Below, one piece after another: positions 1 to 64,000 of a DNA stretch of 64,000 bases. The translations under genes were made by a program, and so were the position numbers. The notes below the pieces were generated by a model. It was not told the origin of the DNA. It searched no databases and saw only the letters and a list, made by a program, of their open reading frames with translations. How positions within the stretch are numbered: the stretch's first letter is position 1; every line of letters starts with the position of its first letter. The DNA comes from an uncultured Gammaproteobacteria bacterium (GTDB lineage Bacteria > Patescibacteriota > Patescibacteriia > UBA11705 > DATKZF01): contig CAYPKD010000005.1 of the NCBI GenBank assembly GCA_964411255.1, positions 109,631 through 173,630 of the forward strand. The letters are read 5' to 3'.

Positions 1-6
1 ATTGTC

Positions 7-37
7 CCTGTAGATTCATTTCTGCAGGTTTTTTTTT
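7..37 (+). terminator. Intrinsic terminator-like hairpin (cctgtag/ctgcagg) followed by a T9 run at the window edge
   Basis: Stem cctgtag...ctgcagg followed by ttttttttt, directly read from sequence. Confidence 0.45.
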
Positions 38-48
38 CAAAAAAATTC

Positions 49-738
49 TTAATCAGCATATTGGCGCAGTGATTCTTTAAAAGCAACATATGCATCTTTA
101 TGTTTTTCATATGCTGCACTATCTTGATATTTAATACCGAATACATAGTGCAAATCACTTCCGGTTCCAACCTGTTCTTTGATAGATATAAATGAACGAT
201 AGTATGAGCTGTCTTTTGCTTTTAAAGTAACCCAGCGGACTACTTTGTCACCGTATTGGTCTGTAAGTTCATTTTCTTTTTTTTCTTCTATTTTTTCACT
301 TACTAATTCTTCTGTTGGGGCAATGATTAAATAATTTTTCGGATCTCCTCTCCAAAGCGGTGAATAAATAAAAAATTCAACAGTTCCATCAGGAGAAATA
401 AAGTATGCTTCATCCGTTTGCACATATGTGTTCCCTTTATACTCAGTGGTGGGAGCGTTTGGTTTTGCAGTGAAGTTTTGGGGATATTCAATATCAAACC
501 ATGAACCTCTATAGAGTGTGACTTCAATTTGTGCAGGCTCAGCTTTTGGTGTGGTTTTGCTTTCTGAAGCTGTTTGAGTTTGAGGCTTTTCGACTTTTTG
601 ACTTTCAGGAACTGTTTGAGTTTGAAGTTCTTCGACAGCAGGTGGTAAGGAAGTGATCTGATCTTGTGTTTGGATTTGGCATCCTGTTCCGAGTATAAAA
701 AATACAGAGAGTGATGCCAGTAAAGGTAGTTTATTCAT
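49..738 (-). CDS. Hypothetical lipoprotein
   Basis: ORF with N-terminal signal peptide and lipobox-like LGTGC; Thr/Gln/Pro-rich linker; no recognisable catalytic motif. Confidence 0.5.
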   Translation of the reverse strand: MNKLPLLASLSVFFILGTGCQIQTQDQITSLPPAVEELQTQTVPESQKVEKPQTQTASESKTTPKAEPAQIEVTLYRGSWFDIEYPQNFTAKPNAPTTEYKGNTYVQTDEAYFISPDGTVEFFIYSPLWRGDPKNYLIIAPTEELVSEKIEEKKENELTDQYGDKVVRWVTLKAKDSSYYRSFISIKEQVGTGSDLHYVFGIKYQDSAAYEKHKDAYVAFKESLRQYAD

Positions 739-864
739 AGTTTTTTAGTAATATAATAAATTTTTTTTTCGTACAACGTTTGCGAGTATTTGATGTACGA
801 ATGAAGTGAGGATATGGGCGCAGGTTTCGTAAGAAACCGCAGCCAGAATGCTGTTTCCAAAAAA

Positions 865-1479
865 TTATACCACAAAAACAAGCTTATCATCTGAAATATC
901 ATCTGAAATATGACAGTCTGGGAATGCAGTTATTGTATAAAATGGGAGTTGTTTTGTTTCAACAATTTGAACAGAAATTGTTTTTGTAAAAGATGTTTCT
1001 ATTCCTGATATAGTATTTACAACAACATCATTTTCTCCGACGCACTTACTTCGGAAAACGCGCTTGATTCGTGCTTTATCTTTTTCGGAAATGTTATCTA
1101 TGAGTAAGCAATTCATTTGGCCAACAGAAAATACGTATTCAAATGTAAATGTCGTAGTTTTATATCCCGTATTGTCAACCCAATGAATTTTGTTATCCAA
1201 TATTAACTCTTGAAACTTAGATTTGATTATTTCCAGAAGCTTTTTAGGATTTTCAATACCAGCGATATTTTTTTCAAATTTAGTGCTAATTGTTTTTAAA
1301 GCATTTTCAATATCAACTTTCGAAATCTTTGAATAAAAAAATCTCTTTTGAGTAAAGTCATAGTACCAGTATGGCTGATTGATTAAAGTTTCTTTATATT
1401 GATTCTCTACAAATTTGAAGTGCCTCAAAATATGAAATTCATTTGTTGGATTGATTTCGTATTTTTTCAGCTTATTCAT
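865..1479 (-). CDS. Hypothetical protein
   Basis: 204-aa ORF preceded, on the minus strand, by a consensus promoter (TTGACC-17-TAAAAT). Confidence 0.45.
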   Translation of the reverse strand: MNKLKKYEINPTNEFHILRHFKFVENQYKETLINQPYWYYDFTQKRFFYSKISKVDIENALKTISTKFEKNIAGIENPKKLLEIIKSKFQELILDNKIHWVDNTGYKTTTFTFEYVFSVGQMNCLLIDNISEKDKARIKRVFRSKCVGENDVVVNTISGIETSFTKTISVQIVETKQLPFYTITAFPDCHISDDISDDKLVFVV

Positions 1480-1573
1480 ATTTAAGTTTATTGATATTTA
1501 TAAAATAAGAGTAATTTTTTGGAAATTGCGAATAACTGATTTCTATGCAAAATATTTTGATTTTGCAATGCAA

Positions 1574-1602
1574 TTTTATCAAAATAAAATCTTGCGGTCA
1601 AA
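1574..1602 (-). promoter_or_regulatory. Sigma70-type promoter on minus strand (TTGACC, 17-nt spacer, extended -10 TGaTAAAAT)
   Basis: Reverse complement of 1572-1602 reads TTGACCgcaagattttatttTGaTAAAAT; a near-identical module recurs at 2299-2327. Confidence 0.55.
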
Positions 1603-1633
1603 AAAAAGAGGCTTGGCGCCTCTAATTTTTTTA
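1601..1633 (-). terminator. Intrinsic terminator (stem agaggc/gcctct, T8 run on minus strand) downstream of ORF 1650..1973
   Basis: Hairpin agaggc-ttggc-gcctct followed by tttttttt on the minus strand; overlaps the -35 of the adjacent promoter. Confidence 0.6.
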
Positions 1634-1649
1634 AATAAATTAAGATTTA

Positions 1650-1973
1650 TTAAAAATCTATTTCCTCCATTTTTTCCCCGTATAAAACAAAGTATAGTTC
1701 TTTGATTTCATCAGAAGTCCATCCTTCATAATGACCGCCTCCGCATGGATCATTAGGATCTTTAGCCAGATGAAAAAAATCGTTTTCTAAATCACCAAGA
1801 TGGCGCATGGCATAATTTCCTAGTTGGTTCATTTTGGGGATAAATCGTGATTCCACCCTTTCTTTAACTTTTTCACTAGCTGTTTGAGCACGTTGATGAA
1901 TGGCTTTGACCAACTCGCTTTCTTTTTGCTCTGGCGCCTGAGCGGATGCAGGCATTGTTTTTTCAGAATTCAT
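1650..1973 (-). CDS. Hypothetical protein (107 aa)
   Basis: ORF followed by terminator; no family recognised. Confidence 0.4.
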   Translation of the reverse strand: MNSEKTMPASAQAPEQKESELVKAIHQRAQTASEKVKERVESRFIPKMNQLGNYAMRHLGDLENDFFHLAKDPNDPCGGGHYEGWTSDEIKELYFVLYGEKMEEIDF

Positions 1974-2002
1974 AAAGATTTTTGTTTATAATTATAGTTA
2001 AG

Positions 2003-2278
2003 TTATTTTTCGAAAAGTGAAGTTATAATGTGTGGAAATGGTGTTACTCCCTTAAAACACACATGCTTTTTCGAGTAATCTTCGCTGCAAATAGTGCCTT
2101 CCAGTTGCACGGAAAATAGAAGGAAGATTACCAAAAATATCCAGAACAGCACTGTTCGCCATTTTGAAGTAACTCTTTTTCGCATTAAAAATAATATAAG
2201 CGCTAATAATCCAAAAAAGACTCCAAATAAAACAATTGTAATGCCTTTTTGTTCCGGGTAGACTGCTGGAAAAATCAT
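2003..2278 (-). CDS. Small hypothetical membrane protein (two predicted TM helices)
   Basis: 91-aa ORF with two hydrophobic segments; the promoter module 2299-2327 lies immediately upstream, giving a very short leader. Confidence 0.35.
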   Translation of the reverse strand: MIFPAVYPEQKGITIVLFGVFFGLLALILFLMRKRVTSKWRTVLFWIFLVIFLLFSVQLEGTICSEDYSKKHVCFKGVTPFPHIITSLFEK

Positions 2279-2298
2279 ATTTTTAATTTATTATTTTA

Positions 2299-2327
2299 AT
2301 TTTATCAAAATAAAAATTTAAGGTCAA
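2299..2327 (-). promoter_or_regulatory. Second copy of the sigma70 promoter module (TTGACC-17-TAAAAT) on the minus strand
   Basis: Reverse complement reads TTGACCttaaatttttattttgaTAAAAT; shares about 40 nt with 1568-1612. Confidence 0.5.
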
Positions 2328-2382
2328 AAAAACGAGGCCAGGCCCCGCTTTAAGTTGAAAGTTATAAGTTGATAGTTGAAAG

Positions 2383-4635
2383 TTATTCTTTTTCATCTTT
2401 TTTTTCTTTTTCCGCCTTACCAGTATAAGTACACTCTTTATTTGAACATCTGACCGTTCCTTTTGGCCCCAGCACTAGCTGTGATTCACAGTCTGGGCAT
2501 TTTTTATTAACTGGCTTTGACCAAAAGACCTGTTTGCAGTCTGGATAGCTCGAGCAGCCATAAAAAGTCCTGCCTTTTTTAGATTTTCTTTCTATAATGT
2601 CGCCCTTTTTACAGTCTGGACATTTTACCCCGGTCTTTATTAATATTGACTTAATAGTTTTGCATTCAGGATATTTGCTGCAGCCTAAAAATTTTCCATA
2701 CCGGCCGTGCTTGACCTGCATTGGCGCGCCGCATTTTTCACATTTTTCTTTTGTTAATTCCGGTTCTTCAGTTTCAATCTTCCCATCTTTGCCATCAGTC
2801 GAAACAATATTTTTTGTGTTTTTACAATCAGGATAATTTGAACAGGCAAGGAATTTTCCAAATCTTCCCAGTTTAATCACCATTGGCGATTTGCATTTTT
2901 CGCAAATCTCTTCTGTCTTTTCTTCAGTAAGATCCTTCTTTTGAATTTCTTTTTCTTTTTTTTCTAAATTCTTTTTAAATGGCGTATAAAAATCATCAAT
3001 AAGCGGCTGCCATTTCATTTTGCCTTCGGCAATTTTATCTAAGTCTTCCTCCATATGGGCGGTGAAATCATAATCAACAATTTTTGGGAAATGTTCTACT
3101 AAAAGATCATTGACCAAAAAGGCGATGTCTGTTGGTTTTAATTTTTTTTCTTCTTTGTCCACGTAATTTCTATCCTGTATGGTAGAAATTGTTGGTGCAT
3201 AAGTTGAAGGCCGGCCAATACCGCGCTCTTCTAAAGCTTTAACCAATGTTGCTTCACTATATCTGGCTGGCGGCTGGGTGAAATGCTGGATTGGCTCAAT
3301 CTTTTTTGCATCTACTTTATCTTTTTCTTTTAGCTCTGGTAGAATTGTTTCTTTCGTATCAGTTGAATAAACTTTTTGCCAGCCTAAAAATTTAATTTGT
3401 ACGCCATTAGCCCGGAAAGAATATTTATTTTTTTCATCTTCAATGTCCACTGCTGTCTGGTTCAGTTTGACATCTGACATTTGACTGGCTAAAGAGCGTT
3501 CCCAAATTAATTTATAAAGTTTATATTGATTGTTATTTAAAAATGATTTAATTGATTCTGGAGTTCTGTCAGCCTGAGTAGGACGGATAGCTTCATGAGC
3601 TTCTTGGGCGCCTTTTGTTTTTTTATATATCTTGTCTTGTAGCCCAAGATATTCTTTTCCATATTCTTTTTCAATAAAGTTTTTGGCTCCGCTTTTAAAT
3701 TCTTTTGATAAATTTAAAGAGTCAGTTCTCATGTAAGTAATTAAACCAGTAGATCCTTCTGATCCCAATTCAATACCTTCATAAAGCTGCTGAGCAAGCA
3801 TCATGGTTTGTTTGGCTGAAAAATATAATTTTCTGTTTGATTCTTGCTGCAGAGTTGATGTTTTAAATGGAGTAGGGGCTTTCTTTGATGATTCCTTAAG
3901 TTCTACTTTTGCTATTTTATAATTTTGTTTTTGAAGAGTATCTAAAAGTTTGTTTGCCTGTTTTTCATCTTTGATCTCAAGTTTTTTCAAAGTCTTTTGA
4001 TCGATTTTATGCAACTTAGCCTCAAATTCATTTTTTTCTTTTCCAAAGACAGCTTCAATTGTCCAATATTCATCCTGTTTAAAAGCTTTAATCTCCCGTT
4101 CGCGTTCAACAATTAATCTAACCGCTACCGATTGTACCCGGCCAGCTGATAAGCCTCTGGCCACTTTTTTCCAAAGAAAAGGAGACATTTCATAACCTAC
4201 TAATCTGTCTAAAATTCTTCTTGCCTGCTGAGCATCAACTAAACTAAGATCAATTTCTCTCGGACTTTTTATAGCATTTTCAATTGCTGCTTTGGTAATT
4301 TCATGAAAGGTAATTCTTTTTGACTTTTCTTTTTTAGGTTTTAAAATGTGTTCCAAATGCCAGGCAATGGCTTCGCCTTCACGATCTTCATCAGTTGCGA
4401 AATAGATGACATCTGATTTTTTTGCAGCATCTTTCAGCGCAGTTACGGTTTTTTTAGCCTTTGGCGGAATAACATATTTGGGCTCATAATTTTTCTCAGT
4501 GTCAACTCCCATTTTAGTTTTGGGTAGATCACGGATATGACCAAAAGACGACTGAATGTTATATTCAGCTTTTGGCAAAAATTTTGATATAGTTTTTGCT
4601 TTTGTCGGTGACTCGACTATTACTAAATTTTTCAT
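2383..4635 (-). CDS. topA: DNA topoisomerase I
   Basis: N-terminal TOPRIM (MKNLVIVESPTKAKTI...FATDEDREGE), topoisomerase IA core (catalytic Tyr region ITYMRTDS), multiple C-terminal C4 zinc ribbons (CxxC...CxxC repeated). Confidence 0.95.
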   Translation of the reverse strand: MKNLVIVESPTKAKTISKFLPKAEYNIQSSFGHIRDLPKTKMGVDTEKNYEPKYVIPPKAKKTVTALKDAAKKSDVIYFATDEDREGEAIAWHLEHILKPKKEKSKRITFHEITKAAIENAIKSPREIDLSLVDAQQARRILDRLVGYEMSPFLWKKVARGLSAGRVQSVAVRLIVEREREIKAFKQDEYWTIEAVFGKEKNEFEAKLHKIDQKTLKKLEIKDEKQANKLLDTLQKQNYKIAKVELKESSKKAPTPFKTSTLQQESNRKLYFSAKQTMMLAQQLYEGIELGSEGSTGLITYMRTDSLNLSKEFKSGAKNFIEKEYGKEYLGLQDKIYKKTKGAQEAHEAIRPTQADRTPESIKSFLNNNQYKLYKLIWERSLASQMSDVKLNQTAVDIEDEKNKYSFRANGVQIKFLGWQKVYSTDTKETILPELKEKDKVDAKKIEPIQHFTQPPARYSEATLVKALEERGIGRPSTYAPTISTIQDRNYVDKEEKKLKPTDIAFLVNDLLVEHFPKIVDYDFTAHMEEDLDKIAEGKMKWQPLIDDFYTPFKKNLEKKEKEIQKKDLTEEKTEEICEKCKSPMVIKLGRFGKFLACSNYPDCKNTKNIVSTDGKDGKIETEEPELTKEKCEKCGAPMQVKHGRYGKFLGCSKYPECKTIKSILIKTGVKCPDCKKGDIIERKSKKGRTFYGCSSYPDCKQVFWSKPVNKKCPDCESQLVLGPKGTVRCSNKECTYTGKAEKEKKDEKE

Positions 4636-4743
4636 AAAATTATGGTTGAAAGTTGTAAGTTGGAGGTTTATTTCATTAGTAAACTTTAATCTTACAACAT
4701 TAATCTGTCAACTTGTTACAAATACTGACATTAATTTAAAAAC

Positions 4744-4760
4744 TTGTCAAATTTTGACAA
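4744..4760. promoter_or_regulatory. Perfect 17-bp palindrome TTGTCAAatTTTGACAA in the topA / 4987-ORF intergenic region (candidate operator)
   Basis: Inverted repeat read directly; related half-sites (ctgtcaacttgttacaa) lie 30 bp upstream. Confidence 0.4.
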
Positions 4761-4986
4761 TGTTGATAAATGGGCTACGAATCTATCAATATTCTACAAA
4801 ATTTACGAAAATAAAGTTTTGATAGATACGAATCAAATACAAATTCTATACTATATTTGTATTGTAAAAGTTAGCTTTCGTAGGATTTGTAATATGATTC
4901 GTAGTTTTGTAGTTAATATTGAAAAATTTGAGAATAATGCTAAGCTTTTATCAGAATCCCAGAACAGAAACAGGAGGTGAATGATA

Positions 4987-5757
4987 ATGGGTGAATTAAA
5001 TCCAGAAAAATTTTGGGAAGCTCTTTTCCAATCTGGCCAGGCCCCAGGCGATATATGTGCTATGATTCAAAGTTCAGGATATGACTTGAAATTTATTCGT
5101 GCATTGAAAAAATTCCATATTACGTTTCATCGATTGCGAATAATAAAAAAATTTGTACCCAGGTTTGTAGAATCGGTTGAGAAAAAGTTTTTTGAACAGG
5201 AATTTTCTAATGATCAATTACGATTTATTGCTGAAAACTATCCTGAGTTCAGATATACGGCTTTGCATAGACTTTCAGAACAAAATCCTTCAAAACAAGA
5301 TATGAAATGTCTTTTGCATTACCGGGAGTTTTATAAACTTGATCAAATGGTTGAAAATGTCTTAAAAAATAATCCGACAACTTCAGTTCTTTGTGATATA
5401 TTTATGTATTATCATGAAGCACAGGATAAAATATGGGAAATGTTTAAAGAACGGGGTTTGAATAAATCTATCTTATGTATTGTTATTGCAACATCATTAA
5501 ATAAAGAAATTTTAAGGGAAGCCTTGCAATTATTGTTAGAGGCAGGAATGACTAAAAGGGATTTGTATTTAATGTCGCAATTTAAACTGCTGAGTGCATT
5601 TGAAATAATTAAATTGTTAGTTGAAATGGGATATGAAGAAGAAGATTTTGTAAGAATGTTTGGTCCATTAAGAGAAAGAAAGCCTTATTTAACAGCGATA
5701 AGAGAAGATCCAAAAAATTGGGAATATTATTTATTTATGGAGGTCATAGGAAGCTAA
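4987..5757 (+). CDS. Hypothetical cytoplasmic protein
   Basis: ORF preceded by strong SD AGGAGGTGA; ATG at 4987 has better spacing than the ORF-track start at 4981; no family recognised. Confidence 0.5.
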   Translation: MGELNPEKFWEALFQSGQAPGDICAMIQSSGYDLKFIRALKKFHITFHRLRIIKKFVPRFVESVEKKFFEQEFSNDQLRFIAENYPEFRYTALHRLSEQNPSKQDMKCLLHYREFYKLDQMVENVLKNNPTTSVLCDIFMYYHEAQDKIWEMFKERGLNKSILCIVIATSLNKEILREALQLLLEAGMTKRDLYLMSQFKLLSAFEIIKLLVEMGYEEEDFVRMFGPLRERKPYLTAIREDPKNWEYYLFMEVIGS

Positions 5758-5794
5758 TAGTTTATAATTTGCGGCAATAACAATTGCCGCTTTT

Positions 5795-7078
5795 TTAATT
5801 AAAACTTTTCCTTGATTTAAGAATCTGCTCTTCAGAAATCCAGTGTTTTCTGAGTTCACCGCAAAGGTATGTTGAGCCGGTGATTATAAGTGTTTGGCTT
5901 GATTTTAGATTTTGTTTGGCTTTATAAAATGCCTGCCATGGATCTAAAAAAGTTTGGCATTTTACTTTTGGCCAATGCTTTTTTATTATTGAAGAAATTT
6001 TTCTTGGATCAGTGGAATTTCTTTGCTCAATTAAAAAGCGTGTTGCATAAACCTGAGCGTTGAAATTGTCTAATAATGGTTTAAGACATGCTTTGATATC
6101 TTTTGGTGCAGAGAGGGCAAAAATAATATGGAGTTTACCCTCGGGGAAGCAGAGCCTCCCCTCGATACTGGAGTTTTTCAGTTTTTTAGTTAAGTATTTT
6201 AGTTTATCAGGATTGTGTGCTGAGTCTAAAATTATTAAAGGTTTTTTTTGAACAATTTCAAAGTGACAGGGCAGTTTAGCTGTTTGAATTCCTTTTTCAA
6301 TGTATTGATCTTTTATTTTTAAATGTTTGGCAATAGTTGCTGCAAGTTCCTGGTTTGGATTATTTTTGAAGTTAACTTTTATTAGATTAGATTTTGTTTT
6401 TTTTGTTTCGTTTTGAAATATTTTTAATAGTTGTTTTTTTCTCTCAGTGGTAAAACAAATGTTTTTATGAATAATGCCAGCCTTTTCATATGCAATATCT
6501 TTTTGAGTCGGGCCGATTATGTGCAAATGATCTTTTCCAATATTGGTAATGGCTGCAAGGTCGATTCTGCTTAAAGCGTTGGCAGCGTCATAGCGTCCGC
6601 CGCAGCCGACCTCAATTATTATGTAATCGCATTTTTTTTGTTTAAAATAAAGCAAAGCAATTAATAAAAAATTTTCAAAATATGATGGCGCATCAAGTTG
6701 CTGATAACATTTTTCAATGATTGGTTTTGCTTTTTCAACAGTTTGAACAAATTCATTTGGACTTATATATAATTCATTGACTTTGATACGCTCAATCGCA
6801 GTTGTTGGATGTGGTGAAAAGTAAGTGCCCACTTTTTTCCCAGCCTGAGAAAGGATTTGATGCAGAATATTGCAGGTTGTACCTTTACCACTGGTGCCTG
6901 TGACCACAATAATTTTTTTTGCAAACTTTTCCGGATTTCCTGCCAGTTTTAATAAAAGTTTTGCTCTTTGTAAATAGTGTTTTGGATTTTTGGCCCCAGT
7001 AATAGAAGCATCCTGGCGGATGTTGGCCAGGGAAGACAGATATTCAAAGGTTTGGTTGTAATTACCGTATGGATTCAT
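5795..7078 (-). CDS. folC: Folylpolyglutamate synthase / Mur-ligase family protein (FolC-like)
   Basis: P-loop VVTGTSGKGTT, YFSPH, EVGCGGRYDA and TNIGKDHL motifs typical of FolC/Mur ligases. Confidence 0.8.
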   Translation of the reverse strand: MNPYGNYNQTFEYLSSLANIRQDASITGAKNPKHYLQRAKLLLKLAGNPEKFAKKIIVVTGTSGKGTTCNILHQILSQAGKKVGTYFSPHPTTAIERIKVNELYISPNEFVQTVEKAKPIIEKCYQQLDAPSYFENFLLIALLYFKQKKCDYIIIEVGCGGRYDAANALSRIDLAAITNIGKDHLHIIGPTQKDIAYEKAGIIHKNICFTTERKKQLLKIFQNETKKTKSNLIKVNFKNNPNQELAATIAKHLKIKDQYIEKGIQTAKLPCHFEIVQKKPLIILDSAHNPDKLKYLTKKLKNSSIEGRLCFPEGKLHIIFALSAPKDIKACLKPLLDNFNAQVYATRFLIEQRNSTDPRKISSIIKKHWPKVKCQTFLDPWQAFYKAKQNLKSSQTLIITGSTYLCGELRKHWISEEQILKSRKSFN

Positions 7079-7114
7079 TTATTTAATGGTCATTAGGAAT
7101 ACAAATGACTAAAG

Positions 7115-8209
7115 CTAACTTTTTACGTAATTTTGGTTTCCTAGATTCTTAATCATGCCCTTCATCTCCATTATAATCAGATTTGAATTAATTTCAGAAG
7201 GGGATAAATTTGTCAGCTTTACGATTTTATCAATATGTTTTGGATCAGAATTTAAAATTTCAATGATTTTTTTCTCAATAGGAGAAGACGGTAGTACCTT
7301 TTTATTTTCAGAATATTCTTCAATTTTTTCAATATTTAATTCTTCGAAAATATCCTCGACTGTACAGACAGGTTTTGCACCCTGCTTGATTAAATTATTT
7401 GTACCCTTGCTGGTTTCTACCTGAATTGGTCCTGGAATGGCAAATACTTCTCGGTTCTGCTCCAATGCGTACTTGGCAGTGATTAAGGCGCCTGAGCTTT
7501 CTCCAGCTTCAATCACTAATGTGCCAAGGCTTAAGCCAGAAATAATTCTGTTTCGAGTAGGGAAGTGATGTTTCATTGGAATTGTATTGATGGGATATTC
7601 AGAAATTAAAAGTCCTTCCTGATCCAATATTTTATCAGCCAAATATCTGTTTGAGGTAGGATAAATATTTGCTTTGTCCAGACTTGATCCTAGGACAGCA
7701 ATGGTTTTGCCATTATAGTTTAAGGCATTAGAATGGGCCAGAGTATCTATTCCCAAAGCAAGGCCGCTAACTATTGTTAAATTGTGTTTGACTAAAGGTT
7801 TGATGATTTCAGGTAGAACCTGTTTACCATAATTAGAATATTTGCGGGTGCCGACCACGGCAATTGAATTTGACCTGAGTAAATCAATATTGCCACGGTA
7901 GAAAAGTATTGCCGGTGAATTAAAGGATTGATTTAGAATCTCCGGATAGTTTTTATCTTGATAAACTAAAATATTCAGCTTTTCTTTTTGAAAAAGTTCT
8001 AATTCTTTGTCTGGTGAAATTGATTTGCGTTTAATATCAAACTCTTCTGCGATTTTTTGATCCAGGCCAGCCTCAATCAATTCTGAAATGTGCGCATTGA
8101 ATGCTTCTTTTGAAGTAGGGAAGTAATTTAAAAGTTTTTTAAGCCTGGTAGCCCCGATTTTTGGATATCTGAGAATTGCTAATAGGTATTTGAGCTCATT
8201 TGTTTGCAT
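7115..8209 (-). CDS. dprA: DNA processing protein DprA (Smf)
   Basis: Rossmann-like DprA core (AVVGTRKYS...IVSGLALGIDTLAHSNAL...VLGSSLD) plus C-terminal winged-helix-like tail. Confidence 0.9.
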   Translation of the reverse strand: MQTNELKYLLAILRYPKIGATRLKKLLNYFPTSKEAFNAHISELIEAGLDQKIAEEFDIKRKSISPDKELELFQKEKLNILVYQDKNYPEILNQSFNSPAILFYRGNIDLLRSNSIAVVGTRKYSNYGKQVLPEIIKPLVKHNLTIVSGLALGIDTLAHSNALNYNGKTIAVLGSSLDKANIYPTSNRYLADKILDQEGLLISEYPINTIPMKHHFPTRNRIISGLSLGTLVIEAGESSGALITAKYALEQNREVFAIPGPIQVETSKGTNNLIKQGAKPVCTVEDIFEELNIEKIEEYSENKKVLPSSPIEKKIIEILNSDPKHIDKIVKLTNLSPSEINSNLIIMEMKGMIKNLGNQNYVKS

Positions 8210-8320
8210 ATTATATTAAGATATCATATATAAAAGTTAAAAGTCAAAAAGCAAAAGGTAGAAATTTGGAGTCCCTGACGGGACGTTTATATATATTTCA
8301 GAAAAGTTAAAAGTAAATAT

Positions 8321-8470
8321 TTGCCTAAAGAAAAGAAATGATTTAAAATATAGATAGATATAGTTCATCATCCATACAGTACTCAACTGTCTGGAAATGC
8401 CTGCTCTTTCCCTGCCCCCATCCCCGTCATGCGCCCATTAGATAATCTCTAGTGGGCGTCCCTTTTTTTA
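8321..8470 (+). ncRNA. Candidate small RNA A (promoter TTGCCT-17-TAAAAT; C-rich body; intrinsic terminator at 8431-8470)
   Basis: Promoter at 8321-8349; hairpin cgccca/tgggcg followed by a T7 run; no ORF; higher local GC than the flanks. Confidence 0.3.
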
Positions 8471-8542
8471 AGTAAAAAGCAAAATTAAAAAGTAAAAATA
8501 TAGAGTCCCAAATGGGACATTTATTTATAAAATGTGTACTAT

Positions 8543-8823
8543 TGACAAGGCTTTGTTATTGTGATATAATATAATTGCTTGGTTCCAAAGACGCTCTGGT
8601 TGTAAAAGCCGAGCAAAAAGGTTTAAACCCAGTTTCTCAGACCCATTTCCGCAAGGAGGTGATGCCATGATTGTGTCTACTTCGTTCGCATCGTGACCGA
8701 GTGCCAGGTACTGGACCTCAGCATGTGCTTATTCAAGCACAAGCAGATTCCTTCAAAAATCCTCAGTAAAAACCTACCATAAAAATAGACCTGTTAGTTC
8801 ATTGCTAGCAGGTCTTGTCTTTT
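8543..8823 (+). ncRNA. Candidate structured ncRNA 1 (about 245 nt), family not identified
   Basis: Consensus promoter TTGACA-16-TGaTATAAT (8543-8570). GC-rich body with multiple hairpins. Terminator agacctg...caggtct plus T-run at 8787-8823. A-rich UP-like element and a gagtccc/gggac hairpin lie upstream. Confidence 0.35.
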
Positions 8824-8992
8824 AAAAAAAGTAAAAAGCAAAATGCAAAAAGTAAAAATAAAGGAGGCTTTCCAAATATTTTGACTTTTTGAAATTTTCT
8901 GTATAAACTATATACGCTAAGAAAAATTGAAATAAAAAAACATCTAATTTTAGCTAAAAAAAAATACGGAAATTCAGAAAAGCCTGAAAATA

Positions 8993-9213
8993 TTGACAAA
9001 AAATTGTTTATGTGATATAATGGAATATTCTGGAGTATAAATTAGGGGGCTTATTTTAGGCAATATGCCCACAATTTTGCTTATCGGCCAGGTCAATGAA
9101 TGCAGCCCCTCCTCTGCAGTCTAGTGCCTGTGTTGGTAAGCAATATTGTGGATGGTATTGCCTCCACAGTTGAATCCCTAATGCCCTCTGGTATCTAGGG
9201 ATTCATTCTTTTT
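8993..9213 (+). ncRNA. Candidate structured ncRNA 2 (about 185 nt), family not identified (6S-like size; possible cis-leader of the downstream gene)
   Basis: Consensus promoter TTGACA-17-TGtgaTATAAT (8993-9021). GC-rich body includes a CCAGGTCA...GCAGCC segment and a CCCCUCCU loop. Terminator gaatcccta...tagggattc plus T-run at 9172-9213. Confidence 0.35.
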
Positions 9214-9258
9214 GGAAGTAATTCGATCTAATATATTTCAAGAACAAGGAGAGAGACG

Positions 9259-9654
9259 ATGAGATTTTTTCTGCCAGCCTTGTTGACAGCTTTGAGCTGT
9301 CTGGCAGGTGCAGGATGCCATGTGCATTCAGCGCCATTGGTTCTCGAGGACCGGCCCGCAGTCTATGTGCGGCCGTACTATCGGCACGGGTATTACAATG
9401 ACAGGTATTATTACCGTCATTACCCTCGCTACCATCACACCACATATGTGCGGCCACATCGGACTGTTGTCCGATCAACGATCGTTCATCGACGACGACC
9501 AGTGGCGGTCGTGCATCGGCCGAGGACTGTAGTCCATCGAAAGGTGGTAGTCAAAAAGAACCGGCCGAGGCCGAAATATCACAAGCCTCGCCCAAGATCT
9601 GGCAAGCCTCGCGGCGTGACCTATCGGGGCAGAGGGCGTCGGACACGACGCTGA
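9259..9654 (+). CDS. Highly basic Arg/Tyr/His/Val-rich secreted (lipo)protein, GC-rich gene
   Basis: SD AAGGAGAGAG; signal peptide MRFFLPALLTALSCLAGAGC; repetitive YYRH/HRRRP composition; local GC well above the genome background. Confidence 0.5.
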   Translation: MRFFLPALLTALSCLAGAGCHVHSAPLVLEDRPAVYVRPYYRHGYYNDRYYYRHYPRYHHTTYVRPHRTVVRSTIVHRRRPVAVVHRPRTVVHRKVVVKKNRPRPKYHKPRPRSGKPRGVTYRGRGRRTRR

Positions 9655-9660
9655 AAAAAA

Positions 9661-9700
9661 AGAGCGCTGATGAAAATTCTTCAGCGCTCTTAAATTTTAA
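9661..9700. terminator. Bidirectional hairpin terminator (agagcgctga...tcagcgctct)
   Basis: 10-bp stem flanked by an A-run (5') and a T-rich tract (3'); on the minus strand it is followed by T8. Confidence 0.5.
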
Positions 9701-9740
9701 ATAAAAGTATTTCTTTGGATATATTTTTAGTCTTTTCAAA

Positions 9741-9889
9741 ACAGGCCAAGGCCTGCGTTAGGCTTTGCAATGTTGGCTTGCGCCAAGTTACTTTTTGGCA
9801 CCAAAAAGTAACCAAAAAGTGCTGGGGGGCTTCAAATGCGAAGCATTGATTACGTTTGATGATCTTGCCAGGGGCAATCAGCCCCCCAG
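9741..9889. repeat. Structured GC-rich non-coding segment in three parts
   Basis: (i) A 47-nt repeat at 9741-9787 is also present at 61111-61157. (ii) A perfect 12-bp hairpin GTTACTTTTTGG/CCAAAAAGTAAC sits at 9787-9812. (iii) A cloverleaf-like element at 9822-9889 is closed by a 9-bp stem ctggggggc/gccccccag and contains internal hairpins gcttc..gaagc and ttgcc..ggcaa. No canonical tRNA T-loop is present. Confidence 0.4.
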
Positions 9890-10005
9890 ACCCCCGATTC
9901 TTTCAAAGATAAAAAGTTCTGATTGTTGAGGCTCTTGTTTCGTAACTTTCGTATTGCCTAGAATAATTGAACCCATCGTCCTATGAGATTATTGGTAATC
10001 GAAAA

Positions 10006-10545
10006 TTATATAAAAGTTAGAATCTCTTCAATTGCCAGCTCAATAATTTTTTTTAATTTCTTTTTTTCTAAAATCGTGAAATTCCGTAAAACAAAACTTG
10101 TGACATCGCCCATTTTTTTTCTTTCTGGTCTGGCAATGCCAATCCGAAGTCTCCAAAAATCTTTTGAGCCCAATTGATTTATAATTGAATCAATACCTCT
10201 ATGGCCAGCTGATGATTTTTCTCTTTGCAATTTGTATTTGCCAAGTAAAATATCAATATCATCGTGGATTACCAGTAAATTTTTTAAATCAATTTTATAA
10301 TATTCAGCCAGCTTGCTTACTGTTTCACCAGATTTGTTCATAAAAGTCTGAGGTTTAGCTAAAATGATTGTTTGGTCGTTGATTTTTGCTTTTGAAATCC
10401 TGCTCTGGCTTTTTTTATCATCTTTCCAATTTGAAAAGTCTGCTTCTTTTTTTTGAAGCTTATCCAAAGTCATAAAGCCAACATTGTGTCTGGTGTTTTT
10501 ATATACTGTTCCTGGATTTCCCAGACCGATTATTAATTTAGTCAT
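10006..10545 (-). CDS. pth: Peptidyl-tRNA hydrolase
   Basis: MTKLIIGLGNPG...TRHNVGF signature N-terminus of Pth. Confidence 0.95.
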   Translation of the reverse strand: MTKLIIGLGNPGTVYKNTRHNVGFMTLDKLQKKEADFSNWKDDKKSQSRISKAKINDQTIILAKPQTFMNKSGETVSKLAEYYKIDLKNLLVIHDDIDILLGKYKLQREKSSAGHRGIDSIINQLGSKDFWRLRIGIARPERKKMGDVTSFVLRNFTILEKKKLKKIIELAIEEILTFI

Positions 10546-10678
10546 ATATTTTAATGATTATTAGTTATTGGTCCTGGCTGCCGGTTTGGTCTAAGGTTAT
10601 TTGTTTTTCCAATGACTAAAAACAAATGACTATACTGGCTGCTATTCCCAACGACTAATGACTATAAACTTATTTATT

Positions 10679-12058
10679 TTATTTTTTTGGTTTTTGTCTT
10701 TTTTCTAAAACTATTTTTAATCCGCTTAGATTCAAATCAAATTCTTTTTTCAGGTGATTTAATAAAAATCTTCTGTATTCAAAGCTTACTCTTTTTGGAT
10801 CATCAACTATTAAAGCAAAAGTTGGTGGATTAATACCCACCTGATTTATTTCATAAATAAAAGGTCTTTTAGCAAATTTTGATTTTGCTCGTGGTGGCTG
10901 TTTTTTTATCATCTTTTTAAAAAACCTATTTAAATCTTTTTGTAAAACAATTCTTTTTCTTTCCTCAATTTGCTCAGTAATCATTTCAAGTAGTTTAGGT
11001 ACCTTAAACCCTGACTTTGATGAAATGAATAATATAGGCATGTCTTTTAAATAGGGTAGATTTGCCTTATAATATTTAACATATTTATCCTGGGTTTTTA
11101 AATCTTTTTCCGGGATTAAATCCCATTTGTTTGCAATAATAATATAGCTTGAATGATGCTCTGAAATTAACTTTGTTAAACTTTTATCCTGAGTTGATAT
11201 TTTTTTTGAGCAATCAGTGATAAATAAAACCAGATCAGTTTCTTTTATTGTTTCCAGACTTTGCCTAATGCCTTGCCGTTCAAGCTGGCCTTTTACTTTA
11301 TTTTTTTTCCTAACTCCAGCAGTGTCAATGAATTCCAAATTATATTTTTTTCCTTTTTTTGATGTGTATTCAATTTCAATCAGCTGGCGGTCTCTGGTTG
11401 TGTGGGGTTTTTCACTGACAATAACTCTTTCTTCTCCAGCAATAGCATTTAAAAGCGACGATTTACCAACATTTGGTTTTCCAATCAGGCCAATGGTGGT
11501 TTTTTCACTTTGTTCTTTAATTTGCTGCTGCTTTTTCTTGGTCAGATTGAGTTTGTTCCAAACGATGTCCAGTAGATCACCAGTACCTCGGCCATTGGCA
11601 GCGGAAACCGGTATTGGCTCGCCTAGGCCTAATTTGTAAAAATCAGGCAGATTTGGGTCGTATTTTATTGAGTCGGATTTGTTGGCTACTAAGATGATGT
11701 TTTTTTTATTCTTAATCCTTAATTTTTTTACAAGTTTTCGGTCATTAGCTAAAATCCCTGCTTGAGCATCAACTAAAAATAAAATCAAATCAGCTTGCTT
11801 AATCGCTTTTTCTGCTTGGCTGAGTGACTGCTTATCAATTAGGTCTGGATCCTGGACATCCAGTCCGGCTATATCAACTACAGTAATGTATTGTCCTCGC
11901 CAAAGACATTCGCCATATTGGCGGTCGCGGGTTGTACCTTCGACATCTGATACTATTGCTTGTTTTGTTTCGGTTAAGGTATTGAATAAAGTTGATTTAC
12001 CTGTATTAACCCTGCCGACCAGCACCACGATTGGATTTTCTTTTTTTATTCTGGACAT
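10679..12058 (-). CDS. der: Ribosome-associated GTPase Der (EngA), two tandem GTPase domains plus KH-like domain
   Basis: Two P-loops (GRVNTGKSTLFN and GKPNVGKSSLLN), DTAG switch motifs, C-terminal KH-like region. Confidence 0.95.
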   Translation of the reverse strand: MSRIKKENPIVVLVGRVNTGKSTLFNTLTETKQAIVSDVEGTTRDRQYGECLWRGQYITVVDIAGLDVQDPDLIDKQSLSQAEKAIKQADLILFLVDAQAGILANDRKLVKKLRIKNKKNIILVANKSDSIKYDPNLPDFYKLGLGEPIPVSAANGRGTGDLLDIVWNKLNLTKKKQQQIKEQSEKTTIGLIGKPNVGKSSLLNAIAGEERVIVSEKPHTTRDRQLIEIEYTSKKGKKYNLEFIDTAGVRKKNKVKGQLERQGIRQSLETIKETDLVLFITDCSKKISTQDKSLTKLISEHHSSYIIIANKWDLIPEKDLKTQDKYVKYYKANLPYLKDMPILFISSKSGFKVPKLLEMITEQIEERKRIVLQKDLNRFFKKMIKKQPPRAKSKFAKRPFIYEINQVGINPPTFALIVDDPKRVSFEYRRFLLNHLKKEFDLNLSGLKIVLEKRQKPKK

Positions 12059-12216
12059 AGTATTAAGAGGTTTAAGAGGGAGTTAGAAGGCGAAAGAGGT
12101 GAGATAGGAAAAGAGGTAAAGAAGGCTTTTCCAATATCCCACTGCTCATATCCTGATTCACATCCACCAATTAACAACCAACATCCTTTTTTTATTATAC
12201 CTTGCTGTGGCAAAAT

Positions 12217-12240
12217 AAAAAAGGCCTTTAAGCCTTTTAT
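12217..12240 (-). terminator. Intrinsic terminator (aaaaggc/gcctttt stem) downstream of the LCP gene
   Basis: 7-bp stem, 6-nt loop, flanked by A/T runs (bidirectional). Confidence 0.55.
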
Positions 12241-12275
12241 TATAATTATTTTTTTAAAAAAGTCAATAATGATGA

Positions 12276-13676
12276 TTAGATATTTGAGCTATCCTGACCT
12301 AATATTATGTAAAAATCAGTTGATGGATTGGCCACTTTTTCTACCCAATCTGGAATGTCATTTGAAACATCAACATTGAATACGCTTTTTAGCACCTCAT
12401 TGGTTTCATCTTTATTTCCGTCAGTCAGATCGTAAATCACACTTTTATCATAATCCTGAGTCGGCGCATTGCCGATTTTTATAACTTCATAACCTAGGTT
12501 TTCCAGCTTTTCTGAAGTGCGTCCAGCCAGGCCGTTTGTTTTTGTACCGTTTTTTATTTCAATTTTGGCAGTTTCTTTTGTTTCAATTGTCTGTTCCTGT
12601 AAAAATATGTTATGAACAGCAAATTGAATATCTGAGAAATCTTCTTCTTTTGGCATCAGAACAGAGGCTTCCCCGTATTTTGTTCCGTATAGCAGTCCAT
12701 TAGGTCCGTCTTCCAAAACCAGGGTGATCATATTTTCAGTATCTAATTCCTGGGTTAGTTTTGCCAGGTGAACAATTTCCCAAATTTCCAAATTGGTGGA
12801 AGAGTTTTCGCTAAAGTTATTTAAAATTTTAGATATTTTTTTCGGACTTAAAAATGTTTTATATGATAAAGTTTTTTCCCTTACTGCCTTTATGATTTGT
12901 TGCTGTCTTTTGCTTCTGGCAAAGTCGCCAGATTCCCAATTATTGCCGTGTCTTGACCTTGCGTATTTTAAAGCATCATCACCATCCATTTTTTGTAATC
13001 CTTCGTCAAAATGCACTACCTGGTATTTATAATTTGGCGCTGGATATTCATAATCTGTAAAGGTCCTTTCGACATAGACTTCAATCCCGCCAATATCGTC
13101 AACAAAACTTTCAAAACCGTCAAAATCAATCTGGACAAAATAAGGAATTTCCATGTTTAAAATATTGGAAACAGTCTGGGTGGCAAAAATACCTCCAGTA
13201 CCGGAAGACCTGGCCTCAGCAAAGGCATACGCATTATTTATTTTGCCTTTACCAAATCCTGGTAATGTAACTAAAAGATCTCGAGGAATAGAAATCAAAG
13301 CTACTTTTTTTGCAGAAGGCTTAATACTTGCTACCATGATCGTATCTGTTAGATTTGCGCCGTCATGCCCATAGCCTCCGTTACCTAACAACAATATATT
13401 AATTCGATCTTCATCTTCTCCCTGTAATTGATTCTCATGCCCTTTTAGCAATTGCCCCATGTTTTTGAAAAATTTAAAACCAGCAAAGTCTGTTTTACCT
13501 CCGTCGGAGAAAATTACCTGGAATGAAAAGACAGCTGCAATGGTAATTAATATAATAAATAAGTAAATTATAAACTTACTTACTTTAAATATTTTTTTCC
13601 CCTTTGGTTGGAGATTGTCCTCTTTGCTTAACAAATTTATTTTGATTGCCGGATCTAGATGTGAATTTTTACTCAT
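12276..13676 (-). CDS. LytR-CpsA-Psr (LCP) family cell-envelope phosphotransferase
   Basis: N-terminal TM; LCP core INILLLG...ANLTDTIMVASI...ALISIPRDL; C-terminal LytR_C-like extension. Confidence 0.9.
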   Translation of the reverse strand: MSKNSHLDPAIKINLLSKEDNLQPKGKKIFKVSKFIIYLFIILITIAAVFSFQVIFSDGGKTDFAGFKFFKNMGQLLKGHENQLQGEDEDRINILLLGNGGYGHDGANLTDTIMVASIKPSAKKVALISIPRDLLVTLPGFGKGKINNAYAFAEARSSGTGGIFATQTVSNILNMEIPYFVQIDFDGFESFVDDIGGIEVYVERTFTDYEYPAPNYKYQVVHFDEGLQKMDGDDALKYARSRHGNNWESGDFARSKRQQQIIKAVREKTLSYKTFLSPKKISKILNNFSENSSTNLEIWEIVHLAKLTQELDTENMITLVLEDGPNGLLYGTKYGEASVLMPKEEDFSDIQFAVHNIFLQEQTIETKETAKIEIKNGTKTNGLAGRTSEKLENLGYEVIKIGNAPTQDYDKSVIYDLTDGNKDETNEVLKSVFNVDVSNDIPDWVEKVANPSTDFYIILGQDSSNI

Positions 13677-13808
13677 ATAAAGGATGCTTCATGGAATTAT
13701 TATAAGAGAAAAATTGTGATTTGGCAACTGTGAGTAATTTTATATTTGCTTTTACAGATATTTGATGATATAATAAAAATCAATAAATTTAGAAAAAATT
13801 GTAAAATT

Positions 13809-14423
13809 ATGACGAAAACAGTCGATAAAGACCCTTATCTAGCAAATAAAACAAAATCTAGACAAATTTTTGAATTTCTTTGGGATTTAGTAAAAGTAAT
13901 ATGTATCTCATTGGCAATAATTATTCCAGTTAGATATTTTTTAATACAGCCTTTTTATGTAAAGGGTGCATCAATGGAGCCAAACCTTCAGGATCATGAA
14001 TATTTAATTATAAATGAAGTTGGTTATCGGCTGGATGATCCTCAGAGAGGGGATGTAGTGGTTTTTAAATATCCATTGGATCAGTCGCAATTTTTTATTA
14101 AAAGAATTATCGGTCTGCCTGGTGAAAAAATTGAAATTAAAGACGGCATGGTATATTTATATGCAGAAGATGAAACAGGCAATGCCAGAAAATATGTTTT
14201 AGACGAGACTGATTATCTTGATCCGTCAGTAAAAACCCACGGTATAAAAACTTATTCATTGGGTAATGACGAGTATTTTATGTTAGGCGATAATCGATCC
14301 CAAAGTTTGGATTCACGTTCTTTTGGCCCTGTCTATGAGGATTTAATTATGGGAAAGGTTTGGTTTAGAGGCTGGCCGTTTAGTAAGTTTGATATTTTTG
14401 ATCAAATTGATTACGGCTTTTAA
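13809..14423 (+). CDS. lepB: Signal peptidase I
   Basis: N-terminal TM; catalytic Ser box GASMEPNL; VVFKYP; GDNRSQSLDSR box. ATG at 13809 is preferred over the upstream TTG of the ORF track. Confidence 0.9.
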   Translation: MTKTVDKDPYLANKTKSRQIFEFLWDLVKVICISLAIIIPVRYFLIQPFYVKGASMEPNLQDHEYLIINEVGYRLDDPQRGDVVVFKYPLDQSQFFIKRIIGLPGEKIEIKDGMVYLYAEDETGNARKYVLDETDYLDPSVKTHGIKTYSLGNDEYFMLGDNRSQSLDSRSFGPVYEDLIMGKVWFRGWPFSKFDIFDQIDYGF

Positions 14424-14442
14424 CTTTTAACTTTATTAATAT

Positions 14443-15759
14443 ATGCCACGACGAAAAAAATCAGACGAACCAGCAATAAAAATTAAAACAATAAAAACAC
14501 CGCAACTTGTTCGCGGAATGAAAGATTTATTGCCTGTTGATCAAAAGTATTGGAATTTTGTCCGGGATCATTTACGTGCTTTCGCTTCTGATTATAGTTA
14601 TAAAAGGGTTGATACTCCGGTTTTAGAAAATTCTATTTTGTTTTCCCATGCAGTTGGCAAACAGACTGACATTGTTGAAAAAGAAATGTTTGTATTTACT
14701 GATAAGGGCGGTGATAAATTAGTTTTAAAGCCAGAGGGCACTGCAGCAATTGCCAGAGCGTATATTGGTCATGGGATGCTAAATTTACCCCAGCCGGTAA
14801 AGCTTTATTATATGGCTCCGATGTTTCGACATGAAAGGCCTCAGGCTGGCAGACTTAGACAGTTTCATCAAATAGGCTTTGAAATAGTTGGCGATGCTGC
14901 ACCGGCTATTGACGCTGAACTGATCTCAATAGCATCCAGTTATTTTGAAGATATTGGAATTGAAATAAATGTGCAAATAAACAGCATTGGAGATTTATCC
15001 AGCCGTGATCAATATAAAAAAGCATTGGTTAATTATTATAAAAATAAAAAGGCATCATTATGTGCTGATTGTAAAAAAAGATTGCTTAAAAATCCACTTC
15101 GAGTTTTAGATTGTAAAAATCCTAAGTGCGCTAAGCTTAAGGAAAATGCGCCACAGACAGTAGATTATTTAAGCGATGATTCACGTAATCATTTTTTCAG
15201 AACATTGGAATATTTAGATGAATTACAAATACCTTATAACCTAAATCCATTTTTAGTCCGCGGGTTGGATTATTACAATAATACAGTTTTTGAAATTTGG
15301 GAAAAAGATGATGAAACCGGTCAATCAGCTCTTGGCGGAGGCGGCCGATATGATTATTTACTGGAGATGCTTGGCGGAAGGCCGACTCCTGCATGTGGCT
15401 TTGCCTTAGGGGTTGAAAGAATTATTACTACGATAAAAGAAAAGAAAGTAGAAGTGCCGGAAGATCCAAAACCCGATGTTTTTTTAGCTCAGATCGGGGA
15501 ACAAGCCAGAAGACGGGCAATGCACTTTTTTAAAGAGCTTAGAAATTCTGGGCTGAGAGTAGCTGCAAATTTTTCAAAAGCAAGTCTAAAAGCGCAATTA
15601 GACATCGCAAATAAAATGGGAGCCAGTTTTGTCTTGATTTTAGGCCAGCGCGAAATCGTAGATGAGACAATTTTAATGCGAGATATGGAAAGTGGTATTC
15701 AGGAAGTTGTAAATTATAAAAAAGTTATAAAAGAAGTTAAGAAAAAGCTTGGCAAATAG
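14443..15759 (+). CDS. hisS: Histidyl-tRNA synthetase
   Basis: Class II motifs (MFRHERPQAGRLRQFHQIGFE; GGGRYD) and anticodon-binding C-terminus. Confidence 0.95.
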   Translation: MPRRKKSDEPAIKIKTIKTPQLVRGMKDLLPVDQKYWNFVRDHLRAFASDYSYKRVDTPVLENSILFSHAVGKQTDIVEKEMFVFTDKGGDKLVLKPEGTAAIARAYIGHGMLNLPQPVKLYYMAPMFRHERPQAGRLRQFHQIGFEIVGDAAPAIDAELISIASSYFEDIGIEINVQINSIGDLSSRDQYKKALVNYYKNKKASLCADCKKRLLKNPLRVLDCKNPKCAKLKENAPQTVDYLSDDSRNHFFRTLEYLDELQIPYNLNPFLVRGLDYYNNTVFEIWEKDDETGQSALGGGGRYDYLLEMLGGRPTPACGFALGVERIITTIKEKKVEVPEDPKPDVFLAQIGEQARRRAMHFFKELRNSGLRVAANFSKASLKAQLDIANKMGASFVLILGQREIVDETILMRDMESGIQEVVNYKKVIKEVKKKLGK

Positions 15760-15834
15760 CATTTGACAGACATAATAATTTAAACTAAACTTGATTAGGT
15801 AAATAATAAATTAAAGAAAGGACGGTGAATTGAA

Positions 15835-16080
15835 ATGGCCGAGGTAAGAAGAAAAAAAGGCGAGAGTTTTGAATCTTTTATAAGGCGATTCAATCGAAAA
15901 TTAATGGAAAGCGGCAAAATACTTCAATTTAAAAAGGTTAAGTATTTGCAGCCGAAGAAAAGTAGAAATTTAGGAAAGAAGAGCGCATTGGTAAAACTGT
16001 CAAAACAAAAGCAAAGGGAATATTTAAAAAAAATAGGCCGTTTGCCAGAAGACGATACGCCATACCGGCGGCGTAGATAA
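15835..16080 (+). CDS. rpsU: 30S ribosomal protein S21
   Basis: MAEVRRKKGESFESFIRRFNRKLMESGKI...KPK/KSR basic tail typical of S21. Confidence 0.8.
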   Translation: MAEVRRKKGESFESFIRRFNRKLMESGKILQFKKVKYLQPKKSRNLGKKSALVKLSKQKQREYLKKIGRLPEDDTPYRRRR

Positions 16081-16084
16081 ATAC

Positions 16085-16525
16085 ATGTCAATAAAAGAAA
16101 AAATTGAAAAAGACTTTTTAGAAGCAGCACGCGCAAAAGATAAAGTGCGTTTAGCTACTTTAAGGCTGATAAAATCTTCTCTGGAAAATAAAAGAATTGA
16201 AAAAATGAAAGATTTAACAGATGAAGATTCAATGGCTGTATTAAAAACTGAAGCTAAAAAAAGAAAGGAAGCTATCGAGTCATTTGAATCTGGTGGGCGA
16301 GAAGAAATGGCAAAAGCAGAAAAAGCCGAACTTGTCATAATTGAAGGCTATTTGCCAGAACAAATGTCAGAAGAAGAAGTTGAAAAAAAGATAAGAGAAG
16401 TAGTTGAAAAAATACCAGAGGAAGAAAGAGATTTTGGAAAAGTAATGGGAATGGCAATGAAGGAGTTGAAAGGACAAGCAGATGGACAAATAGTAAATCA
16501 AATTGTAAAAAAAATACTTGAATAA
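16085..16525 (+). CDS. yqeY: GatB/YqeY domain protein
   Basis: MSIKEKIEKDFLEAARAKDKVRLATLRLIKS... matches the YqeY family throughout; followed by terminator cggcc-taag-ggccg plus T-run (16527-16555). Confidence 0.85.
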   Translation: MSIKEKIEKDFLEAARAKDKVRLATLRLIKSSLENKRIEKMKDLTDEDSMAVLKTEAKKRKEAIESFESGGREEMAKAEKAELVIIEGYLPEQMSEEEVEKKIREVVEKIPEEERDFGKVMGMAMKELKGQADGQIVNQIVKKILE

Positions 16526-16736
16526 AAAAACGGCCTAAGGGCCGTTTTTTTAAAAGCAAAAAGTAAAAAGGAAAAAGCAAAAAATACCCTGAGGATAACT
16601 TAGGCTATTTTTTTTGAATAAATGTCAAAAATATTGTAAAATATGTATTAAGAAGGCATAAGATGGCTTAAGGGGGCAAAGGAGACATAGAGGTAAAGAA
16701 GGCTTCTCCAATGATCAATATTTTTATATATTGAAA

Positions 16737-16791
16737 ATCTTGTATATCTTGTAATCTGTACTATCTTGTATGTAAACCTCGTAATCTTGTA
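16737..16791 (+). promoter_or_regulatory. Array of five direct ATCTTGTA repeats (9-10 bp phasing) about 15-65 bp upstream of the first giant surface-protein gene
   Basis: Copies at 16737, 16746, 16755 (degenerate), 16763 and 16784; a possible -35 TTGAAA at 16731. Confidence 0.4.
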
Positions 16792-16803
16792 ACAAAAATT
16801 TAA

Positions 16804-18690
16804 ATGAACAAAAAGGCAAAAATTTTAAAGACTGCTTTATTTTTAGGTATTGTCATCATGGCAATAGGTTTTTTAGTACCTGATTTATGTTTTGCCCAGG
16901 AAGAAGCGTTAACGGTTGTTGGTGAAGAAGCAGGGGTTGAGACAGGTGAGCCGCTCCCAGTATTGATTGGCAAAATAATCCGAATATTCCTTTCAATTTT
17001 AGGAGTGGTTTTTTTATTGATTTTTATTTATGCTGGCTATCTTTGGATGACAGCTGGCGGTGAGGCAGAAAAAGTTGAAAAAGCAAAAAAATGGATGACC
17101 AATGCAGTGATTGGATTAGTTATTTGTTTGTTTGCTTTTTCCATAGTTACGTTCATTATAAATCGTTTAATGGAAGAAGTATTTGAACAACCTGCGCCAT
17201 CATATTATGCCGGATATGGCAGCGGAGGATCAGGCTATGGCGGTGGCGCTTTGGGAAATGGCGTAATTGAAGACCATTATCCGCCAAGAGATGCGAAGAA
17301 TATGCCGAGAAATGTTTTTATTATGGTTAAATTTTATGAGCCGCTAAAGATTGAGAGCGTAATGGATAATGCAGAATCCTGCGGTGATTTAGGTGATCAA
17401 TGGTGTGGAGGCATAAATTATGCAAACATTCGAATTTTTAAAACTGAAGATGCTGAAGAAGATGGTGCGCCACCATCAGATGTTAATAAATTAGTAACTA
17501 AAGGAGAGATGGGATTAACTGCTGATAAAAAGATATTTTTCTTTAGACCCTTCTGTACACCAGATGATACTTCAGAATGTTTAGGCAGTTCAACCACTGA
17601 GACTGATTATAGTGTTTATTTAACATCAGGCATTCAGGGTGAAGATGGTAGCGGTATTTTTGGAGAATTTAATGATTATGCATGGATTTTTGAAGTTGGC
17701 ACCTATCTTGATTTAACTCCGCCAAAAGTTACCAGTGTATATCCAATGCCGCCTGAAAATGATCCTAATCAGGAATTTTTTGCTAATTCAATAATCCAGA
17801 TTAATTTTAATGAAGCAGTGCTGCCGCCATCAGTTACCACTACTAGCGGTGAATCGCCAGATAAAAATAATTCTATTTACATTGCTTATGATAAAGAGAT
17901 TGAGGAAAAATTTGTGGCCGGTACATTTAATGTTGGTTTAAATCAGTTTAAGACTATTGAATTTGTTCCATTAGAAGATTGTGGAGAGGGAATTACAAAT
18001 TCCTGCGGTGAAACTCCAAAATGTTTGCCTCGAAATTCGGCAATTGAACCATATTTAAAATCAGCCAGTGTAAATAGTGAAGGATTAACTAATTTTCCGT
18101 TCAACGGCTTAGTTGATACAGCCGGAAATTCACTGGATGGAAATGAAGACGGCGTTGCTCAAGGGCCGACTGAAGATGATTATACCTGGCTTTTTAGAAC
18201 AAGCGCAGATTTAGATTTGATACCTCCAGCAATTTTAAATGATGTCAATGCATTACGGCCTACTTTAGCTGAAGGTGAAGTTCAGCCTGATGCACAAGTA
18301 GCTGCATTTTTTACTGAGGGATTGAGTGCTAGCTATGTAAATAGCAAAACAGCAGGCATAACCGGTGATAATTGGGCAAAATGGTATGTTTCTCATTTAC
18401 TAAATGAAATTGTTGATGTTGATGAAAACGGACAGGAATATACTGAAACAAATAATACAGCAATTGACATAACTCATGGTGATTTTGATAAAGCGCCTGA
18501 ACCTCCTCCTGGAGAGCCGGAAAATCCTTTTAAATATTATCCGACTATGACTTCAGCCATTAGAGATTTACAGCAAAATTGTTTTTATCCTGCTTCTGGA
18601 CCTGGCTGTACTGATACTTCAGGCTCTTGCTGCCCTGATGAAGCTGGAACGCAGGGAGCAACGACTGATCCATCTTGCGGTTACTATTAA
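16804..18690 (+). CDS. Large secreted/membrane-anchored surface protein (628 aa), N-terminal module shared with 18717-ORF
   Basis: Signal peptide, then two hydrophobic helices separated by the conserved loop WMTAGGEAEKVEKAKKW (VirB2/TrbC-pilin-like topology), then a Cys-containing extracellular region. Confidence 0.7.
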   Translation: MNKKAKILKTALFLGIVIMAIGFLVPDLCFAQEEALTVVGEEAGVETGEPLPVLIGKIIRIFLSILGVVFLLIFIYAGYLWMTAGGEAEKVEKAKKWMTNAVIGLVICLFAFSIVTFIINRLMEEVFEQPAPSYYAGYGSGGSGYGGGALGNGVIEDHYPPRDAKNMPRNVFIMVKFYEPLKIESVMDNAESCGDLGDQWCGGINYANIRIFKTEDAEEDGAPPSDVNKLVTKGEMGLTADKKIFFFRPFCTPDDTSECLGSSTTETDYSVYLTSGIQGEDGSGIFGEFNDYAWIFEVGTYLDLTPPKVTSVYPMPPENDPNQEFFANSIIQINFNEAVLPPSVTTTSGESPDKNNSIYIAYDKEIEEKFVAGTFNVGLNQFKTIEFVPLEDCGEGITNSCGETPKCLPRNSAIEPYLKSASVNSEGLTNFPFNGLVDTAGNSLDGNEDGVAQGPTEDDYTWLFRTSADLDLIPPAILNDVNALRPTLAEGEVQPDAQVAAFFTEGLSASYVNSKTAGITGDNWAKWYVSHLLNEIVDVDENGQEYTETNNTAIDITHGDFDKAPEPPPGEPENPFKYYPTMTSAIRDLQQNCFYPASGPGCTDTSGSCCPDEAGTQGATTDPSCGYY

Positions 18691-18716
18691 ATAAAAACCA
18701 AAATAAAATATAAATA

Positions 18717-21700
18717 ATGAATTGGTTTAAGAAAAATAAAAAGTTATTGCTAGGGTTATTAATAATAGCTGGTGTTTTTGTTTGTCTTAATTTTGCGTTA
18801 GCACAAGATACAGGTTTAGAAACAGTAGGCGAAGAAGCTGGTATTGAAACAGATGAGGATATTAGAGTACTTATTGCCAGGATTATTCGAATTGTATTTG
18901 GATTTTTAGGCGTGATTGCTTTACTTTTAGTATTGTACGGCGGTTTTGTCTGGATGACAGCTGGCGGTGATCCAGAAAAAGTAAATAAGGCAAAAAAGAT
19001 TTTAATTAATGCCTTTATTGGATTGGCAATAATGCTTTTAGCGTTTTCAATTACTTCGTTTATTATTTCAAGATTGCAGGAAGCAGTTTTAGGTCCTCCA
19101 TCTGAGTTTGAGGACGGTGATGGTTTTGACGGCGATGGCGGTATTCCTTCCGGAGCTTTTAAGGTAAAAAGTATTCAGCCAGTTGGTGCTTTGCCAATTT
19201 ATAATGTGGTAGTAAAAGCATCGTTTAATCAAAAGCTTGACCAGGAAATGGACGATGAATTACTGCAGAATAATTTTGAAGTTTATGATGTGGCAGATGA
19301 TCGGCTTGTATCAGGCAATGTGGTTATCAATAATTACACTTTAAGGTTTACTCCAAACCAGCCATGCCCTGAACCAAATGAGGATTTATTTTGTTTTGAT
19401 AAATTAAAAACGTACAGAGTGACGTTAAAAAGCGGAATCAGAGATGAAACCGGTGATAATCTGTTCTGCGGTCTGGGTAGTGTTTGTTCAGTAGAATTTA
19501 GAACCGGTGAATTAATTGATACTCAAGAGCCATCAGCATATATTACTTCTCCATACAATAATGAAAAGATTTGCAATGAATTTTTTGATGCAATTGCTGA
19601 TGTTGATGATGACAGCGCAATATCAATTGTAAATTTTTATTTAGATGATCAAAATATTGGAACAGCAGCTCCTCCTTCAGACGAGATTGTATCTTCATTT
19701 ACTGCTTTATTAAATTTTGAAGTTCCTTTGGCTGAAGAAGGTCCGCATACTATATATGTTGAAGCTGAAGATATTGATAATAACATGACTCAGTCAAATT
19801 CAAAGACATTTATTGTGCCAATAGCCCATTGCTGCAATGAAGTACAGGATTCTGATGAGACAGGAATAGACTGCGGTGGAGTAGATTGCGGATCATGTAT
19901 GGGAGAACCCTGTGACACTGATGATGACTGCGCTGACGGATTTTGTAGTGATGGAGTCTGCGTCAGCTATCCGACGATTACCAGTTTATCTCATACAGAA
20001 GGAGCGGCTGGAAATCTAATAACAATTTGGGGATCTGGGTTTGGAGGTTATGTAGAGGGACAGAGTAAATTAGAATTTACTGGTCCTGGTGGTACATTAG
20101 TTGAAGGAGGCATTGGATGTGACCCGGCAAGTAGCTGGACAAAAAGTCAGGTAGTGGTAAAAGTGCCTGATGATGCAGTGACCGGTCCATTAAAAATTAC
20201 TAATGCAGCTGGATTTTGGGACGATACTATTAATGATCGAGGCTGGCAGGGAGAGTTTATTTTAAATCCTGATCTTTCTTGGCCAGGTCTTTGTAATGTG
20301 GTAAATGCTGAGGGTGTAAATGAAGGAGAGTTTGAACAGATTGTAACAGCCAATGGAGAAAATTTTAACACTGCCCAGGGAAGAATTTTATTTGGAGAAT
20401 TTGAAGCTCCAATTACTGGTACTTGGTCTGACACTACTGTTACAGGCATTTCCTTGCCAAACATAGTACCAGGCCGGACATTAGTAAATGTAGAGTTAGC
20501 AGCAGAGCAACTAAGCAACCCTGTAGAATTTTATATATTATCAACTGAAAAGCTACCAAATATAGAACAAGTAATCCCAGATAATGGTGGCATAGGTCAA
20601 TATGTAGAATTAATCGGTACTAATTTTGGCAATTCACCAATTCCAGTTTTCTTTTTAAATGAAACTCTGGAAGGCGGTCAAATGATAGCAGATACAGTAT
20701 TTCCAGAAGGTTGCTCTGACAGCTATTGGTCTGATTCAAAAGTAATTATAAAAGTTCCTCCTGGGATTTCTCTGGGGCAATTTTTAATTCAAATGAAATC
20801 TGAAAATGTGGAAAGTAATCAAATGCCGTTTACAGTAACAGACGCACCTCCTGGTCCTGGAATTTGCGGGCTTGATCCTGATAATGGACCAGTCGGTACC
20901 TTTGTTGATGTTTTGGGAGAAGGTTTTGACATAAATGGAACAATACAGTTTTCAGAAAATCAGCCTGGCACAATTTCTGAAGCTTTAGATACTCTTATTC
21001 AAACAAGAGTGCCAGCTTTGGCTGTGTCTGGCCCAGTTCAATATTCTAATGAAGAGGGCGTTAGCAGTAATACACTGAATTTTAATGTTGGCGCTTGTAC
21101 GCCTGAATCCTGCCAGGAGAAATCTATTTTAGAAGGAGAAATATTTGAATGCTGTACCACAGGCGTTTGTCAGCCAGAAGGTGAGTGTGAAGACGTAGTG
21201 GGAGCTGGCGACGCGGAATATGTATGGATGTTCAGCACTGGCAAGCTACCGATCGTGCCAAAAGTAATTGAAGATCCTACTTGCGCTGACAATATTCAGT
21301 CACCATCTCCATGGATTGATTCTGAAGATGCCTGCACCAATGCTTTGATTGGCGCTAGATTTAATATTGATGTTCAAATGGCTAATATGCCATCAAAGAT
21401 AAAAGTTGCCAGATGTAATAATCAAAATGAAGAATGTTCATTTGTAAACTGCCAAAGTATTGATTCAGACTGTTTTGAAGAAACAGTAACCACTCTAAAA
21501 ACTGCTGGTACAGAAAATAATGGATTTTTAAGCAATTATTTTGTGGTTAGTTCATTAAGCGGTAGTCCTTCTCTTCTGCCAAATAGGTGGTATCAGGTTA
21601 CGATTTTAGGTGGTGACAATGGAGTTAAAGGTTATAATAATGTGGCCATGCCTCAGGATTATGTTTGGCGATTTAAAACAAAAGAAACACCGTGTGAAAT

Positions 21701-24700
21701 TGCAGATGTTATTGTTGAACCATCACCAGGGCAGATCGATGAATTTGAAGGCACTGAACTGTTTAATGTATTTGGCAAGGCAGAAAATTGTAATATTTTA
21801 GATGCTGGACTTTTTGACTGGGACTGGCAGCTGACAAATGAAGCAGATAAAGCAAGTCTTCAAACAATAACATATACTGATACAATTAATGTCACTAATG
21901 AACAAGGAGAAGAAGAACAGCAGGAAATTGTCAGAAATGACCAGGCAGAAGCAACTGGCCTTGGAGAAACTGATGATGAAAATCCAGTAGTAGTTGACGC
22001 TGCTACAACAAGCGAAGAAACTGGTGTTACTCAATCAGATGATGCAGAGCTTTTTATTGACTTTACAGATCCTCGGGTGATTGATTATGGTCCAGAATGC
22101 GATACAGCCTGTATTAATGCTGAAATTTGGGCAACTTTTAATACGAAAATGGATGAAAGCACAATGATAATACCAAATCTTCGCGGAAATTTGGAAAATA
22201 TTTTTATATATAAATGTAGCGGTCAAAATTGTTTGGGATTAACCTCAGTAACAGCTAATTTTTTTGGTACTTACCAGGAGGCAACAAAAACAATAAAAAT
22301 TAATATACATGAAGATTCAATTTTTGATTATTTAGAGCCGAATACTTATTATCGAGTTTTAATAAAAGATGATGTCCAGAGCCAAAGCGGCATAAATTTA
22401 ACAGGTCTTAATTTTGATCATGATAATGACGGGTTTAATGATTCTTTTTCCTGGATATTTAGGACCAAAAACGATGATACGCCTTGCGACATGGATAGAG
22501 CTGAAGTATTACCACCTGTTTATGAAACCTCCACTCCGCTTGAGCAATTAAAATATTTAGTTAATGCCCGCGGCGCTCCAGACGAGTGCAATCCGAACGG
22601 ACAGCTGTTAAATCCGTTTGATTTTAACTGGTCTTGGGACAGTACCAAAACTACAGTAGCGGAAATTACCAGTGAAAATATAAGCACTGAATTCCCAGCG
22701 GATACTTGTTCAGCTGAATGCTTGAATTTAGGAAGCAGTGTGATTGAATCAATTTGTGGCAATGGCGGATCACCTGATTATGCAGAGGAATGCGACGATG
22801 GCAATTCAAATGATGGCGATGGCTGCAGCTCAAGATGTTTATTTGAGCCAGTGGCTGATATCAATGAGGGCGGCACTTGCGGCAACGGACAGCTGGATAC
22901 ATTTGAAGAATGCGATTATGCAATTACTGAAGATGCAGATATATGCACTCCTGGATGCCAATTAGCAGGTTCATCAATTAGCGGCTATGATTGCGGTAAT
23001 AATAATGTTGACCCAGGAGAAGATTGTGATGATGGGAATAATTCAGCTGGCGATGGATGTTCCAAAGAATGTTTATGGGAAGGTAGTGATTATACATTTG
23101 ATCAAATACAACAAATTTCTATCTGTGGTAATAATCAAGTAGAAGCTGGAGAAGACTGTGACGATGGTGATTTTGAATCCGGTGATGGCTGTTCTTCAAA
23201 ATGTCTTGCAGAAGGCAGCCAGGCTATTTGCGGCAATGGCGGTGATCCAGAAGTGGGAGAAAATTGCGATGATGGCAATACTGAAGACGGCGACGGTTGC
23301 TCAAGCGTTTGTTTAAATGAAGGTTCAGATTGGGCCTATGGTTCATTCTGCGGTAATGGAATTGAAGAGACTGGCGAAAGCTGCGAAGCAGAAGGCGGAG
23401 ACTATTTTGGATCACCAGAGCAGCTGGTAACAATGACTGAATCTTTACCAGCAGGTACAAATGAAGATACTACAAATATTATCGCTCAGGCAGAAAATTT
23501 TGCTGGTGAAACGAAAGAAGGGACAGGAAATTTAACATTTATCCAGCCTTTTTGTGTAAGTATTGACCCATCATTTACAGAATTACCAGAACCAGGCTCA
23601 ACAGATGTTTGTCGAAATACAGCGATTCAAATAATTGTAAATCAGCCAGTTCAGCAATCAGGCATTAATGAAGCGATAACCCTGGAAGGACCTTGCTCTG
23701 CAGTAGAACAGCCTGAAGCCAGGGTTCCAAATGAATTAAGGCCTATTAAGTGGATTAAAAAAATAGTAAGGAGAATAAAGCAAGTTTTTTCTCCGTCAGC
23801 CAATGCATTTGGGTTGGTGTTTGACTGCACAATAGAAATAGATAAAATAAATGTGGTGGAAAATGATGATCAGACAACCATAACTGTATTTCCAAAGGAT
23901 TTACTTCCGCCATCTGTTTCTATTAGAGTAGATTATTCTGGCCTTAAAAATTTATGCGGAGAATATTTTGGCATAAATAATTTTATCTTTACAACCGGAC
24001 CAGAAGAAAAGATTTGTTTGGTTGATTTTGTCAATGTAAATCCTCCTGATAAATTTATCACTGAAGCAGATTATCAGCAGACGTATCAGGCTGAGGCAAA
24101 GAGTAATGATGCCAGTGCTCCGCTTAATCCGATTCCTGGATTTTATAGCTGGTCATGGTCTTGGAATTTAGAAAGTAATGATTTAGATATACCAGACGAT
24201 ATTCAAATAATTTCATTATCAACTATGGGACCAGAAGGAGAGGAGATTATTCCTGATCAGAAATTATTGGAAACCGGAGGAGCTAATGGTCAGGGTGATA
24301 TGATTGCCACCGCCAGCATTGAAGAAAGCGAATTTGGAGATATAGGAAATGACATTGTTGGCAAAGGTCACTTTACAATTTTTATTTGTGAAAATCCGTG
24401 GTCAGAAACGATGGAAGACGAATTCGCACGTATGCAATGGATATATGATGGTTGGTGGAAGAACTTTGCATTTAATTTTAAGACTTTATATTGCCGTGAT
24501 TATGGTGATCCTGATAAAACTTCAGATGATTTGCCAAATTTAAAGGTTATCAAAGCACCTGAACCAGAGTTTGCGGCAAGTCCTTGGGATGAACCAGATC
24601 CTGTAGTCATAAAAGAATATTTTTTACTTAGAGATGATAATTCACCAGACGCGATTGCGCTTCGGGTTTATACTAATAAAGAAGGTGTTAGCCCAGGACT

Positions 24701-25487
24701 TTGGTATGATTTGCATGTTCCAAATCCGGGCCAGTATGGTGAGTTGAATGTGGATTGCCTGGCGCAAAATGGTGACTTGTATTGCTACCGTGGCATTCAA
24801 GACGGACGAACCGTATATATTTCCGCATCAAATATGCCTGATGCTGGAGTAGATGTGGAATGTGAAGAATCTGATGGAGGGGATTTTGAATGTCTGTCAA
24901 GGTCTCCAAGTGCGTTTTATAATAATATTTTTGTCTTTTCATACAGTGAAAATGCAGATACTCAAACTTTAGAGATGTATAATCAATTATTAAATAATTT
25001 ACGATTTAATATAAATATTCCAGATACTTTGCCAGAAGATAAATTAAGCATTATTCGAGATACGCAAAGAATACATGACATGGTGTATATTCGAGGATTA
25101 GTTAATAGCTATTTTGATCAAAACGGCCGTGTACCTCTCCTCAATACCGATGGTTCATTTATTCCTGGCACATATGTAGGTGGACAGGCAGTAAGCACCT
25201 GGCCTTCATGGGATATAGTGTTTGGTAATATGCTGGGTACTACGATCTTGCCAAAGGATCCACTCAATGATTTTGGACCGCAATGTGCTGCTAATAATTT
25301 TGATGCAGACACCTGCTATAATTCAGAAACCGAACAATTTTTTAATGATTACAGTAAAAAGAAAGCATATGTTTATGATTATAAAATAGCTGAAGGCGGA
25401 TATTTAATATATTTAAATTTAGAAAATGACTTTGAAGCTATGTTCCCGTCTATTTGTACTGATTTAACGGGCGTTGTTTGCAATTAA
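18717..25487 (+). CDS. Giant surface protein (2256 aa) with N-terminal SP plus two-TM module and Cys-rich repeats
   Basis: N-terminus paralogous to the 16804-ORF (WMTAGGDPEKVNKAKK). Seven tandem CGNG...E.CDDGN...DGDGCS..C repeats (Myxococcus-type cysteine-rich repeat) at about 22740-23400. An additional CCNEVQD...CGGVDCGSC module. Confidence 0.8.
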   Translation: MNWFKKNKKLLLGLLIIAGVFVCLNFALAQDTGLETVGEEAGIETDEDIRVLIARIIRIVFGFLGVIALLLVLYGGFVWMTAGGDPEKVNKAKKILINAFIGLAIMLLAFSITSFIISRLQEAVLGPPSEFEDGDGFDGDGGIPSGAFKVKSIQPVGALPIYNVVVKASFNQKLDQEMDDELLQNNFEVYDVADDRLVSGNVVINNYTLRFTPNQPCPEPNEDLFCFDKLKTYRVTLKSGIRDETGDNLFCGLGSVCSVEFRTGELIDTQEPSAYITSPYNNEKICNEFFDAIADVDDDSAISIVNFYLDDQNIGTAAPPSDEIVSSFTALLNFEVPLAEEGPHTIYVEAEDIDNNMTQSNSKTFIVPIAHCCNEVQDSDETGIDCGGVDCGSCMGEPCDTDDDCADGFCSDGVCVSYPTITSLSHTEGAAGNLITIWGSGFGGYVEGQSKLEFTGPGGTLVEGGIGCDPASSWTKSQVVVKVPDDAVTGPLKITNAAGFWDDTINDRGWQGEFILNPDLSWPGLCNVVNAEGVNEGEFEQIVTANGENFNTAQGRILFGEFEAPITGTWSDTTVTGISLPNIVPGRTLVNVELAAEQLSNPVEFYILSTEKLPNIEQVIPDNGGIGQYVELIGTNFGNSPIPVFFLNETLEGGQMIADTVFPEGCSDSYWSDSKVIIKVPPGISLGQFLIQMKSENVESNQMPFTVTDAPPGPGICGLDPDNGPVGTFVDVLGEGFDINGTIQFSENQPGTISEALDTLIQTRVPALAVSGPVQYSNEEGVSSNTLNFNVGACTPESCQEKSILEGEIFECCTTGVCQPEGECEDVVGAGDAEYVWMFSTGKLPIVPKVIEDPTCADNIQSPSPWIDSEDACTNALIGARFNIDVQMANMPSKIKVARCNNQNEECSFVNCQSIDSDCFEETVTTLKTAGTENNGFLSNYFVVSSLSGSPSLLPNRWYQVTILGGDNGVKGYNNVAMPQDYVWRFKTKETPCEIADVIVEPSPGQIDEFEGTELFNVFGKAENCNILDAGLFDWDWQLTNEADKASLQTITYTDTINVTNEQGEEEQQEIVRNDQAEATGLGETDDENPVVVDAATTSEETGVTQSDDAELFIDFTDPRVIDYGPECDTACINAEIWATFNTKMDESTMIIPNLRGNLENIFIYKCSGQNCLGLTSVTANFFGTYQEATKTIKINIHEDSIFDYLEPNTYYRVLIKDDVQSQSGINLTGLNFDHDNDGFNDSFSWIFRTKNDDTPCDMDRAEVLPPVYETSTPLEQLKYLVNARGAPDECNPNGQLLNPFDFNWSWDSTKTTVAEITSENISTEFPADTCSAECLNLGSSVIESICGNGGSPDYAEECDDGNSNDGDGCSSRCLFEPVADINEGGTCGNGQLDTFEECDYAITEDADICTPGCQLAGSSISGYDCGNNNVDPGEDCDDGNNSAGDGCSKECLWEGSDYTFDQIQQISICGNNQVEAGEDCDDGDFESGDGCSSKCLAEGSQAICGNGGDPEVGENCDDGNTEDGDGCSSVCLNEGSDWAYGSFCGNGIEETGESCEAEGGDYFGSPEQLVTMTESLPAGTNEDTTNIIAQAENFAGETKEGTGNLTFIQPFCVSIDPSFTELPEPGSTDVCRNTAIQIIVNQPVQQSGINEAITLEGPCSAVEQPEARVPNELRPIKWIKKIVRRIKQVFSPSANAFGLVFDCTIEIDKINVVENDDQTTITVFPKDLLPPSVSIRVDYSGLKNLCGEYFGINNFIFTTGPEEKICLVDFVNVNPPDKFITEADYQQTYQAEAKSNDASAPLNPIPGFYSWSWSWNLESNDLDIPDDIQIISLSTMGPEGEEIIPDQKLLETGGANGQGDMIATASIEESEFGDIGNDIVGKGHFTIFICENPWSETMEDEFARMQWIYDGWWKNFAFNFKTLYCRDYGDPDKTSDDLPNLKVIKAPEPEFAASPWDEPDPVVIKEYFLLRDDNSPDAIALRVYTNKEGVSPGLWYDLHVPNPGQYGELNVDCLAQNGDLYCYRGIQDGRTVYISASNMPDAGVDVECEESDGGDFECLSRSPSAFYNNIFVFSYSENADTQTLEMYNQLLNNLRFNINIPDTLPEDKLSIIRDTQRIHDMVYIRGLVNSYFDQNGRVPLLNTDGSFIPGTYVGGQAVSTWPSWDIVFGNMLGTTILPKDPLNDFGPQCAANNFDADTCYNSETEQFFNDYSKKKAYVYDYKIAEGGYLIYLNLENDFEAMFPSICTDLTGVVCN

Positions 25488-25522
25488 TAATAAAAGAATA
25501 TCTAAAAATAAAAAGATAAATT

Positions 25523-26248
25523 ATGCCAAATGAAACAAACAGTCCTACTCCAGGACAAACTCCACCAACTCCGCCAGCATCAGATGAACCAAAAGATATT
25601 TTCGCTGAAGTGGAAGGAACGGCACCAGCTCCAAGCGCAGCCGCCGGACCGGCTCCTGTCCCTACTCCTGCACAGCCAAAGGCTGCGTCAAAAAGGCCTC
25701 AGGTCACTGGTGCACCTGGTGGTCCGTCAGGAGGTAAAAAAGTAGTAGTTATTGTTTTAATGATCGTCTTTATTGCAATTGTTGCAATTGTCGGGTACTT
25801 TATATATAGTCGCTATCTAGCTGTTTCAGATGAACCAGCAGCGCCAACCATACCTACTGTACCGACAAATACGGCTGTTCCAATTAATACTACCCCAGAA
25901 GTTCCTGAAATACCTGTAAATGAAGAGCCAGAATTGCCTGTTGTTCCCAAAGAGGCAACGAAAGAGGTTACTCCAACTCCAGGAGAAGATATGGATACTG
26001 ATAATGATCGATTATTAGATGAAGAAGAAACGCGCCTAGGCACTGATCCGACTGAAATTGATTCTGACAATGATAAATTGACTGATTATGAAGAAGTAAA
26101 AATTTATGAAACTGATCCTTTGGATCCTGACTCCGATGATGATGGTTTTCAGGATGGCGAAGAGGTTGCAGGTGGTTATGATCCGTCAAATCCGGCCAAA
26201 GGCGCCAGATTACCCGGATCTCCAATCCCAGATGGAATAATTGAATAA
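25523..26248 (+). CDS. Single-pass membrane protein with Pro-rich N-terminus and thrombospondin-type-3 (Ca-binding, dockerin-like) repeats
   Basis: TM helix VVVIVLMIVFIAIVAIVGYFIY; repeats DTDNDRLLDEEE, DSDNDKLTDYEE, DPLDPDSDDDGFQDGEEV, then ...GYDPSNP. Confidence 0.6.
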   Translation: MPNETNSPTPGQTPPTPPASDEPKDIFAEVEGTAPAPSAAAGPAPVPTPAQPKAASKRPQVTGAPGGPSGGKKVVVIVLMIVFIAIVAIVGYFIYSRYLAVSDEPAAPTIPTVPTNTAVPINTTPEVPEIPVNEEPELPVVPKEATKEVTPTPGEDMDTDNDRLLDEEETRLGTDPTEIDSDNDKLTDYEEVKIYETDPLDPDSDDDGFQDGEEVAGGYDPSNPAKGARLPGSPIPDGIIE

Positions 26249-26330
26249 ATAATATATATTAAAATAATAAGCGTACAAATACGACATAATGTTTTATTTT
26301 TTCAAAAATTAATTATTAGTGAATCGTGAT

Positions 26331-27395
26331 ATGGTAAATGACAATAAGGAGGAAGAAGTTCGAGTGATGCCTAAGTCTGACTTTGGGCATACTGACAAAA
26401 CAAAAGAATCAACAAAGCCTGCGTCTCAGCAGGCAACAAGTAGGCCATCAGCAGCAATGCCACCAGCATCAGACAGGGCAGGAGAGCCAATGAGTACAAA
26501 ACCAAAAAGATCCTGGATGAGGGCAGTGATTATAATTTTTGTTATTGCACTTATAGCTGCGTCAGGTTATTTTCTTTATAGTGCTTATAAGCCTGCAGAA
26601 CCTCAATCTCCTTTAGTGCCAACAGAGCCGGACGAAATTGAGGATGAAGAACCAAAAGCATTGCCTCCTACTACACCAGAAGAAGTTGCTACCCCAGAAG
26701 CGACAGTTGCTACTTCAGAAGCTGTGCCAGAGGTTGCCACTGAAGATGTGTTTCCAGACATCGTCACCGGTTCAAAAGATACATTTAAGTATGGTGATAT
26801 CTCAGAATTATCACTTGACATGATATCTTCCCAGGATAGTGATGAGGATGGACTAACTGATATAGAAGAGCGGCTTTTTGACACTGAGCAGCAAAATAAT
26901 GATACGGATGACGACTCCTATTTTGACGGAGCTGAAGTAGTAAATTTATATGATCCAAGAGCAGGTGAAGGAGCTTCACTTCAGGAAAGCGCTTTAGTGA
27001 AAACATTTGTTAATGAGAATTATAAATATACCATAATGTACCCAGAATCCTGGTTTGCAAAAGGCACTGACAAGTCAAATCTTGAGGTTGTGTTCACTTC
27101 AGAAAATAATGAATTTGTTTCTGTTTGGATTGAGGAAAATCCATCAAATCTTTCCCTAAAGGATTGGTATAATAAGCAGGCGCCAAATGTTGAACCGCAA
27201 GACCTGACTGAATTTATCAATAAGAACGGAATTGTCGGATTAAAAAGCCCTGATGGTTTTACCATTTATTTCAGTAAAGACGAGTTTGTCTACATTATTC
27301 ATTATAATATTGGATTAAAAGATAAGGCAGATTATCCGAGCGTATATCAAATGATGATTGAGAGTTTTAATTATGTTGTAAATCAAAGAGGATGA
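26331..27395 (+). CDS. Single-pass membrane protein with TSP3-like repeats and C-terminal globular domain (paralog of 25523 and 46183)
   Basis: TM AVIIIFVIALIAASGYFLY; repeats DSDEDGLTDIEE, DTDDDSYFDGAEV...YDPRAG. Start is ambiguous (26319 GTG, 26331 ATG, or 26367 ATG after SD AAGGAGG). Confidence 0.55.
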   Translation: MVNDNKEEEVRVMPKSDFGHTDKTKESTKPASQQATSRPSAAMPPASDRAGEPMSTKPKRSWMRAVIIIFVIALIAASGYFLYSAYKPAEPQSPLVPTEPDEIEDEEPKALPPTTPEEVATPEATVATSEAVPEVATEDVFPDIVTGSKDTFKYGDISELSLDMISSQDSDEDGLTDIEERLFDTEQQNNDTDDDSYFDGAEVVNLYDPRAGEGASLQESALVKTFVNENYKYTIMYPESWFAKGTDKSNLEVVFTSENNEFVSVWIEENPSNLSLKDWYNKQAPNVEPQDLTEFINKNGIVGLKSPDGFTIYFSKDEFVYIIHYNIGLKDKADYPSVYQMMIESFNYVVNQRG

Positions 27396-27799
27396 TCACG
27401 CTGGAAATAAACAATCAAACCAAAAACAGAGTGTACAGGTCAAGGCTGGAAAAAGTGGCGAAAATTTTAAGTAAGGAATTGAAAATTAAGAAGAAATATA
27501 ATGTTTCTGTTGGCTTTGTAAGTCAGACGAGAATGAAAGAGCTAAATAGAAAATTTAGAAAGAAAGATAGAGTGACTGATGTTTTATCATTTGCTGGTGA
27601 TAATGATTCCTTGGGAGAAATAATTATCTGTTTTATACAGGCAAAAAAGCAGGCTAAGGAATTTAGCCATACCTATCACAAAGAGATTCAGTTTTTATTG
27701 ATTCACGGTTTATTACATCTTTTGGGATATACTCATAAAATCGAGAAAAACAGAAAAAAGATGGAGATGCTGCAGCATAAAATTATGAAGAAGTTATGA
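27392..27799 (+). CDS. ybeY: rRNA maturation endoribonuclease YbeY
   Basis: Zinc-binding H-x3-H-x5-H motif IHGLLHLLGYTH. Confidence 0.85.
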   Translation: MITLEINNQTKNRVYRSRLEKVAKILSKELKIKKKYNVSVGFVSQTRMKELNRKFRKKDRVTDVLSFAGDNDSLGEIIICFIQAKKQAKEFSHTYHKEIQFLLIHGLLHLLGYTHKIEKNRKKMEMLQHKIMKKL

Positions 27800-28167
27800 T
27801 AATTGATTTTCGACGATTAAAAAAAAGTTTTAGTTTTGCTTTTTCTGGATTAAAAATAATCGTCAGAAAAGAGCAGAATTTTCGTATACATTTTGCTATT
27901 GGCATTTTGGTCGTTATTCTTGGTGCAATTTTCAGGGTAAATATTTGGGAATGGATCGCACTGCTTTTGATGATATTTTTTATTTTTTTACTGGAAATTG
28001 TAAATACAGTTTTTGAAAGGTTTGTAGATATGCTAAAGCCACGTTTGAGCGCATATGCAAAGGAAATAAAGGATTTGATGTCTGCGGCAGTGTTAATCGC
28101 AGCCATTCTTTCGATAATTATAGGTTTAATAATTTTTATACCACGCTTTATAGCATTTTTTAATTAA
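27796..28167 (+). CDS. dgkA: Diacylglycerol kinase / undecaprenol kinase family (DgkA)
   Basis: Three TM helices; E..NTVFERFVD and KD..SAAVL motifs of the DgkA family; ybeY-dgkA linkage is common. Confidence 0.8.
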   Translation: MIIDFRRLKKSFSFAFSGLKIIVRKEQNFRIHFAIGILVVILGAIFRVNIWEWIALLLMIFFIFLLEIVNTVFERFVDMLKPRLSAYAKEIKDLMSAAVLIAAILSIIIGLIIFIPRFIAFFN

Positions 28168-28248
28168 TTTGGATTTTATTCTGATTTATACTATAATGTT
28201 ACAAGAATTATCAGGCTAAAATTATCTCAATAATAAAAATAAAAACTT

Positions 28249-29496
28249 ATGGCAGATAATTTAATAGCAGGAATAGACATAGGAACAGCAAATATCCGAG
28301 TAGTCGTTGCTCAGATAGCAAAAGTAGCTGACGAAGAACAGCTAAATATTATTGGCGTGATTGAAGTGCCATCTCAGGGCGTAAGTAAAGGCTCGATTGT
28401 TAGCATTGAAGACGCTGTTTCGAGTATTTCAAATGCATTGGAAGGAACTGAACGCATGATCGGCTTGCCTGTTGACAATGCTTGGGTTGGAATTTCAGGC
28501 GTGCATATTAATTCACAAGAAAGTAATGGAGTGATTGCTATTTCCCGGACAAGTGGAGAGATTCAGGATGATGACGTAGAGCGGGTGATAGAGGCCGCCA
28601 GATCAGTGGCAGCGCCGGTGAATTATGAAGTTTTGCATGTTATTCCAAAATCTTTTACAATAGATAATCAATCAGGTGTAAAAGATCCGATTGGCATGTC
28701 AGGCATCCGATTAGAGGTCACCACGCAGGTGATTAGAGGCTTGTCTTCACATATAAAGAACCTGACAAAAAGTATTTACCGCACAGGCCTGGATATAAAC
28801 GACATTATTTTATCATCTTTAGCAGCTTCAGAATCTGTGTTATCAGTTCGGCAAAAAGAATTAGGCGTTGCCTTGGTAGATATTGGTGCTTCAACTACAA
28901 ATGTAATTGTTTTTGAGGAAGGAGATGTTTTGCATACAGCTGTTATCCCAATTGGGTCAGATCACATAACTTCTGATATTGCTATTGGTCTGCAAACCTC
29001 AATTGAAATAGCAGAAAGAGTAAAATTAGAGCATGGCAGCTGTAGCCCAAAGGATTTTGATAAAAAAGACATAGTAAATTTGCAGGATTTAGGTGGAGAC
29101 AATCAGGATTTTTCAAGAAAATACATTGCAGAGATAATAGAAGCCAGAGTTGATGAAATCTTTGAAAAAATTGATGCGGAGTTGCAAAAAATTAATAGGA
29201 GTGGTTTACTACCTGCAGGGATAGTATTGGTGGGTAGTGGAGCCAAATTAGCAAGCATTGTAGATGTTGGTAAGAAAAAGACAATGCTACCTGTATCATT
29301 AGGTAAAATACAAACATTTACAACTGCTGTGGATAACGTTCATGACATTTCTTTTGCCACTGCATTAGGCCTGGTTTTATGGGGCTACCAGATGGGACAG
29401 GAAGATAATAAGCAATTTGGATTTACAAATAAATTTGGTACAATAAAGGAATCAGCAGGCCGAATAAAAAATTGGTTCAAGTCATTAATATCTTAG
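28249..29496 (+). CDS. ftsA: Cell division protein FtsA
   Basis: Actin-like ATPase N-terminus IAGIDIGTANIRVVVAQ; DIGASTTNV; SHSP-like 1C insertion; ftsA-ftsZ synteny. Confidence 0.95.
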   Translation: MADNLIAGIDIGTANIRVVVAQIAKVADEEQLNIIGVIEVPSQGVSKGSIVSIEDAVSSISNALEGTERMIGLPVDNAWVGISGVHINSQESNGVIAISRTSGEIQDDDVERVIEAARSVAAPVNYEVLHVIPKSFTIDNQSGVKDPIGMSGIRLEVTTQVIRGLSSHIKNLTKSIYRTGLDINDIILSSLAASESVLSVRQKELGVALVDIGASTTNVIVFEEGDVLHTAVIPIGSDHITSDIAIGLQTSIEIAERVKLEHGSCSPKDFDKKDIVNLQDLGGDNQDFSRKYIAEIIEARVDEIFEKIDAELQKINRSGLLPAGIVLVGSGAKLASIVDVGKKKTMLPVSLGKIQTFTTAVDNVHDISFATALGLVLWGYQMGQEDNKQFGFTNKFGTIKESAGRIKNWFKSLIS

Positions 29497-29578
29497 GGCC
29501 GTAGGCCAGTAGGATAGTAGGTTGGTAGGAAACACCATAAACTTACAGTCCTACAGCCCTACTAGCCTACAATCCTAA
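29497..29578. repeat. Imperfect long hairpin built from TAGG units on an 8-nt period, between ftsA and ftsZ
   Basis: Arm 29502-29529 (tagg-ccag-tagg-atag-tagg-ttgg-tagg) pairs with arm 29550-29577 (ccta-cagc-ccta-ctag-ccta-caat-ccta). Confidence 0.5.
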
Positions 29579-29582
29579 AAAT

Positions 29583-30788
29583 ATGCAAGAAGTTAAACCA
29601 GAGATCGAAACCTTTGCCAAAATTAAGGTTTTTGGTATTGGAGGAGGGGGCGGATCTGCATTGAATCGAATGATTCAACATAGAATAAGGGGGGTTGAAT
29701 TTGTAGCTATAAATACTGATCTTCAGGCGCTACAACATTCTTTGGCTGATAAAAAAATTCATGTTGGCCGGACTACAACCAGAGGATTAGGAGCAGGAAT
29801 GAACCCTGAAATAGGAAGAAAGGCAGCTGAAGAATCTCAAAATGAGCTGAGAGAGATATTAAAAGGGTCAGACATGGTTTTTATTACATATGGACTGGGC
29901 GGGGGCACTGGAACTGGTTCAGGACCAATTATAGCTGAATTAGCCAAGGAGCAGGGAGCATTGACTATTGCGGTAGTTACCAAGCCATTTTCTTTTGAAG
30001 GTGCTCCGCGTAGACAAATTGCTGATGAAGGATTAGAAAATTTAAAGGATAAAGTAGATACATTAATAACCATACCTAATGATCGAATTTGGCAGATTAT
30101 TGATAAAAAAACACCTTTGCTAGAAGCGTTTTCTGTTGTAGATGAAGTATTGAGGCAGGGGGTACAGGGTATTGCAGAATTGATTACTCTGCCAGGATTA
30201 ATCAATGTTGACTTTGCCGATGTCAAAACCATAATGAGAGAAACTGGTGCAGCCCTTATGGGAGTAGGACAGGCAACCGGTGAAAATAGGGCAATTGAAG
30301 CAGCAAAGGCAGCTATTTCCAGCCCATTATTAGAATTAAATATTGACGGCGCAAAAGGAATCTTATTTAATATTGTGGGCGGTAATGATATAACAATGTA
30401 TGAGATCAGCGAAGCTGCTAAAGTAATTACAGAAAGCGTTGATCCTGATGCAAAAATAATTTTCGGCGCAGTTATTGATGAAGAATTAAAGGATGAAATG
30501 AAGATAACCGTGGTAGCTACAGGTTTTGATCCAAGCGTTGCATTCCAGGAAAAACCAAGAGTCACTCATAGTGTTAGCCCTGTTACCAAGGATTATTTTC
30601 AGCCAGAAACAGAAACTACGGATCCATTTCCTACTGAAAAGCCGAAAACCCAGGAACCTGTTAAACAGCCTTCACCGCCAACTCAGGCTCCAGCACAAAC
30701 TGAACAGCCTGAACAGTCAGTAACTGATACTGAAAGCGATGATGAGGATTTAGAAATACCTGCATTTATTAGGCGAAAAATGATGTAA
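29583..30788 (+). CDS. ftsZ: Cell division GTPase FtsZ
   Basis: Tubulin signature GGGTGTGSGPIIAE; FGIGGGGGSA; T7 loop NVDFADV; Pro/Gln-rich C-terminal linker and C-terminal peptide DLEIPAFIRR. Confidence 0.97.
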   Translation: MQEVKPEIETFAKIKVFGIGGGGGSALNRMIQHRIRGVEFVAINTDLQALQHSLADKKIHVGRTTTRGLGAGMNPEIGRKAAEESQNELREILKGSDMVFITYGLGGGTGTGSGPIIAELAKEQGALTIAVVTKPFSFEGAPRRQIADEGLENLKDKVDTLITIPNDRIWQIIDKKTPLLEAFSVVDEVLRQGVQGIAELITLPGLINVDFADVKTIMRETGAALMGVGQATGENRAIEAAKAAISSPLLELNIDGAKGILFNIVGGNDITMYEISEAAKVITESVDPDAKIIFGAVIDEELKDEMKITVVATGFDPSVAFQEKPRVTHSVSPVTKDYFQPETETTDPFPTEKPKTQEPVKQPSPPTQAPAQTEQPEQSVTDTESDDEDLEIPAFIRRKMM

Positions 30789-31066
30789 TTACGAATAAGC
30801 TAATATAATCGAAAATTATTTAGAAAAATTGAATTAATTACAAATACAAAACTGCCCGAGAGGGTGGTTTTTTGATGACGCTAGACTTCACATAAGGTTA
30901 TGGTTAGCAGGCAAAATCGCAAAATATACAAAAATGTAAAATTTGGTTTTGTCTTTTTGCGTTTTTATTTTATGAACAGAAAAATTTTGCGCTTGAGCAT
31001 CATTACTTATCCACAAAAATTTTATGACGCCTAAATCGCCCGATTTTTAGCAGATGTTTTTCAGTT

Positions 31067-31095
31067 TTGAGGCATGGAAAAATTTATGATATACT
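31067..31095 (+). promoter_or_regulatory. Sigma70-type promoter (TTGAGG-17-TGaTATACT) giving an approximately 185-nt leader for nrdD
   Basis: Hexamers and extended -10 read directly; the leader contains an 8-codon uORF with an SD. Confidence 0.4.
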
Positions 31096-31287
31096 AGAAG
31101 TAGGAAAGGAGATTTATTGCCTAAATGAATAGAGCATATAAATTTTCCTAATTTAGCTTAAAAAGACCTTAAATAAATATCACATTTTTTTAGGCATTTG
31201 TCTAAAACTTTGTGGGGAAAAAACGTTTAAGACTACTTAAACGGCATATTTTTTCTCTCTCAAAAAGGAGGCTGTTAAAACAAACTT

Positions 31288-33381
31288 ATGACATGGGAAG
31301 ATAATAAAATATTACAAATTAGAAAAAGAGATGATAGAATCGTTGATTTTGGTCAGGAAAAGATTACCAGTGCTGTTTTCAATTCAATGAAAGCAGTTAA
31401 TGAGGGCAGTCAGGAGCTAGCTGAAAGAATCTCAGATCAAATAGTCCAAATTCTAAATGAGAGATTTCATGAAAGATCAATTCCAGCTGTTGAAGAAATT
31501 CAAGATATTGTTGAAGAAATACTGATGTCTAATAAAATGTTTAAGGTTGCCAGATCCTACATCATATACCGCGATCAGCATTCAAAAATGAGAGAGATAA
31601 AGTCAATGGTTAATTCAGATGAATTGATGGAAAGCTATCTAAAAAAGGTTGATTGGAGAGTAAAGGAAAACAGCAACATGGATTATTCGCTTCAGGGATT
31701 AAATAATTACGTTGCTGCCACTATAAGTTCACATTATTGGTTAAATAAAATATACCCGCCAAATATTCGGGATGCTCATGTAAACGGCGATTTTCATATT
31801 CATGATTTGCAGCTATTATCAGCATACTGCTGCGGCTGGGATTTAAAGGATTTATTAATTCGGGGTTTTGGAGGGGTGACTGGAAAAGTAGAAAGTTCTC
31901 CAGCAAAGCATTTTGGCACAGCACTTGGACAGTTGGTAAATTTCTTTTATACATTGCAGGGAGAATCAGCCGGTGCTCAGGCAATTTCAGGTTTTGACAC
32001 TTTTTTAGCACCATTTATTAAATTTGATAATTTAGAATATAAGGAAGTCAAACAGCAATTACAGGTGTTCCTTTTTAACATGAATGTCCCTACCAGAGTA
32101 GGCTTTCAGACACCTTTTACTAACATTACTTTAGATTTATTTATACCTGATAACATGATAGATGAACCGGTTATTGTCGGCGGCAAACCTCAGAGAGAAA
32201 AATACGGAGAATTTCAAAAAGAAATGGATATGTTTAATGAGGCCCTGGTTGAAGTGATGCTTGAAGGCGATAACAGAGGCAGAGTTTTTTCCTTTCCAAT
32301 CCCAACATACAATGTTACCAAGAATTGGGACTGGGATTCTCCAATAATTGACAGAATAATGGAAATGACTGCCAAATACGGAATTCCGTACTTTTCCAAC
32401 TATATTAATAGCGACATGAAACCAGAGGATGCCAGGTCAATGTGCTGCCGGCTACGTCTTGATAATCGCGAGCTTAGAAAGCGTGGCGGAGGTTTATTCG
32501 GCGCCAACCCACTGACTGGCTCAGTCGGAGTAGTAACCCTGAACATGTCACGAATCGGATATGTAGCAAAAGATAAAGAGGATTTTTTTGAAAGAATTGC
32601 TAAATTAATGGATTTGGCCAAGGAGAGCCTGAAAATAAAAAGAGATATCTTGGAAAGATTTACAGAAGGTGGCCTTTACCCATATACAAGATATTATTTG
32701 TCAACTGTAAAAGAACGCTTTGGATATTATTGGAAAAATCATTTTAATACCATTGGATTAAACGGCGTAAACGAAGCATGCATCAATTTGCTGGGAGTTG
32801 ACATTACAGATCCAGAAGGCAACAAATTTGCCCAGCAGACGCTTGATTTTATGAGTGAGAGGCTACACCAGTATCAGCTGTCATCATCTGACCTGTATAA
32901 TTTGGAAGCTACTCCAGCAGAAGGCACTTCGTATAGATTTGCCAGAATTGACAAAGAAAAACATCCTGATATTATTTGCGCCAATGAAAAGGAACATAAA
33001 GAAAGCGGAGCAGAGCCATATTACACGAATTCTACTCAGCTACCGGTCGGCTATACACATGACATGCTCGAGGCATTGAAGCAGCAGGATTCTCTACAGA
33101 CAAAATATACAGGCGGTACGGTTTTTCACGGATTTATTGGTGAAAGAATGCCATCAATTCAGGCAACGAAAAATTTAGTTAAAAGAATTGCTGAAAATTT
33201 CCACCTGCCATATTTTACAATCACACCTACTTTCAGTGTTTGTCCAAAACATGGATATATTGAGGGCGAGCATGAATTCTGCCCAAAATGCGATGAGGAA
33301 ATGGGATATGTGGACAGCGCCCTTTTGGAGTGGAACGAGGAAAAAGAACCAATTGAAAAAATAACAAATGAAAACAAATAA
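31288..33381 (+). CDS. nrdD: Anaerobic ribonucleoside-triphosphate reductase, large polypeptide (class III RNR) lacking an in-frame glycyl-radical motif
   Basis: N-terminal ATP-cone (ILQIRKRDDRIVDF...); class III core; C-terminal Zn ribbon CPKHGY...CPKCD. No RxxGY glycyl-radical motif before the stop. Confidence 0.9.
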   Translation: MTWEDNKILQIRKRDDRIVDFGQEKITSAVFNSMKAVNEGSQELAERISDQIVQILNERFHERSIPAVEEIQDIVEEILMSNKMFKVARSYIIYRDQHSKMREIKSMVNSDELMESYLKKVDWRVKENSNMDYSLQGLNNYVAATISSHYWLNKIYPPNIRDAHVNGDFHIHDLQLLSAYCCGWDLKDLLIRGFGGVTGKVESSPAKHFGTALGQLVNFFYTLQGESAGAQAISGFDTFLAPFIKFDNLEYKEVKQQLQVFLFNMNVPTRVGFQTPFTNITLDLFIPDNMIDEPVIVGGKPQREKYGEFQKEMDMFNEALVEVMLEGDNRGRVFSFPIPTYNVTKNWDWDSPIIDRIMEMTAKYGIPYFSNYINSDMKPEDARSMCCRLRLDNRELRKRGGGLFGANPLTGSVGVVTLNMSRIGYVAKDKEDFFERIAKLMDLAKESLKIKRDILERFTEGGLYPYTRYYLSTVKERFGYYWKNHFNTIGLNGVNEACINLLGVDITDPEGNKFAQQTLDFMSERLHQYQLSSSDLYNLEATPAEGTSYRFARIDKEKHPDIICANEKEHKESGAEPYYTNSTQLPVGYTHDMLEALKQQDSLQTKYTGGTVFHGFIGERMPSIQATKNLVKRIAENFHLPYFTITPTFSVCPKHGYIEGEHEFCPKCDEEMGYVDSALLEWNEEKEPIEKITNENK

Positions 33382-33406
33382 ATTAAATATAAATAAAAAA
33401 TAATAT

Positions 33407-33424
33407 CTACAACCTAGGTTGTAG
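33407..33424. promoter_or_regulatory. Perfect 18-nt palindrome CTACAACCTAGGTTGTAG overlapping the SD of the downstream micro-ORF
   Basis: Read directly; its last two bases are the first bases of AGGAGGGAG. Confidence 0.5.
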
Positions 33425-33443
33425 GAGGGAGTAAATATATCAT

Positions 33444-33587
33444 ATGACTTCACAAAAATTAGAAAGACAAAAATGCGAAATTTATTCACGAGTTGTCGGA
33501 TATTTAAGCCCGGTACAGCGGTGGAATAAAGGCAAAAAAGCAGAATTTTCCGATCGCAAAGTATTTAATCCATCTTCTAGTGACTAG
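33444..33587 (+). CDS. 47-aa micro-ORF encoding the NrdD glycyl-radical domain (RVVGYLSP...NKGK...DRK)
   Basis: SD AGGAGGGAG; the sequence CEIYSRVVGYLSPVQRWNKGKKAEFSDRKVF matches the conserved C-terminal glycyl-radical segment of NrdD (RVCGYLGSP..NxGK...RV). It lies in a different frame from nrdD and is separated from it by stop codons. Confidence 0.6.
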   Translation: MTSQKLERQKCEIYSRVVGYLSPVQRWNKGKKAEFSDRKVFNPSSSD

Positions 33588-33662
33588 CGTTTTACTCTCA
33601 CCGGATGTTAATATATAATAAAGTTAAGGCTTGTTTGGAGCCTTAACTTTTGTTCTAGATTT

Positions 33663-34364
33663 ATGAAAATCAGTGCAATGCAAACATTAACCCTAATTGA
33701 TTATCCAGGGCAGGTAGCTGCTACTGTTTTTACTTTTGGCTGCAGTTTCCGATGTCATTTTTGTCATAACCCAGAGCTTGTGTTGCCGTCCCAAAAGGTA
33801 AAAACATTATCCGAGAAAGATATTTTAGAATTTTTAGAAAAGAGGAAGGATTTTTTAGATGGATTATGCATTACTGGCGGTGAACCGACTATTTGGAAGG
33901 ATTTGCCAGAATTTATAAAAAAAGTGAAAAAGAAGAAATTAAAAGTAAAACTCGATACCAATGGAACCAATCCAGAGATGCTTAAGGATTTAATAGAAAA
34001 AAAATTAATTGATTATGTAGCAATGGATATTAAAGCGCCTTGGGACAAATATGAAAATATTGTTGGAAAAAAAATTGATATTAAAAAAATTAAAAAAAGC
34101 GCAAAACTTTTACTTGATGGCAAGCTTGATTATGAATTTAGAAGCACAATTCTACCGCGCCTACATCCGGTTAAAGATATAATTCAAATGGCAGAACAGA
34201 TCAAAGGAGCGCACAAGTATTATTTACAACAGTTTAAACCATTTGCTAAAATGGTAAATAAGGAATATATAAATGAAAAGCCATACAGACAGGCTGATTT
34301 AAAAAAGATCTGTATTAAAATAAAGCCAATGTTTAAAAAATGCGAGGTTAGAGAAAACGTGTAA
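33663..34364 (+). CDS. nrdG: Anaerobic RNR activating enzyme (radical SAM)
   Basis: CxxxCxxC cluster FGCSFRCHFCHNPE; GGEPT glycine-rich SAM motif. Confidence 0.9.
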   Translation: MKISAMQTLTLIDYPGQVAATVFTFGCSFRCHFCHNPELVLPSQKVKTLSEKDILEFLEKRKDFLDGLCITGGEPTIWKDLPEFIKKVKKKKLKVKLDTNGTNPEMLKDLIEKKLIDYVAMDIKAPWDKYENIVGKKIDIKKIKKSAKLLLDGKLDYEFRSTILPRLHPVKDIIQMAEQIKGAHKYYLQQFKPFAKMVNKEYINEKPYRQADLKKICIKIKPMFKKCEVRENV

Positions 34365-34596
34365 AGGTTACGGACTGATGCGGATTTTGGCAGATTATTG
34401 CAGAGTAGAGCAGGCTTTACGCGGACAATCCCTGCTGTCCAATCTGTCATCTCGAGCCCCTCGACTACGCTCAGGCCATGGCTCGGGGCAGGCTCCGTCG
34501 AGAGATCTTATATCAGACTTGCATAACCCAAAACAGGAGTAAATTTAGAAATTTATATTTTATATTTGATAATATTAAAATAATGACTAATGAATA

Positions 34597-35709
34597 ATGT
34601 CTAACGATGTTATGCCAGAAAAGCCAGACCAATCATTAGAAAGTCAATTAAAAATGGCCCGCCCGCAGCGTGCTGAGGTTAAGCGTGTGCCGCTAACGCC
34701 TGATGAAGATAAGTTTTTGTTTTTAATTTTAAATAAAGCAATTGCAGCGGAAAAGGCTGGCGATTTAGCAAAGGCGATTGGATTTTATACAGACTATAAA
34801 AACGAGTTATTAAAGATAAAAGGAAAAAAAGAAGGTGAAAAGACTTTTGAACTGAAAAAGCAATATAATGAACAAATTGATACTTTGAAAAAGGCCGGGT
34901 TGATTGAGCAATTACCAAGTGGAGAAATGGGATTTGTTGATATAAATGGCCAACCAAGAAGAATCCCGACTTATGAAGAAATTTTAGAGCGAGTTGAGGC
35001 CAAGAAAGAATTTGTTGAAAAAAAGAAAGAACAAGGTTTTACGCAACTGCTTTTAGTGCCGTTTGGTATGAAATTGAGTGATATGGCCGAGAAAGCCAAG
35101 GAATTAATATTAAAAAAACATAGACAAGGTAAATTAAAGGGGACAAACGGAGATGAGCTTGAATTGAATGAAGATCAGCCTTTTTGGCTGGCAGAAGAGT
35201 ATAAAGGGGGAGAAGTGGATATTGGTGAAGATAGCGATTTAGTTTATTTTCCAGAAAAGTATGATCAGGAAAATCACGGCGGAAAAACCAAGAAGGAAAT
35301 TATAGAAAAGACAGATGGCTGGGACATAATGTTTATAGAAGATTTATCGGATTTGCCAGCAGAAGGCAAGGGAAAAGAAGTTGGCGGAAGAAAGCAATTG
35401 GAAGCGAATAAAACGCCGGAGCAATATTTAAAAAAAATGAAAGAAGACGAGCAATACGCGGGAGAGAGCGGCATGACGCCTGAAGCTGAGCTGGCATATT
35501 TTATGCATTATTTGCAGAAAAATAATCAGGTAATTGATGATTGGGAAGGCAGCGGTAAAGTTAATTGGAATTTAGGCGGATATTTAAAAAGCTCGGGCGG
35601 CGTTTGCTGTTCAAGCTGGCTTCGGTCTGGTCGGCGGATGCGCCTGTTTTGGGTCGGTTCTGGTCTTCCCGATGACTTTCGCGCGGTTCGTGCCTCGGTC
35701 AGGATTTAG
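34597..35709 (+). CDS. Hypothetical protein; the C-terminal about 45 codons run through a GC-rich segment of non-protein-like composition
   Basis: Charged low-complexity N-terminal two-thirds. The tail SSGGVCCSSWLRSGRRMRLFWVGSG... is encoded by the GC-rich 35580-35710 segment, and the true 3' end is uncertain. Confidence 0.45.
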   Translation: MSNDVMPEKPDQSLESQLKMARPQRAEVKRVPLTPDEDKFLFLILNKAIAAEKAGDLAKAIGFYTDYKNELLKIKGKKEGEKTFELKKQYNEQIDTLKKAGLIEQLPSGEMGFVDINGQPRRIPTYEEILERVEAKKEFVEKKKEQGFTQLLLVPFGMKLSDMAEKAKELILKKHRQGKLKGTNGDELELNEDQPFWLAEEYKGGEVDIGEDSDLVYFPEKYDQENHGGKTKKEIIEKTDGWDIMFIEDLSDLPAEGKGKEVGGRKQLEANKTPEQYLKKMKEDEQYAGESGMTPEAELAYFMHYLQKNNQVIDDWEGSGKVNWNLGGYLKSSGGVCCSSWLRSGRRMRLFWVGSGLPDDFRAVRASVRI

Positions 35710-35745
35710 GATCTTGACCTTTGATATTTGATCCTTTTTTTGTTT
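35707..35745 (+). terminator. Intrinsic terminator (ggatc...gatcc stem, T-run)
   Basis: ggatcttgacctttgatatttgatcc followed by tttttttgttttttt. Confidence 0.55.
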
Positions 35746-35949
35746 TTTTTATCTTTGTTTTTTTAAAATCGGTGAATACAGGCTTACCTCGGAGTAAGCT
35801 ACCGAAACGTGTCTACTATTGAATTATAGTAATATGTTTAATACAAACCTGGGCGGCATTTGCTATATTTCATGGTATAATATTAATAACAATAAAAAAT
35901 TTGTAATCAATTTTTAACATCTAACTTTTGACTTGTAACTTATATTTAT

Positions 35950-36222
35950 ATGGAGGGTAAAAAAATAGAAGAAGAAATTAGACAAATAAAATCTTTATTA
36001 AAAAGAAATTTGGAATATTCAAGACAGGCAATAGAAATAGCTGAGAGAAACAAAAGATATATTTTGTGGATCAAGATTATTAATCTGCTTAAATTAATTG
36101 TAATTTTAATTCCTATTATTTTGGCCTTAATTTATTTGCCGCCAGTTGTAAAAGAATTTGTAGGCAAATATAAGGATTTATTCGGACCAGGAGGATTTTT
36201 TATAGAATATTTTTCTAAATAA
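35950..36222 (+). CDS. Small protein with N-terminal coiled-coil-like segment and C-terminal TM helix
   Basis: 90-aa ORF with hydrophobic stretch LIVILIPIILALIYL; followed by a bidirectional terminator at 36228-36256. Confidence 0.4.
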   Translation: MEGKKIEEEIRQIKSLLKRNLEYSRQAIEIAERNKRYILWIKIINLLKLIVILIPIILALIYLPPVVKEFVGKYKDLFGPGGFFIEYFSK

Positions 36223-36227
36223 AACAA

Positions 36228-36256
36228 AGACCCACCAAGTGCTCGGTGGGTTTTAT
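36228..36256. terminator. Bidirectional intrinsic terminator (agacccacc/ggtgggttt)
   Basis: 9-bp stem with an 8-nt loop between convergent ORFs. Confidence 0.6.
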
Positions 36257-36274
36257 AATACTCCTGTTTGATTA

Positions 36275-36556
36275 CTAGAGGTGAACTTCGAAGATCTTGG
36301 ATTTCGGATGCCTAGAATTCCGGCCGTTGACCGGGCTGAGAATCCGTCGTCCAATCATTCGACTGATCGCCCTTTTCAATCCCCTGCAAGTTCGGGGCAG
36401 ATGGCGCGCCATTGGCAGCGTGCTCAGATCCTCATCATCGAACTGATCTGGATCTGGAACTGCTACCCTGACAGCCACCTTGCCGACAACCTCGACAGGC
36501 TTGGCATGCGAGCCAATGAACTGAAAAAAGCGGGCAATCTCCATTTCTCTGGTCAT
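36275..36556 (-). CDS. GC-rich 93-aa hypothetical protein (convergent with the 35950-ORF)
   Basis: Excellent SD on the minus strand (AAAGGGAGGTcacgaATG). GC about 55% against a 33% background. Ala/Arg/Val/Pro-rich with an acidic patch PDPDQFDDEDL. Confidence 0.5.
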   Translation of the reverse strand: MTREMEIARFFQFIGSHAKPVEVVGKVAVRVAVPDPDQFDDEDLSTLPMARHLPRTCRGLKRAISRMIGRRILSPVNGRNSRHPKSKIFEVHL

Positions 36557-36723
36557 TCGTGACCTCCCTTTATATAAAAATGAACTTCAGAGTAATCATA
36601 TTATAATAACATATTTTTATAATTAAGTCAATAGATTTAGCTATTATTTATCTAATTTTAGCTATTTTTATATGATTATATTATGACTTTTAATTATGTA
36701 AAATTTAGTGTAAAATATAAGAT

Positions 36724-37053
36724 ATGGATTTTGCACAAGTGGTATTAAATACTGTACGAAAAGTGCCAAAAGGCAAAATAACAACCTATAAATTGCTTGC
36801 AAAAGCTTGTAATAAGCCAAAAGCAAGCAGATCAGTGGGAAGAGCATTAAATAAAAATAAATGTTCATTTTTTGAAAATATTGCTAAAAATAAAATGATC
36901 CCCTGTCATCGAGTAATATATTCTAATGGCAGAATTGGTGGATTTTCGAAAGGTGTTGAAAAAAAGATTGTATTATTAGAAAAGGAGGGAGTTTTGGTGC
37001 AGAATGGGCGAGTGTTGGAGTTTAGTGAAAGATTATATGAATTCAAAGATTAA
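36724..37053 (+). CDS. ogt: Methylated-DNA-protein-cysteine methyltransferase (DNA-binding/active-site domain only)
   Basis: VPKGKITTYKLLA...PKASRSVGRALNKN...IPCHRVI (PCHR active-site Cys) ...GGF...LLEKEGV. Confidence 0.8.
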   Translation: MDFAQVVLNTVRKVPKGKITTYKLLAKACNKPKASRSVGRALNKNKCSFFENIAKNKMIPCHRVIYSNGRIGGFSKGVEKKIVLLEKEGVLVQNGRVLEFSERLYEFKD

Positions 37054-37087
37054 TTATATTAAATTTAGTTATTGGGCGTTGGGATTG

Positions 37088-37146
37088 GCAGCCAGTATAG
37101 TCATTAGGTTTTCTAAAGACAAATGGCCAATGACAGAACTGGCAGC
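37088..37146. repeat. Imperfect inverted repeat (gcagccagtatagtcattagg / ccaatgacagaactggcagc) upstream of htrA; the left arm is an exact 18-nt inverted match of 10625-10642
   Basis: Reverse complement of 37088-37105 equals aatgactatactggctgc, which is found at 10625-10642. Confidence 0.5.
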
Positions 37147-37178
37147 TTTTGACTAAAGCCCAATGACCATTCAATAAT

Positions 37179-38429
37179 ATGGACAAAACTAAAAAATCTT
37201 ATTCAAAAAAATTTGTTGTTTTTATTGTAATTGTCTCATTATTTTGGGGCAGCTTAGCTGGTGCTTTTTTTGGTTTTATAGGCGGTGTATTAGGACCAAA
37301 TTTATTGTCACCTTATATATCCAAAACTTCATGGGGCCAAGCATTAATTGAGCAGGGCACAAAAAATATAACATTACAAATTGAAGAAGAATCAGAAACA
37401 ATTGATGTGGTTGAAAAAGTATCGCCTTCAGTTGTCAGTATTGTAATATCAAAGGAATTAGATAATTTTTATAATATTAGCGGACCATTTGATTTTTTTG
37501 ACAACTTTTTCCCCTTCTTTCAAAGAAGATCACCTCAGCCAGAAAACGATGAACCAATAATACAAAAAGTAGGAGGAGGAACAGGATTTATAATTTCTGA
37601 AGATGGCATGATATTAACAAATAAACATGTGGTTGATGATGAGGATGCTGAATACACAGTAATTTTAAATGATGGCACTGAATATGAAGCAACAGTTTTA
37701 GGCAGGGATTTTACAAATGACATTGCAGTGATAAAAATTGAAGCAGAAAATTTATCAGTTGTTGAATTGGGTGATTCAGATGATATAAAAATAGGACAAA
37801 CAGTAATTGCTATTGGAAATGCTTTGGCAGAATTTTCAAATACGGTGACTAAGGGAGTAATCAGCGGAATTAATAGAGAAATAACTGCTGGTACCTCGAC
37901 TGGCCAGTCAGAAGAAATTAGAGAGGCTATCCAAACTGATGCAGCGATTAACCCAGGCAATTCTGGCGGACCATTACTGAATTTGAAAGGCCAGGTGATT
38001 GGCATTAATACAGCAATGAGCCAGGGCGGACAATTAGTCGGTTTTGCCATACCAGTTAATACAGCTAAACAAATTATTGAAAGTGTGAAAGAACATGGTA
38101 GAATTGTCAGACCATGGCTAGGGGTTCGTTATATTCCAATTAATGAACAAATTGCAAAAGAAAATAGTTTAGACTTTGATTATGGAGTTTTAATTTTGCG
38201 AGGCCAAACTCCAACTGAATTAGCTGTAGTTCCAGGTAGTCCGGCTGATAAAGCAGGTTTAATAGAAAATGATATAATATTAGAAGTCAGTGGGCAAAAA
38301 ATTGATGAAGATCATTTGCTCCCTTCAGAATTGTCAAAATATTCTCCAGGAGAAGAAATTGAATTAAAAATATTTCATAAAGGAGATGAGAAAAAAATAA
38401 AAGTTAAACTTGAAGAAAGAAAGCAGTAA
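37179..38429 (+). CDS. htrA: HtrA/DegP-family serine protease (trypsin-like plus PDZ)
   Basis: N-terminal TM; catalytic His (TNKHVV), Asp (DIAVIKI) and Ser (GNSGGPLLN); C-terminal PDZ. Confidence 0.9.
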   Translation: MDKTKKSYSKKFVVFIVIVSLFWGSLAGAFFGFIGGVLGPNLLSPYISKTSWGQALIEQGTKNITLQIEEESETIDVVEKVSPSVVSIVISKELDNFYNISGPFDFFDNFFPFFQRRSPQPENDEPIIQKVGGGTGFIISEDGMILTNKHVVDDEDAEYTVILNDGTEYEATVLGRDFTNDIAVIKIEAENLSVVELGDSDDIKIGQTVIAIGNALAEFSNTVTKGVISGINREITAGTSTGQSEEIREAIQTDAAINPGNSGGPLLNLKGQVIGINTAMSQGGQLVGFAIPVNTAKQIIESVKEHGRIVRPWLGVRYIPINEQIAKENSLDFDYGVLILRGQTPTELAVVPGSPADKAGLIENDIILEVSGQKIDEDHLLPSELSKYSPGEEIELKIFHKGDEKKIKVKLEERKQ

Positions 38430-38432
38430 TTT

Positions 38433-39524
38433 ATGGAAGATGTGTGGGAAAAGAAAATTGAATCTTTATCAAAGGTTTTAAATATTTCAAAACTTGATAA
38501 AGAAATAAAAAAGCTTGAACAAAAAATGGCCAAGCCGCGCTTTTGGGATGATCAAAAAAAAGCAGCAAAAATTTCAAAAGAGGCAAATTTTATAAAGGAA
38601 ACAATTGAAAAATTTGAAAGTTTACGAAAAGATTTAAAGGAGTTAAAAGAGTTAAAGAAGTTAGCAAAAGAGGAGTCAGCCTACGCCAAGGCTTCGGCCG
38701 ACAAGGAAAACTGGGATAAAGAATTAATTGAAAAGGAAAAACAAATTGAAAAGTTATATAACCAGCTTGAAATACAGGCTTTATTTAGTAGTAAATATGA
38801 TAAAGAAAATACATTGCTTAGTATTTATGCTGGCGCAGGCGGCACAGATGCCCAGGACTGGGCAGAGATGCTGCTTCGAATGTATTTAAGGTATGCTGAA
38901 AAAAAAGGCTGGAAAACACAGATTATTGAAATTTCCGCTGGTCAAGAGGCTGGCATTAAATATGTGACCATGGAAATTCAAGGCCCATTAGCATATGGGC
39001 ATTTAAAAGCAGAAAAAGGCGTGCATCGCCTGGTTCGAATTTCTCCGTTTGATGCAGAGAAAATGAGACACACTTCATTTGCCATGGTTCAGGTTATGCC
39101 AGAGATCGAAGAGGAAGTTGAGCTTGAAATTGAAGAAAAGGATTTGCGATTGGATACGTTTAAGTCAGGCGGCCATGGCGGCCAGGGCGTAAATACAACT
39201 GATTCTGCAGTTCGGATTACCCATATTCCAACGGGTATAGTGGCTGTTTGCCAAAATGAGAGATCACAAGCGCAAAATAAAGAAACCGCAATGAAGATTT
39301 TAAAATCAAAGCTTCAGCATTTTTTTGAAACAGAAAAAGAAGAAGAACAAAAAGAAATCCGTGGTGAATTTACTGAAGCTGCCTGGGGAAATCAGATCCG
39401 GTCTTATGTTCAGCATCCATATCATCATGTTAAAGACCATCGGACAGGCTATACGGTTGAGGATGTTGACGAAGTTTTAGATGGGGAACTGGATGAATTT
39501 ATTTTGGAAAAATTAAAAAAGTAA
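38433..39524 (+). CDS. prfB: Peptide chain release factor 2 (single uninterrupted ORF, no +1 frameshift site)
   Basis: SPF tripeptide (RISPFD) and GGQ (SGGHGGQGVNTTDSAVRITHIPTGIV). Contains the GC-rich in-frame segment EESAYAKASAD at 38670-38705. Confidence 0.9.
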   Translation: MEDVWEKKIESLSKVLNISKLDKEIKKLEQKMAKPRFWDDQKKAAKISKEANFIKETIEKFESLRKDLKELKELKKLAKEESAYAKASADKENWDKELIEKEKQIEKLYNQLEIQALFSSKYDKENTLLSIYAGAGGTDAQDWAEMLLRMYLRYAEKKGWKTQIIEISAGQEAGIKYVTMEIQGPLAYGHLKAEKGVHRLVRISPFDAEKMRHTSFAMVQVMPEIEEEVELEIEEKDLRLDTFKSGGHGGQGVNTTDSAVRITHIPTGIVAVCQNERSQAQNKETAMKILKSKLQHFFETEKEEEQKEIRGEFTEAAWGNQIRSYVQHPYHHVKDHRTGYTVEDVDEVLDGELDEFILEKLKK

Positions 39525-39555
39525 CAAATAAGTAAAATTTTAATATTTTCATAAA

Positions 39556-39582
39556 ACAGGCCTAGTGCCTGTTTTTCGTTTG
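39556..39582 (+). terminator. Intrinsic terminator (aaaacaggc/gcctgtttt)
   Basis: 9-bp stem, loop ctagt, followed by tttt. Confidence 0.6.
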
Positions 39583-39642
39583 TCATTGATTTATATAGCC
39601 ATTTTGCTAAAATATAGATAAACTTAATCATCAACAAAATCT

Positions 39643-41802
39643 ATGTCAAAAAATGAAAAAATTTCTTTAATTATTATTTTTGTCCTGGCTATTATTATTA
39701 TTGCTGGAGGTGTGTATTTTTGGTGGGATTCGAGAACCGTAGAAGTTCAAAAGGTGATAGAAAAAATTGAAGAACGAGCTGAAGATATTGTTGTCACCCC
39801 AGAGGCAGAAGCTGGAAATTTCGCCACTTATCAGGAGGTTGAAGTTAGTATTGATCCAAAGGTAGCTGCCTACACTGTAAAACCAGATTTTAGCGATGTT
39901 GAAAATTATGACCAGTTTACATTTTCAGACAGCGCAGAAGAGCTTTTATTAAAAAATTATTTTGCAGTAGTTCCGACATATAATGACGAGTTTTTCTCAA
40001 TTTATGAATCAAACCGATATGATTTAATTCCGAGCTTCATAACCACTGATTCAGTGCTGCATAATTATCATCTGCTTTTCAATTATTTATTAAAAAAAGT
40101 TGAAAAAGAAAAATTATATCAGGCAGCTATAGATTTAACAGAGGAGATGCTGGAGGCATCAGAGAGACAGTATGAAGATTTAAAAGATACAGATTGGGCA
40201 GATTCAGCGAAGAGAAATATTGCATTCTTTACAGTCGCTAAAAATTTATTAGACGAGGATGCAGATATTGATGAGCTGGTTGAAGATGAGGTTGAAACTG
40301 AATTAAATTTAATTAAAGAACATGCTGGTATTAAAGAATCAATGGTGATAAATATAGGACAAAACATTGAGGCAATTGACGCTTACCGGGAAGATTATTC
40401 CCAATACATTCCAAGAGGGCATTATACAAAAACAGAAGAATTAAAAAAATATTTTAAGGCTTTAATGTGGTATGGCCGGATTAATTTTAGATTAAAGAGC
40501 GATGAGGAAACAAAATCATCTATTTTAATGACCCAGGCTTTAAGAAATAATAAAGTAGCTTTTAAAAATTGGGAGATAATATTTAATCCTGTTAGTTTTT
40601 TTGTTGGTAAAACAGACGATTTGACTTTTTATGATTATGATTTGATTTATGATCAGGTATATAAAGGCAACAGTTTGACAGATGTTGAAAAATTTACCCA
40701 GTTTAAATCTGCTGTAAAGAATTTAGATAAGCCAAAAATTAATTCAATGCCAATTTTTCAGTCTGAAATTATGCCAGACCGTGAAGAGGAAATTTTTGGC
40801 TGGCGATTTATGGGCCAGCGGTATACGATTGACGCTGAGGTTTTTCAGCATTTAATTGACCGGGAAGTAGAAGACAGGATGCTGCCAAAGGGTTTGGATA
40901 TTCCTGCTGCCTTTGGTTCAGAATTGGCATCAGATCAGCTTGAATCTGAAGGTGAGTTTGAATACCCTGGCTATGAAACAAATTTGAAATTAATGCAGGA
41001 TTATGTAAAAACTTTAGAAGTTGATATTTGGACTCAAAATTTATATTGGGGCTGGCTTTATACTTTAACTGATTTGATTGATCCAGTTGATAAGGGTTAT
41101 CCGAGCTTTATGACAAACCAGGCCTGGCAGTATAAAGATTTGCAGACAATTTTGGCCAGTTGGACTGAATTAAAGCATGATACGATTTTATATGCTAAGC
41201 AAGTTTATGCAGAACTTGGCGGTGCGCCAGAAGATGAGGGGGATGATAGAGGTTATGTTGAACCACGGCCTTATGTTTATGCCAGATTAGCTTCTTTGTT
41301 AAAAATGACTGCTGAAGGTCTTCAAGTCAGACAATTAATTGGTGAAGATGACATTGCTTTATTAGAAAGATTTGAAAAATTAGTTATAGATTTGAAAGAA
41401 ATAAGTGAAAAAGAATTAAATGGCCAGAAATTAAGCGATGAGGATTACGAGCTAATTAAATATTTTGGCGGTGATCTGGAGCATTTATGGCTGGAAGTTA
41501 TGCGAGATGAGGGAGTAACCAGCCGTGCTCAGACAAATGATAATCCAGCTGCTTTAGTAGCAGATGTGGCCACTGATCCGAATGGATTTGTGCTGGAAGA
41601 AGCAATCGGCCATGTTGATGCTATATATGTCATTTTCCCGCTTGACGGAAAACTGCGAATCGGCAAAGGCGGAGTATTTTCTCATTATGAATTTATTCAT
41701 CCGATGAGTGACCGTTTAACAGATGAAGCCTGGCAGGAAATGCTTTATATGGAAGAAGATCCAGAACGAGCTGAGTGGCACAGTAATTTTTTAGCTGACT
41801 AA
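39643..41802 (+). CDS. Membrane-anchored hypothetical protein (719 aa)
   Basis: N-terminal TM LIIIFVLAIIIIAGGVYFWW followed by a large extracytoplasmic domain; family not recognised with confidence. Confidence 0.55.
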   Translation: MSKNEKISLIIIFVLAIIIIAGGVYFWWDSRTVEVQKVIEKIEERAEDIVVTPEAEAGNFATYQEVEVSIDPKVAAYTVKPDFSDVENYDQFTFSDSAEELLLKNYFAVVPTYNDEFFSIYESNRYDLIPSFITTDSVLHNYHLLFNYLLKKVEKEKLYQAAIDLTEEMLEASERQYEDLKDTDWADSAKRNIAFFTVAKNLLDEDADIDELVEDEVETELNLIKEHAGIKESMVINIGQNIEAIDAYREDYSQYIPRGHYTKTEELKKYFKALMWYGRINFRLKSDEETKSSILMTQALRNNKVAFKNWEIIFNPVSFFVGKTDDLTFYDYDLIYDQVYKGNSLTDVEKFTQFKSAVKNLDKPKINSMPIFQSEIMPDREEEIFGWRFMGQRYTIDAEVFQHLIDREVEDRMLPKGLDIPAAFGSELASDQLESEGEFEYPGYETNLKLMQDYVKTLEVDIWTQNLYWGWLYTLTDLIDPVDKGYPSFMTNQAWQYKDLQTILASWTELKHDTILYAKQVYAELGGAPEDEGDDRGYVEPRPYVYARLASLLKMTAEGLQVRQLIGEDDIALLERFEKLVIDLKEISEKELNGQKLSDEDYELIKYFGGDLEHLWLEVMRDEGVTSRAQTNDNPAALVADVATDPNGFVLEEAIGHVDAIYVIFPLDGKLRIGKGGVFSHYEFIHPMSDRLTDEAWQEMLYMEEDPERAEWHSNFLAD

Positions 41803-41824
41803 ATAATTAGTAACAATAGATTTT

Positions 41825-42742
41825 ATGTCAAAAATTTTAGTTACAGGAGGAGCTGGATTTATCGGCTCACATTTAACAGACAGTTTGATCAGCAATGGCC
41901 ATCAGGTAGTAGTGGTTGATAATTTAATCACAGGTGATAAAAGCAATCTAAATAAAGATGCTAAATTTTATGATTTAGACATTCAGGATAAAAAGCTGGA
42001 TAAAATATTTAAAAAAGAGAAATTTGATTATGTTTTTCATTTGGCAGCGCAAATGAATGTGCGTTTATCTATCAAAGATCCAATTTTTGATGCTCAAAAT
42101 AATATTTTAGGCAGCATAAATATTTTGGAGAATTGCGTAAAGCATAAAGTAAAAAAAATCATTTTCTCTTCTACTGGTGGCGCTCTTTATGGTGAGGCAG
42201 ATTTAATCCCAACACCAGAGGATTATAATATTGAACCGATTTCTCCTTATGGTATTGCAAAACTTAGCATTGAAAGTTATTTGCATTATTATCATCTTGT
42301 CTATGGTTTGAAATACACTTCTCTTCGTTATTCTAATGTGTATGGTCCAAGACAAAATCCAAAAGGAGAAGCCGGGGTAGTTGCAATTTTTATAAATAAA
42401 TTATTTAAAAAACAGCAGCCGATAATAAATGGCGATGGTACGCAAACACGAGATTATGTTTATGTGGATGATGTGGTGCAGGCAAATTTACTGGCTTTGG
42501 ATAATGATAAAGTCGGAGCGTTCAATGTCAGTTCTGGAAAGGAAACTTCAGTCAATGTATTATTTCATAAGTTAAATAAACTTACAGAGGCAGGTATGTC
42601 TGAGAAACATGCGCCAGCTATTTTAGGTGAACAGCAAAGAAGCTGTCTTAATTGTTCTAAAATAAAAAAAGAATTTGGCTGGGAGCCAAAAGTAGATTTG
42701 GATAAAGGTTTGCAGCAGACGGTTGACTGGTTTAAAAAATAA
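41825..42742 (+). CDS. NAD-dependent sugar epimerase/dehydratase (UDP-glucose 4-epimerase-like)
   Basis: Rossmann motif VTGGAGFIGSHL; catalytic YxxxK (YGIAKLSIESY). Confidence 0.85.
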   Translation: MSKILVTGGAGFIGSHLTDSLISNGHQVVVVDNLITGDKSNLNKDAKFYDLDIQDKKLDKIFKKEKFDYVFHLAAQMNVRLSIKDPIFDAQNNILGSINILENCVKHKVKKIIFSSTGGALYGEADLIPTPEDYNIEPISPYGIAKLSIESYLHYYHLVYGLKYTSLRYSNVYGPRQNPKGEAGVVAIFINKLFKKQQPIINGDGTQTRDYVYVDDVVQANLLALDNDKVGAFNVSSGKETSVNVLFHKLNKLTEAGMSEKHAPAILGEQQRSCLNCSKIKKEFGWEPKVDLDKGLQQTVDWFKK

Positions 42743-42746
42743 AAAT

Positions 42747-44411
42747 ATGAAAATTTTGGGCATATTTTTAAAAGCAATGTTTGTAGCCATGTGCGTATGG
42801 ATTTTTGTTTTTGAAGCGATTTGGATTTTAGTTTCAGTTTCTAAAGCTCAGCCCAATGTGTACCAGGAAAAGCAACGACCGGTTTGTGCGCGCAAGGATT
42901 TATCAGCCCAGGATTTTTATTTGTTTGAAACATCTGCGATTTTAGACGAGGTAAATAATTTTATCGGGCAAAGTAAAAAAAATATTTCAGTAATTTTTGT
43001 AGGTGACATAATGTTGTCCAGAGACGTCAATGATCGGATGCGAGCTTATAATGATTATTTTTATCCTTTCCTAGAGCTGGAAGGTTTTTTAAATAATGCT
43101 GATTTGACTTTTGGCAATTTAGAATCTCCGATTTTGTACGGCAATTATGTTCCGGTAAATAGCTTTTCTTTTGATGCTCATCCGGAAACCGCTAAAAGTA
43201 TGGCCAAGGCTGGGTTTGATGTTTTGTCTATGGCCAATAATCATGCTGGTAATATGGGTCAGGCAGGATTTTTGAAAAGCTTTGAAAAAATTAATGAAAA
43301 TGGAATGTATTATACTGGAGCAGCAAAGAAAAGATCTGACTTGGACCAACAAGGCGTGATCACAGAAGTTGAGGGTATAAAAATTGGCTGGTTAGCATAT
43401 GCTTATGGCCCGTCACATTATGGTACTGACGGAGATTATCCTGGCATGGCCTTGATGGATATTGAAAAAATGAAAAAGGATGTAGAACGTTTGAAAAAAG
43501 AGACTAATCATGTTTTTGTCTCAATGCATGCTGGTACAGAATATACTGAAAATATTTCAGGCCAGCAAAGAGATTTTGCCCAGGCAGCAATTGACCAGGG
43601 CGCAAGTATGGTAATTGGCCATCATCCGCATGTGGTTCAAAGAGTCGAAAGGTATAATGATGGCTTTATAATGTTTAGTTTGGGAAATTTTATTTTTGAT
43701 CAGATGTGGTCGCAGAATACCAGGCGTGGATTGGCAACAAAAATATATTTAGACAAAGAAAATATTAATCGGTTTGAATATTATCCGATAAAAATATTTG
43801 ATTATAGCCAGCCCAGATTAGCTGAAGAGAATGATAAGCAAAATATTTATAATCGACTTAGAACAGAATTGAATTTGGAAAAAGCAGTTTTTGTAAATGA
43901 TAATAAAATTAAGTTTACAGAAATAGCGACTCAAGGTTTAGCTGAGCAAATAGAAGAAAAAGTTTTAACAGCTGATTTAAATGAAAATAATATACCTGAA
44001 TATATTTATCAAAGAGAAGATAAGCTTTATATTATTGAAAATAATACTCTCCAATGGCAAAGCTTTCCAGACTGGCAGGTGAAAAAAGTATTCTTAGCAG
44101 ATGCCAATGCAGATGGCAAAATTGACATTAATATTATTTTAGATAAAGAAGATGGCAATCATTGGTTTATTTATGGATGGAGAAGAGACAGCTGGCAGCC
44201 GTATTGGGATTCATCAGAGATATTCCCAGCCATTATAGATATTGAAGAAATTTCTCCAGGCAAGTTTTTAATTTTAGAAAAAGAGAATGATAAAAAGAAT
44301 TTGACTGTCTGGGAATGGGAAGAATGGGGACATAAATTGGTAGATGAAGTGAAAGGGGTGGAATTTGAAAGTATTGAAAGGGTTGGGAATGGATTGTTTT
44401 TTATAAAATAG
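42747..44411 (+). CDS. CapA/PgsA-family metallophosphatase-like capsule (poly-gamma-glutamate) biosynthesis protein with extra C-terminal domain
   Basis: N-terminal TM; FVGDIMLSR, FGNLESPI, DVLSMANNHAGNMG, VSMHAGTEY and GHHPHVVQ motifs. Confidence 0.8.
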   Translation: MKILGIFLKAMFVAMCVWIFVFEAIWILVSVSKAQPNVYQEKQRPVCARKDLSAQDFYLFETSAILDEVNNFIGQSKKNISVIFVGDIMLSRDVNDRMRAYNDYFYPFLELEGFLNNADLTFGNLESPILYGNYVPVNSFSFDAHPETAKSMAKAGFDVLSMANNHAGNMGQAGFLKSFEKINENGMYYTGAAKKRSDLDQQGVITEVEGIKIGWLAYAYGPSHYGTDGDYPGMALMDIEKMKKDVERLKKETNHVFVSMHAGTEYTENISGQQRDFAQAAIDQGASMVIGHHPHVVQRVERYNDGFIMFSLGNFIFDQMWSQNTRRGLATKIYLDKENINRFEYYPIKIFDYSQPRLAEENDKQNIYNRLRTELNLEKAVFVNDNKIKFTEIATQGLAEQIEEKVLTADLNENNIPEYIYQREDKLYIIENNTLQWQSFPDWQVKKVFLADANADGKIDINIILDKEDGNHWFIYGWRRDSWQPYWDSSEIFPAIIDIEEISPGKFLILEKENDKKNLTVWEWEEWGHKLVDEVKGVEFESIERVGNGLFFIK

Positions 44412-45222
44412 CTTACTCGGGGAATCACAGATTCCCCTCGGCAGTAGGATTTTGACTCGGGGAATCGCATATTCTCCTCGTCACTCATCCTGCGCTGAGG
44501 GGTAACTGAGTTACCCCGACCGGGTATTAAGTATGTCAGTAGAAAAGCATAGTGAGATAAAAGAAAAAGGCGGAATCTATTTTTTTACAACTAGGGTTCT
44601 AGGTGGTAATAATATTTTTATTAAAAAGAGATATATTGATATTATTAAGAATGCGTATGATTTTGCAGAGAAGAAAAGAAATATAAAAAATTTAATTTGG
44701 ACTATAATGCCAAATCATTTGCATTGGATATTTAAGTTAGATGAAAGTAATGATGATCCAATTCCAATTTATCAATACTTTAAACGGCATACTGCCAGAG
44801 AGACATTGCAATTGTTAATGCATGAATCACAAATGAAACCATTTGAAATAGTTAGGTTTTTTAGAAAGTGTAGGTATTACACAGCTGAAGAATTATTAAG
44901 AAGTTTTAAAATTAGAAATAATTATCAATTGTGGGAAAGGAAGCCAGATTTAAAATTATTATATTCCTCTGAGTTTATTAGAATAAAAGTTAATTATATT
45001 TATGAAAATCCGTTCAGAGAGCCGTGGACATTAGTACAAGACCCACAAGATTATCCATTTACTTATATAAATTGGGATTTGATAAACGAATTTTTAGAAT
45101 AAAGTCTCTCTTACTCGGGGAATCGCAGATTCCCCTCGGCAGTAGGGTTTTGACTCGGGGAATCGCCAGCCTACGCCAAGGCTTCGGCTCGCAGGCAGAT
45201 TCCCCTCGACAATAAGATTTTT
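44412..45222 (+). mobile_element. REP-RAYT-REP unit (IS200/IS605-related REP-associated tyrosine transposase flanked by palindromic REP copies)
   Basis: REP hairpins ctcGGGGAATcacagATTCCCCtcgg at 44416-44440, 44456-44480, 45114-45139 and 45154-45210 (interrupted); additional hairpin ggggtaactgagttacccc at 44498-44519. Confidence 0.7.
44533..45102 (+). CDS. REP-associated tyrosine transposase (RAYT; Y1 HUH transposase, IS200-like)
   Basis: HUH motif IMPNHLHWIF; catalytic-Tyr region YQLWERK...EFIRIKVNYIYENP matching RAYT/TnpA-REP conservation. Confidence 0.8.
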   Translation: MSVEKHSEIKEKGGIYFFTTRVLGGNNIFIKKRYIDIIKNAYDFAEKKRNIKNLIWTIMPNHLHWIFKLDESNDDPIPIYQYFKRHTARETLQLLMHESQMKPFEIVRFFRKCRYYTAEELLRSFKIRNNYQLWERKPDLKLLYSSEFIRIKVNYIYENPFREPWTLVQDPQDYPFTYINWDLINEFLE

Positions 45223-46065
45223 ATGAAACAAGAGATTTTAAATTTATTAGAAAAATACGATTTAGGTCCAAAGAAATATTTTGGGCAAAATTTTTTAATA
45301 GATCAACAGGCCTTAAAAAAAATAATTCAGGTTTCTGAGATAAAAAGCGCTGACAACATTCTAGAAATCGGACCTGGACTGGGGTTTTTAACAAAAGAGC
45401 TTGCGAAAAAGGCAAAAAAAGTGGCAGCTGTTGAAATAGATAAAAGCTTGTATTTTATTTTAAAACAGGAATTGAAAAAAATAAAAAACATTGAATTAAT
45501 TAATGATGATATTTTGCAATATGGTTTGGAAAAACTAAAAAAAGTTTTTAATAATCAAAATTATAAAATTGTTGCTAATCTGCCTTATCAGATCACTTCT
45601 CATTTTTTGAAAAAATTTTTAACAGCCCCATATCATCCTGAGCAAATGACTTTGATGGTCCAAAAAGAAGTGGCTGAAAGAATATGCGCTAAGCCTGGAG
45701 CTCACAGCCTGCTTTCGTTATCTGCGCAGTTTTATAGCCAGCCTGAAATTATTCAGATCGTTGATGCAGAAAGTTTTTTTCCAAAGCCAAAGGTGGACAG
45801 TGCGATTATAAAGTTAAAAAATATTCACAAAAGTTCAATAGAAGTGGATGAAAATCTTTTTTTTAGACTTTTGCGCATTGGTTTTTCAGCAAAAAGAAAG
45901 CAATTGCAGAATAATTTAGCTAATGGGTTTCATGAAAATAAGGAAAAATTCAAGGATTTGCTTGAAAAAACAGGCCTTTCTGTGCAAATTAGGGCACAGG
46001 AGCTGGATCTAGCAGATTGGCAGGATTTATACAAATACTTAATAAAATTGAAAATATTAAAATAG
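45223..46065 (+). CDS. rsmA: 16S rRNA (adenine1518/1519-N6)-dimethyltransferase
   Basis: YFGQNFLID; SAM-binding ILEIGPGLGFLT; NLPYQITS motif; terminator agtgga-taac-tccact plus T-run at 46068-46097. Confidence 0.95.
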   Translation: MKQEILNLLEKYDLGPKKYFGQNFLIDQQALKKIIQVSEIKSADNILEIGPGLGFLTKELAKKAKKVAAVEIDKSLYFILKQELKKIKNIELINDDILQYGLEKLKKVFNNQNYKIVANLPYQITSHFLKKFLTAPYHPEQMTLMVQKEVAERICAKPGAHSLLSLSAQFYSQPEIIQIVDAESFFPKPKVDSAIIKLKNIHKSSIEVDENLFFRLLRIGFSAKRKQLQNNLANGFHENKEKFKDLLEKTGLSVQIRAQELDLADWQDLYKYLIKLKILK

Positions 46066-46182
46066 TGGATAACTCCACTATTTTTTAATGAAAACAGGCG
46101 TTTTTTGTGGTATAATAATTATAGTAAATCCAAAACTCTGATCGAAGAGGAGTTTTGAATTTTTATGTCTTTATAGCTTCTT

Positions 46183-46977
46183 ATGGAGCAAGATTATAAT
46201 AATGATCACAATTTAGAAAACACCCACTATCAAGATCCAGAAAAACCAGTTGAAGAACATCACAGGCTGGATCGACAGCAGAAAATTTCAATCGCTGTAA
46301 TTGCAGTAATTGGAATCGGGGTGCTTGTTTTGGGTTTTTGGCAATTTAGACGAACTGTAGAGGTTCCGTTTCCAGATTTTTCAAAAGACAAGACTGAAGA
46401 GCAAAGTCCAGTCCTTGAAGATACACGTGATGAAACATTAAAAGATCAGGATACAGATAGTGACGGACTTAATGATTATGACGAGGTTTATGTTTATCAG
46501 ACCAGCCCGTATTTGAATGATTCTGACAGTGACGGGTATTTAGACAAGGAAGAAATTGAAAACGGATATGATCCTAATTGTCCATCCGGTCAAAATTGCT
46601 TTAACGAATCTTTTGAGGACGTTGTTACCCAAACTCCGGCTCCAGCTGGCAATGGACAGCAGGCTGAAGGTGTAGAAATGACCGCTGATGAAATTAGGGC
46701 AGAGCTTCTGGCTACTGGCATGGTTGATGAACAGACCTTAAATTCAGTAGATGATGCTTCTTTGCTGCAATTATATGAGCAAAGCATGGGTGAACCTTCA
46801 ACACCTGAGGGTGTGAGTTCTGTTAATGATTTATATAATCTTTCAGCAGATGAAGTGAGGCAAATTTTAATTGACGAAGGAATGGATCCAGAGCAGTTAA
46901 ATCAGATAGATGATGAGACTATATTAAAAATGTATAAGGATACGCTGGATGAAGTGCAGAAGGAGCAGGAAGAATAG
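46183..46977 (+). CDS. Single-pass membrane protein with TSP3-like Ca-binding repeats (paralog of 25523 and 26331), immediately upstream of the giant ORF
   Basis: TM ISIAVIAVIGIGVLVLGFW; repeats DQDTDSDGLNDYDE, NDSDSDGYLDKEEIENGYDPNCP. Confidence 0.6.
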   Translation: MEQDYNNDHNLENTHYQDPEKPVEEHHRLDRQQKISIAVIAVIGIGVLVLGFWQFRRTVEVPFPDFSKDKTEEQSPVLEDTRDETLKDQDTDSDGLNDYDEVYVYQTSPYLNDSDSDGYLDKEEIENGYDPNCPSGQNCFNESFEDVVTQTPAPAGNGQQAEGVEMTADEIRAELLATGMVDEQTLNSVDDASLLQLYEQSMGEPSTPEGVSSVNDLYNLSADEVRQILIDEGMDPEQLNQIDDETILKMYKDTLDEVQKEQEE

Positions 46978-47059
46978 TTAGATTGGTAGATCAGTAGGTT
47001 TGTAGACCTGTAGGATATATTAATTAAATATCTGTTTTCCTTAATTCAAGAGTATAGTT

Positions 47060-50000
47060 ATGAAATATTTCCGAAAGAAAAAAATAAAAAGCATAATAAT
47101 AGTTGCGATTATCGCCTTAATGATTTCAACAGGCGTTTTTTTTGCAATAGGACCAAAACAAACAAAAGCGCAGGGAATGCCAGTTTTTGACGCTCAACAA
47201 TGGAATTTAGAAATGAATTGGTTGTTGTGGGAGCTTGATAAGTATCTTGCAGAATTGCAGGCGAAAGCTGCAGAAGAGGCAAAGAAGGCAATTTTAGAAA
47301 AAATAAAGCAGGCATTTATTCGTACCGCTGCTATTACGTTAAAAAATACTTTAATATATTTTATTCAGGAGGCTGGCAGGCAGACAATGGAATACGTTGC
47401 GACTGGCAGCTGGAGCCAGGGGCCAATGTTTTATGAAAAAACATTTGATTATTTTAAAGATACGCTTATTGGTGCGGCTTCGCAGGAATTTTTAGATGAG
47501 CTGGCTTATAATCTCTGGTCAGAAACTGGTTTTGATATTTGTGATCCTGATGTGTCAATAAAAATGATGATCATGCTTAACCTTCAGTTGACATTACCGC
47601 ATCCGACTTATGAAAAGGTAGCGCCTCGTTGCGACTGGAATAAAGTACGAGGAAACTGGGAAAACTTTTATGCTGATATTAGAAAAAATGTTGAGGATGT
47701 GAAAGGCCAGACATTTGCTGCTATGGGCGCAATGCAGGAATCATTAGATCCTCAGCAAAATGATTTTGGTATATTTTTAAAAACCATGGATGATAATATT
47801 ACCAAGCGGCAAGAGCAATATGAAAGGGAAAGAGATGAGAGAATGGCGCCATCCAAATTAAGAGCCAAAACATCATTGGTTACTGGTACAGTTGAGACGC
47901 CAAGTTTTATGATTGAGCCAGTTGTTAGAAGCGATGTTGAAGCTATTCAAGCCAGTAGAAAAACTGAGTTAAAAAGTGGAGAAGCAATTATAGAAGAAAT
48001 CCCAGAACAGGTATTGTTTGCTTTTATTCAAAGTTTTGGCCCGCAACAGTTTTTAATGGCAGCATTGCAAAGGATTTTTGGTGGTTTGGTAAAAAAAGCT
48101 GAGAGCTTTAATCCTGTTCATCAGGTTTTTGAAACGAAAAAAGCAATTCAAAAAGTAAATACAGAAATTTTAACTGCTGATTTTTCATTTGAGCCCAGAG
48201 ATGTCAGCCTAATAGACGAATTTGTAAATTGTCCGGCTGAAAGTTCGCCGTCTACAGGCGCAGATGTTCCTCGGGGAATCAATGACTGCGTAATGGACAG
48301 AAATTTTGCTGAAGCAGTCAGAAGATCATCTTCTTCAGGCGAGGCAATGACTGTTCAAGCAGCAATAAATGAAGGCTTATTAGATCCGAATAAGCCTTTT
48401 TATAGTTCAAGCGATCCAGAAAATACTCATGCTAAGTGTTATTCATTCGGCTATTGCTACAGTAATTTGAAAAAATTAAGAAAAGCCAGAATAATTCCAA
48501 TTGGCTGGGAAATAGCTGCTGAAAAGACTGCAGAGACAGGAAATAAATCACTACAGGATATAGTAAATGAATTTAACAATGAAAATTCAGATTTTTACAG
48601 ATTAATTGATCCAAGCTGGGTTTTGAAAGAACCGATTAATCAATGTAGAGCAAATGTATATGGCCCGGACTTGATTGCCAGCGGAGCTGAAGACCGGCCA
48701 GAAGTATGTGCTGATTATCGCACATGTATTGAAGAGACTCCAAACGGAGACTGCATTGGCGGATATGGATATTGCGCTGAAGAAGAAAGAACCTGGCGGC
48801 TAGATGGTGATTCATGCGAGCCGCAATACGCTGGTTGTACAACTTTATTTGACCGAAACGGTGTAGGGACAGGTTGGCTATTAGATACATTGGATCCAGT
48901 TGCTTGCAGCGCTGCTGACGTTGGCTGCCAATTATACAGTTTATGGAGAAATTATGAAACAGGTAGTGGCGAATGGATATATGATCTTGCCAGTAGCGAA
49001 AGCGACCGATTCTTATATTTAAATAAAAATGTTGAAAATGAGCTTTGCAGTCCGGAAAAAGAAGGCTGCACCCGGTTTATTAGAACAGCCGCAGATCTTG
49101 GTACGAATTTGATTTACAATTCAGGATTTGAAGAAGTGCCGGATAATGCAGATTTAACTGATTTGGTCAGTGTTCCAAACTGGGGAGATATAAATATTTC
49201 TGATCAAATATTTAACACTGGAAGCTATGCTACATTTTTTGGAAAAGAGACACCGAATTCTATAATAACATCTGAATATATTAATGTTGTTCCAAAAGAT
49301 TATGACAGATATTTTGTGTTAAGTGGATATGGCTATAGAACGTCAGATGCAATTGGAATAAATTGTACTCTGCAAACTTCTGATGGAGTTGGGCCTTTAT
49401 CAATTCGAACTTCATTTTTAGATTCAGGTCCTACAGTGCTTGAAACCTGGACCAGAAAATCATGGATTTTTAATATTCCAGGTGATTCGAATACAGCTTT
49501 TATCCAGATTCAATGTGCCCCTACAGATTTAATTTCAGGAGTGATTCATTATATGGATGATATTCAGCTTGAAGAGGTGTTAGATCCAAATTTAATTGCT
49601 TCATATAATGACTATGCCACTGTTAATGCTTCTTATTTAAAACAGGCGCCAGAATATTATGACTGCTATGATGGCAATCCAAATACCAATCATGTTAACT
49701 GCGATAATTTTGCTCCGATTTGCGATGCAGATGATGTAGGCTGTGAAACATACACGCCAACAGACGGCGGAGCATCGCAGAATGCAGTAGTGGGCAGATA
49801 TAATTATTGTCCAGCTGAATGTAATGGCTATGAAACTTTTTCCCAATCTGAAACATTTTTTGAGCTGTCAAAATTCCCACTATACTTTATCCCAGCCACA
49901 GCCAGGCAATGCTCAGAGCAAAACGTGGGCTGCGAAGCATATACAAATGTTGATGTGCTGGAAGCTGGTGGTGAGGCCGTCAGTTATTTCAAACAAATCA

Positions 50001-53000
50001 GACAGTGTTCAAAACCTGGGCCAGACTGCGCAACATTTTATACCTGGGAGGGATCTGAAGTAACCGGTTATCAGATTCAAAACCACAGTTTGCGAGATAT
50101 TGATGGAGATAATGATCCGGATGTTACCAGTGCTGCTCTAGATGGTCAGAATTGCAATGCTGATATTTTTGCTGCTCAGATAAACCCTGATTGCAGACAA
50201 TTTTATAATCAAGATGGTGACATATTTTATCATCTAAAATCTTTGACCATCACTTGTGCTGAAGATTGCAGCCCTCATCGGCTGGAAGTGGAAGATGCTT
50301 CAGAAGAAAAATGCACCAGCTCAAATGGTGAATGGGATGATAATACTAATAAATGTATTTATGACATTATAGTTGATGAAGCAGTAACTTGTCCGGTACA
50401 GGAAGTCGGTTGCAGAGAATACAAAGGCAATTTTGCTGGTGATATTGAAATATTACATACTCAGGATTTGGAAAATTATGATTCTCATGAGTGGAATCGC
50501 GGAGAGCTGTCCTCTGAGTCATTTGCATTAGGTGGTAAATCATACCGGGTGCCACAAACTGCACAAACCGGGGAGACTGCAGTTTATTATCGATTACCAG
50601 GATTCCCAGATCCGGATTTTGCTTTGACTTTATCAGCTAATGAACAATATCAATTTGAAATTTGGATAAAACCTAACTTAGAAGATACAGCTGATATTGC
50701 AGATATTGATAATATTGATGTTAATGGATTTGAAACAGATATTAATATTTTAGGCTTTAGCCAAATTCCTTTGAATATAAACAGTTTAGACTGGGCTGCT
50801 TATGGTTTGATTATCAAGCCAACCACTGATGTGGCAATCAACAGCATCAGCTTTACAAACATGGTCAAGCAAGTGCCAGGACAATCAAGGCCTCAGACCA
50901 TGGGATATTTTATAGATAATATTAAAATAAAAAAGATACAGGGAATGCAGACTTTAATCAGAGATACCTGGAGCACACCAGAGACTTGTGACAAGCGGCT
51001 TGATACAGATGAACCTTTGCCTCAGGCGATGCTGGGCTGTCGGGAATATAATGACCGGGCAGGCAATTTGCATTATTTGCGTTCTTATAATAATTTCTGT
51101 GACGCATCAGTTGTTGGCTGCGAAGCTTTAATTGATACAAAGAATTCTATATTGCATGATGGTAAAGTTTATGATCGAGAACCTGTAGATTTATGCAGTT
51201 TTTCTACTACTATGGTAGATCAACCATTGGGCAGGACCTGTAGAATGAAACTATTGCATTACATGTGTACTCAAAATGCAGATTGGGTTGGTGATTTTGC
51301 TACATTTGAAAATCCTTTGGAGGCCTGCTTAAATCAAAATAATAATGTTGTTCCAGTTACTGACTATGCGCTAGAGAAAGACACTTGCGAGACTATTGCT
51401 GAAAATGGAACAGATAATATTGCCTGGATAAATGAAAGATGCGAAAGAGTGGGTGTGCCTCCGCTGTATGAAGTATCTGATGACGAATATGTGTACCGGG
51501 TGATTTCTGAAGAAAATTCATGTACGGCAGAGGATAAAGGATGCACAGCTACAGCTTTGGCTAATTTAGATTATGATTTGAGTATTGGCGATTGGTTTGA
51601 AACCCATATTAAAATAGATCCTGATAATTTGGATGATAAAATGTGCAATGCTAACTCTGTTAGATGCGAAGAATATATTGATTCAAATAACAATGTGTAT
51701 TATTTTAAAAATCCAGCATTAAGATATTGCGAATATAGGACTGATCCATCTGGTGACGGCTGGTTTGAAGCTGGCAGTAATGAAAGATGCTTAACCTGGC
51801 AGCCATATAATGGCATTGATATTCCTTTGCCGTATTATCACTGGGATTATAGGGATGATACACAATTATCAGTTGACAGTTATGAAGGCTGGCCAGCAAT
51901 GTGTCCTGAAGAAGCTGATACTTGCACGGCATTTTTAGATCCTGCTGCGAAAACAGATGATAATCTAGTAGGCCATGCATATTTTTTGAAAAATAATGAA
52001 AAAATAGACAAAGAATCCTGTGAAAATATGGTTGATCCTGGTCAGGGTTGCGTATTATTCTTAGATACTTCAGATCCTAATGGCCCTCAATGGAGTTCTG
52101 AATTATCTAACTTTGAGAATGCTGGCTCTGGAGAACCCATTCCGCCTGTTTCAATTAATGAAACAACGAATGCTCAAAATACTATTAATCTTTTAACTAC
52201 TAATGATGTCCAAGCTGAAACAATGAGTTTTTCTCAATATTTTGATTGGATAGATAGTTTAGAAGCTTCTGAATTGTCTGTTGTATATGATTTTGCATCA
52301 GAGAAAAATAATTATTGGGTTGATATTAATTATTCAGATGGTAGCGGTGGTGTTTCAAATGTAACTCAGGCATTTAATGATAGTAATACTATAATAAAGG
52401 TAAAACAAGATCGCCAATGCTCAAAGTGGTATACCTGTTTAGGTCCGAGCTATGTTTGGGATCAAAATGCAGGTCAATGGGTTGAGATTTGTGAATTAGT
52501 TGGATTATGTGATGAATATGGCAATCAGGGTGGGGGCGCATATTGCAGCCATGTTGTATTGCCTGATGAAAACACGACTGATCCTCTCAATCAGAGGGAT
52601 TACTTTACAGTCGAAGATTATCAAAAACGACAATCAGCAAAATATCAATATTTAAATAAATATTTTGATCTATATACTCCTGAATTTTCTGGTATGGCAA
52701 TTGTAAACAATATCCCTTTGCAGTATTTAGAGCCAAAGGATTTGAATGAAGATGTAGAAGATCCATACTATACTTTAGCTGGAAATATGAATCAGATTGG
52801 AGATAATAATGAATGTAGTGGTATTGTCAGCGATATGATAGAAGCAGTTGTTCCTAATTTAGCAGATCAGCTGCCAACTTCTGCTGGCGCCTCAGTTAAT
52901 GGAAAATGTTATGCGCCTAAGAATTTATTTGAAACATTAAATTCTACAACACCTGACAGATGGCCGGAGGAAAAGCTGTGCCGCGCTTATCCCCGGGATA

Positions 53001-56000
53001 ACACTCCATTTCCGGTTGATGCTGTCTTTGAGACTTTAAGTGATCCTGAAACAAAGAGCAATGAGAAAAAACGTGAAAAATATAGAAATGTAAATAATTT
53101 CGGATATAATTTGACAGAAATGACATCTGACGAAAAGGTTGCAGATTCCGGATGCAGATATAGAGAAGTTAAATATGGCAGGGGACAGGTTACGTTATAT
53201 TTATCCCCTGATATGCCTGCGCCAACTGCAATTTGTGAACAAACTCAAAAGCCATGCGAATGTCTGGATCAAAGAAATCCTGATAATCCTGTCTGTATGG
53301 ACAGCGACTGTCCGGGTACTCAGTCATGTTTGCAAAAAGAGTTAAGCATAGTTGATTTATATGGATGGGAAGGATATTGTTTGGAAGAAGATGAATCAAT
53401 AAATTTATTTGCAAATGAAAATAAAAATCCATGTTTAACATGGTATCCGGTTGACATGACAGTTGGTTTGTCAGACCATTATAATCAATATGCTAAGGCT
53501 GGGTATACAAGTAATGAACTTCCATATTATTGCTTAACTGCAGAGCCTTATCTGCAGGAAAAAGCATATTTTTCCGGCTGTACAGCACAGGAAACTACTG
53601 GTGCATGGAATGGATTTTTAGCATGGACTAATATAAATAGTAGTAGCTGGAGCGTTCATGGTGAGTGCAATTCCCATGAATCCAAGAATCAAAAATTATG
53701 GACTGAATGGCTTTATGAAAAAATACAAGAAGCAGCGACTGATTTTGAAGCAGAAACTCCAGATGATAAACTATATGCAGTTTCAAGCGCATTTGGAGAA
53801 TTTTTATCCACCGCAGGTACTGGACATGAAAGAGGCTGGTATCCTGATGAAGACGATGACGATAGGATTGAAATGGGTGAAATGAGAGCTGAAATGAATA
53901 GTATGTTAATAAGTTATTATTTTTCAGCTGCATCAGATAATGATAATAATTCATCTGATCCATATTATAATAGAGATTGCGGTGATGGATATTTTCCAGT
54001 ATTTGCTCCATGCGGTGGAAATGAATCTGGGAATCCTTGGGAAAATTCTCCAGGAATGGGATATAAATGCGATTCAAATGAAGCTGGAGGTGTTTTATGT
54101 GTACCGTTTAATTCATATATTGATATTCCTGATGAGGAAATAATAAAATGGAAAGAAATGGATCCAATAGGAATTGATGTTACAGCTTTTCAGGGTGCTG
54201 AATGTAGGCCGCATTTTACTAGAGGAGAATTATTACGAAAAGGAACTGTAACTGCAGGTGGTAAAGAATCTTGTTTCGACAATTCCAGAAATGTGGATCC
54301 GTATAGAAATTTCGCGGTTTATACTGATGATGATGGTAATACAGTAAAAGAATGTGAAACTGATGAAGTAATATGGGTTAATACTGTATATGATATGGTG
54401 GTAGCTGTTGATAACGGCTATGAAGTTGCATGGCCAAGTGCAATCCCTAAACCTGAGGAATGGAATGATTGGGGGTCTACAAATAGTAAAAGTAGTATAA
54501 TTGATGATGTTTTCTCTTTGAGGAAAAGTGATACAGGTGGGCCGTATTTCTGGAGAGTTCGGGACAAATCAGAGTTAAAAGACGGGGCAGAAGAATATTT
54601 ATACGGGACAACTGCTTGGTCGGGAGGAAATGCCAGTGATGGAATTTGGGATGCTGCATTATATGAGCGAGGCTGGGATAATATTAATTTTGATTTTATA
54701 GTGCCATTATATAGATATTGTGTTCAAAAAACCCCAGTCACTGATACATACAGAATTTATACTGATGCAAATGAAAATGACTGGGATACAGTTGCTGAAT
54801 TTATTGAGAGAGAATCAATTGAAGCACAAGATGTTAAGTCGTCTAACGGCACAGTGGGTGACTTATTAATATCAGTATCAGCGAAAAACGATACTTATTT
54901 AAGTGGTGAGGGTCAAATCTTTGCAACAGGTAATACATTATGCAGCCATTTAGCAGAAGTGGAAAATACAAAATTTGAAGATAAAGCCTGGACAGACAAA
55001 TTATATAATAATGATTTGTCAAAGAGACTTGATGCCATTCCATATTTAACACAAGGTACACCTGATGATGCGTGGGAACTGTTGTTATATGATAATTTAC
55101 GATTTTATTTAGGTTCTATATCGTTTAATTATGGACAAACAGAGATGCCAAGGCTTGTAGAAGGTGAATTAAATGATGAATTTGTTCCTGCTGCCACCTG
55201 CGCATACAACACAGGGATAGTTGAGACTTCAAGTCCTTCATTATTAAATTATCGAATGTTATTGAATCCAAAGATTACAGATGATTTTAAAGGAACTGAT
55301 GTGGAATGTTCTCCTGTTACATATCAAAAAGTTGGAGGAGGATCCTTCCAGACAACATCTACATTATTAGATAAAGAATCAGCAAAAGCTTATAATGCAT
55401 ATAGAGTTGAGGGGGGTAGATTCCCTGATTGTATTGGTGGTGGAGATTGTTCTATAGATACACCTTATGGATTATCTGCTTCTACATATTATGGAGCTGA
55501 CCCAAGTGATGGTGCTGATGATTTTAGTTACGGATCTGTGGCAACACCGCGAAGATTAAGAATGACTCGTCCCTTAGAAAGATTGCAGCTCATATTTGCT
55601 AAAGTTTATGATGTATGGAGATGGCAACCGATATTTGAAAATAGTTCAAATTCTGTTGATAATTATTTACCAGGTGGATCAGGTGTTTCTCATGATGATC
55701 ATGCTAAAAGATGGTATAGGGGATTTGAATATAAGTCTGATAGAAATTTAGTTGATGATATGGGCGGTGATGCATATATGTCAACATTATCAGAGAATAA
55801 TGTACAACCATATTATAAATATACTGATGATGCTTCATATAATATTGTGAAGGATGTAGATTATTCAGAAGTTTTAATTCCTCAGGTTACAGGCGTGGAA
55901 TTAAGACCTGGCAAAAAATATCGGGCTGTACCAGGTACCATTACATTAGAAACAGAAGCTGAAAGAAAAAATGATGGAGTTCTTGGATTAGACAGTGATA

Positions 56001-56692
56001 ACAGAGGGCAATTAGTCGTCAGCTCTCAATTCTTTGGCTGGGCAAATAATGATCATATGCCTGTTCGAAGTGTTCGAGTGCATTGGGGTGACGGCGTGGA
56101 TAGCATATCTGGTGGTGCTAAGGGTCAGTATAAAAATCATAAAGCTGTTTGCGCAGAAACTCCAGATCAACCAATAAGTTTTTGTGCTGGAGGGGGAAGC
56201 GCAGGGCAAGAAACTTGTTTTTATGATGATGATTGTTCAAATCAGAATTGTAATACAGGTGTTTCAGTTGTTCAATTTGGAGCAGTACCTGATGCCTGTA
56301 CAATGAGTTATTTCCAAAAGACTCATGTATATGCTTGCGCAGAACATGGAGGTGATCTGCCAATTTGTGATAATTCTGCTACCAGCATAATTAATAGTGG
56401 ATCATGGGGTGATGTTCCGTTGACGACTGGATGTTATGATTCTTCCTTTATTCCATCAACTGTTGATGATAATGGTTCGACCTCAGTAACTGGCGCATGT
56501 TTATTCAGACCTGGCGCTCAGGTATTGGATAACTGGGGCTGGTGTAATGGTGATTGTGAAGGATCTGGAGAGGGATGTTATAATGATCCTGTTCCGGGAC
56601 TTCAAGCAGGAGTTTGTGATAATTCTGGTGATCCATTGCACGACAAAGCTTATACGCGCTACAATGGTATAATTATAGTTATTCCTCAATAA
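47060..56692 (+). CDS. Giant (3210 aa) Cys-rich secreted/membrane-anchored protein of unknown function
   Basis: Uninterrupted 9.6-kb ORF. N-terminal TM IIIVAIIALMISTGVFFAIG. Numerous paired Cys and Asn/Asp/Tyr/Trp-rich beta-like regions. Terminator (ccctttaata/tattaaaggg) at 56712-56746. Confidence 0.8.
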   Translation: MKYFRKKKIKSIIIVAIIALMISTGVFFAIGPKQTKAQGMPVFDAQQWNLEMNWLLWELDKYLAELQAKAAEEAKKAILEKIKQAFIRTAAITLKNTLIYFIQEAGRQTMEYVATGSWSQGPMFYEKTFDYFKDTLIGAASQEFLDELAYNLWSETGFDICDPDVSIKMMIMLNLQLTLPHPTYEKVAPRCDWNKVRGNWENFYADIRKNVEDVKGQTFAAMGAMQESLDPQQNDFGIFLKTMDDNITKRQEQYERERDERMAPSKLRAKTSLVTGTVETPSFMIEPVVRSDVEAIQASRKTELKSGEAIIEEIPEQVLFAFIQSFGPQQFLMAALQRIFGGLVKKAESFNPVHQVFETKKAIQKVNTEILTADFSFEPRDVSLIDEFVNCPAESSPSTGADVPRGINDCVMDRNFAEAVRRSSSSGEAMTVQAAINEGLLDPNKPFYSSSDPENTHAKCYSFGYCYSNLKKLRKARIIPIGWEIAAEKTAETGNKSLQDIVNEFNNENSDFYRLIDPSWVLKEPINQCRANVYGPDLIASGAEDRPEVCADYRTCIEETPNGDCIGGYGYCAEEERTWRLDGDSCEPQYAGCTTLFDRNGVGTGWLLDTLDPVACSAADVGCQLYSLWRNYETGSGEWIYDLASSESDRFLYLNKNVENELCSPEKEGCTRFIRTAADLGTNLIYNSGFEEVPDNADLTDLVSVPNWGDINISDQIFNTGSYATFFGKETPNSIITSEYINVVPKDYDRYFVLSGYGYRTSDAIGINCTLQTSDGVGPLSIRTSFLDSGPTVLETWTRKSWIFNIPGDSNTAFIQIQCAPTDLISGVIHYMDDIQLEEVLDPNLIASYNDYATVNASYLKQAPEYYDCYDGNPNTNHVNCDNFAPICDADDVGCETYTPTDGGASQNAVVGRYNYCPAECNGYETFSQSETFFELSKFPLYFIPATARQCSEQNVGCEAYTNVDVLEAGGEAVSYFKQIRQCSKPGPDCATFYTWEGSEVTGYQIQNHSLRDIDGDNDPDVTSAALDGQNCNADIFAAQINPDCRQFYNQDGDIFYHLKSLTITCAEDCSPHRLEVEDASEEKCTSSNGEWDDNTNKCIYDIIVDEAVTCPVQEVGCREYKGNFAGDIEILHTQDLENYDSHEWNRGELSSESFALGGKSYRVPQTAQTGETAVYYRLPGFPDPDFALTLSANEQYQFEIWIKPNLEDTADIADIDNIDVNGFETDINILGFSQIPLNINSLDWAAYGLIIKPTTDVAINSISFTNMVKQVPGQSRPQTMGYFIDNIKIKKIQGMQTLIRDTWSTPETCDKRLDTDEPLPQAMLGCREYNDRAGNLHYLRSYNNFCDASVVGCEALIDTKNSILHDGKVYDREPVDLCSFSTTMVDQPLGRTCRMKLLHYMCTQNADWVGDFATFENPLEACLNQNNNVVPVTDYALEKDTCETIAENGTDNIAWINERCERVGVPPLYEVSDDEYVYRVISEENSCTAEDKGCTATALANLDYDLSIGDWFETHIKIDPDNLDDKMCNANSVRCEEYIDSNNNVYYFKNPALRYCEYRTDPSGDGWFEAGSNERCLTWQPYNGIDIPLPYYHWDYRDDTQLSVDSYEGWPAMCPEEADTCTAFLDPAAKTDDNLVGHAYFLKNNEKIDKESCENMVDPGQGCVLFLDTSDPNGPQWSSELSNFENAGSGEPIPPVSINETTNAQNTINLLTTNDVQAETMSFSQYFDWIDSLEASELSVVYDFASEKNNYWVDINYSDGSGGVSNVTQAFNDSNTIIKVKQDRQCSKWYTCLGPSYVWDQNAGQWVEICELVGLCDEYGNQGGGAYCSHVVLPDENTTDPLNQRDYFTVEDYQKRQSAKYQYLNKYFDLYTPEFSGMAIVNNIPLQYLEPKDLNEDVEDPYYTLAGNMNQIGDNNECSGIVSDMIEAVVPNLADQLPTSAGASVNGKCYAPKNLFETLNSTTPDRWPEEKLCRAYPRDNTPFPVDAVFETLSDPETKSNEKKREKYRNVNNFGYNLTEMTSDEKVADSGCRYREVKYGRGQVTLYLSPDMPAPTAICEQTQKPCECLDQRNPDNPVCMDSDCPGTQSCLQKELSIVDLYGWEGYCLEEDESINLFANENKNPCLTWYPVDMTVGLSDHYNQYAKAGYTSNELPYYCLTAEPYLQEKAYFSGCTAQETTGAWNGFLAWTNINSSSWSVHGECNSHESKNQKLWTEWLYEKIQEAATDFEAETPDDKLYAVSSAFGEFLSTAGTGHERGWYPDEDDDDRIEMGEMRAEMNSMLISYYFSAASDNDNNSSDPYYNRDCGDGYFPVFAPCGGNESGNPWENSPGMGYKCDSNEAGGVLCVPFNSYIDIPDEEIIKWKEMDPIGIDVTAFQGAECRPHFTRGELLRKGTVTAGGKESCFDNSRNVDPYRNFAVYTDDDGNTVKECETDEVIWVNTVYDMVVAVDNGYEVAWPSAIPKPEEWNDWGSTNSKSSIIDDVFSLRKSDTGGPYFWRVRDKSELKDGAEEYLYGTTAWSGGNASDGIWDAALYERGWDNINFDFIVPLYRYCVQKTPVTDTYRIYTDANENDWDTVAEFIERESIEAQDVKSSNGTVGDLLISVSAKNDTYLSGEGQIFATGNTLCSHLAEVENTKFEDKAWTDKLYNNDLSKRLDAIPYLTQGTPDDAWELLLYDNLRFYLGSISFNYGQTEMPRLVEGELNDEFVPAATCAYNTGIVETSSPSLLNYRMLLNPKITDDFKGTDVECSPVTYQKVGGGSFQTTSTLLDKESAKAYNAYRVEGGRFPDCIGGGDCSIDTPYGLSASTYYGADPSDGADDFSYGSVATPRRLRMTRPLERLQLIFAKVYDVWRWQPIFENSSNSVDNYLPGGSGVSHDDHAKRWYRGFEYKSDRNLVDDMGGDAYMSTLSENNVQPYYKYTDDASYNIVKDVDYSEVLIPQVTGVELRPGKKYRAVPGTITLETEAERKNDGVLGLDSDNRGQLVVSSQFFGWANNDHMPVRSVRVHWGDGVDSISGGAKGQYKNHKAVCAETPDQPISFCAGGGSAGQETCFYDDDCSNQNCNTGVSVVQFGAVPDACTMSYFQKTHVYACAEHGGDLPICDNSATSIINSGSWGDVPLTTGCYDSSFIPSTVDDNGSTSVTGACLFRPGAQVLDNWGWCNGDCEGSGEGCYNDPVPGLQAGVCDNSGDPLHDKAYTRYNGIIIVIPQ

Positions 56693-56742
56693 ATTATTTA
56701 TATATATAATAAAAAGCCCTTTAATATGTGTATTAAAGGGTT

Positions 56743-57453
56743 TTATTGTTTTTCATAAATATATTCTGAGATCACGGATGACCCACTTGTTGATTGCGTG
56801 AGGTGTATAGTAATGTCACCATGGTTTATTTCAGAAAATAAATTGCGTCCATATGAATCAGTCCAGTCAACGATATACTTATCACCGACCTTTTTGATTG
56901 GAATTCCCAGCTCTGCAGGATAGAATCCTAGCAGAACAGCTTCGTAGTCAGAAAAATACTGATCAAAATTTTCTGAAGGAGCAGCAACGTAGACAGTCAC
57001 TTCCCTGGGTCCAGAGGAGCTTGAATCAGTTCTGGCCCAGTCTCCTTCAATAAATTTCAGCTCTTCGACTATGTTGTTGTCAGCGTGTAGAATGATCGGA
57101 TCCAGCTCTGTGTTTTCATTTACGCACAACAGGCTTTCCCAATCATGATACCCTTGAAGCGTGACTGCAATATCATAGCAGCCCTCTGTAACTTCTACAT
57201 TTCCTGGCGTGGTAGCGCCTGTGCTTTTACCATCCACCCAGATCTGGGCGTTTTCAGGTGAGCTGGCCACAGTGACCGTGTACTTGTCCACGGGCGTGGT
57301 CTGGTCTGGCAGCAGAGTGCTGTCTGGGCCAGGGCCAATGTCAGGGTTGACAGTGCTGTCTGGGCCAGGGCCTGTCCCACCAGAATCAGAATCGCAGCTG
57401 AGAGTGCCAAAAGAAAGGATGAAAATGCTGAAAATGGTTACGAAATACTTCAT
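56743..57453 (-). CDS. Lipoprotein with PEGA domain, relatively GC-rich
   Basis: Signal peptide plus lipobox LSC; Gly/Pro repeats GTGPGPDSTVNPDIGPGPDST; PEGA-like segment YTVTVASSPENAQIWVDGKSTGATTPGNVEVTEGCYDIAVTLQGY. Confidence 0.6.
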   Translation of the reverse strand: MKYFVTIFSIFILSFGTLSCDSDSGGTGPGPDSTVNPDIGPGPDSTLLPDQTTPVDKYTVTVASSPENAQIWVDGKSTGATTPGNVEVTEGCYDIAVTLQGYHDWESLLCVNENTELDPIILHADNNIVEELKFIEGDWARTDSSSSGPREVTVYVAAPSENFDQYFSDYEAVLLGFYPAELGIPIKKVGDKYIVDWTDSYGRNLFSEINHGDITIHLTQSTSGSSVISEYIYEKQ

Positions 57454-57579
57454 GGCTTGTGCCTCCTATCGTATCGTGAATTGTCTTGGTTTTTGAAAGG
57501 ACAGAATACCTTAACCTATTAGAGGGGATTTGTCAAGGGTAGTTCGCAATATTATGCAAATTTAGACCCATTTGACTCG

Positions 57580-57608
57580 TTGACCCCTCTCTACTTATAT
57601 TGTATTAT
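57580..57608 (+). promoter_or_regulatory. Sigma70-type promoter (TTGACC-17-TATTAT) reading into the tandem-repeat region
   Basis: Hexamers read directly; the tattatgcaaa motif is duplicated (57549 and 57603). Confidence 0.4.
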
Positions 57609-57637
57609 GCAAAAACGTAAAATGTCAAGAGATTATA

Positions 57638-57804
57638 TAATGTCGGAATTAAATCATTCGTATTGTCTGTAGGGACAGAATATTATTCTGTCCCTACACT
57701 GCGGACATCATTTTTTTCCATAATGTCGGAATTAAATTATTCGTATTGCCTGAAAGGACAGAATAATATTCTGTCCCTACATTACCGACATCATTTATTT
57801 TTTT
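57638..57804 (+). repeat. Two tandem 83-bp direct repeats, each a nested palindrome ending in a T-run (hairpin-terminator-like)
   Basis: Inner palindromes gtagggacagaata|tattctgtccctac at 57669-57697 and ggacagaataatattctgtcc at 57756-57776; outer arms atgtcgg...ccgacat; partial third copy (gaaaggacagaata) at 57495-57508; a further hairpin plus T-run at 57822-57848. Confidence 0.6.
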
Positions 57805-58004
57805 AACATACAATTTTGTCGACCTGCTTTGACAGGTTTTTTTGTTTTATTTAGGTCAAAATTTAAATGGCTGTCAAATGTGGATAACATTTTGCTACAG
57901 GTTTAGGATTTGGATCAGATATGCTGACAATAGAGGAGAGAAGAACTTTGACAATTTCGTCGAAATTCTCTCTTATCATTAACCTCATTGAAAGGAGAAG
58001 GCAT

Positions 58005-58625
58005 ATGCTGAACCAAACCATTAAAATTATTTTTATTATTGTCTTGGCTTTTAGTCTGTTTGGCTGTCGGAATTTAAAACAATATGATCCAGGCAGCAAT
58101 GATTATAAAGCTCCTGAAAAAAAAGAGGATATTGAATTTCATGCAGAACCAGATGAAGAAAATCTATTTGCTGATATTCGGTTTGACTATCCAGCTGAAT
58201 GGCATATTAATTTTGAAGAAAATGACACTATTATTTTAAAAGATGTTGAACAGGATGTGCTGCTGTCAACCGGTTTTGCGCCTGTAGATTATTTTATTCC
58301 AAATGGAATGGTCAATGATGAAAAATATTCAGAGCATTATATTTTAGTAAAGTTGCAGGTGATTGATTACACAGTAGAAAAAATGTCAGATTGGAATAAT
58401 TTTATAAGAATTAATGTGCCTGATATTGTATCATTTGAAAATGTTGATTTAGACAGTAGGCAGCTGGCAATTAGGCCGATTGAATTTTCAGGAATTATGC
58501 TGGGTAATAAAATTATGATTGTGGCTGTTTATGACAAGGTAGTAATAGCCTCGCTTCATTATCAGGCCAGAACGCACGAAGAAGCTGAAGATAGTTTTAT
58601 GCTAATCATTGAAAGTTTGCGCTAA
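58005..58625 (+). CDS. Hypothetical lipoprotein
   Basis: SD AAAGGAGAAGG; signal peptide plus lipobox LFGC; the start chosen is the internal ATG after the SD, not the ORF-track 57921. Confidence 0.5.
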   Translation: MLNQTIKIIFIIVLAFSLFGCRNLKQYDPGSNDYKAPEKKEDIEFHAEPDEENLFADIRFDYPAEWHINFEENDTIILKDVEQDVLLSTGFAPVDYFIPNGMVNDEKYSEHYILVKLQVIDYTVEKMSDWNNFIRINVPDIVSFENVDLDSRQLAIRPIEFSGIMLGNKIMIVAVYDKVVIASLHYQARTHEEAEDSFMLIIESLR

Positions 58626-58637
58626 AAGGAGGTTGCC

Positions 58638-60944
58638 ATGACATACGCAAAGTCTGTTTTCTTTATTTATATTCTTTGTATTTGCAGTTTTGCCCAGGCG
58701 GAAAGTCTAGTTTTAGATGTTCCATTTAAAAGCCAGGTGCTGCCTGGCAGCTGGCAGTATACCAGAAACTGCGGACCAACTGCAGCATTAATGATGGCCG
58801 GATATTATTTGAATTTTCAGCCGACCACTGAGGATATTATTGCTGTTGATGACTGGCTTTATGATATGGAAATTATCCATGCTCAGCATGGTATTGATAA
58901 ATATAATGGTAATTACACAAACATTACAGATTTGCAGTATTTATTAGGTGATTATTTTGAGTTAGGCAGTATTGAAAAAACATATGCTCCAGAATTAAAG
59001 CAGGAATACATTAAAGAACAAATTCGGCGCGGAAATCCCATTCTAGTTGCTGTTAGAATAAATATGAAAGCATCTGGCCCAGGACATTTTATGCTGGTTA
59101 TCGGTTTTGATGATACTGGTGTAATTGTCCATGACCCTGGGCATTCTGCAGCAAATGGCGGATTAGCCAAACATTATTCATATTCTCAATTTTTAGCTTC
59201 ATGGAGCAGCTGGAGTTATGTTGCGCTTCATATTGGCCGGTTCACTACCTGGCACCCAAATGGTACTTTGATTAAAATTGCGCAAAACCCAGATGTTTAT
59301 CAGTTAATGGACAATGTAAAGCATTTAATCATTGATTGGTCAGTGTTTTTAGCCCATGGCTTTGATTCAAATAAAATTATTGAAGTTAAGCAGCAGGAAA
59401 TGGATTGCTATTCTACTTCCTGGGAAATAAACTGGAAGCCATATAGAGAAACCTTTAAATCTGAAGGCGATAGCAGAATTTATTTATTGGAAAAAAATAA
59501 TGCTGCTGATATTGGTTGTATTATTTATAGTTTTGCTACTAATTTGGCAGCTGAAAGCTGGGGGTATTTAATTGAAGATATTCAAATTTTACCAGCGGAT
59601 ATGGCTGAGCAAAAGATTAATAATTGTAATCCTGGAGAAACGATTTATATTCGCGATGGAAGTTTAATTAAGCCAGATCCAGCTTTGTACAATTGGGGTT
59701 TTGGGCAGGGGGCAGTATTTGTCATTTCTGACCAGGGTTTAGCCAGAGTGTTTATTAATAATCAAGTATTTCAGCAAATGGGATATAATTCTCAAAATAT
59801 TATAAATGCTGATCGGGATCAGTTTTTAATGAGTGTTAATGGTTTTGGAGAAACTATTATTACTGATAATTTAAATCAATGTTTAATGAGCCCGCAGGGA
59901 AGCGGCGCAGAATGCGTTGATGGAGATATTTTAGAAACATATTCAGGCTTAATAGAAACTTTTGGTATTGGAGTCTGCCAGCCCATGCAGAAAAGCTGCT
60001 CAAATGGCATTTGGTATGTGATTCAGGATGAAATGCTGCCATCTAATGAAATTGAAGACGGGCTGGACAATGACTGCGATGGACTAATTGATGAAGATTT
60101 TATTTTAGAGCCTGAAATTCAAGAGCATGTTTGCAATGATGGTGAATTAATAAATACTTATTCTGGCCAGATTGAAACATTAAGTATTGGCATTTGTCAG
60201 GCAGAAATAAAAATTTGCCAGAATAATGCTTGGATTTTAATTCAGCAGCAGGTTTTGCCAAATGAAGAGCAAAATGACGGGCTGGATAATGATTGCGACG
60301 GACTGATTGATGACGGATTTAATCAATATCCAGATCCGCCGCAGGAAGATGAAGAATGCATTGACGGAGAATTGCAGAATAATTATTCTGGACCGTTAAA
60401 TACGTTTGGTATTGGAAATTGCCAGCCTGAAATTCTTTCATGCGTGGATGGATTTTGGCAATTAGTTCAGTATGAAATTTTGCCATCAATAGAAATTGCT
60501 GACAATTTAGATAATGATTGTGATGGATTAGTTGATGAGGCTTTAACTCAAGGATTTGAGCAAAATCCTCAGACTGCTGATGGGCATTTATGGGCAGCAA
60601 AAAGTTGCGGCCTATATTGTATTGCTTTTTGCGATGATTATTTACTGGGCCAGCCAGATCAGGCGATCGTAGTAGGTAATGTGCCCGGTATCTGGTGGAC
60701 ATATGAGTTAGGCTTGGTTTTGCAAAAGCAAGCAGACGGTTATTATCATTTTAATATGTATCAAACTATTTTGCCTGGGATTTATCGCGTATCATATATG
60801 CGAACAGACCAGACCTGGGCATTGTATGGAGATGATTTGTATGATGATGTAGGGCCGTTTAGAAAATGTGGATTTGATGAGTTTGGCTATACTTGCTGGA
60901 TTGAGTTTGAGGTTTTGAGTAATGGCAATATTATTTCTGTATAA
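58638..60944 (+). CDS. Secreted papain-like (peptidase C39-like) domain protein with three Cys-rich metal-binding-motif repeats
   Basis: Signal peptide; DVPFKSQ...NCGPTAALMMAGYY...GHFMLVIGFDD...HDPG (C39_2-like Cys/His); three repeats of about 80 aa ending in DGLDNDCDGLIDE. Confidence 0.7.
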   Translation: MTYAKSVFFIYILCICSFAQAESLVLDVPFKSQVLPGSWQYTRNCGPTAALMMAGYYLNFQPTTEDIIAVDDWLYDMEIIHAQHGIDKYNGNYTNITDLQYLLGDYFELGSIEKTYAPELKQEYIKEQIRRGNPILVAVRINMKASGPGHFMLVIGFDDTGVIVHDPGHSAANGGLAKHYSYSQFLASWSSWSYVALHIGRFTTWHPNGTLIKIAQNPDVYQLMDNVKHLIIDWSVFLAHGFDSNKIIEVKQQEMDCYSTSWEINWKPYRETFKSEGDSRIYLLEKNNAADIGCIIYSFATNLAAESWGYLIEDIQILPADMAEQKINNCNPGETIYIRDGSLIKPDPALYNWGFGQGAVFVISDQGLARVFINNQVFQQMGYNSQNIINADRDQFLMSVNGFGETIITDNLNQCLMSPQGSGAECVDGDILETYSGLIETFGIGVCQPMQKSCSNGIWYVIQDEMLPSNEIEDGLDNDCDGLIDEDFILEPEIQEHVCNDGELINTYSGQIETLSIGICQAEIKICQNNAWILIQQQVLPNEEQNDGLDNDCDGLIDDGFNQYPDPPQEDEECIDGELQNNYSGPLNTFGIGNCQPEILSCVDGFWQLVQYEILPSIEIADNLDNDCDGLVDEALTQGFEQNPQTADGHLWAAKSCGLYCIAFCDDYLLGQPDQAIVVGNVPGIWWTYELGLVLQKQADGYYHFNMYQTILPGIYRVSYMRTDQTWALYGDDLYDDVGPFRKCGFDEFGYTCWIEFEVLSNGNIISV

Positions 60945-60970
60945 TAATTTAAAAAACGCAACTATTTTGG

Positions 60971-60995
60971 TCGGGGAAACAGAGTTTCCCCTCAG
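60971..60995. repeat. Solo REP-like hairpin (GGGGAAAC-aga-GTTTCCCC) immediately after the 58638-ORF stop
   Basis: Same architecture as the REP copies flanking the RAYT gene. Confidence 0.5.
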
Positions 60996-61110
60996 CATTT
61001 AGGTGCGGTAAGACTTTTAGTCCAAGGGAAATTTAAGATTTTCCGAGTAATAAAAAGGGCGTATCAAATACAGCCTTTTTTTTTATTATAGAAAGTTTAA
61101 ATTTAACTAT

Positions 61111-61157
61111 ACAGACCCAAGCCTGCTTTGGGCTTTACAATGTTGGCTTGCCAGACC
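61111..61157. repeat. 47-nt repeat shared with 9741-9787 (acag.cc.aagcctgc.tt.ggctttacaatgttggcttgc)
   Basis: About 38/47 identical positions when aligned by eye to 9741-9787. Confidence 0.5.
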
Positions 61158-61202
61158 TCCAATACTATTGATGTCTTATGTTTTTAAAAAACTGATATAA
61201 AA

Positions 61203-61237
61203 AATCACCAGACTTGCGTACTGGTGACTTATTTATA
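61203..61237 (-). terminator. Intrinsic terminator for rpmA (caccag/ctggtg stem, T-run on minus strand)
   Basis: Reverse complement reads gtcaccagtacgcaagtctggtgatttttta. Confidence 0.6.
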
Positions 61238-61243
61238 CAAAAA

Positions 61244-61537
61244 TTATTTTTTTTCAGTTTTTTGAGGAACAACATGAACCAACCTGACTTTATCCAAATT
61301 GCCGGTGAACTTTTTCATTTTCTTTTGTGAAAATTTGATAATGCCATTAGTAGTTGCAAACAAGGTATCATCTTTTCCTATTTTTACATTATCTCCAGGT
61401 CTGAATTTTGAACCTCTTTGCCGTACTATAATACTACCAGCCTTTGCGTATTGGCCAGCATATAATTTTACGCCTAATCTTTGAGCATTTGAATCTCTTC
61501 CTAAATGGGTTGATCCCGCTGCTTTTTTATGTGCCAT
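61244..61537 (-). CDS. rpmA: 50S ribosomal protein L27
   Basis: [24 protein letters not shown]...[12 protein letters not shown] conserved L27 core. Confidence 0.9.
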
Positions 61538-61684
61538 ATAATAATAGTTAAAAGTTATAAGTTGAAAGTTGAAAATTGTGGATTGAATATTTGTAAAATA
61601 TTACATATAGATTCTAGCTTATTATTATAATTTCGTCAAGTTTTTGATTGACTTTTTTATATAATTCAAATAGTATGTATATAT

Positions 61685-62521
61685 ATGAAAAAATTGCTTA
61701 CATTTACTTTATTATTCAGTTTGGTTTTTATTATTTCAGGCTGTGGCAAGGCTGGCAGTGATGTTGAAATAACAAATTTTGAAATTAATGAGGTTCCAGT
61801 AACGGTTTCAACAGTTGATTTTGAAATGGAACAAGCAACTATTGAGGAAAAAGCTGAAATTGAGAAAAAAGAGTCTGAGCTTGAGCCTTTGCCATCAACT
61901 TATGACACAGATGTATTATTTGCTTCCCAGGCGCCATTTGCCAATTGGAGCCTGCCATATCAGGAAGCTTGCGAAGAAGCCAGTTTAATTATGGCTTATA
62001 AATATTTTGCTAATCAGGCTTTGGACAAAAAAATAATGGATGATGAAATAAAAGGATTAGTTGAATGGCAGCTTGATAATTTTGGCTATTATACAGATAC
62101 CAATTTGGAAGAAGTGGCAATAATTGCAAACGAATATTTTAATTTAGACGTAGAAATTTCTGATAATGTTTCTATTGAAAATATAAAAAGGCAGCTGGTC
62201 AATGGAAATTTAATTATTATTCCAGCATCAGGCAGGGATTTAGGCAATCCAAACTTTACAACACCTGGCCCATTGTTTCATATGCTGGTTATCCGAGGTT
62301 ATGACAGAAATGAGTTTATTACCAATGATCCAGGCACTCGAAAAGGCTTAAAATTCAAATATAAATACCAGACTTTAATCGATGCAATTCATGATTTACC
62401 AATTATTGAAGGAAAAAAATTTCGACCATATGAGGAGGAAAGTGTGGCAGACAGTGTAAAGCTAAGCCGAATAAGATCAGGGCCTAAACAAATATTAATT
62501 ATTAAAGGATTGATAAAATAG
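61685..62521 (+). CDS. Lipoprotein with peptidase C39-like (papain-fold) domain
   Basis: Signal peptide plus lipobox ISGC; FASQAPFANWSLPYQEACEEASLIMAYKYF (Cys box); HMLVIRGYD...NDPG (His box); terminator at 62527-62555. Confidence 0.65.
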   Translation: MKKLLTFTLLFSLVFIISGCGKAGSDVEITNFEINEVPVTVSTVDFEMEQATIEEKAEIEKKESELEPLPSTYDTDVLFASQAPFANWSLPYQEACEEASLIMAYKYFANQALDKKIMDDEIKGLVEWQLDNFGYYTDTNLEEVAIIANEYFNLDVEISDNVSIENIKRQLVNGNLIIIPASGRDLGNPNFTTPGPLFHMLVIRGYDRNEFITNDPGTRKGLKFKYKYQTLIDAIHDLPIIEGKKFRPYEEESVADSVKLSRIRSGPKQILIIKGLIK

Positions 62522-62640
62522 TAAAAAGTGGCTAAATTAAGCCATTTTTTTAATTCATTGACAAATATGTGATAATTTGTTAATATAAATCATCTTGTGT
62601 TCCTTTTACCAAAAAACGCCAAACTAACAGGAGGGGGCGA

Positions 62641-64000
62641 TGGCAGATAAGAATGGGGCTGAACAGCCCATCCCAGACACTCATAAAGATACAATTCTTG
62701 ACGGAGTTTTAGAATCATTTGAAGAAGATCCTCAAAAGTATTCATTAGAACTTGTCAGATTATATTCAGATTCAAATACTCAGGCTCTTTTTAAGGGTCG
62801 AGAAAGAGAAGTTTTGGATAAACTTGAAAAAGGTGCAAAGCCGTCAGACTCAGGTCAGGTTGAAAATCTTGCCTTTTTGATGAGTGAACTTCAAAAGCAG
62901 GTAAATGGCCGGCAAATCGTTGTCGGTGATAAAAAACGTATCCGAAGTACTGGCACTGCAGTGCATGGTATTTTGGAAGATTTTGATGAAGATCCTGACA
63001 TTCATGTCAAGTATTTTCATGAATATTTTCAGGAACATCCTGAATTGTTTAAGGATGAAGGTATTCGAGCACAGGTTGTTTCTAAACTGAAGGCATTTCT
63101 TGCATCTGATTCAGAAGATTATGAGGCTAGGGCAAAAGCTGCATTTTTAATCAAGGATTTCACTGGCGAGGAGGTGCCAATGGATAAGAAAGCCCTGGAC
63201 GCTTCCCTGCATAGACAGAACGATAAAATCGCAGATACCCAAGATCGTATTCGTGTTTTGAAAGACAAAATGAATGGAAAAGGAAAGAAATTTGCTGATG
63301 AAGAGCCTGAAGCAAAACCAGCCGCAGCAATTGGCGTTCGTCCGCCTGTATCTGTTGAAATTCCTCCCAGACAAATCATTGCTGGTGGGATTTCAGACAG
63401 TACTTCAGATGGTCCGGTGGCTGCTTTTGGCAATGGCAATGAAAAAGAAACCAGAGCTGAAATGCCAGCTATAGGCGCTGAAGATGACCAGGCCAGACAA
63501 ATGCCCGCAGTCACGAAAGATGATATGATGGATGACCAAGGGCCTGAACCTCAGTCTGAGGATTCAGCTACAGTTAGTGAAAAGTTTGAACAATGGAAGG
63601 CTGTCATTCAGACGGTTTGTTTCAATCAGGCTTTCGCCCCTATTTTTGAAGACACTTTGATGCTGCTATTTAATACATTGGCTTTGCCTGATTTACAAGA
63701 AAGGTTTGAGCTTTGCGATTATTTATACAATGCGCTGGACCCAAGCTCCTGGAACGGTTTTCTGGTCATTGAGTGTAAAGGTTTGTCAGTCAAAGTAAAA
63801 AAAGAATGTGTCATTGTCGACTCAGAATTGGGCACAGAAGTATTTGATATTAAATTTTTTGACGCAGTAAAGAGCGGGAGAAAGTTTTCTGCAGAGGAAT
63901 ATAAAGTATTGAATGCTCTTTATACGGCTCTCTATAAGGCGGTACTTGCTGATTATGAGAGAGTGAACGGATTTTTTAGGGAATTTGAACAGGTGAAAGA
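62641..64000 (+). CDS. Hypothetical protein, 5' partial view (ORF runs off the window end), relatively GC-rich
   Basis: Strong SD AGGAGGGGG 8 nt before the ATG; at least 453 codons with no stop; not in the ORF track because the stop is outside the window. Confidence 0.5.

Follow-up and report, generated by a model that had tools for sequence, protein, structure and literature searches.

The genome of an uncultured member of the Patescibacteria (CPR) contains a gap of about 1 kb beside dprA, which raises the question of what is encoded there. The longest ORFs across positions 8321-9213 have at most 64 aa, and none of them is credible. An earlier note on this DNA had proposed three consecutive promoter-to-terminator units with GC-rich, ORF-free bodies as candidate structured ncRNA genes. 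We analysed the gap within its window, i.e. the whole stretch of 64 kb, and compared it with related loci. The gap, between dprA and pth, is a small-RNA island that consists of three independent transcription units, none of which appears to be protein-coding (Table 1). The units are, we infer, transcribed and very probably represent ncRNA genes, and unit 3 is highly likely to belong to a wider family of hairpins, termed type B here. Together with the proposal that the RNAs pair with Shine-Dalgarno (SD) sequences, this is the best overall explanation, with a probability of roughly 0.5.

The Patescibacteria/CPR are an uncultured radiation with reduced genomes, and literature searches (CPR sRNAs, 6S RNA) found no regulatory RNAs described for them. 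The locus offers an RNA family that is supported by covariation, is absent from Rfam 15 and has a fixed address between dprA and pth.

Table 1. Features of the dprA-pth region (positions in the window)
Feature	Position	Strand	Remarks
dprA	7115-8209	-	left neighbour of the ~1-kb gap
A-rich heptad repeats and GAGTCCCTGACGGGAC hairpin, copy 1	8232-8300		direct repeat
Unit 1 promoter	8321-8349	+	TTGCCT-17-TAAAAT, 9/12 (promoter scan)
Unit 1 RNA body	8356-8470	+	~110 nt
Unit 1 5' hairpin	8371-8395	+	predicted
Unit 1 unpaired C-rich stretch	8403-8428	+	GCUCUUUCCCUGCCCCCAUCCCCGUC; adjoins terminator
Unit 1 terminator hairpin	8431-8459	+	followed by TTTTTTT
A-rich repeat and hairpin, copy 2	8468-8529		direct repeat
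Unit 2 promoter	8542-8570	+	TTGACA-17-TATAAT, 12/12, TG extension
Unit 2 RNA body	8577-8825	+	~250 nt; predicted multi-hairpin domain closed by 8577-8582/8733-8738
SD in unit 2	8653-8663	+	perfect, 11 nt, AAGGAGGUGAU
Mini-ORF in unit 2 (putative)	8667-8696	+	9 codons, MIVSTSFAS*
Unit 2 A-rich unstructured tail	8746-8786	+	UCCUUC and UCCUCA motifs
Unit 2 terminator hairpin	8787-8815	+	followed by TGTCTTTT; in RNA UGUCUUUU
A-rich repeat alone	8827-8857		without hairpin
Unit 3 promoter	8993-9021	+	TTGACA-17-TATAAT, 12/12, TG extension
Unit 3 RNA	9028-9213	+	~190 nt; strongest case of the three
Unit 3 5' segment	9028-9061	+	AGGGGGC at 9044-9050, complementary to apical loop
Unit 3 long hairpin (type-B core)	9062-9158	+	97 nt
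Apical loop	9106-9113	+	CCCCUCCU; 8 nt, C-rich, invariant in 7 sequences
Unit 3 terminator hairpin	9172-9204	+	followed by TTCTTTTT; scan gave inner part 9186-9200
Unit 3 3' hairpin	9172-9213	+	GAAUCCCUA...UAGGGAUUC and UUCUUUUU; terminator or attenuator
Lipoprotein gene	9259-9654	+	131 aa, lipobox LAGAGC, GC 0.56
pth	10006-10545	-	right neighbour beyond lipoprotein gene

Promoter and terminator scans confirmed the three promoter-to-terminator units. The sigma70 promoters described as near-consensus were recovered, two of them perfect and with a TG extension and that of unit 1 weaker, and a hairpin with a T-run was found at the end of all three units. Sequences of the type TTGACA-N14-TGnTATAAT with at most one mismatch occur only at units 2 and 3 in the 64 kb, where 0.07 are expected, and none of 100 shuffles contained two matches. 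The unit 1 promoter is retained in the closest relative, L041, both in position and in its hexamers (TTGCCA...TAAAAT, 83% identity), and a strong promoter is present at the equivalent place in all six unit 3 homologs that cover that stretch. The start sites, the ends and the abundance of all three RNAs are predictions.

The unit bodies also differ from their surroundings in composition, with GC fractions of 0.44-0.47, compared to 0.22-0.24 in the spacers and 0.36 in the whole window, in line with the GC-rich bodies of the earlier note. Compared with dinucleotide shuffles, each of the bodies is predicted to form a more stable fold, and the MFE z values of units 1, 2 and 3 are -4.8, -4.4 and -5.6, respectively. 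Their identities to L041 are 0.82, 0.84 and 0.95, respectively, whereas the four-fold sites of the flanking genes are 0.52-0.67 identical and the repeat spacers only 0.39. The suggestion of structured ncRNA genes is thus supported by strong covariation for unit 3, and by conservation above neutral and the lack of a coding signature for units 1 and 2. The mismatches of units 1 and 2 are without 3-periodicity, and tblastn with six-frame pieces of the units gave no protein match, so that the gene remnants that the earlier note had considered were not found. A small protein-coding gene was also rejected for unit 3, the ORF of which (MPTILLIGQVNECSPSSAV) is broken by frame-shifting 1-nt indels in L044 and L047. 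A blastn search for a phage or plasmid origin gave no match, and a single pattern match to a viral contig (n=1) was a chance match inside coding DNA. The three units cannot be aligned with one another.

Unit 3 carries most of the argument. Its long hairpin is kept in six further lineages, and in the resulting alignment of seven sequences it has 33 pairs, with 97% of the cells paired. Eight of these pairs show double changes, compared to 0-2 in slid controls. The inner stem, UUGCUUAUCGG / UUGRUAAGCAA, is invariant. A covariance model of the hairpin, R1, scores 102.9 bits on the plus strand and 32.3 bits on the minus strand, and conserved G-U pairs fix the plus strand as the strand of unit 3. 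The CCAGGUCA...GCAGCC segment and the apical loop had been placed in the second RNA, but are located in unit 3, at 9088-9117. (GGGGAGGA denotes a mutant form of this loop, as a design only.) The 3' hairpin shows compensatory changes of CCCUA/UAGGG to CCCCG/CGGGG in L001, L054 and L049, and four of the seven homologs have a clear U-run after it, whereas that of L049 is weak and L001 and L047 have none.

Model R1 has matches upstream of and divergent from dprA in ten further loci (L004, L005, L006, L007, L008, L009, L010, L011, L017 and L025). The architecture of type B comprises a stem of ~25-30 bp, an invariant core, UUGCYUA/UARGCAA, and an unpaired CCCUCC loop; internal loops of the consensus hairpin have only 1-4 nt. 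An alignment of 12 type-B sequences has double changes at 14 of its 22 basal pairs, and a three-way variant has 33 pairs, eight of them with double changes. The C-rich loop is unpaired in all folds of the wider members and lies on the strand with the promoter and the terminator. The window and its relatives have the same gene order, with the hairpin divergent from dprA and convergent with pth. Rfam 15 has no entry for type B, which occurs in many related Patescibacteria, and literature searches found no description of this hairpin RNA family. A metagenome pattern scan yielded two new true homologs and two chance matches.

A second type of hairpin, type A, has the basal stem ACUACUUGCU/AGCAAGUAGU and was found with model R2 in L003, L005, L010, L011, L024 and L025, and some genomes contain the two paralogous types in tandem. 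The loops CCCCUCCU of the window, CACCCUCCU of L009, UUCCUCCUUGG of type A and ACCUCCUCCUCCUU of L011 all contain a CCUCC core, and some match its flanks too.

Units 1 and 2 appear to be lineage-specific sRNAs of two related genomes only, since nhmmer retrieved homologs of neither unit beyond L041. The covariation evidence for both units is weak. Unit 1 has no compensatory pairs relative to L041; its C-rich stretch is invariant from 8403 to 8424, and position 8425 is the first difference. L041 preserves all 58 pairs predicted for unit 2, three of them by compensatory changes, including U-A to C-G in the terminator. The 39 mismatches of this unit are evenly spread over the codon positions (14/12/13). 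Unit 2 has neither an Rfam match nor a tblastn match. L001, L044, L046 and L047 have short promoter-terminator units of their own at this location, but these are unconvincing as homologs, as only the terminator tails (YUGYCUUUU) were alike in comparisons with MAFFT and nhmmer. A derivation of units 1 and 2 from degenerate type-A hairpins was rejected as well, because the only match of model R2 in the window, with 20 bits, is unit 3 itself.

How might such RNAs act? We tentatively propose, at odds that we put below even, that the exposed C-rich sequences would pair with G-rich, SD-like sequences of mRNAs and would thereby block the access of ribosomes, which is the mode of action of the UCCC/C-rich sRNAs of Firmicutes. 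The mRNA of the downstream lipoprotein gene would be a candidate target, in cis or in trans. The units share features with known sRNAs of the SD-targeting class, i.e. an own promoter and terminator and an exposed, conserved C-rich motif. Most translation in the host seems to start without an SD: about 4-6 of the 37 window genes have one, and GGAG, GAGG or AGGA is found at -20 to -4 in 6 of 37 compared to a background of 0.09. These figures apply to the window only; a count across relatives was unreliable, with an implausible 0/32 for the non-CPR control loci. As SD sequences precede so few genes, such pairing could be selective. The gene next to unit 3 and the few SD-led genes in the window encode envelope or secreted proteins (lipoprotein, PEGA, C39-like). 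Duplex predictions with the 37 start regions gave best values about 1.7-2.3 standard deviations from the mean, none of them distinctive. Any C-rich loop will seem to match an SD.

Several Gram-positive sRNAs offer parallels. The Rsa RNAs, RsaE/RoxS and the hairpins of RNAIII carry a C-rich (UCCC/CCCC) motif that is complementary to the SD and act independently of Hfq (PMC2790875). Like the units described here, these C-rich sRNAs of Firmicutes are encoded by separate genes, each with a promoter and an intrinsic terminator of its own, and have conserved unpaired C-rich motifs in hairpin loops or in single strands beside the terminator (PMC2790875). The differences are considerable. There is no sequence or covariance-model similarity to RsaE, which gave no match at E<=10, and the CPR hairpin has a far longer, near-perfect stem with an unvarying core and just one loop; the present host, moreover, barely uses SD, and target pairing is a prediction here. 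LhrC of Listeria is a multicopy sRNA that belongs to the cell-envelope stress response and regulates the adhesin LapB (PMC4132741). Its genes resemble units 1-3 in being promoter-to-terminator genes clustered in one intergenic region with exposed C-rich motifs; the LhrC copies are, however, paralogs of each other. A long, near-perfect stem with invariant sequence is unusual for seed-pairing sRNAs, and suggests a protein partner or processing by RNase III instead. The loop motif gives a clear, testable idea of the mechanism. If the RNAs are ordinary antisense sRNAs, the result helps annotation and adds a candidate for Rfam, but is no new principle.

The lipoprotein encoded downstream of unit 3 is very basic and rich in Arg, Tyr, His and Pro, has no Pfam match, and its gene is preceded by the SD AAGGAGAG. 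No promoter was seen on reading the 45 nt between the unit 3 hairpin and the ATG, and its transcription probably depends on read-through of transcripts that start at the unit 3 promoter. In L041, L044, L001, L047 and L054 the homolog of unit 3 likewise precedes such a gene, although these sequences barely align. In the window clade, unit 3 is also the 5' leader of the lipoprotein gene, and this clade has gained the G-rich 5' segment and the 3' hairpin on the type-B core. A G-rich motif (GGGAG/GGAGG) is present in every member of the window clade and is no feature of the wider family; for its duplex with the loop, the fractions of shuffles that were at least as good are 0.03, 0.05, 0.00, 0.003, 0.10 and 0.22. 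Throughout this clade the lipoprotein gene comes after unit 3 and has no separate promoter, which also fits a pure cis leader.

The best surviving alternative, which we nevertheless regard as unlikely, is that unit 3 acts purely in cis on the lipoprotein gene, be it as a riboswitch-like leader, as one that binds a protein or as an attenuator that sequesters itself. Termination at the 3' hairpin with its U-run would then be conditional, and alternative pairings would form among the G-rich motif of the 5' segment, the C-rich loop and the SD of the gene. The gene arrangement speaks for this: in all six window-clade lineages with sequence as far as the gene, a gene for a basic, Arg/Tyr/His-rich secreted protein or lipoprotein immediately follows the RNA, and no intervening promoter was seen on reading those sequences. 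Since the 3' hairpin of L001 and L047 has no U-run, read-through must take place in these two; in L047 the SD overlaps with the last hairpin, and the complementarity of the G-rich motif to the loop is specific for the clade. The association with the gene holds in the window clade and not in the wider family, the U-run of an attenuating leader is clear in the four homologs mentioned, and alternative pairings are possible. In L004, L006, L008, L017 and L007 the hairpin stands alone, with its own terminator and no gene downstream on the same strand, followed by the convergent pth, and thus the function of the hairpin needs no downstream gene. In addition, the hairpin has the shape of a simple rod and lacks both a junction and the conserved internal loops that are typical of ligand pockets. 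In Listeria, SreA and SreB are sRNAs derived from riboswitch or attenuator leaders. Leaders of this type share with unit 3 a strong promoter, a structured leader, a terminator-like hairpin, and the formation of a short RNA as well as a read-through mRNA, but unit 3 lacks a ligand-type architecture. In most relatives type B is a compact, stand-alone sRNA gene; since this is the ancestral state, the leader role appears to be secondary, and the family shows an sRNA gene that was recruited as leader of a newly inserted lipoprotein gene. The roles as cis leader and as sRNA are not mutually exclusive.

It is a further and more doubtful idea that the hairpins of types A and B mimic the anti-SD tail of 16S rRNA, and would be a switch for SD-dependent translation or titrate a protein that recognises this tail. 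The 3' tail of 16S rRNA, ...CACCUCCUUA, is the anti-SD. It shares the CCUCC core with the hairpin loops, but the core lies at a free 3' end in 16S rRNA and in a closed loop here. In a largely SD-independent lineage, such hairpins might capture the few strong SD sequences that are left, which would be those on envelope and secreted-protein genes, that of the neighbouring lipoprotein mRNA and that of unit 2. To judge from the GC content of the lipoprotein ORF, these envelope and secreted-protein genes were possibly acquired horizontally. An anti-SD-like RNA raises the question of how the few SD-led genes are controlled.

The type-B hairpin might instead be the RNA subunit or decoy of an RNP, of a housekeeping type so far unrecognised in CPR, for example a distant variant of 6S or SRP RNA, or an imitation of the 16S 3' tail by which a protein that binds this tail is titrated. 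We consider this, too, rather improbable. It would agree with the fixed synteny and the wide distribution among relatives, with the very strong promoter and with a helix sequence, UUGCYUA/UARGCAA, that is invariant beyond the needs of pairing, and standard models, we assume, might miss housekeeping RNAs of CPR. The searches did not recover any known class. The search against Rfam recommended in the earlier note found no family at gathering score in the whole 64-kb window or in 18 related loci, and searches at E<=10 on 8150-9320 and in E-value mode on six loci yielded only noise (CRISPR-DR66 with an E value of 0.36, miRNA and snoRNA models); type B itself had no match even at E<=1-10. Neither ARAGORN nor Rfam found a tmRNA or tRNA in the window, and SRP RNA (RF00169) had no match in the window, at E<=10 on 8150-9320, or in relatives. 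The housekeeping RNAs that had been considered, 6S and SRP, are therefore not supported.

The likeness of unit 3 to SRP and 6S RNA is limited to the size range, the rod-like fold, the strong promoter and a chance CCAGGUCA...GCAGCC. In SRP RNA, helix 8 has a GNRA tetraloop and symmetric and asymmetric loops (...AGGUCAGG...GGAAGCAGCC), which unit 3 lacks: its apex is the 8-nt loop, and CCAGGUCA is not conserved, as L047 has CCCCGAGCCA instead and the wider family lacks the string. 6S RNA (RF00013), which had no Rfam match, is a rod of ~180 nt whose large central bubble imitates an open promoter; unit 3 has no such bubble, the type-B core comprises only 95-135 nt, and unit 2 is multi-branched. 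Two further points argue against an RNP RNA: the family is missing from many other Patescibacteria loci with enough flank and is thus not universal, and two paralogous types occur in tandem in some genomes.

Still less probable is that unit 2 is a small mRNA, with MIVSTSFAS as a micropeptide or as a leader peptide for control of termination at 8787-8823. SD sequences of this kind, here with the GGAGG 7 nt before the ATG, are rare in the genome, and the SD, the ATG and the stop codon are kept in L041, where the mini-ORF reads MVVSTSFAS*, with one conservative change of I to V, and is the best-conserved stretch of unit 2. However, the ORF makes up 30 of ~250 conserved nt, and its eight downstream codons are without any synonymous change although four-fold sites are ~60% identical, which points to a constraint at the RNA level. 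Moreover, the SD is predicted to be paired in a hairpin, and the only element downstream of an attenuator would be unit 3, which has its own promoter. On the opposite strand, an ORF of 47 aa (8668..8525) is open in L041, but was rejected as a gene, because its amino acid identity of ~70%, a hand count on two translations, contrasts with 84% at the nucleotide level and codon periodicity is lacking as well.

That the units are non-functional, i.e. gene remnants, DNA-level elements or chance look-alikes of promoters and terminators, is very improbable and for unit 3 largely refuted: promoter-like hexamers are common in AT-rich DNA (19 found by the promoter scan, 11.6 expected) and units 1 and 2 are confined to one lineage, but the perfect extended promoters occur nowhere else in the 64 kb, the bodies are as well conserved as coding DNA next to spacers that decay, they show no coding periodicity or protein similarity, and unit 3 has compensatory changes and strand-specific G-U pairs.

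The spacers contain A-rich repeats and GAGTCCC hairpins, which are fast-evolving post-terminator repeats and not parts of the RNAs. The repeated gagtccc/gggac hairpin of the earlier note is indeed present twice, but as part of a local duplication of ~60 bp (8234-8295 / 8470-8529, 76% identity) that is absent in L041, and it is not a promoter element. The A-rich repeats had been interpreted as UP-like elements, an interpretation that does not hold: they immediately follow the terminators of the preceding genes (8232-8263, 8468-8497, 8827-8857), at a distance of 75-110 nt upstream from the start sites, and are absent or replaced by (GTAATGA)n in L041. The same A-rich repeat is also present after the terminator of a protein-coding gene, at 16552-16585.

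The three promoter-to-terminator units between dprA and pth that the earlier note had proposed proved to be real, as judged from a promoter scan, terminators, GC content, folding and the presence of short ORFs only. The promoters at 8542-8570 (unit 2) and 8993-9021 (unit 3) match the consensus at 12 of 12 positions with a TG extension, and that at 8321-8349 (unit 1) at 9 of 12. The full extended pattern, with at most one mismatch, is found only at the former two sites in the 64 kb, versus 0.07 expected. Each unit is closed by a stem-loop followed by a T-run. The bodies have a GC content of 0.44-0.47, compared with 0.22-0.24 for the spacers and 0.36 for the AT-rich genome of this uncultured Patescibacteria (CPR) bacterium, and fold better than shuffled sequences (z = -4.4 to -5.6).

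Relatives were gathered via DprA homologs and their contigs, which yielded a graded series of loci with DprA identities to the window of 89% (L041, the closest), 73% (L043), 69% (L044 and L046), 68% (L001) and 62% (L047). Among the species-level genomes of the collection, L001, a "Patescibacteria group bacterium" MAG, comes closest; Falkowbacteria MAGs have values of 53-54%. A 389-kb ENA metagenome contig carries sequence identical to the window.

For comparison with L041, the four-fold degenerate sites of four flanking genes were used, which are 52-67% identical. The unit bodies are 82% (unit 1), 84% (unit 2) and 95% (unit 3) identical, and the repeat spacers 39%, with large indels. The mismatches are distributed nearly evenly over the codon positions (4/7/4 in unit 1, 14/12/13 in unit 2), and six-frame translated pieces of the units gave no match. 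An antisense ORF (8668..8525) is open also in L041, but its amino acid identity (~70%) is lower than its nucleotide identity (84%), the opposite of real genes in this region, and it was rejected as a gene. Conservation above that of four-fold sites, together with the lack of codon periodicity, argues that all three units are selected non-coding elements. The general reading of the earlier note, that they are ncRNA genes, is thus very likely to be correct, supported by conservation without a coding signature and by covariation in unit 3. Its guess that they might be housekeeping RNAs such as 6S or SRP found no support: no Rfam 15 family reached the gathering score in the whole window, matches at E<=10 in the unit region were noise, and a tRNA and tmRNA search of the window found none. 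The related loci yielded two tRNAs and nothing else at the gathering score, and six of them nothing meaningful in E-value mode. Phage and plasmid records showed no similarity.

The core of unit 3 was found by blastn in L041, L044, L001 and L047, and a metagenome pattern scan added two homologs, L054 and L049. Compared over the parts covered by each sequence, this window clade has a constant order: a strong promoter is followed by a 5' segment of 30-70 nt that contains a G-rich motif, then by the ~97-nt hairpin, by another hairpin on the 3' side (GAAUCCCYR...YRGGGAUUC), by a Shine-Dalgarno sequence and finally by a gene for a secreted protein or lipoprotein. The ~97-nt hairpin comprises 33 pairs with standard pairing in 97% of the cells, and double-sided changes occur in 8 pairs, versus 0-2 when the partners are slid. 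The covariance model scores (102.9 bits on the plus versus 32.3 on the minus strand) and conserved G-U pairs establish that the RNA is encoded on the plus strand. No variation is seen in AUUUUGCUUAUCGGCC, in the loop region CAGCCCCUCCUCUG or in UAAGCAA. The CCAGGUCA...GCAGCC string and the CCCCUCCU loop, previously assigned to the second unit, actually belong to the third. In L044 and L047, indels of 1 nt disrupt a 19-codon ORF embedded in the hairpin; it is hence the RNA that is conserved. A clear U-run follows the 3' hairpin in four of the seven sequences; in L049 it is weak, and L001 and L047 lack it. The element therefore probably gives rise to a short RNA as well as a read-through mRNA.

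The proteins encoded downstream are very basic and rich in Arg, Tyr, His and Pro, can barely be aligned with one another, and gave no domain in a Pfam search. The window product has a lipobox plus Cys and an extreme content of these four residues, and its gene has a GC content of 0.56 versus 0.36 for the genome. The orthologs have kept the composition and hardly the sequence; that of L044 contains long Arg/Ser repeats. A conserved terminator, GAGCGCTG...CAGCGCTC, follows the window gene.

Unit 3 appears to be the local member of a wider hairpin family (type B), for which we estimate a probability of about 0.9. The covariance model of the unit 3 hairpin (R1) also has weaker matches in L010, L025, L006, L017, L004, L011, L009 and L014, which, with the sole exception of L014, are situated just upstream of dprA and divergent from it; with the filters off, L005, L008 and L007 were added. 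The matches share a basal stem whose core reads UUGCYUA/UARGCAA, with compensatory changes in 14 of 22 basal pairs in a 12-sequence alignment, and a hairpin loop bearing CCCUCC. A small second hairpin is frequent, and the three-way variant has compensatory changes in 8 of 33 pairs. In L004, L006, L008, L017 and L007 a -10 box precedes the hairpin by 15-20 nt, and an intrinsic terminator and then convergent pth follow immediately, so that type B has the features of a compact stand-alone sRNA gene there. A second, distinct hairpin (type A), often arranged in tandem with a type-B hairpin, is built on a basal stem ACUACUUGCU/AGCAAGUAGU and capped by the loop UUCCUCCUUGG, with compensatory changes in 18 of 36 pairs; a search of the window with its model (R2) did not find it. 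Taken together, the matches define a covariation-supported hairpin RNA family of Patescibacteria that is absent from Rfam 15, has an anti-Shine-Dalgarno-like loop and occurs as two types in the relatives. In the window, it is represented by unit 3, one of three predicted sRNA genes lying side by side, which is linked to an unusual lipoprotein gene. In the window clade, this gene appears to have come to lie 3' of the type-B RNA, and the RNA to have acquired its extra 5' and 3' parts.

Homologs of units 1 and 2 were not detected beyond L041. Unit 1 (about 110 nt) is predicted to fold into a 5' hairpin, a C-rich unpaired stretch, of which 8403-8424 is identical in L041, and a strong terminator. 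For unit 2 (about 250 nt) a closed multi-hairpin domain, an A-rich tail without structure that carries UCCUUC and UCCUCA, and a terminator are predicted; all 58 predicted pairs are intact in L041, 3 of them through compensatory changes, although two sequences are too few for a confident structure. It also contains a perfect 11-nt Shine-Dalgarno sequence, AAGGAGGUGAU, followed by an ATG and eight codons, conserved in L041.

Coordinates of features in the window and in related loci
Feature	Sequence	Position	Strand	Remark
dprA	window	7115-8209	minus	left flank of the RNA units
131-aa ORF (lipoprotein)	window	9259-9654	plus	right flank; clear Shine-Dalgarno (by eye)
pth and der	window	downstream of 131-aa ORF	minus	
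ORF	window	4981-5757		clear Shine-Dalgarno (by eye)
PEGA-domain protein	window	56743-57453	minus	clear Shine-Dalgarno (by eye)
Peptidase_C39-like protein	window	58638-60944		clear Shine-Dalgarno (by eye)
Giant ORF	window	18717-25487	plus	2256 aa
Giant ORF	window	47060-56692	plus	3210 aa
Unit 2 Shine-Dalgarno sequence	window	8653-8663	plus	
ATG plus eight codons	window	8667-8696	plus	
Terminator behind lipoprotein gene	window	9661-9690		
Lipoprotein ortholog	L001	3355-3002	minus	
Lipoprotein ortholog	L054	821-1266		
dprA-side unit	L001	about 3775-3935	minus	
dprA-side unit	L044	about 3310-3460	minus	
dprA-side unit	L046	about 200-355	minus	
dprA-side unit	L047	about 3710-3920	minus	
Tandem element	L043	about 3560-3780	minus	upstream of dprA
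Type A	L003	168-256	minus	adjoins dprA
Type A	L005	1016-1105	minus	adjoins dprA
Type A	L010	3777-3865	minus	adjoins dprA
Type A	L011	3837-3925	minus	adjoins dprA
Type A	L024	3752-3841	minus	adjoins dprA
Type A	L025	3771-3859	minus	adjoins dprA
407-aa ORF	L049	279-1502	minus	
(AAAAGYA)n repeats	window	16530-16585, 8468-8497, 8827-8857		immediately 3' of intrinsic terminators
GAGTCCC-related motif	L046	about 95-176	minus	

The window-clade relatives L001, L044, L046 and L047 each carry a promoter-to-terminator unit of their own on the dprA side of the type-B hairpin. These units share pyrimidine-rich stretches and a terminator that ends in YUGYCUUUU, but cannot be aligned with one another, which points to a rapid turnover of small RNA genes here. 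In L043, two tandem GC-rich copies of a ~90-nt element (GAGUCGGGG...CCCCUCCACWAAUC), followed by a terminator, are a candidate for another structured RNA with a C-rich motif at the same position.

Beyond the observed anatomy, conservation and synteny, we infer, tentatively, that the RNAs might act by pairing with Shine-Dalgarno sequences. The common theme of the units would be an exposed C-rich sequence complementary to GGAGG, which they share with the UCCC/C-rich sRNAs of Firmicutes that bind Shine-Dalgarno regions and have this exposed sequence as a hallmark (PMC2790875). The C-rich multicopy sRNAs of Listeria are likewise clustered (PMC4132741). The window genome looks largely Shine-Dalgarno-independent: GGAG, GAGG or AGGA is present at -20..-4 in 6 of 37 genes (ORFs of at least 120 aa; background 0.09), four genes have a clear motif, and the dprA start at 8209 (...cttaatataatATG) exemplifies a region without one. 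Because such sequences are rare, they could act as selective target sites. In the window clade, the loop of unit 3 finds its complement in the G-rich motif of the 5' segment of the RNA, suggesting self-masking or a switch tied to the downstream Shine-Dalgarno sequence. Two points count against pairing, i.e. target prediction for the C-rich sequences among the window genes was not distinctive, and the long invariant stem of unit 3 hints at a protein partner.

The A-rich repeats had been described as UP-like promoter elements, which does not agree with their location directly behind the preceding terminators and 75-110 nt from the start sites. They are fast-evolving spacer repeats: L041 has lost them and the GAGTCCC hairpins, or has another heptamer, (GTAATGA)n, in their place. 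The copy at 16552-16585 trails the terminator of a protein-coding, YqeY-like gene; the repeats may belong to terminator regions or be no more than DNA prone to slippage. In L046, the TTGGAGTCCCTG motif of the window recurs ahead of a GC-rich palindrome (CCTGCCTGCCGCCTGCCTGCCGGTAGGCAGGGCAGGCAGG), and thus the GAGTCCC hairpin may be what is left of a small element that is repeated or mobile.

The window, L041 and L046 hardly differ in the 20 nt 5' of the dprA start codon (window 8210-8232, conserved ATTATATTAAGATATCATAT), and L043 is similar there. TATAAT directly abuts the ATG and a Shine-Dalgarno sequence is lacking; the dprA mRNA may lack a leader or have only a very short one. In L049, a 407-aa ORF that looks transposase/integrase-like by eye lies directly upstream of the promoter of the unit 3 homolog, in place of the dprA side. 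The AT-rich stretch 8877-8992, which precedes the unit 3 promoter, shares ~90% identity with L041, a value far above neutral. It contains a second promoter-like site (TTGACT-17-TAAACT, 8881-8909), L044 has a similar TTGACA upstream, and the stretch may serve in regulation or provide another start site.

Follow-up and report, generated by a model that had tools for sequence, protein, structure and literature searches.

Two adjacent genes in the window, the whole 64-kb stretch of DNA that was analysed, which comes from an ultra-small bacterium of the Patescibacteria (CPR), encode proteins of 628 and 2256 aa (ORF1 and ORF2) that begin with a shared membrane hairpin, placed by sequence comparison in the type IV secretion system (T4SS) pilin family PF18895, and continue into large ectodomains. 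These genes form a conserved syntenic pair of a whole Patescibacteria clade rather than a single-genome oddity. Display of the ectodomains at the cell surface on the hairpin is very likely; as to role, the proteins are probably adhesin-bearing "modular pilins" or an envelope scaffold, and the evidence as a whole inclines us towards the modular pilins. VirB2-like pilins are already published in Patescibacteria, but our literature search found no description of a PF18895 pilin fused to giant ectodomains, or of the gene pair; new here are the large orthologous families, which occupy the same chromosomal position across hundreds of related species.

A pilin-family hairpin shared by two otherwise different proteins

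Both open reading frames proposed by an earlier sequence-only reading are real and lie 26 nt apart on the + strand (Table 1). Their N-termini align without gaps over 114 residues (E 2e-32) at 54% identity, so the modules are shared, as that reading held, but are not "near-identical"; the loop it had singled out, WMTAGG[DE]xEKVxKAKK, recurs exactly in both (WMTAGGEAEKVEKAKK in ORF1, WMTAGGDPEKVNKAKK in ORF2). Six-frame translation of the window revealed the module in no other open reading frame. Past the module, the next best HSP between the two proteins reaches only E 0.086 and reflects Big_5-type Ig similarity, indicating that they are paralogous in their anchor and not along their length. 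Of the description "tandem giant paralogs", the tandem arrangement and the anchor paralogy therefore stand; full-length paralogy does not, and a protein of 628 aa is not giant.

Table 1. Positions of the gene pair, its domains and its neighbours in the window.
Feature	Position	Strand	Description
Terminator-like hairpin, intrinsic type	16530..16551	+	ACGGCC-TAAG-GGCCGT then T run; read from sequence
Second terminator-like site	16588-16604		
Sigma-70-like promoter candidate	16614..16642	+	TTGAAT, 17 nt, TAAAAT; ~160 nt upstream of ORF1
ORF1, 628 aa	16804..18690	+	Signal peptide, pilin hairpin, Gly-rich linker, three-part Ig-like ectodomain, Cys-containing tail
ORF1 signal peptide, aa 1-31	16804..16896	+	Predicted signal peptidase I site between CFA and QEE
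ORF1 PF18895 T4SS_pilin hairpin, aa 49-118	16948..17157	+	Helix 1, loop, helix 2; 48.5 bits
ORF1 hairpin loop	17044-17091	+	WMTAGGEAEKVEKAKK
ORF1 extracellular beta-rich region, aa 150-596	17251..18591	+	Tandem bacterial Ig-like domains
ORF2, 2256 aa	18717..25487	+	Signal peptide, pilin hairpin, linker, giant acidic Cys-rich ectodomain
ORF2 signal peptide, aa 1-29	18717..18803	+	Predicted site between ALA and QDT; AF2 helix 8-27
ORF2 PF18895 hairpin, aa 47-116	18855..19064	+	39.5 bits, full protein
ORF2 hairpin loop	18951-18998	+	WMTAGGDPEKVNKAKK
ORF2 Ig domains, Big_5-like (aa ~148-249) and Big_7 (aa ~272-347)	19158..19757	+	Fragment hmmscan
ORF2 three IPT/TIG domains, aa ~417-790	19965..21086	+	PF01833, 53.6 bits, 3 stretches (fragment aa 400-830)
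ORF2 Big_5 Ig-like domain, aa 1117-1229	22065..22403	+	45.4 bits full protein, 38.7 fragment
ORF2 cysteine-rich acidic repeats (TIGR02232/DUF4215 type), aa 1347-1565	22755..23411	+	Five complete, one truncated
ORF2 C-terminal region, aa ~1704-2256	23826..25484	+	Conserved in homologues
241-aa single-pass membrane protein, downstream partner	25523..26248	+	Extracellular bacterial TSP3 (Ca-binding type) repeats
358-aa single-pass membrane protein, second downstream partner	26319..27395	+	DxDxDG-type acidic repeats and C-terminal domain

Hydropathy analysis finds exactly three hydrophobic segments per protein, all within the first 125 residues, corresponding to a signal peptide followed by two transmembrane helices rather than one, as the sequence-only reading had described. 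AlphaFold2 (AF2) models agree, with helices at residues 3-24, 51-83 and 88-126 of ORF1 (whole-model pLDDT 81.5) and at 8-27, 49-80 and 86-125 of ORF2 (hairpin pLDDT 90-96). The ORF1 leader has a basic N-terminus, a hydrophobic core and small residues at -3/-1, and cleavage is predicted after CFA; that of ORF2 would be cut after ALA. In ORF1 the hairpin loop carries a net charge of +1 and its flanks -5 to -6, which by the positive-inside rule suggests an N-out/loop-in/C-out orientation.

The proposed likeness to VirB2/TrbC pilins extends beyond topology. PF18895, which comprises VirB2-like pilins of monoderm and Patescibacteria T4SSs, scores above its gathering threshold of 26.6 bits in both full-length proteins (Table 1) and higher still in the isolated modules (52.6 bits for ORF1, 44.8 for ORF2), with E-values of 1e-10 to 5e-14; all 27 modules of our hairpin alignment exceed the threshold as well. 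A profile of these 27 modules matches a 151-aa stand-alone pilin-like protein at an hhalign probability of 97.5% (E 7e-12), over 73 columns that include its loop (...Y-S-G-F-x-Y-I-T-S-x-G-D-P-x-K...A-K). This protein belongs to the T4SS cluster of a Firmicute, on a Pontibacillus plasmid, and its gene precedes that of a VirB4-like ATPase by 4 kb; unlike the window proteins, it ends 8 residues after helix 2. The hairpin is likewise homologous, in a monoderm context, to the Mbov_0395 family pilin-like conjugal transfer protein (NF045849), although the window proteins score 34.2 and 29.4 bits, below the NCBIfam cut-off of 40.

The diderm TrbC/VirB2 pilins (PF04956) share a long leader, two hydrophobic helices, a short basic loop and an N-out/C-out topology with our proteins, and the ORF1 module matches PF04956 from end to end (1-98 of 98), at 27.7 bits, just below the cut-off of 27.9. 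Only a weak, in-register alignment to Agrobacterium VirB2 was obtained with hhalign (7%) and nothing to F TraA, so that any link to diderm VirB2 itself appears remote. Diderm pilins are ~70-mers after processing that polymerise with lipid into the pilus; we know of none that bears a large C-terminal domain. Neither ORF contains an N_methyl (PF07963) signal, and no homology of the module to an unrelated anchor was found.

Ectodomains, families and chromosomal setting

In both families, helix 2 is followed by a Gly-rich linker that keeps its composition but not its sequence, modelled in ORF1 at pLDDT <50 (aa 125-143). The beta-rich region beyond it in ORF1 is mostly predicted at pLDDT >90, contains a Big_5 match at aa 304-359 (27 bits, fragment hmmscan), and in Foldseek resembles the LdtMt2 BIg domains (1e-6), the S-layer proteins SbsC (1e-5) and Sap, and the adhesins SiiE and MpIBP, with a sequence identity to the adhesin and S-layer proteins of only 8-12%. 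Cysteines account for 14 of its 628 residues; C401 and C593, and with them C393, C407 and C609, are invariant or nearly so in the family alignment.

ORF2 holds 79 cysteines among its 2256 residues. In fragment searches its Big_7 domain scores 24.6 bits against a cut-off of 24.1, and the preceding Big_5-like domain 19.2 bits, below threshold. The Myxococcus-type cysteine-rich repeats reported by the sequence-only reading are clearly present (TIGR02232, 80.8 bits against a cut-off of 20.8, in 5 stretches), but number five rather than seven, or six when counted by CGN[GN] starts (aa 1347, 1388, 1426, 1470, 1505 and 1545), the last being truncated. The C-terminal region, which shares 43-46% identity with the corresponding ends of the closest homologues, matched no Pfam family above threshold and no PDB sequence relative.

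ORF1 belongs to a family of ~600-aa proteins (PF18895 plus PF13205) whose best 120 matches are 31-60% identical over 80-100% of their length, and relatives occur in at least 503 species-representative genomes. The ORF2 family spans 1500-3900 aa; ORF2 aligns collinearly, at ~30% identity, to 119 giant homologues (1700-3940 aa), each of which carries a single N-terminal PF18895 module. Among its orthologues are proteins with VWA, LamG, malectin and sialidase-lectin modules, of the kind usually involved in binding ligands.

Median identity of the module to 80 relatives is 44-47%, compared with 40-44% for Der, YqeY and S21 and 28-32% for the ectodomains, and by this measure the hairpin is conserved as strongly as housekeeping proteins. 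Within its loop, G76, M80, T81 and G84 are invariant. This conserved polar loop, together with the housekeeping-level identity, argues that the module does more than hold the proteins in the membrane. The two modules within one genome, moreover, are more alike (mean identity 0.578) than orthologous modules from different genomes (0.49-0.51) or cross-type pairs (0.478), indicating that the two copies co-evolve within genomes.

Gene order hardly varies across the 80 loci that we compared: SPase I-HisRS-S21-YqeY-[600-aa]-[giant]-TSP3 proteins-YbeY-DgkA-FtsA-FtsZ. With lytR also near the pair, this is a neighbourhood of housekeeping genes. The terminator-like hairpin of intrinsic type upstream of ORF1 ends the yqeY gene and marks the 5' boundary of the unit; the promoter candidate that follows matches the consensus at 9 of 12 positions in a consensus scan, which does not prove function. 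A homologue of the 241-aa protein (PF18884, 44.5 bits; single TM at aa 66-102) adjoins the giant gene on its 3' side in the loci long enough to show it. The 358-aa protein (single TM at aa 63-90), which had no match in a Pfam search, is also conserved in position, and the 3' end of its gene overlaps the ybeY start. No VirB4-like or other T4SS gene was found in the window, nor in the 80 related loci up to 10 kb from the pair. In 4 of the 80, the two genes are separated by a stand-alone pilin of 123-165 aa that shares 37-56% identity with the modules on either side.

Alternatives to the proposed modular pilins

The pair might instead form a structural layer or scaffold of the envelope, such as an S-layer-like coat or wall-spanning fibrils, with the hairpin serving merely as a stable two-helix membrane anchor independent of any T4SS; we regard this as possible but doubtful. 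Near-universal synteny, running from lepB/hisS/rpsU/yqeY to ybeY/dgkA/ftsA/ftsZ with lytR nearby, the breadth of the ORF1 family and the collinear conservation of all 2256 aa of ORF2 are explained by a structural housekeeping function no less readily than by host-specific adhesion. Big_5 is, furthermore, the SbsA-type Ig domain, Foldseek matches SbsC and Sap, the composition is acidic and of the Ca-binding type, TSP3 partners follow, and the vicinity is devoid of T4SS genes. A plain anchor, however, would need neither a cytoplasmic loop conserved at housekeeping level nor co-evolving copies, and a scaffold sits poorly with orthologues that vary so widely in length and carry adhesin-typical lectin and VWA modules, or with the short pilin gene inserted between the pair in some genomes. 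Pfam searches of ORF1 and ORF2 also found no SLH or other wall-binding domain.

It is improbable that the hairpin acts as an export and tethering pro-region and that a cut in the linker behind helix 2 releases the ectodomains, whether as soluble proteins or as proteins directed at the host. The disordered, Gly-rich nature of this linker in both families would suit such cleavage, and processing at the C-terminus does occur in certain conjugative pilins, RP4 TrbC among them; yet the operon includes no identified protease gene or conserved cleavage motif, the linker sequence itself is not kept, and Ig arrays are typical of cell-attached stalks. Finally, the notion that two hydrophobic helices in an ordinary duplicated leader resemble pilins through a mere coincidence of composition, to which the many weak Pfam matches of such hairpins (DctQ, Yip1, MatE and others) and the failure of Foldseek to discriminate the module fold (no significant PDB match, best E 4) might lend colour, is effectively refuted by the PF18895 scores, the hhalign match to a protein inside a T4SS cluster, the invariant polar loop residues and the 37,278 cluster representatives that match the module (8,151 at E<=1e-10).

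A proposed modular-pilin mechanism and related systems

In the mechanism that we propose, Sec would export both proteins and signal peptidase I would remove their leaders. Helices 1 and 2 would enter the membrane as a hairpin, leaving the acidic N-terminus on the outer side and the loop, which is basic and nearly invariant (Y-[AG]-G-x-x-W-M-T-x-G-G...K-A-K), on the cytoplasmic side. Helix 2 would act as a start-transfer sequence, placing ~500 aa of ORF1 and ~2130 aa of ORF2 outside, where they may fold into strings of domains (Ig-like, IPT/TIG and Cys-rich repeat) stabilised by disulfide bonds. The two hairpins could bind each other and short PF18895 pilins and be handled by a pilin-processing T4SS encoded elsewhere in the genome, which would show the ectodomains at or on that apparatus; there they may contact a host or partner cell surface, aided by the Ca-binding TSP3 membrane proteins that the next two genes encode. 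We consider it rather likely that the hairpin does more than anchor and has a specific partner, whereas physical incorporation into a T4SS pilus seems somewhat unlikely. Known VirB2-type pilins are ~70-150 aa long and end just after helix 2. Subunits that each carry an appendage of 2130 aa could not, for steric reasons, build a homopolymeric VirB2-type filament, so that they could be incorporated sparsely or at its end at most; our literature search found no pilus demonstrated yet for any PF18895 protein.

The closest published counterparts are the VirB2-like arrays of Patescibacteria, such as Southlakia epibionticum SEML1_0006-0019 (Quinonero-Coronel et al. 2025, PMC12102498; Wang et al. 2023, PMC10633639), which are of the same phylum and family and share the signal peptide and hairpin. 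These arrays, widespread in Patescibacteria (PMC12102498) and essential in Southlakia (PMC10633639), comprise 2-11 tandem, divergent genes of at most 54% identity (Quinonero-Coronel et al. 2025, PMC12102498), the value found between our two copies. VirB4 is present in 2,417 of 3,035 Patescibacteria assemblies, and a PrgB-type adhesin was not found (PMC12102498). The published pilins are treated as small and lie mostly near virB4, and neither paper mentions long fusions (PMC12102498, PMC10633639); those described here instead bear a 500-aa or 2130-aa ectodomain and sit among housekeeping genes.

Strings of Ig-like domains with an acidic, Ca-binding-type composition also characterise giant adhesins and S-layer proteins (SiiE, MpIBP, SbsC/SbsA and Sap), which attach via T1SS retention modules, SLH domains or wall polymers and not via an N-terminal pilin hairpin. 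Modular type IV pilins, for example Streptococcus sanguinis PilB and PilC, bear grafted vWA or lectin modules and follow the same design, in which a module for pilin polymerisation is joined on its C-terminal side to one for adhesion, as in the ORF2 orthologues with VWA or LamG. They belong to an unrelated pilin class, whose members have a class III signal peptide and just one N-terminal helix, and the grafts seen here are 10-50 times larger.

The shared N-terminal module

ORF1 and ORF2 are separated by 26 nt on the same strand, and an ungapped alignment of their N-termini covers 114 residues with 54% identity (E 2e-32); past this stretch, the best remaining match between the two proteins has an E-value of 0.086. 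Each protein contains exactly three hydrophobic segments, all inside the first ~125 residues. A basic-hydrophobic leader, which ends CFA/QEE in ORF1 and ALA/QDT in ORF2, is followed by a 25-residue acidic stretch (net charge -6 in ORF1, -7 in ORF2), a first helix, a hairpin loop (WMTAGGEAEKVEKAKK, net +1, in ORF1; WMTAGGDPEKVNKAKK, net +2, in ORF2), a second helix and, in both proteins, an acidic, Gly-rich linker. AlphaFold2 models built with family alignments place helices at residues 3-24, 51-83 and 88-126 of ORF1 and at 8-27, 49-80 and 86-125 of ORF2 (hairpin pLDDT 90-96), in agreement with the hydrophobic-segment layout of both proteins. The signal peptide and two membrane helices with a short loop described in the sequence-only reading are therefore seen in hydropathy and models alike. 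The positive-inside rule points to an N-out, loop-in, C-out topology, which would place all residues after helix 2 (about 500 in ORF1, about 2130 in ORF2) outside the cytoplasm. Both proteins are acidic (D+E 14-16% versus K+R 5-6%), and six-frame translation of the 64 kb revealed no further window ORF with the module.

The Pfam family PF18895 (T4SS_pilin) matches ORF1 at 48.5 bits and ORF2 at 39.5 bits, both above the gathering score of 26.6; taken on their own, the modules reach 52.6 and 44.8 bits, respectively, and all 27 modules of our family alignment (A2) are matched. From the small, stand-alone form expected of PF18895 pilins, ORF1 and ORF2 depart by their long C-terminal parts after helix 2. 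The TrbC/VirB2 family proposed earlier (PF04956) fits in part: the ORF1 module matches the model end to end (positions 1-98 of 98), but its 27.7 bits, the best value obtained, fall short of the 27.9 gathering score. The full proteins reach 21.5 (ORF1) and 14.0 bits (ORF2), and seven of the 27 A2 modules match at E<=0.01. ORF1 and ORF2 also lie below the cut-off of the NCBIfam Mbov_0395 pilin-like conjugal transfer family. A tblastn search of the module against 72,556 plasmids returned no close relatives, only weak partial matches (E 1e-3 to 0.8), mostly to 'pilin'-annotated genes on haloarchaeal megaplasmids, together with one Firmicute pilin-like gene. A 151-aa Pontibacillus plasmid protein found in this way, annotated 'Mbov_0395 family pilin-like conjugal transfer protein', aligns with the A2 profile at an hhalign probability of 97.5% (E 7e-12); its gene lies 4 kb upstream of one for a VirB4-like (CD1110 family) ATPase, and the protein, unlike ORF1 and ORF2, stops 8 residues past helix 2. 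Agrobacterium VirB2 aligned with the same profile in register but weakly (hhalign, 7%), and the helices of F-plasmid TraA were not aligned by hhalign. On these sequence comparisons, the module is a genuine member of the pilin-like family of monoderms and Patescibacteria, and no more than a remote relative of diderm VirB2.

Inspection of other anchor types showed no LPXTG sortase anchor in ORF1 or ORF2, as hydrophobic segments are confined to the first 125 residues; the sortase-type alternative to the pilin-like assignment thus falls away. The type IV pilin signature PF07963 (N_methyl) had no match at E<=1 in either protein, and whereas type IV pilins carry a class III signal peptide, the leader of ORF1 and ORF2 has the make-up of a classical Sec signal, including an AxA-type site. 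Foldseek comparison of the module model with the PDB gave a best E-value of 4 (photosystem subunits, ATP synthase c), a helical hairpin being too simple for the method, and module and ORF1-family profiles searched against PDB sequences yielded only spurious 'Pizza' repeat-protein matches, or nothing.

Ectodomains and family distribution

The ORF1 model (mean pLDDT 81.5, above 90 across most of residues 150-596) shows an ectodomain of successive beta-sandwich domains. Its Foldseek matches, all at ~10% identity, include the BIg domains of LdtMt2 (1e-6) and the S-layer protein SbsC (1e-5), and further E. coli alpha-2-macroglobulin, the ice adhesin MpIBP, SiiE and Sap. In ORF2, fragment-wise hmmscan identified one Big_5-like, one Big_7, three IPT/TIG and one further Big_5 domain, followed by Cys-rich repeats that are found in ORF2 only. 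These repeats (unit CxxG...C-D-D-G-N...D-G-C-S..C), described as Myxococcus-type in the sequence-only reading, match TIGR02232 at 80.8 bits against a cut-off of 20.8; the number of seven given there is revised to five stretches by TIGR02232, or six by CGN[GN] starts, the last one truncated. The C-terminal region of about 650 residues is conserved among homologues; a profile search of the C-terminal 657 residues found no relative among PDB sequences, and no Pfam family matched.

A search with ORF1 retrieved 255 proteins, the best 120 of which are 535-735 aa long and 31-60% identical over 80-100% of their length; all of these 120 contain PF18895 and PF13205 except P0070, which has PF13205 alone. 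Invariant residues run along the entire family alignment and include cysteines C401 and C593. The ORF2 search returned 170 proteins, mostly of 2100-3940 aa. Each of the 110 newly fetched relatives carries one PF18895 module at its extreme N-terminus, and comparison of ORF2 with 119 homologues showed collinearity at ~30% identity, running from residue 1 to about 2200; many are extended at the C-terminus, and many relatives bear extra VWA, LamG, malectin or sialidase-lectin modules. Public annotations of the relatives read 'hypothetical', 'Ig-like domain-containing', 'IPT/TIG domain-containing', 'cysteine-rich repeat protein' or 'pilin'.

For the module alone, an exhaustive HMMER search of 1.84 billion cluster representatives, with the 135-aa module of ORF2 as query, yielded 37,278 matches at E<=1e-3, of which 8,151 reach E<=1e-10. 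Among 147 newly fetched proteins of the best 150 matches, 93 have a single N-terminal module (17 shorter than 200 aa, 38 longer than 1500 aa and up to 4806 aa), and 54 are 'polypilins' of 2-13 concatenated modules, for which the literature searched held no description. The consecutive hairpins of polypilins, in one polypeptide, imply side-by-side packing of hairpins. These proteins include P0121 (606 aa), P0122 (1775 aa) and 52 others, with HMMER counts reaching 17 PF18895 hairpins. Not all of the closest 'small' pilins in the database are genuinely short: this view was partly rejected, as several (such as P0209) are pieces of long proteins cut off at a contig end.

When each GTDB species was represented by one genome, at least 503 genomes proved to encode an ORF1 relative. 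The named records are Patescibacteria (Falkowbacteria, Uhrbacteria, Komeilibacteria and 'Parcubacteria'), which we take to belong to GTDB class ABY1. Many operon-bearing MAG records (loci L007, L009, L012-L017 and others) are titled 'uncultured Gammaproteobacteria bacterium', and one 'Candidatus Kapaibacterium'; given their gene content and Patescibacteria-specific operon, such titles look like mislabels.

Gene order, predicted transcription and constraint

Across 80 fetched loci (29-56% identity), the genes keep an almost invariant order as far as the contigs extend: Pth-Der-LytR on the opposite strand, then SPase I, HisRS, S21, YqeY, a ~600-aa pilin-Ig protein and the giant pilin protein, followed by one or two TSP3-repeat membrane proteins, YbeY, DgkA, FtsA and FtsZ. 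Both long genes are present in 70 of the 80 loci, and in the window the products of the two genes downstream of ORF2 are membrane proteins with a single pass and acidic repeats of TSP3 type. The pair is surrounded by housekeeping genes rather than by the T4SS cluster expected of PF18895 pilins. A phmmer search with a Firmicute VirB4, as a single-sequence query of limited reach, detected no VirB4-like ORF, either in the 64-kb window or in the 80 loci; the remaining scanned ORFs of the window have unrelated functions or lack a family assignment.

Coordinates of features in the window and of short pilin insertions in related loci
Feature	Position	Strand	Remark
G+C rise	8210-10000		0.40 versus about 0.33-0.35 around
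ORF-free stretch	8210-9258		roughly 1 kb, no ORF of >=70 aa
Small ORF	9259-9654		131 aa
Terminator	16530-16551		after yqeY, before ORF1
Promoter-like site	16614-16642		upstream of ORF1
ATCTTGTA repeats	16737-16791	+	four exact copies in 55 nt, 13-67 nt before ORF1 start codon
ORF1	16804-18690	+	628 aa
ORF2	18717-25487	+	2256 aa
TSP3 membrane proteins	25523-27395		follow ORF2
Terminator-like site	28325-28344	+	after dgkA
DUF3160 protein	39643-41802	+	719 aa, 735 bits
TSP3/EF-hand-like protein	46183-46977	+	264 aa
Third giant ORF	47060-56692	+	3210 aa
Peptidase_C39_2 protein	58638-60944	+	768 aa
Short pilin	L051 11890-12276
Short pilin	L060 11893-12261
Short pilin	L069 8753-9247
Short pilin	L070 7071-7439

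The terminator and promoter-like site ahead of ORF1, the short, AT-rich and terminator-free gaps downstream of it, and the position of the next terminator-like site together suggest a single transcript from ORF1 through dgkA. Just upstream of ORF1 lies the cluster of ATCTTGTA copies; only one other copy occurs elsewhere in the 64-kb window, against a chance expectation of 3 over the whole window. A search ahead of ORF1 orthologues in 81 loci did not find these repeats, so they are lineage-specific; they may serve as a leader element or as an array of regulator-binding sites.

Median identities to the window proteins, taken over the 80 loci, are 44-47% for the hairpin modules, 40-44% for the cytoplasmic housekeeping neighbours (Der, YqeY and S21) and 28-32% for the ectodomains. 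The hairpins are thus conserved to the level of their housekeeping neighbours, well above the ectodomains, and invariant polar loop positions include G76, M80, T81 and G84 (ORF2 numbering). Modules paired within a genome have a mean similarity of 0.578 (n=71), compared with 0.49 and 0.51 for orthologous modules and 0.478 for cross-type pairs between genomes. This pattern indicates a shared, specific constraint on both hairpins, which may contact each other or a common lineage-specific partner. Recent gene conversion between the 5' ends was rejected, since as DNA the two are no more than about 60% identical; one identical run of 20 nt covers WMTAGG.

Some loci depart from the common arrangement. 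In four of the 80, a complete short pilin gene (123-165 aa) lies between the 600-aa and giant genes, its product 37-56% identical to the modules of the flanking long genes. In L007, L012 and L032, the giant gene appears as two consecutive ORFs (about 1650-1710 aa and 830-900 aa), with no pilin module detectable in the first piece in L012 and L032; a frameshift, a faulty assembly or a true division of the gene could account for this.

Readings of the pair and other window features

Surface proteins held by a pilin-family hairpin tether fit these facts. Among more specific readings, we rank first, at slightly better than an even chance, that the two proteins are adhesin-bearing modular pilins or hairpin-docked surface fibrils. 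A functional pilin role is favored by conservation of the cytoplasmic loop, co-evolution of the modules within genomes, the occasional presence of short pilin genes inside the operon and the prevalence of T4SSs in the phylum, where VirB4 occurs in 2,417 of 3,035 assemblies and VirB2-like arrays in 383, and where no PrgB-type adhesin came to light (PMC12102498); a T4SS with a VirB2-like pilin array is essential in Southlakia, the one system tested (PMC10633639). Against such a role stand the absence of T4SS genes nearby in the window and 80 loci, a synteny that resembles that of housekeeping genes, the steric impossibility of a filament with a large domain on every subunit, and a Foldseek search of the module that gave no significant PDB match. 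In a bolder version, which we regard as less likely than not, PF18895 hairpins would be a general polymerization or docking module, and ORF1 and ORF2 would be VirB2-class pilins with grafted giant adhesin domains, which the T4SS of Patescibacteria would place at the tip or base of its pilus or conduit. They would thereby supply the missing host-recognition adhesins of this system, as a core gene pair of a whole CPR class.

An S-layer-like envelope scaffold, with the hairpin merely as anchor, ranks second and seems to us less likely than not. The structural likeness of ORF1 to SbsC and Sap is confined to Ig-like domains, and Pfam scans found no SLH domain in either protein. Shedding of the ectodomains, ranked third, is improbable, and a chance resemblance to pilins, the least credible reading by far, is excluded.

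VirB2-like pilins and pilin arrays in Patescibacteria have already been published (PMC12102498; PMC12857230; PMC10633639), PF18895 has been noted as the dominant domain of freshwater-specific structure clusters (10.1101/2025.04.23.650224), and an earlier CPR family survey dealt with type IV pilins only (10.1101/335083). Fusions of PF18895 to long ectodomains and the conserved gene pair go unmentioned in these papers; the 2025 survey counts such long proteins as 'VirB2', without length information (PMC12102498). A full-text literature search found no account of pilin-ectodomain fusions or of the gene pair, an absence that is not proof, as most subscription journals lie outside its coverage. To specialists in T4SSs or CPR bacteria, the pair should come as a moderate surprise.

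Much of bacterial diversity belongs to the Patescibacteria, whose cells live attached to those of other organisms; knowledge of how they recognize and hold their hosts is largely limited to a few cultured Saccharibacteria. The pair is a concrete candidate for host recognition: at least 503 species-level genomes carry this conserved, syntenic operon, whose products covalently join a pilin module to ectodomains of 500-3,800 residues with an abundance of Ig, lectin and VWA modules. If the hairpins enter T4SS assembly, these would be the first VirB2-class pilins to carry adhesion domains, in parallel to modular type IV pilins. If they stay out of it, a pilin fold would have been recruited as membrane anchor for main envelope proteins, and counts of 'VirB2 pilins' in CPR genomes must be read with protein length. 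Either way, the family offers defined targets for cryo-ET, metaproteomics and structure prediction, and makes the role of Patescibacteria pilin-like proteins more testable.

Elsewhere in the window, the third giant ORF is acidic, with one N-terminal hydrophobic segment and 104 cysteines, and matches no Pfam family at E<=0.01. It is preceded by a gene for a single-pass membrane protein with TSP3/EF-hand-like DxDxDG repeats, so that a TSP3 membrane protein is paired with a giant surface protein both at 46183-56692 and beside ORF2, in opposite order. No Rfam family reached its gathering score across the whole window, and hence no tRNA was detected. The ORF-free stretch coincides with the G+C rise and is followed by a Tyr/Arg/His-rich, lipoprotein-like ORF. 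Further large envelope or secreted proteins of the window are the DUF3160 protein and a secreted protein with an N-terminal Peptidase_C39_2 domain.

Follow-up and report, generated by a model that had tools for sequence, protein, structure and literature searches.

A probable two-polypeptide class III ribonucleotide reductase with the radical glycine on a separate 47-aa peptide

The anaerobic (class III) ribonucleotide reductase encoded in the analyzed window, a DNA stretch of 64,000 nt, is divided between a 697-aa catalytic body and a separate 47-aa peptide carrying the radical glycine. The same split recurs across hundreds of uncultured bacteria and archaea, although no description of it was found in full-text literature searches, which did not cover most subscription journals. 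The locus most likely encodes an obligate two-polypeptide enzyme. The relevant features are as follows.

31288..33381 (+), nrdD core of 697 aa, with the ATP-cone, the alpha/beta barrel with finger-loop S-M-C-C-R (C386/C387) and the Zn ribbon, without a glycyl-radical loop
33241..33291 (+), Zn-ribbon ligand motif C652-P-K-H655 ... C665-P-K-C668, retained on the core
33292..33309 (+), signature hexapeptide of split cores, D-E-E-M-G-Y (D669-Y674), function unexplained
33310..33378 (+), variable hydrophilic tail of the core (residues 675-697)
33382..33443 (+), 62-nt AT-rich intercistronic spacer
33407..33424 (+), perfect 18-nt palindrome, read as an RNA hairpin with a 7-bp stem (CUACAAC/GUUGUAG) and a CUAG loop
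33424..33428 (+), GGAGG, a possible but poorly spaced ribosome-binding site
33444..33587 (+), 47-aa micro-ORF carrying the glycyl-radical loop (C11-E-I-Y-S-R-V-V-G19-Y) and the C-terminal tail of NrdD
33620..33650 (.), terminator-like hairpin with a 12-bp stem between the micro-ORF and nrdG, flagged by the scan on the minus strand
33663..34364 (+), nrdG, the radical-SAM activase (NrdG2 type)

The two ORFs together make one complete NrdD and no profile positions are missing. The core matched Pfam NRDD (PF13597) over positions 1-552 of 562 at 599 bits (cut-off 26.2), TIGR02487 at 518.9 bits (cut-off 326) and NCBIfam PRK08270 over positions 3-652 of 684 at 1034.7 bits (cut-off 548), with PF03477 at residues 10-99. 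The micro-ORF matched NRDD 531-562 of 562 (E 1.7e-10), TIGR02487 549-579 of 581 and PRK08270 649-682 of 684, and aligns to T. maritima NrdD residues 616-646 and P. copri NrdD residues 712-737. Its Gly19 (codon 33498-33500) sits in S-R-V-V-G-Y. The nrdG product, encoded 75 nt downstream of the micro-ORF, matched TIGR02495 (E 1.3e-65, 220 bits, cut-off 131) and PF04055. The finger loop S384-M-C386-C387-R388, of the double-cysteine type described in PMC9669993, and the residues C652, H655, C665 and C668 were invariant or nearly invariant in two alignments (A3 and A6). The zinc-site role of the latter is inferred from P. copri NrdD, whose GRD is a mobile unit made of a Zn site, a buried Gly loop and a surface tail (PMC11226230).

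The micro-ORF lies in frame +2 relative to nrdD, which ends with a TAA stop. The core frame has three further stops inside the spacer and the micro-ORF frame is closed by a TAA 9 nt before the ATG, so that ATG 33444 is the only possible start. The sequence-only reading, which proposed a split class III RNR with the radical motif on a micro-ORF, is supported, but some details had to be corrected. What is split off is the glycine loop plus the C-terminal tail, whereas the zinc-ribbon half of the glycyl-radical domain stays on the core. The claim that the micro-ORF lies behind its own SD, overlapped by the palindrome, is weak: the GGAGG shares only 1-2 nt with the 3' arm of the palindrome and lies 15 nt upstream of the ATG, outside the usual spacing, most genes in the window have no SD at all, and close relatives such as L087 have none before the micro-ORF. 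Translation initiation of the micro-ORF therefore rests on conservation and not on a recognizable signal.

The identical micro-ORF was found on 13 contigs from at least six samples. The six places read come from six samples and all show the core, micro-ORF, nrdG order, four of them also reaching ftsZ upstream. All 56 homologues found for the micro-ORF are 42-77 aa long, with 50-93% identity, a conserved start and invariant residues C11, Y14, S15, R16, V17, V18, G19, N28, G30, K31, E34 and R38. A profile search of 1.84 billion representatives gave 5174 hits, of which the best 150 are all 48-149 aa, and 137 of the 144 new ones start with Met. A phage search gave only three hits, two under genes annotated as anaerobic RNR and one in an unannotated record. 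Of the closest NrdD clusters 115 of 120, and over two searches 179 of 208, end after the Zn ribbon. Among the 179 core-only cluster representatives the signature hexapeptide is well kept (D 176, E 174, I/M 159, G 172, Y 159), whereas it is absent from the 29 fused relatives. The tail after the last Zn cysteine is 6-96 aa long (median 20) among relatives and shows no conservation.

Among 80 species-representative loci 43 are split: 26 have an adjacent micro-ORF, 8 have nrdG between the core and the micro-ORF, 6 show a micro-ORF with no core in view and 3 are overlapping; 26 are fused. In Halanaerobium saccharolyticum, a cultured isolate of the Halanaerobiales, the order is core (686 aa), nrdG (232 aa), a 112-nt gap and then the micro-ORF, and in the locus L002 no core motif was seen within 4 kb. 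Spacers run from -68 to +187 nt in all three relative frames. The micro-ORF is under strong purifying selection, with mean pN of 0.20 against pS of 0.87 over 903 pairs; the window compared with the strain variant L084 gave pN 0 and pS 0.57. In a tree of the cores split lineages are interspersed with fused ones, in line with a repeated origin, and their tails differ: D-x-E-[IM]-G-Y in CPR/DPANN, an SD embedded in the tail with a TTG start in Thermotogae, and helical heptad-like segments in Elusimicrobia.

An AF2 model of the concatenated pair gave an NrdD fold overall, matching the solved NrdD structures 9d3x, 8p23, 4u3e and 1hk8, with pLDDT 71-81 for the peptide (703-741) and below 50 for the linker (676-702). 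This model is a single-chain concatenation built on a shallow alignment of 29 sequences. A first run with 76 rows (A3) gave no confident placement (pLDDT below 50 for residues 671-744), since MAFFT had aligned the Gly loop of fused relatives to the core tail and not to the micro-ORF, as it also did in two further alignments; a fused-only alignment (A6) fixed the register. MAFFT pairs the segment of the tail from E-E-M-G-Y to W-N with the loop segment from E-V-Y-S-R-V-V-G-Y to W-N, but a profile-profile comparison gave only 21% probability and the W-N is restricted to the closest relatives; the idea that the tail is a relic of the original Gly loop remains speculation. A Zn bridge between the chains through Cys11 of the peptide was rejected, since the core already has C/H/C/C ligands and split Thermotogae peptides have Ala at that position.

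It is proposed, by inference and without transcript, protein, EPR or activity evidence, that the two polypeptides are separately translated and that NrdG abstracts the C-alpha hydrogen of Gly19 on the peptide, either free or loosely bound. The peptide would then insert non-covalently into the barrel, where the covalently attached loop sits in ordinary NrdD, and pass the radical to the finger-loop cysteine. As a further inference, oxygen cleavage at the radical glycine would destroy only a 5-kDa peptide that can be resynthesized and exchanged, not the 80-kDa enzyme, and the glycine would be intrinsically accessible to the activase.

An assembly error or a recent inactivating disruption cannot be excluded from a single window, and the AT-rich spacer with its palindrome has features that can accompany small insertions. 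Both are nevertheless refuted by the independent samples, the predominance of core-only clusters, at least 150 clusters (at 50% identity) of standalone peptides, the conserved start and N-terminus and the purifying selection; a systematic error shared by all those assemblies is implausible given the different spacers and gene orders. Joining of the two ORFs by stop-codon readthrough, programmed frameshift, gene-60-type ribosomal bypass, a small intron or a split intein is very unlikely. The split does lie exactly in a linker, the gap contains a hairpin and a GGAGG, elements that may also occur at the T4 gene 60 bypass site, and some relatives carry insertions of about 320 aa in the core. However, the core frame has four stops in the gap and no matching take-off and landing codon pair is in register, frames and distances vary among relatives, and nrdG lies between the pieces in 8 loci. 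No Rfam family matched at E<=1 other than a chance sRNA hit, the 62-nt spacer is far below group I or II intron size, and a tail of minimum 6 aa plus a peptide N-terminus of about 10 aa cannot form an intein fold. The overlap of the two frames in Thermotogae and Bipolaricaulota at first looked like a frameshift, but this was rejected in favor of overlapping ORFs: in Thermotogae it is explained by AAGGAGG followed 8 nt later by a TTG start.

It is also unlikely, although only 64 kb of the genome is visible, that the peptide is a facultative spare part and a complete NrdD encoded elsewhere is the working enzyme, the core-only gene being rescued only occasionally or having another function. True extra copies do exist: the locus L008 has a full-length NrdD with its own loop and also an 86-aa standalone Zn-ribbon plus Gly-loop protein before nrdG, and Desulfobacterales carry standalone versions of about 115 aa (a search for nrdD on the minus strand near the deltaproteobacterial standalone proteins gave nothing). 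But the core next to the micro-ORF lacks any R-V-x-G-Y and needs a donor loop to work at all, it is itself highly conserved with an intact finger loop and Zn ribbon, core-only forms are the great majority in this clade, and no other RNR was found among the large ORFs of the window that were scanned. As for the palindrome, CTACAACCTAGGTTGTAG, perfect and unique in the window, it is possible, though the less favored view, that it has no role in the split and is a chance or selfish insertion or a DNA operator. One such palindrome per window is not more than chance (dinucleotide shuffles gave a mean of 0.54 and a maximum of 5), the spacer alone folds no better than shuffles (z -1.6), long-range pairing of the two sides of the insertion in a 211-nt fold is not significant (z -1.77), and many split loci have 0-29-nt spacers with neither hairpin nor SD. 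On the other hand, the strain variant (L084-L086) keeps all 14 stem positions and all its substitutions fall in the loop, producing a C(GCAA)G tetraloop, although arms kept with a changed center is also what a dimeric operator would tolerate. L087 and 6 of the other 9 long spacers carry unrelated but strongly folding hairpins at the same place (z -3.4 to -5.1), which points to selection on structure, not on sequence. The hairpin is read as an accessory RNA element, perhaps acting on mRNA stability or on decoupling expression of the two cistrons, and is not part of what defines the split.

A bolder and only tentative interpretation is that the peptide is a diffusible, exchangeable protein-borne radical cofactor, charged by NrdG when free and plugging into any core, the cleaved peptide being released and replaced after oxygen damage. 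The architecture would then have evolved repeatedly, in at least five lineages across CPR bacteria, DPANN and other archaea, Halanaerobiales, Thermotogae/Bipolaricaulota and Elusimicrobia, through a spare-part intermediate of the kind still seen in L008, and the D-x-E-[IM]-G-Y tail would be either a relic of the lost resident loop or a docking or placeholder element. This would answer the question, left open by a 2026 review, whether spare-part proteins exist for glycyl-radical enzymes other than PFL.

Glycyl-radical enzymes are understood as single chains that bury their radical glycine, with the GrcA/YfiD rescue protein of PFL as the only known exception. A natural, obligate two-piece class III RNR would show that the radical loop can work in trans as a routine design, that a native peptide-sized substrate exists for studying how the activase reaches the glycine, and that small-genome organisms have a cheap repair route after oxygen exposure, which would be their only route to dNTPs if no other RNR is encoded. 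In practice, automated annotation and RNR surveys that demand a full-length NrdD will either call these genes truncated or miss the 5-kDa partner, which would distort inferences about nucleotide metabolism in CPR and DPANN genomes.

The canonical single-chain NrdD with its activase NrdG (phage T4, E. coli, T. maritima, P. copri, S. thermophilus) belongs to the same family by profile and fold, with the ATP-cone, the barrel, the S-M-C-C-R finger loop of the T. maritima-type double-cysteine lineage, the Zn ribbon, the R-V-x-G-Y loop and nrdG next door. Here, however, the Gly loop and C-terminal tail are on a separate 47-aa polypeptide and the core ends in a clade-specific D-x-E-[IM]-G-Y motif followed by a disordered tail. 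GrcA/YfiD of E. coli and Y06I of phage T4, the autonomous spare parts of pyruvate formate-lyase, are likewise small standalone proteins with a glycyl-radical loop that must be activated by the cognate radical-SAM activase and must complement a large barrel protein in trans (PMC13450708). The peptide described here is not homologous to the PFL Gly_radical family, its only Pfam hit being NRDD, it has 47 aa against 127 aa, the Zn ribbon stays on the core, and the partner core has no loop of its own, so it is most likely an obligate subunit and not a replacement for a damaged one; the 2026 review states that spare parts are known only for formate lyases. In the split class II RNR NrdJa/NrdJb of Pseudomonas aeruginosa (Crona et al. 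2015, cited in PMC9669993) an RNR catalytic chain is also naturally divided into two adjacent genes that must reassemble, but that enzyme is of the B12-dependent class and its small piece apparently does not carry a radical-bearing residue. In class I RNR, too, the stable radical is stored on a different polypeptide from the one holding the active site, and the C-terminus of the radical subunit reaches over the active site (noted for E. coli in PMC11226230). There it is a tyrosyl or metal-centered radical on a ferritin-like subunit with long-range transfer, whereas here it is a glycyl radical on a peptide that would sit inside the barrel.

The window carries, on the + strand, ftsA and ftsZ, followed by a gene cluster for a class III RNR arranged as follows:

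31288-33381, + strand, 697-aa ORF, the NrdD core
62-nt AT-rich spacer
33444-33587, + strand, 47-aa ORF in frame +2, referred to as the micro-ORF
33663-34364, + strand, 233-aa ORF, the activase NrdG2

The large ORF is an NrdD. It matches PF03477 (ATP-cone), PF13597 positions 1-552 of 562 and NCBIfam PRK08270 positions 3-652 of 684 at 1034.7 bits. The micro-ORF contains C-E-I-Y-S-R-V-V-G-Y and matches the end of the same profiles: PF13597 531-562 (E 1.7e-10), TIGR02487 549-579 of 581 and PRK08270 649-682 of 684. No profile position is missing, so the two ORFs together make one complete enzyme. The third ORF was assigned to NrdG2 by TIGR02495 (E 1.3e-65). A profile of the small ORF was aligned to residues 616-646 of T. 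maritima NrdD and to residues 712-737 of P. copri NrdD, segments which are the radical glycine loop and the C-terminal tail. The zinc-ribbon half of the glycyl-radical domain (C652-x2-H655 ... C665-x2-C668) stays on the core.

The sequence-only reading had left open the possibility of an assembly error or a recent gene disruption, but the arrangement is neither. The identical 47-aa sequence is encoded on 13 contigs, and the six places read come from six samples and all show the core, micro-ORF, nrdG order, with four of them also reaching ftsZ upstream. A strain variant has a 58-nt spacer. A search of 5.8 billion proteins with the micro-ORF returned 56 hits, every one 42-77 aa long and with identity of 50-93%, in which the start methionine is conserved and C11, Y14, S15, R16, V17, V18, G19, N28, G30, K31, E34 and R38 are invariant. 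A profile search of 1.84 billion cluster representatives gave 5174 hits, of which the best 150 are all 48-149 aa, and 137 of the 144 new ones begin with Met. Two standalone micro-proteins from this search (P0266 and P0274) contain a tandem internal duplication of the Gly loop (for example E-V-Y-S-R-V-V-G-Y-L-S-P-V-S-H-W-N-E-G-K-K-E-E-W repeated twice), which is either a real double-glycine peptide or an assembly artefact. On the core side, 115 of the 120 NrdD clusters closest to the window stop after the zinc ribbon, and over two searches the count is 179 of 208. Over 903 pairwise comparisons of the micro-ORF block the non-synonymous difference averaged 0.20 against 0.87 synonymous, and the window and its strain variant differ at 57% of synonymous sites and at no non-synonymous site.

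To check whether the two ORFs might nevertheless be read as one protein, 80 species-representative loci retrieved from the genome collection were examined.

Arrangement of the nrdD pieces in species-representative loci
Micro-ORF directly after a core: 26 loci
nrdG between core and micro-ORF: 8 loci
Micro-ORF with no core in view: 6 loci
Overlapping ORFs (Bipolaricaulota): 3 loci
Ordinary fused genes: 26 loci

For adjacent pairs the distance is -68 to +187 nt, in all three relative frames. The eight loci with nrdG in between come from Halanaerobiales, other Bacillota and Pyramidobacter, and in the cultured Halanaerobium saccharolyticum the order is core (686 aa), nrdG (232 aa), a 112-nt gap and then the micro-ORF. 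One Falkowbacteria locus shows the micro-ORF with no core motif within 4 kb. In Thermotogae the two ORFs overlap, and the conserved Q-G-G in the core tail is an AAGGAGG lying 8 nt before a TTG start of the small ORF. In the window itself the core frame runs into four stop codons before the micro-ORF, and the micro-ORF frame is closed by a TAA 9 nt before its ATG. No Rfam family matches the region, the spacer is far too short for a self-splicing intron and the flanking peptide segments are far too short for a split intein. Readthrough, frameshifting, gene-60-type bypass, RNA splicing and protein splicing are therefore all poor explanations.

The survey also revealed a second, different split point. 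Moraniibacteria, Paceibacterota and Patescibacteria loci (L049 at ~3650-4110, L061 and L080) carry a standalone ORF of 145-170 aa that equals the last quarter of NrdD, from P-[FY]-Y-T-N-S through the Zn ribbon and Gly loop (NRDD 431-562, E 2e-47). It follows a release-factor-like gene, and no core motif lies within 4 kb. Several split-type cores (cluster representatives P0103, P0114, P0120, P0177, P0203, P0245 and P0248 and loci L012, L017, L025 and L050) are about 1000-1066 aa long. In P0103, the one scanned, the NRDD match is in two stretches and resumes near profile position 156, implying an insertion of about 320 aa, which looks intein-like although Pfam gave no intein or endonuclease hit at E<=0.01 for P0103.

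The parsimonious model is an obligate two-polypeptide class III RNR, in which the core has everything except the radical loop, with its S-M-C-C-R finger loop and zinc ribbon intact, the peptide is the radical loop and the activase is encoded alongside. In P. copri NrdD the glycyl-radical domain is a zinc site followed by a buried glycine loop and a tail that runs over the surface, and the domain as a whole is highly mobile (PMC11226230). A cut between the zinc site and the loop would therefore fall where the polypeptide passes from one to the other. An AF2 model of the concatenated pair, built on an alignment of fused relatives, supports this loosely. Residues 676-702 (core tail plus the first residues of the peptide) have pLDDT below 50, whereas residues 703-741 of the peptide score 71-81, with a predicted strand at 709-712 and helix at 726-733, and the whole model matches solved NrdD structures. 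Docking of the peptide is inferred from homology and was not observed. Activation of the peptide by NrdG and radical hand-over to C386/C387 are also inferred, and so is the attractive corollary that oxygen damage would cost only a 5-kDa peptide. PFL offers a precedent for trans-complementation, since PFL-AE installs the radical on YfiD, which then replaces the cleaved domain (PMC13450708).

A neighbour-joining tree of the cores placed split lineages among fused ones, the split lineages being the CPR clades, Nanobdellota, Micrarchaeota, Thermoplasmatales, Bipolaricaulota, Thermotogae, Halanaerobiales and Elusimicrobia. The tree is rough, but the lineages also differ in how the halves end. CPR and DPANN cores end in a strongly conserved D-x-E-[IM]-G-Y followed by a variable tail of 0-90 aa, whereas Halanaerobiales cores lack that motif. 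In the window the motif is D-E-E-M-G-Y (33292-33309), nearly invariant in 179 core-only relatives and absent from fused ones. Its G-Y is aligned by MAFFT with the radical G-Y of fused enzymes, and it could be a relic of a lost resident loop (hhalign probability only 21%), a docking element or a placeholder. Elusimicrobia carry heptad-like helical segments on both sides of the cut: in loci L067 and L069 the core ends R-M-Q-E-L-E-R-Q-V-R-L-L-E-E-Q-L-Y-S-K and the small protein begins M-T-A-E-E-K-Q-I-V-E-N-K-I-S-E-L-K-K-E-M, so a coiled coil may hold the two pieces together. One fused relative, P0163, reads C-P-K-C-D-E-D-D-M-S-P-Q-K-L-E-R-Q-K-C-E-V-Y-S-R-V-V-G-Y, in which the peptide's own N-terminus, methionine included, lies in frame after the zinc ribbon. 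Repeated splitting, possibly with re-fusion, is the simplest reading.

The 18-nt perfect palindrome noted in the sequence-only reading is real and unique in the window. However, one such palindrome per 64 kb is about what shuffles give (0.54), and the spacer alone does not fold unusually well (z -1.6). What argues for a role is comparative. The strain variant keeps all 14 stem positions and all its substitutions fall in the loop, turning it into a C(GCAA)G tetraloop, the close relative L087 has an unrelated hairpin at the same place, and 7 of the 11 long spacers examined fold far better than shuffles (z -3.4 to -5.1). On the other hand, many split loci have 0-29-nt spacers with no hairpin, and it is therefore an accessory feature. 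The GGAGG that the sequence-only reading took as the SD of the micro-ORF is 15 nt from the ATG, and most genes in this window have no SD: only 4 of the 37 predicted starts surveyed have a well-placed SD-like motif within 30 nt upstream, and a fifth (nrdD) has one at -22. nrdD itself has an AGGAGG unusually far (16 nt) from its ATG. Other elements observed around the cluster and in the rest of the window were the following:

31224-31243, 8-bp hairpin followed by a T-run, about 45 nt upstream of nrdD
33591-33619, promoter-like TTTACT-17-TATAAT
33620-33650, 12-bp-stem hairpin between the micro-ORF and nrdG, just after the promoter-like sequence
34597-35709, 370-aa ORF right after nrdG, with no Pfam hit
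16804-18690, 628-aa protein with a T4SS-pilin domain
18717-25487, giant ORF of 2256 aa
47060-56692, giant ORF of 3210 aa

This gene content seems typical of Patescibacteria.

Source annotations simply call both ORFs 'anaerobic ribonucleoside-triphosphate reductase'. No description of a split NrdD was found in the full-text literature searched, which omits most subscription-journal papers, so prior mention elsewhere cannot be ruled out. A June 2026 review of glycyl-radical enzymes states that spare-part proteins are known only for formate lyases and that it is yet to be determined whether they exist for other GREs (PMC13450708). In locus L008 (1385-5256) the gene order is nrdR, a full-length fused nrdD (734 aa, with its own Gly loop), an 86-aa standalone ORF and then nrdG. 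The 86-aa ORF has its own CxxC...CxxC zinc ribbon and a near-identical Gly loop (T-E-V-Y-S-R-V-V-G-Y-I-R-P-I-Q-Q-W-N; Pfam NRDD 510-562, E 1.4e-12) and looks like a true GrcA-style spare part for a class III RNR. Desulfobacterales and other deltaproteobacterial MAGs (locus L023 at 3767-4120, also L036, L039, L041, L044 and L048) encode standalone proteins of about 115 aa with a zinc ribbon plus an NrdD-type Gly loop (M-A-N-M-T-V-E-R-L-H-E-L-F-D-E ... C-E-V-Y-S-R-V-V-G-Y-L-R-P-V; Pfam NRDD 521-562, E 5e-12). In L023 no nrdD or nrdG neighbour is present, whereas in L036 and L041 one NrdD-like motif, unresolved, lies nearby on the opposite strand.

The two-piece arrangement is of real interest to the RNR and glycyl-radical fields, and also relevant to metabolic inference in CPR and DPANN genomes, where it appears to be the dominant form. 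Split RNRs are already known for class II, NrdJa/NrdJb of P. aeruginosa being cited in PMC9669993. The system described here is a class III RNR by every testable criterion except one, namely that the radical loop is on another polypeptide. On the inferred model it works like GrcA/YfiD in that a small protein supplies a glycyl-radical loop in trans, but it is not a member of that family and is most likely not a spare, because the adjacent core has no loop of its own.
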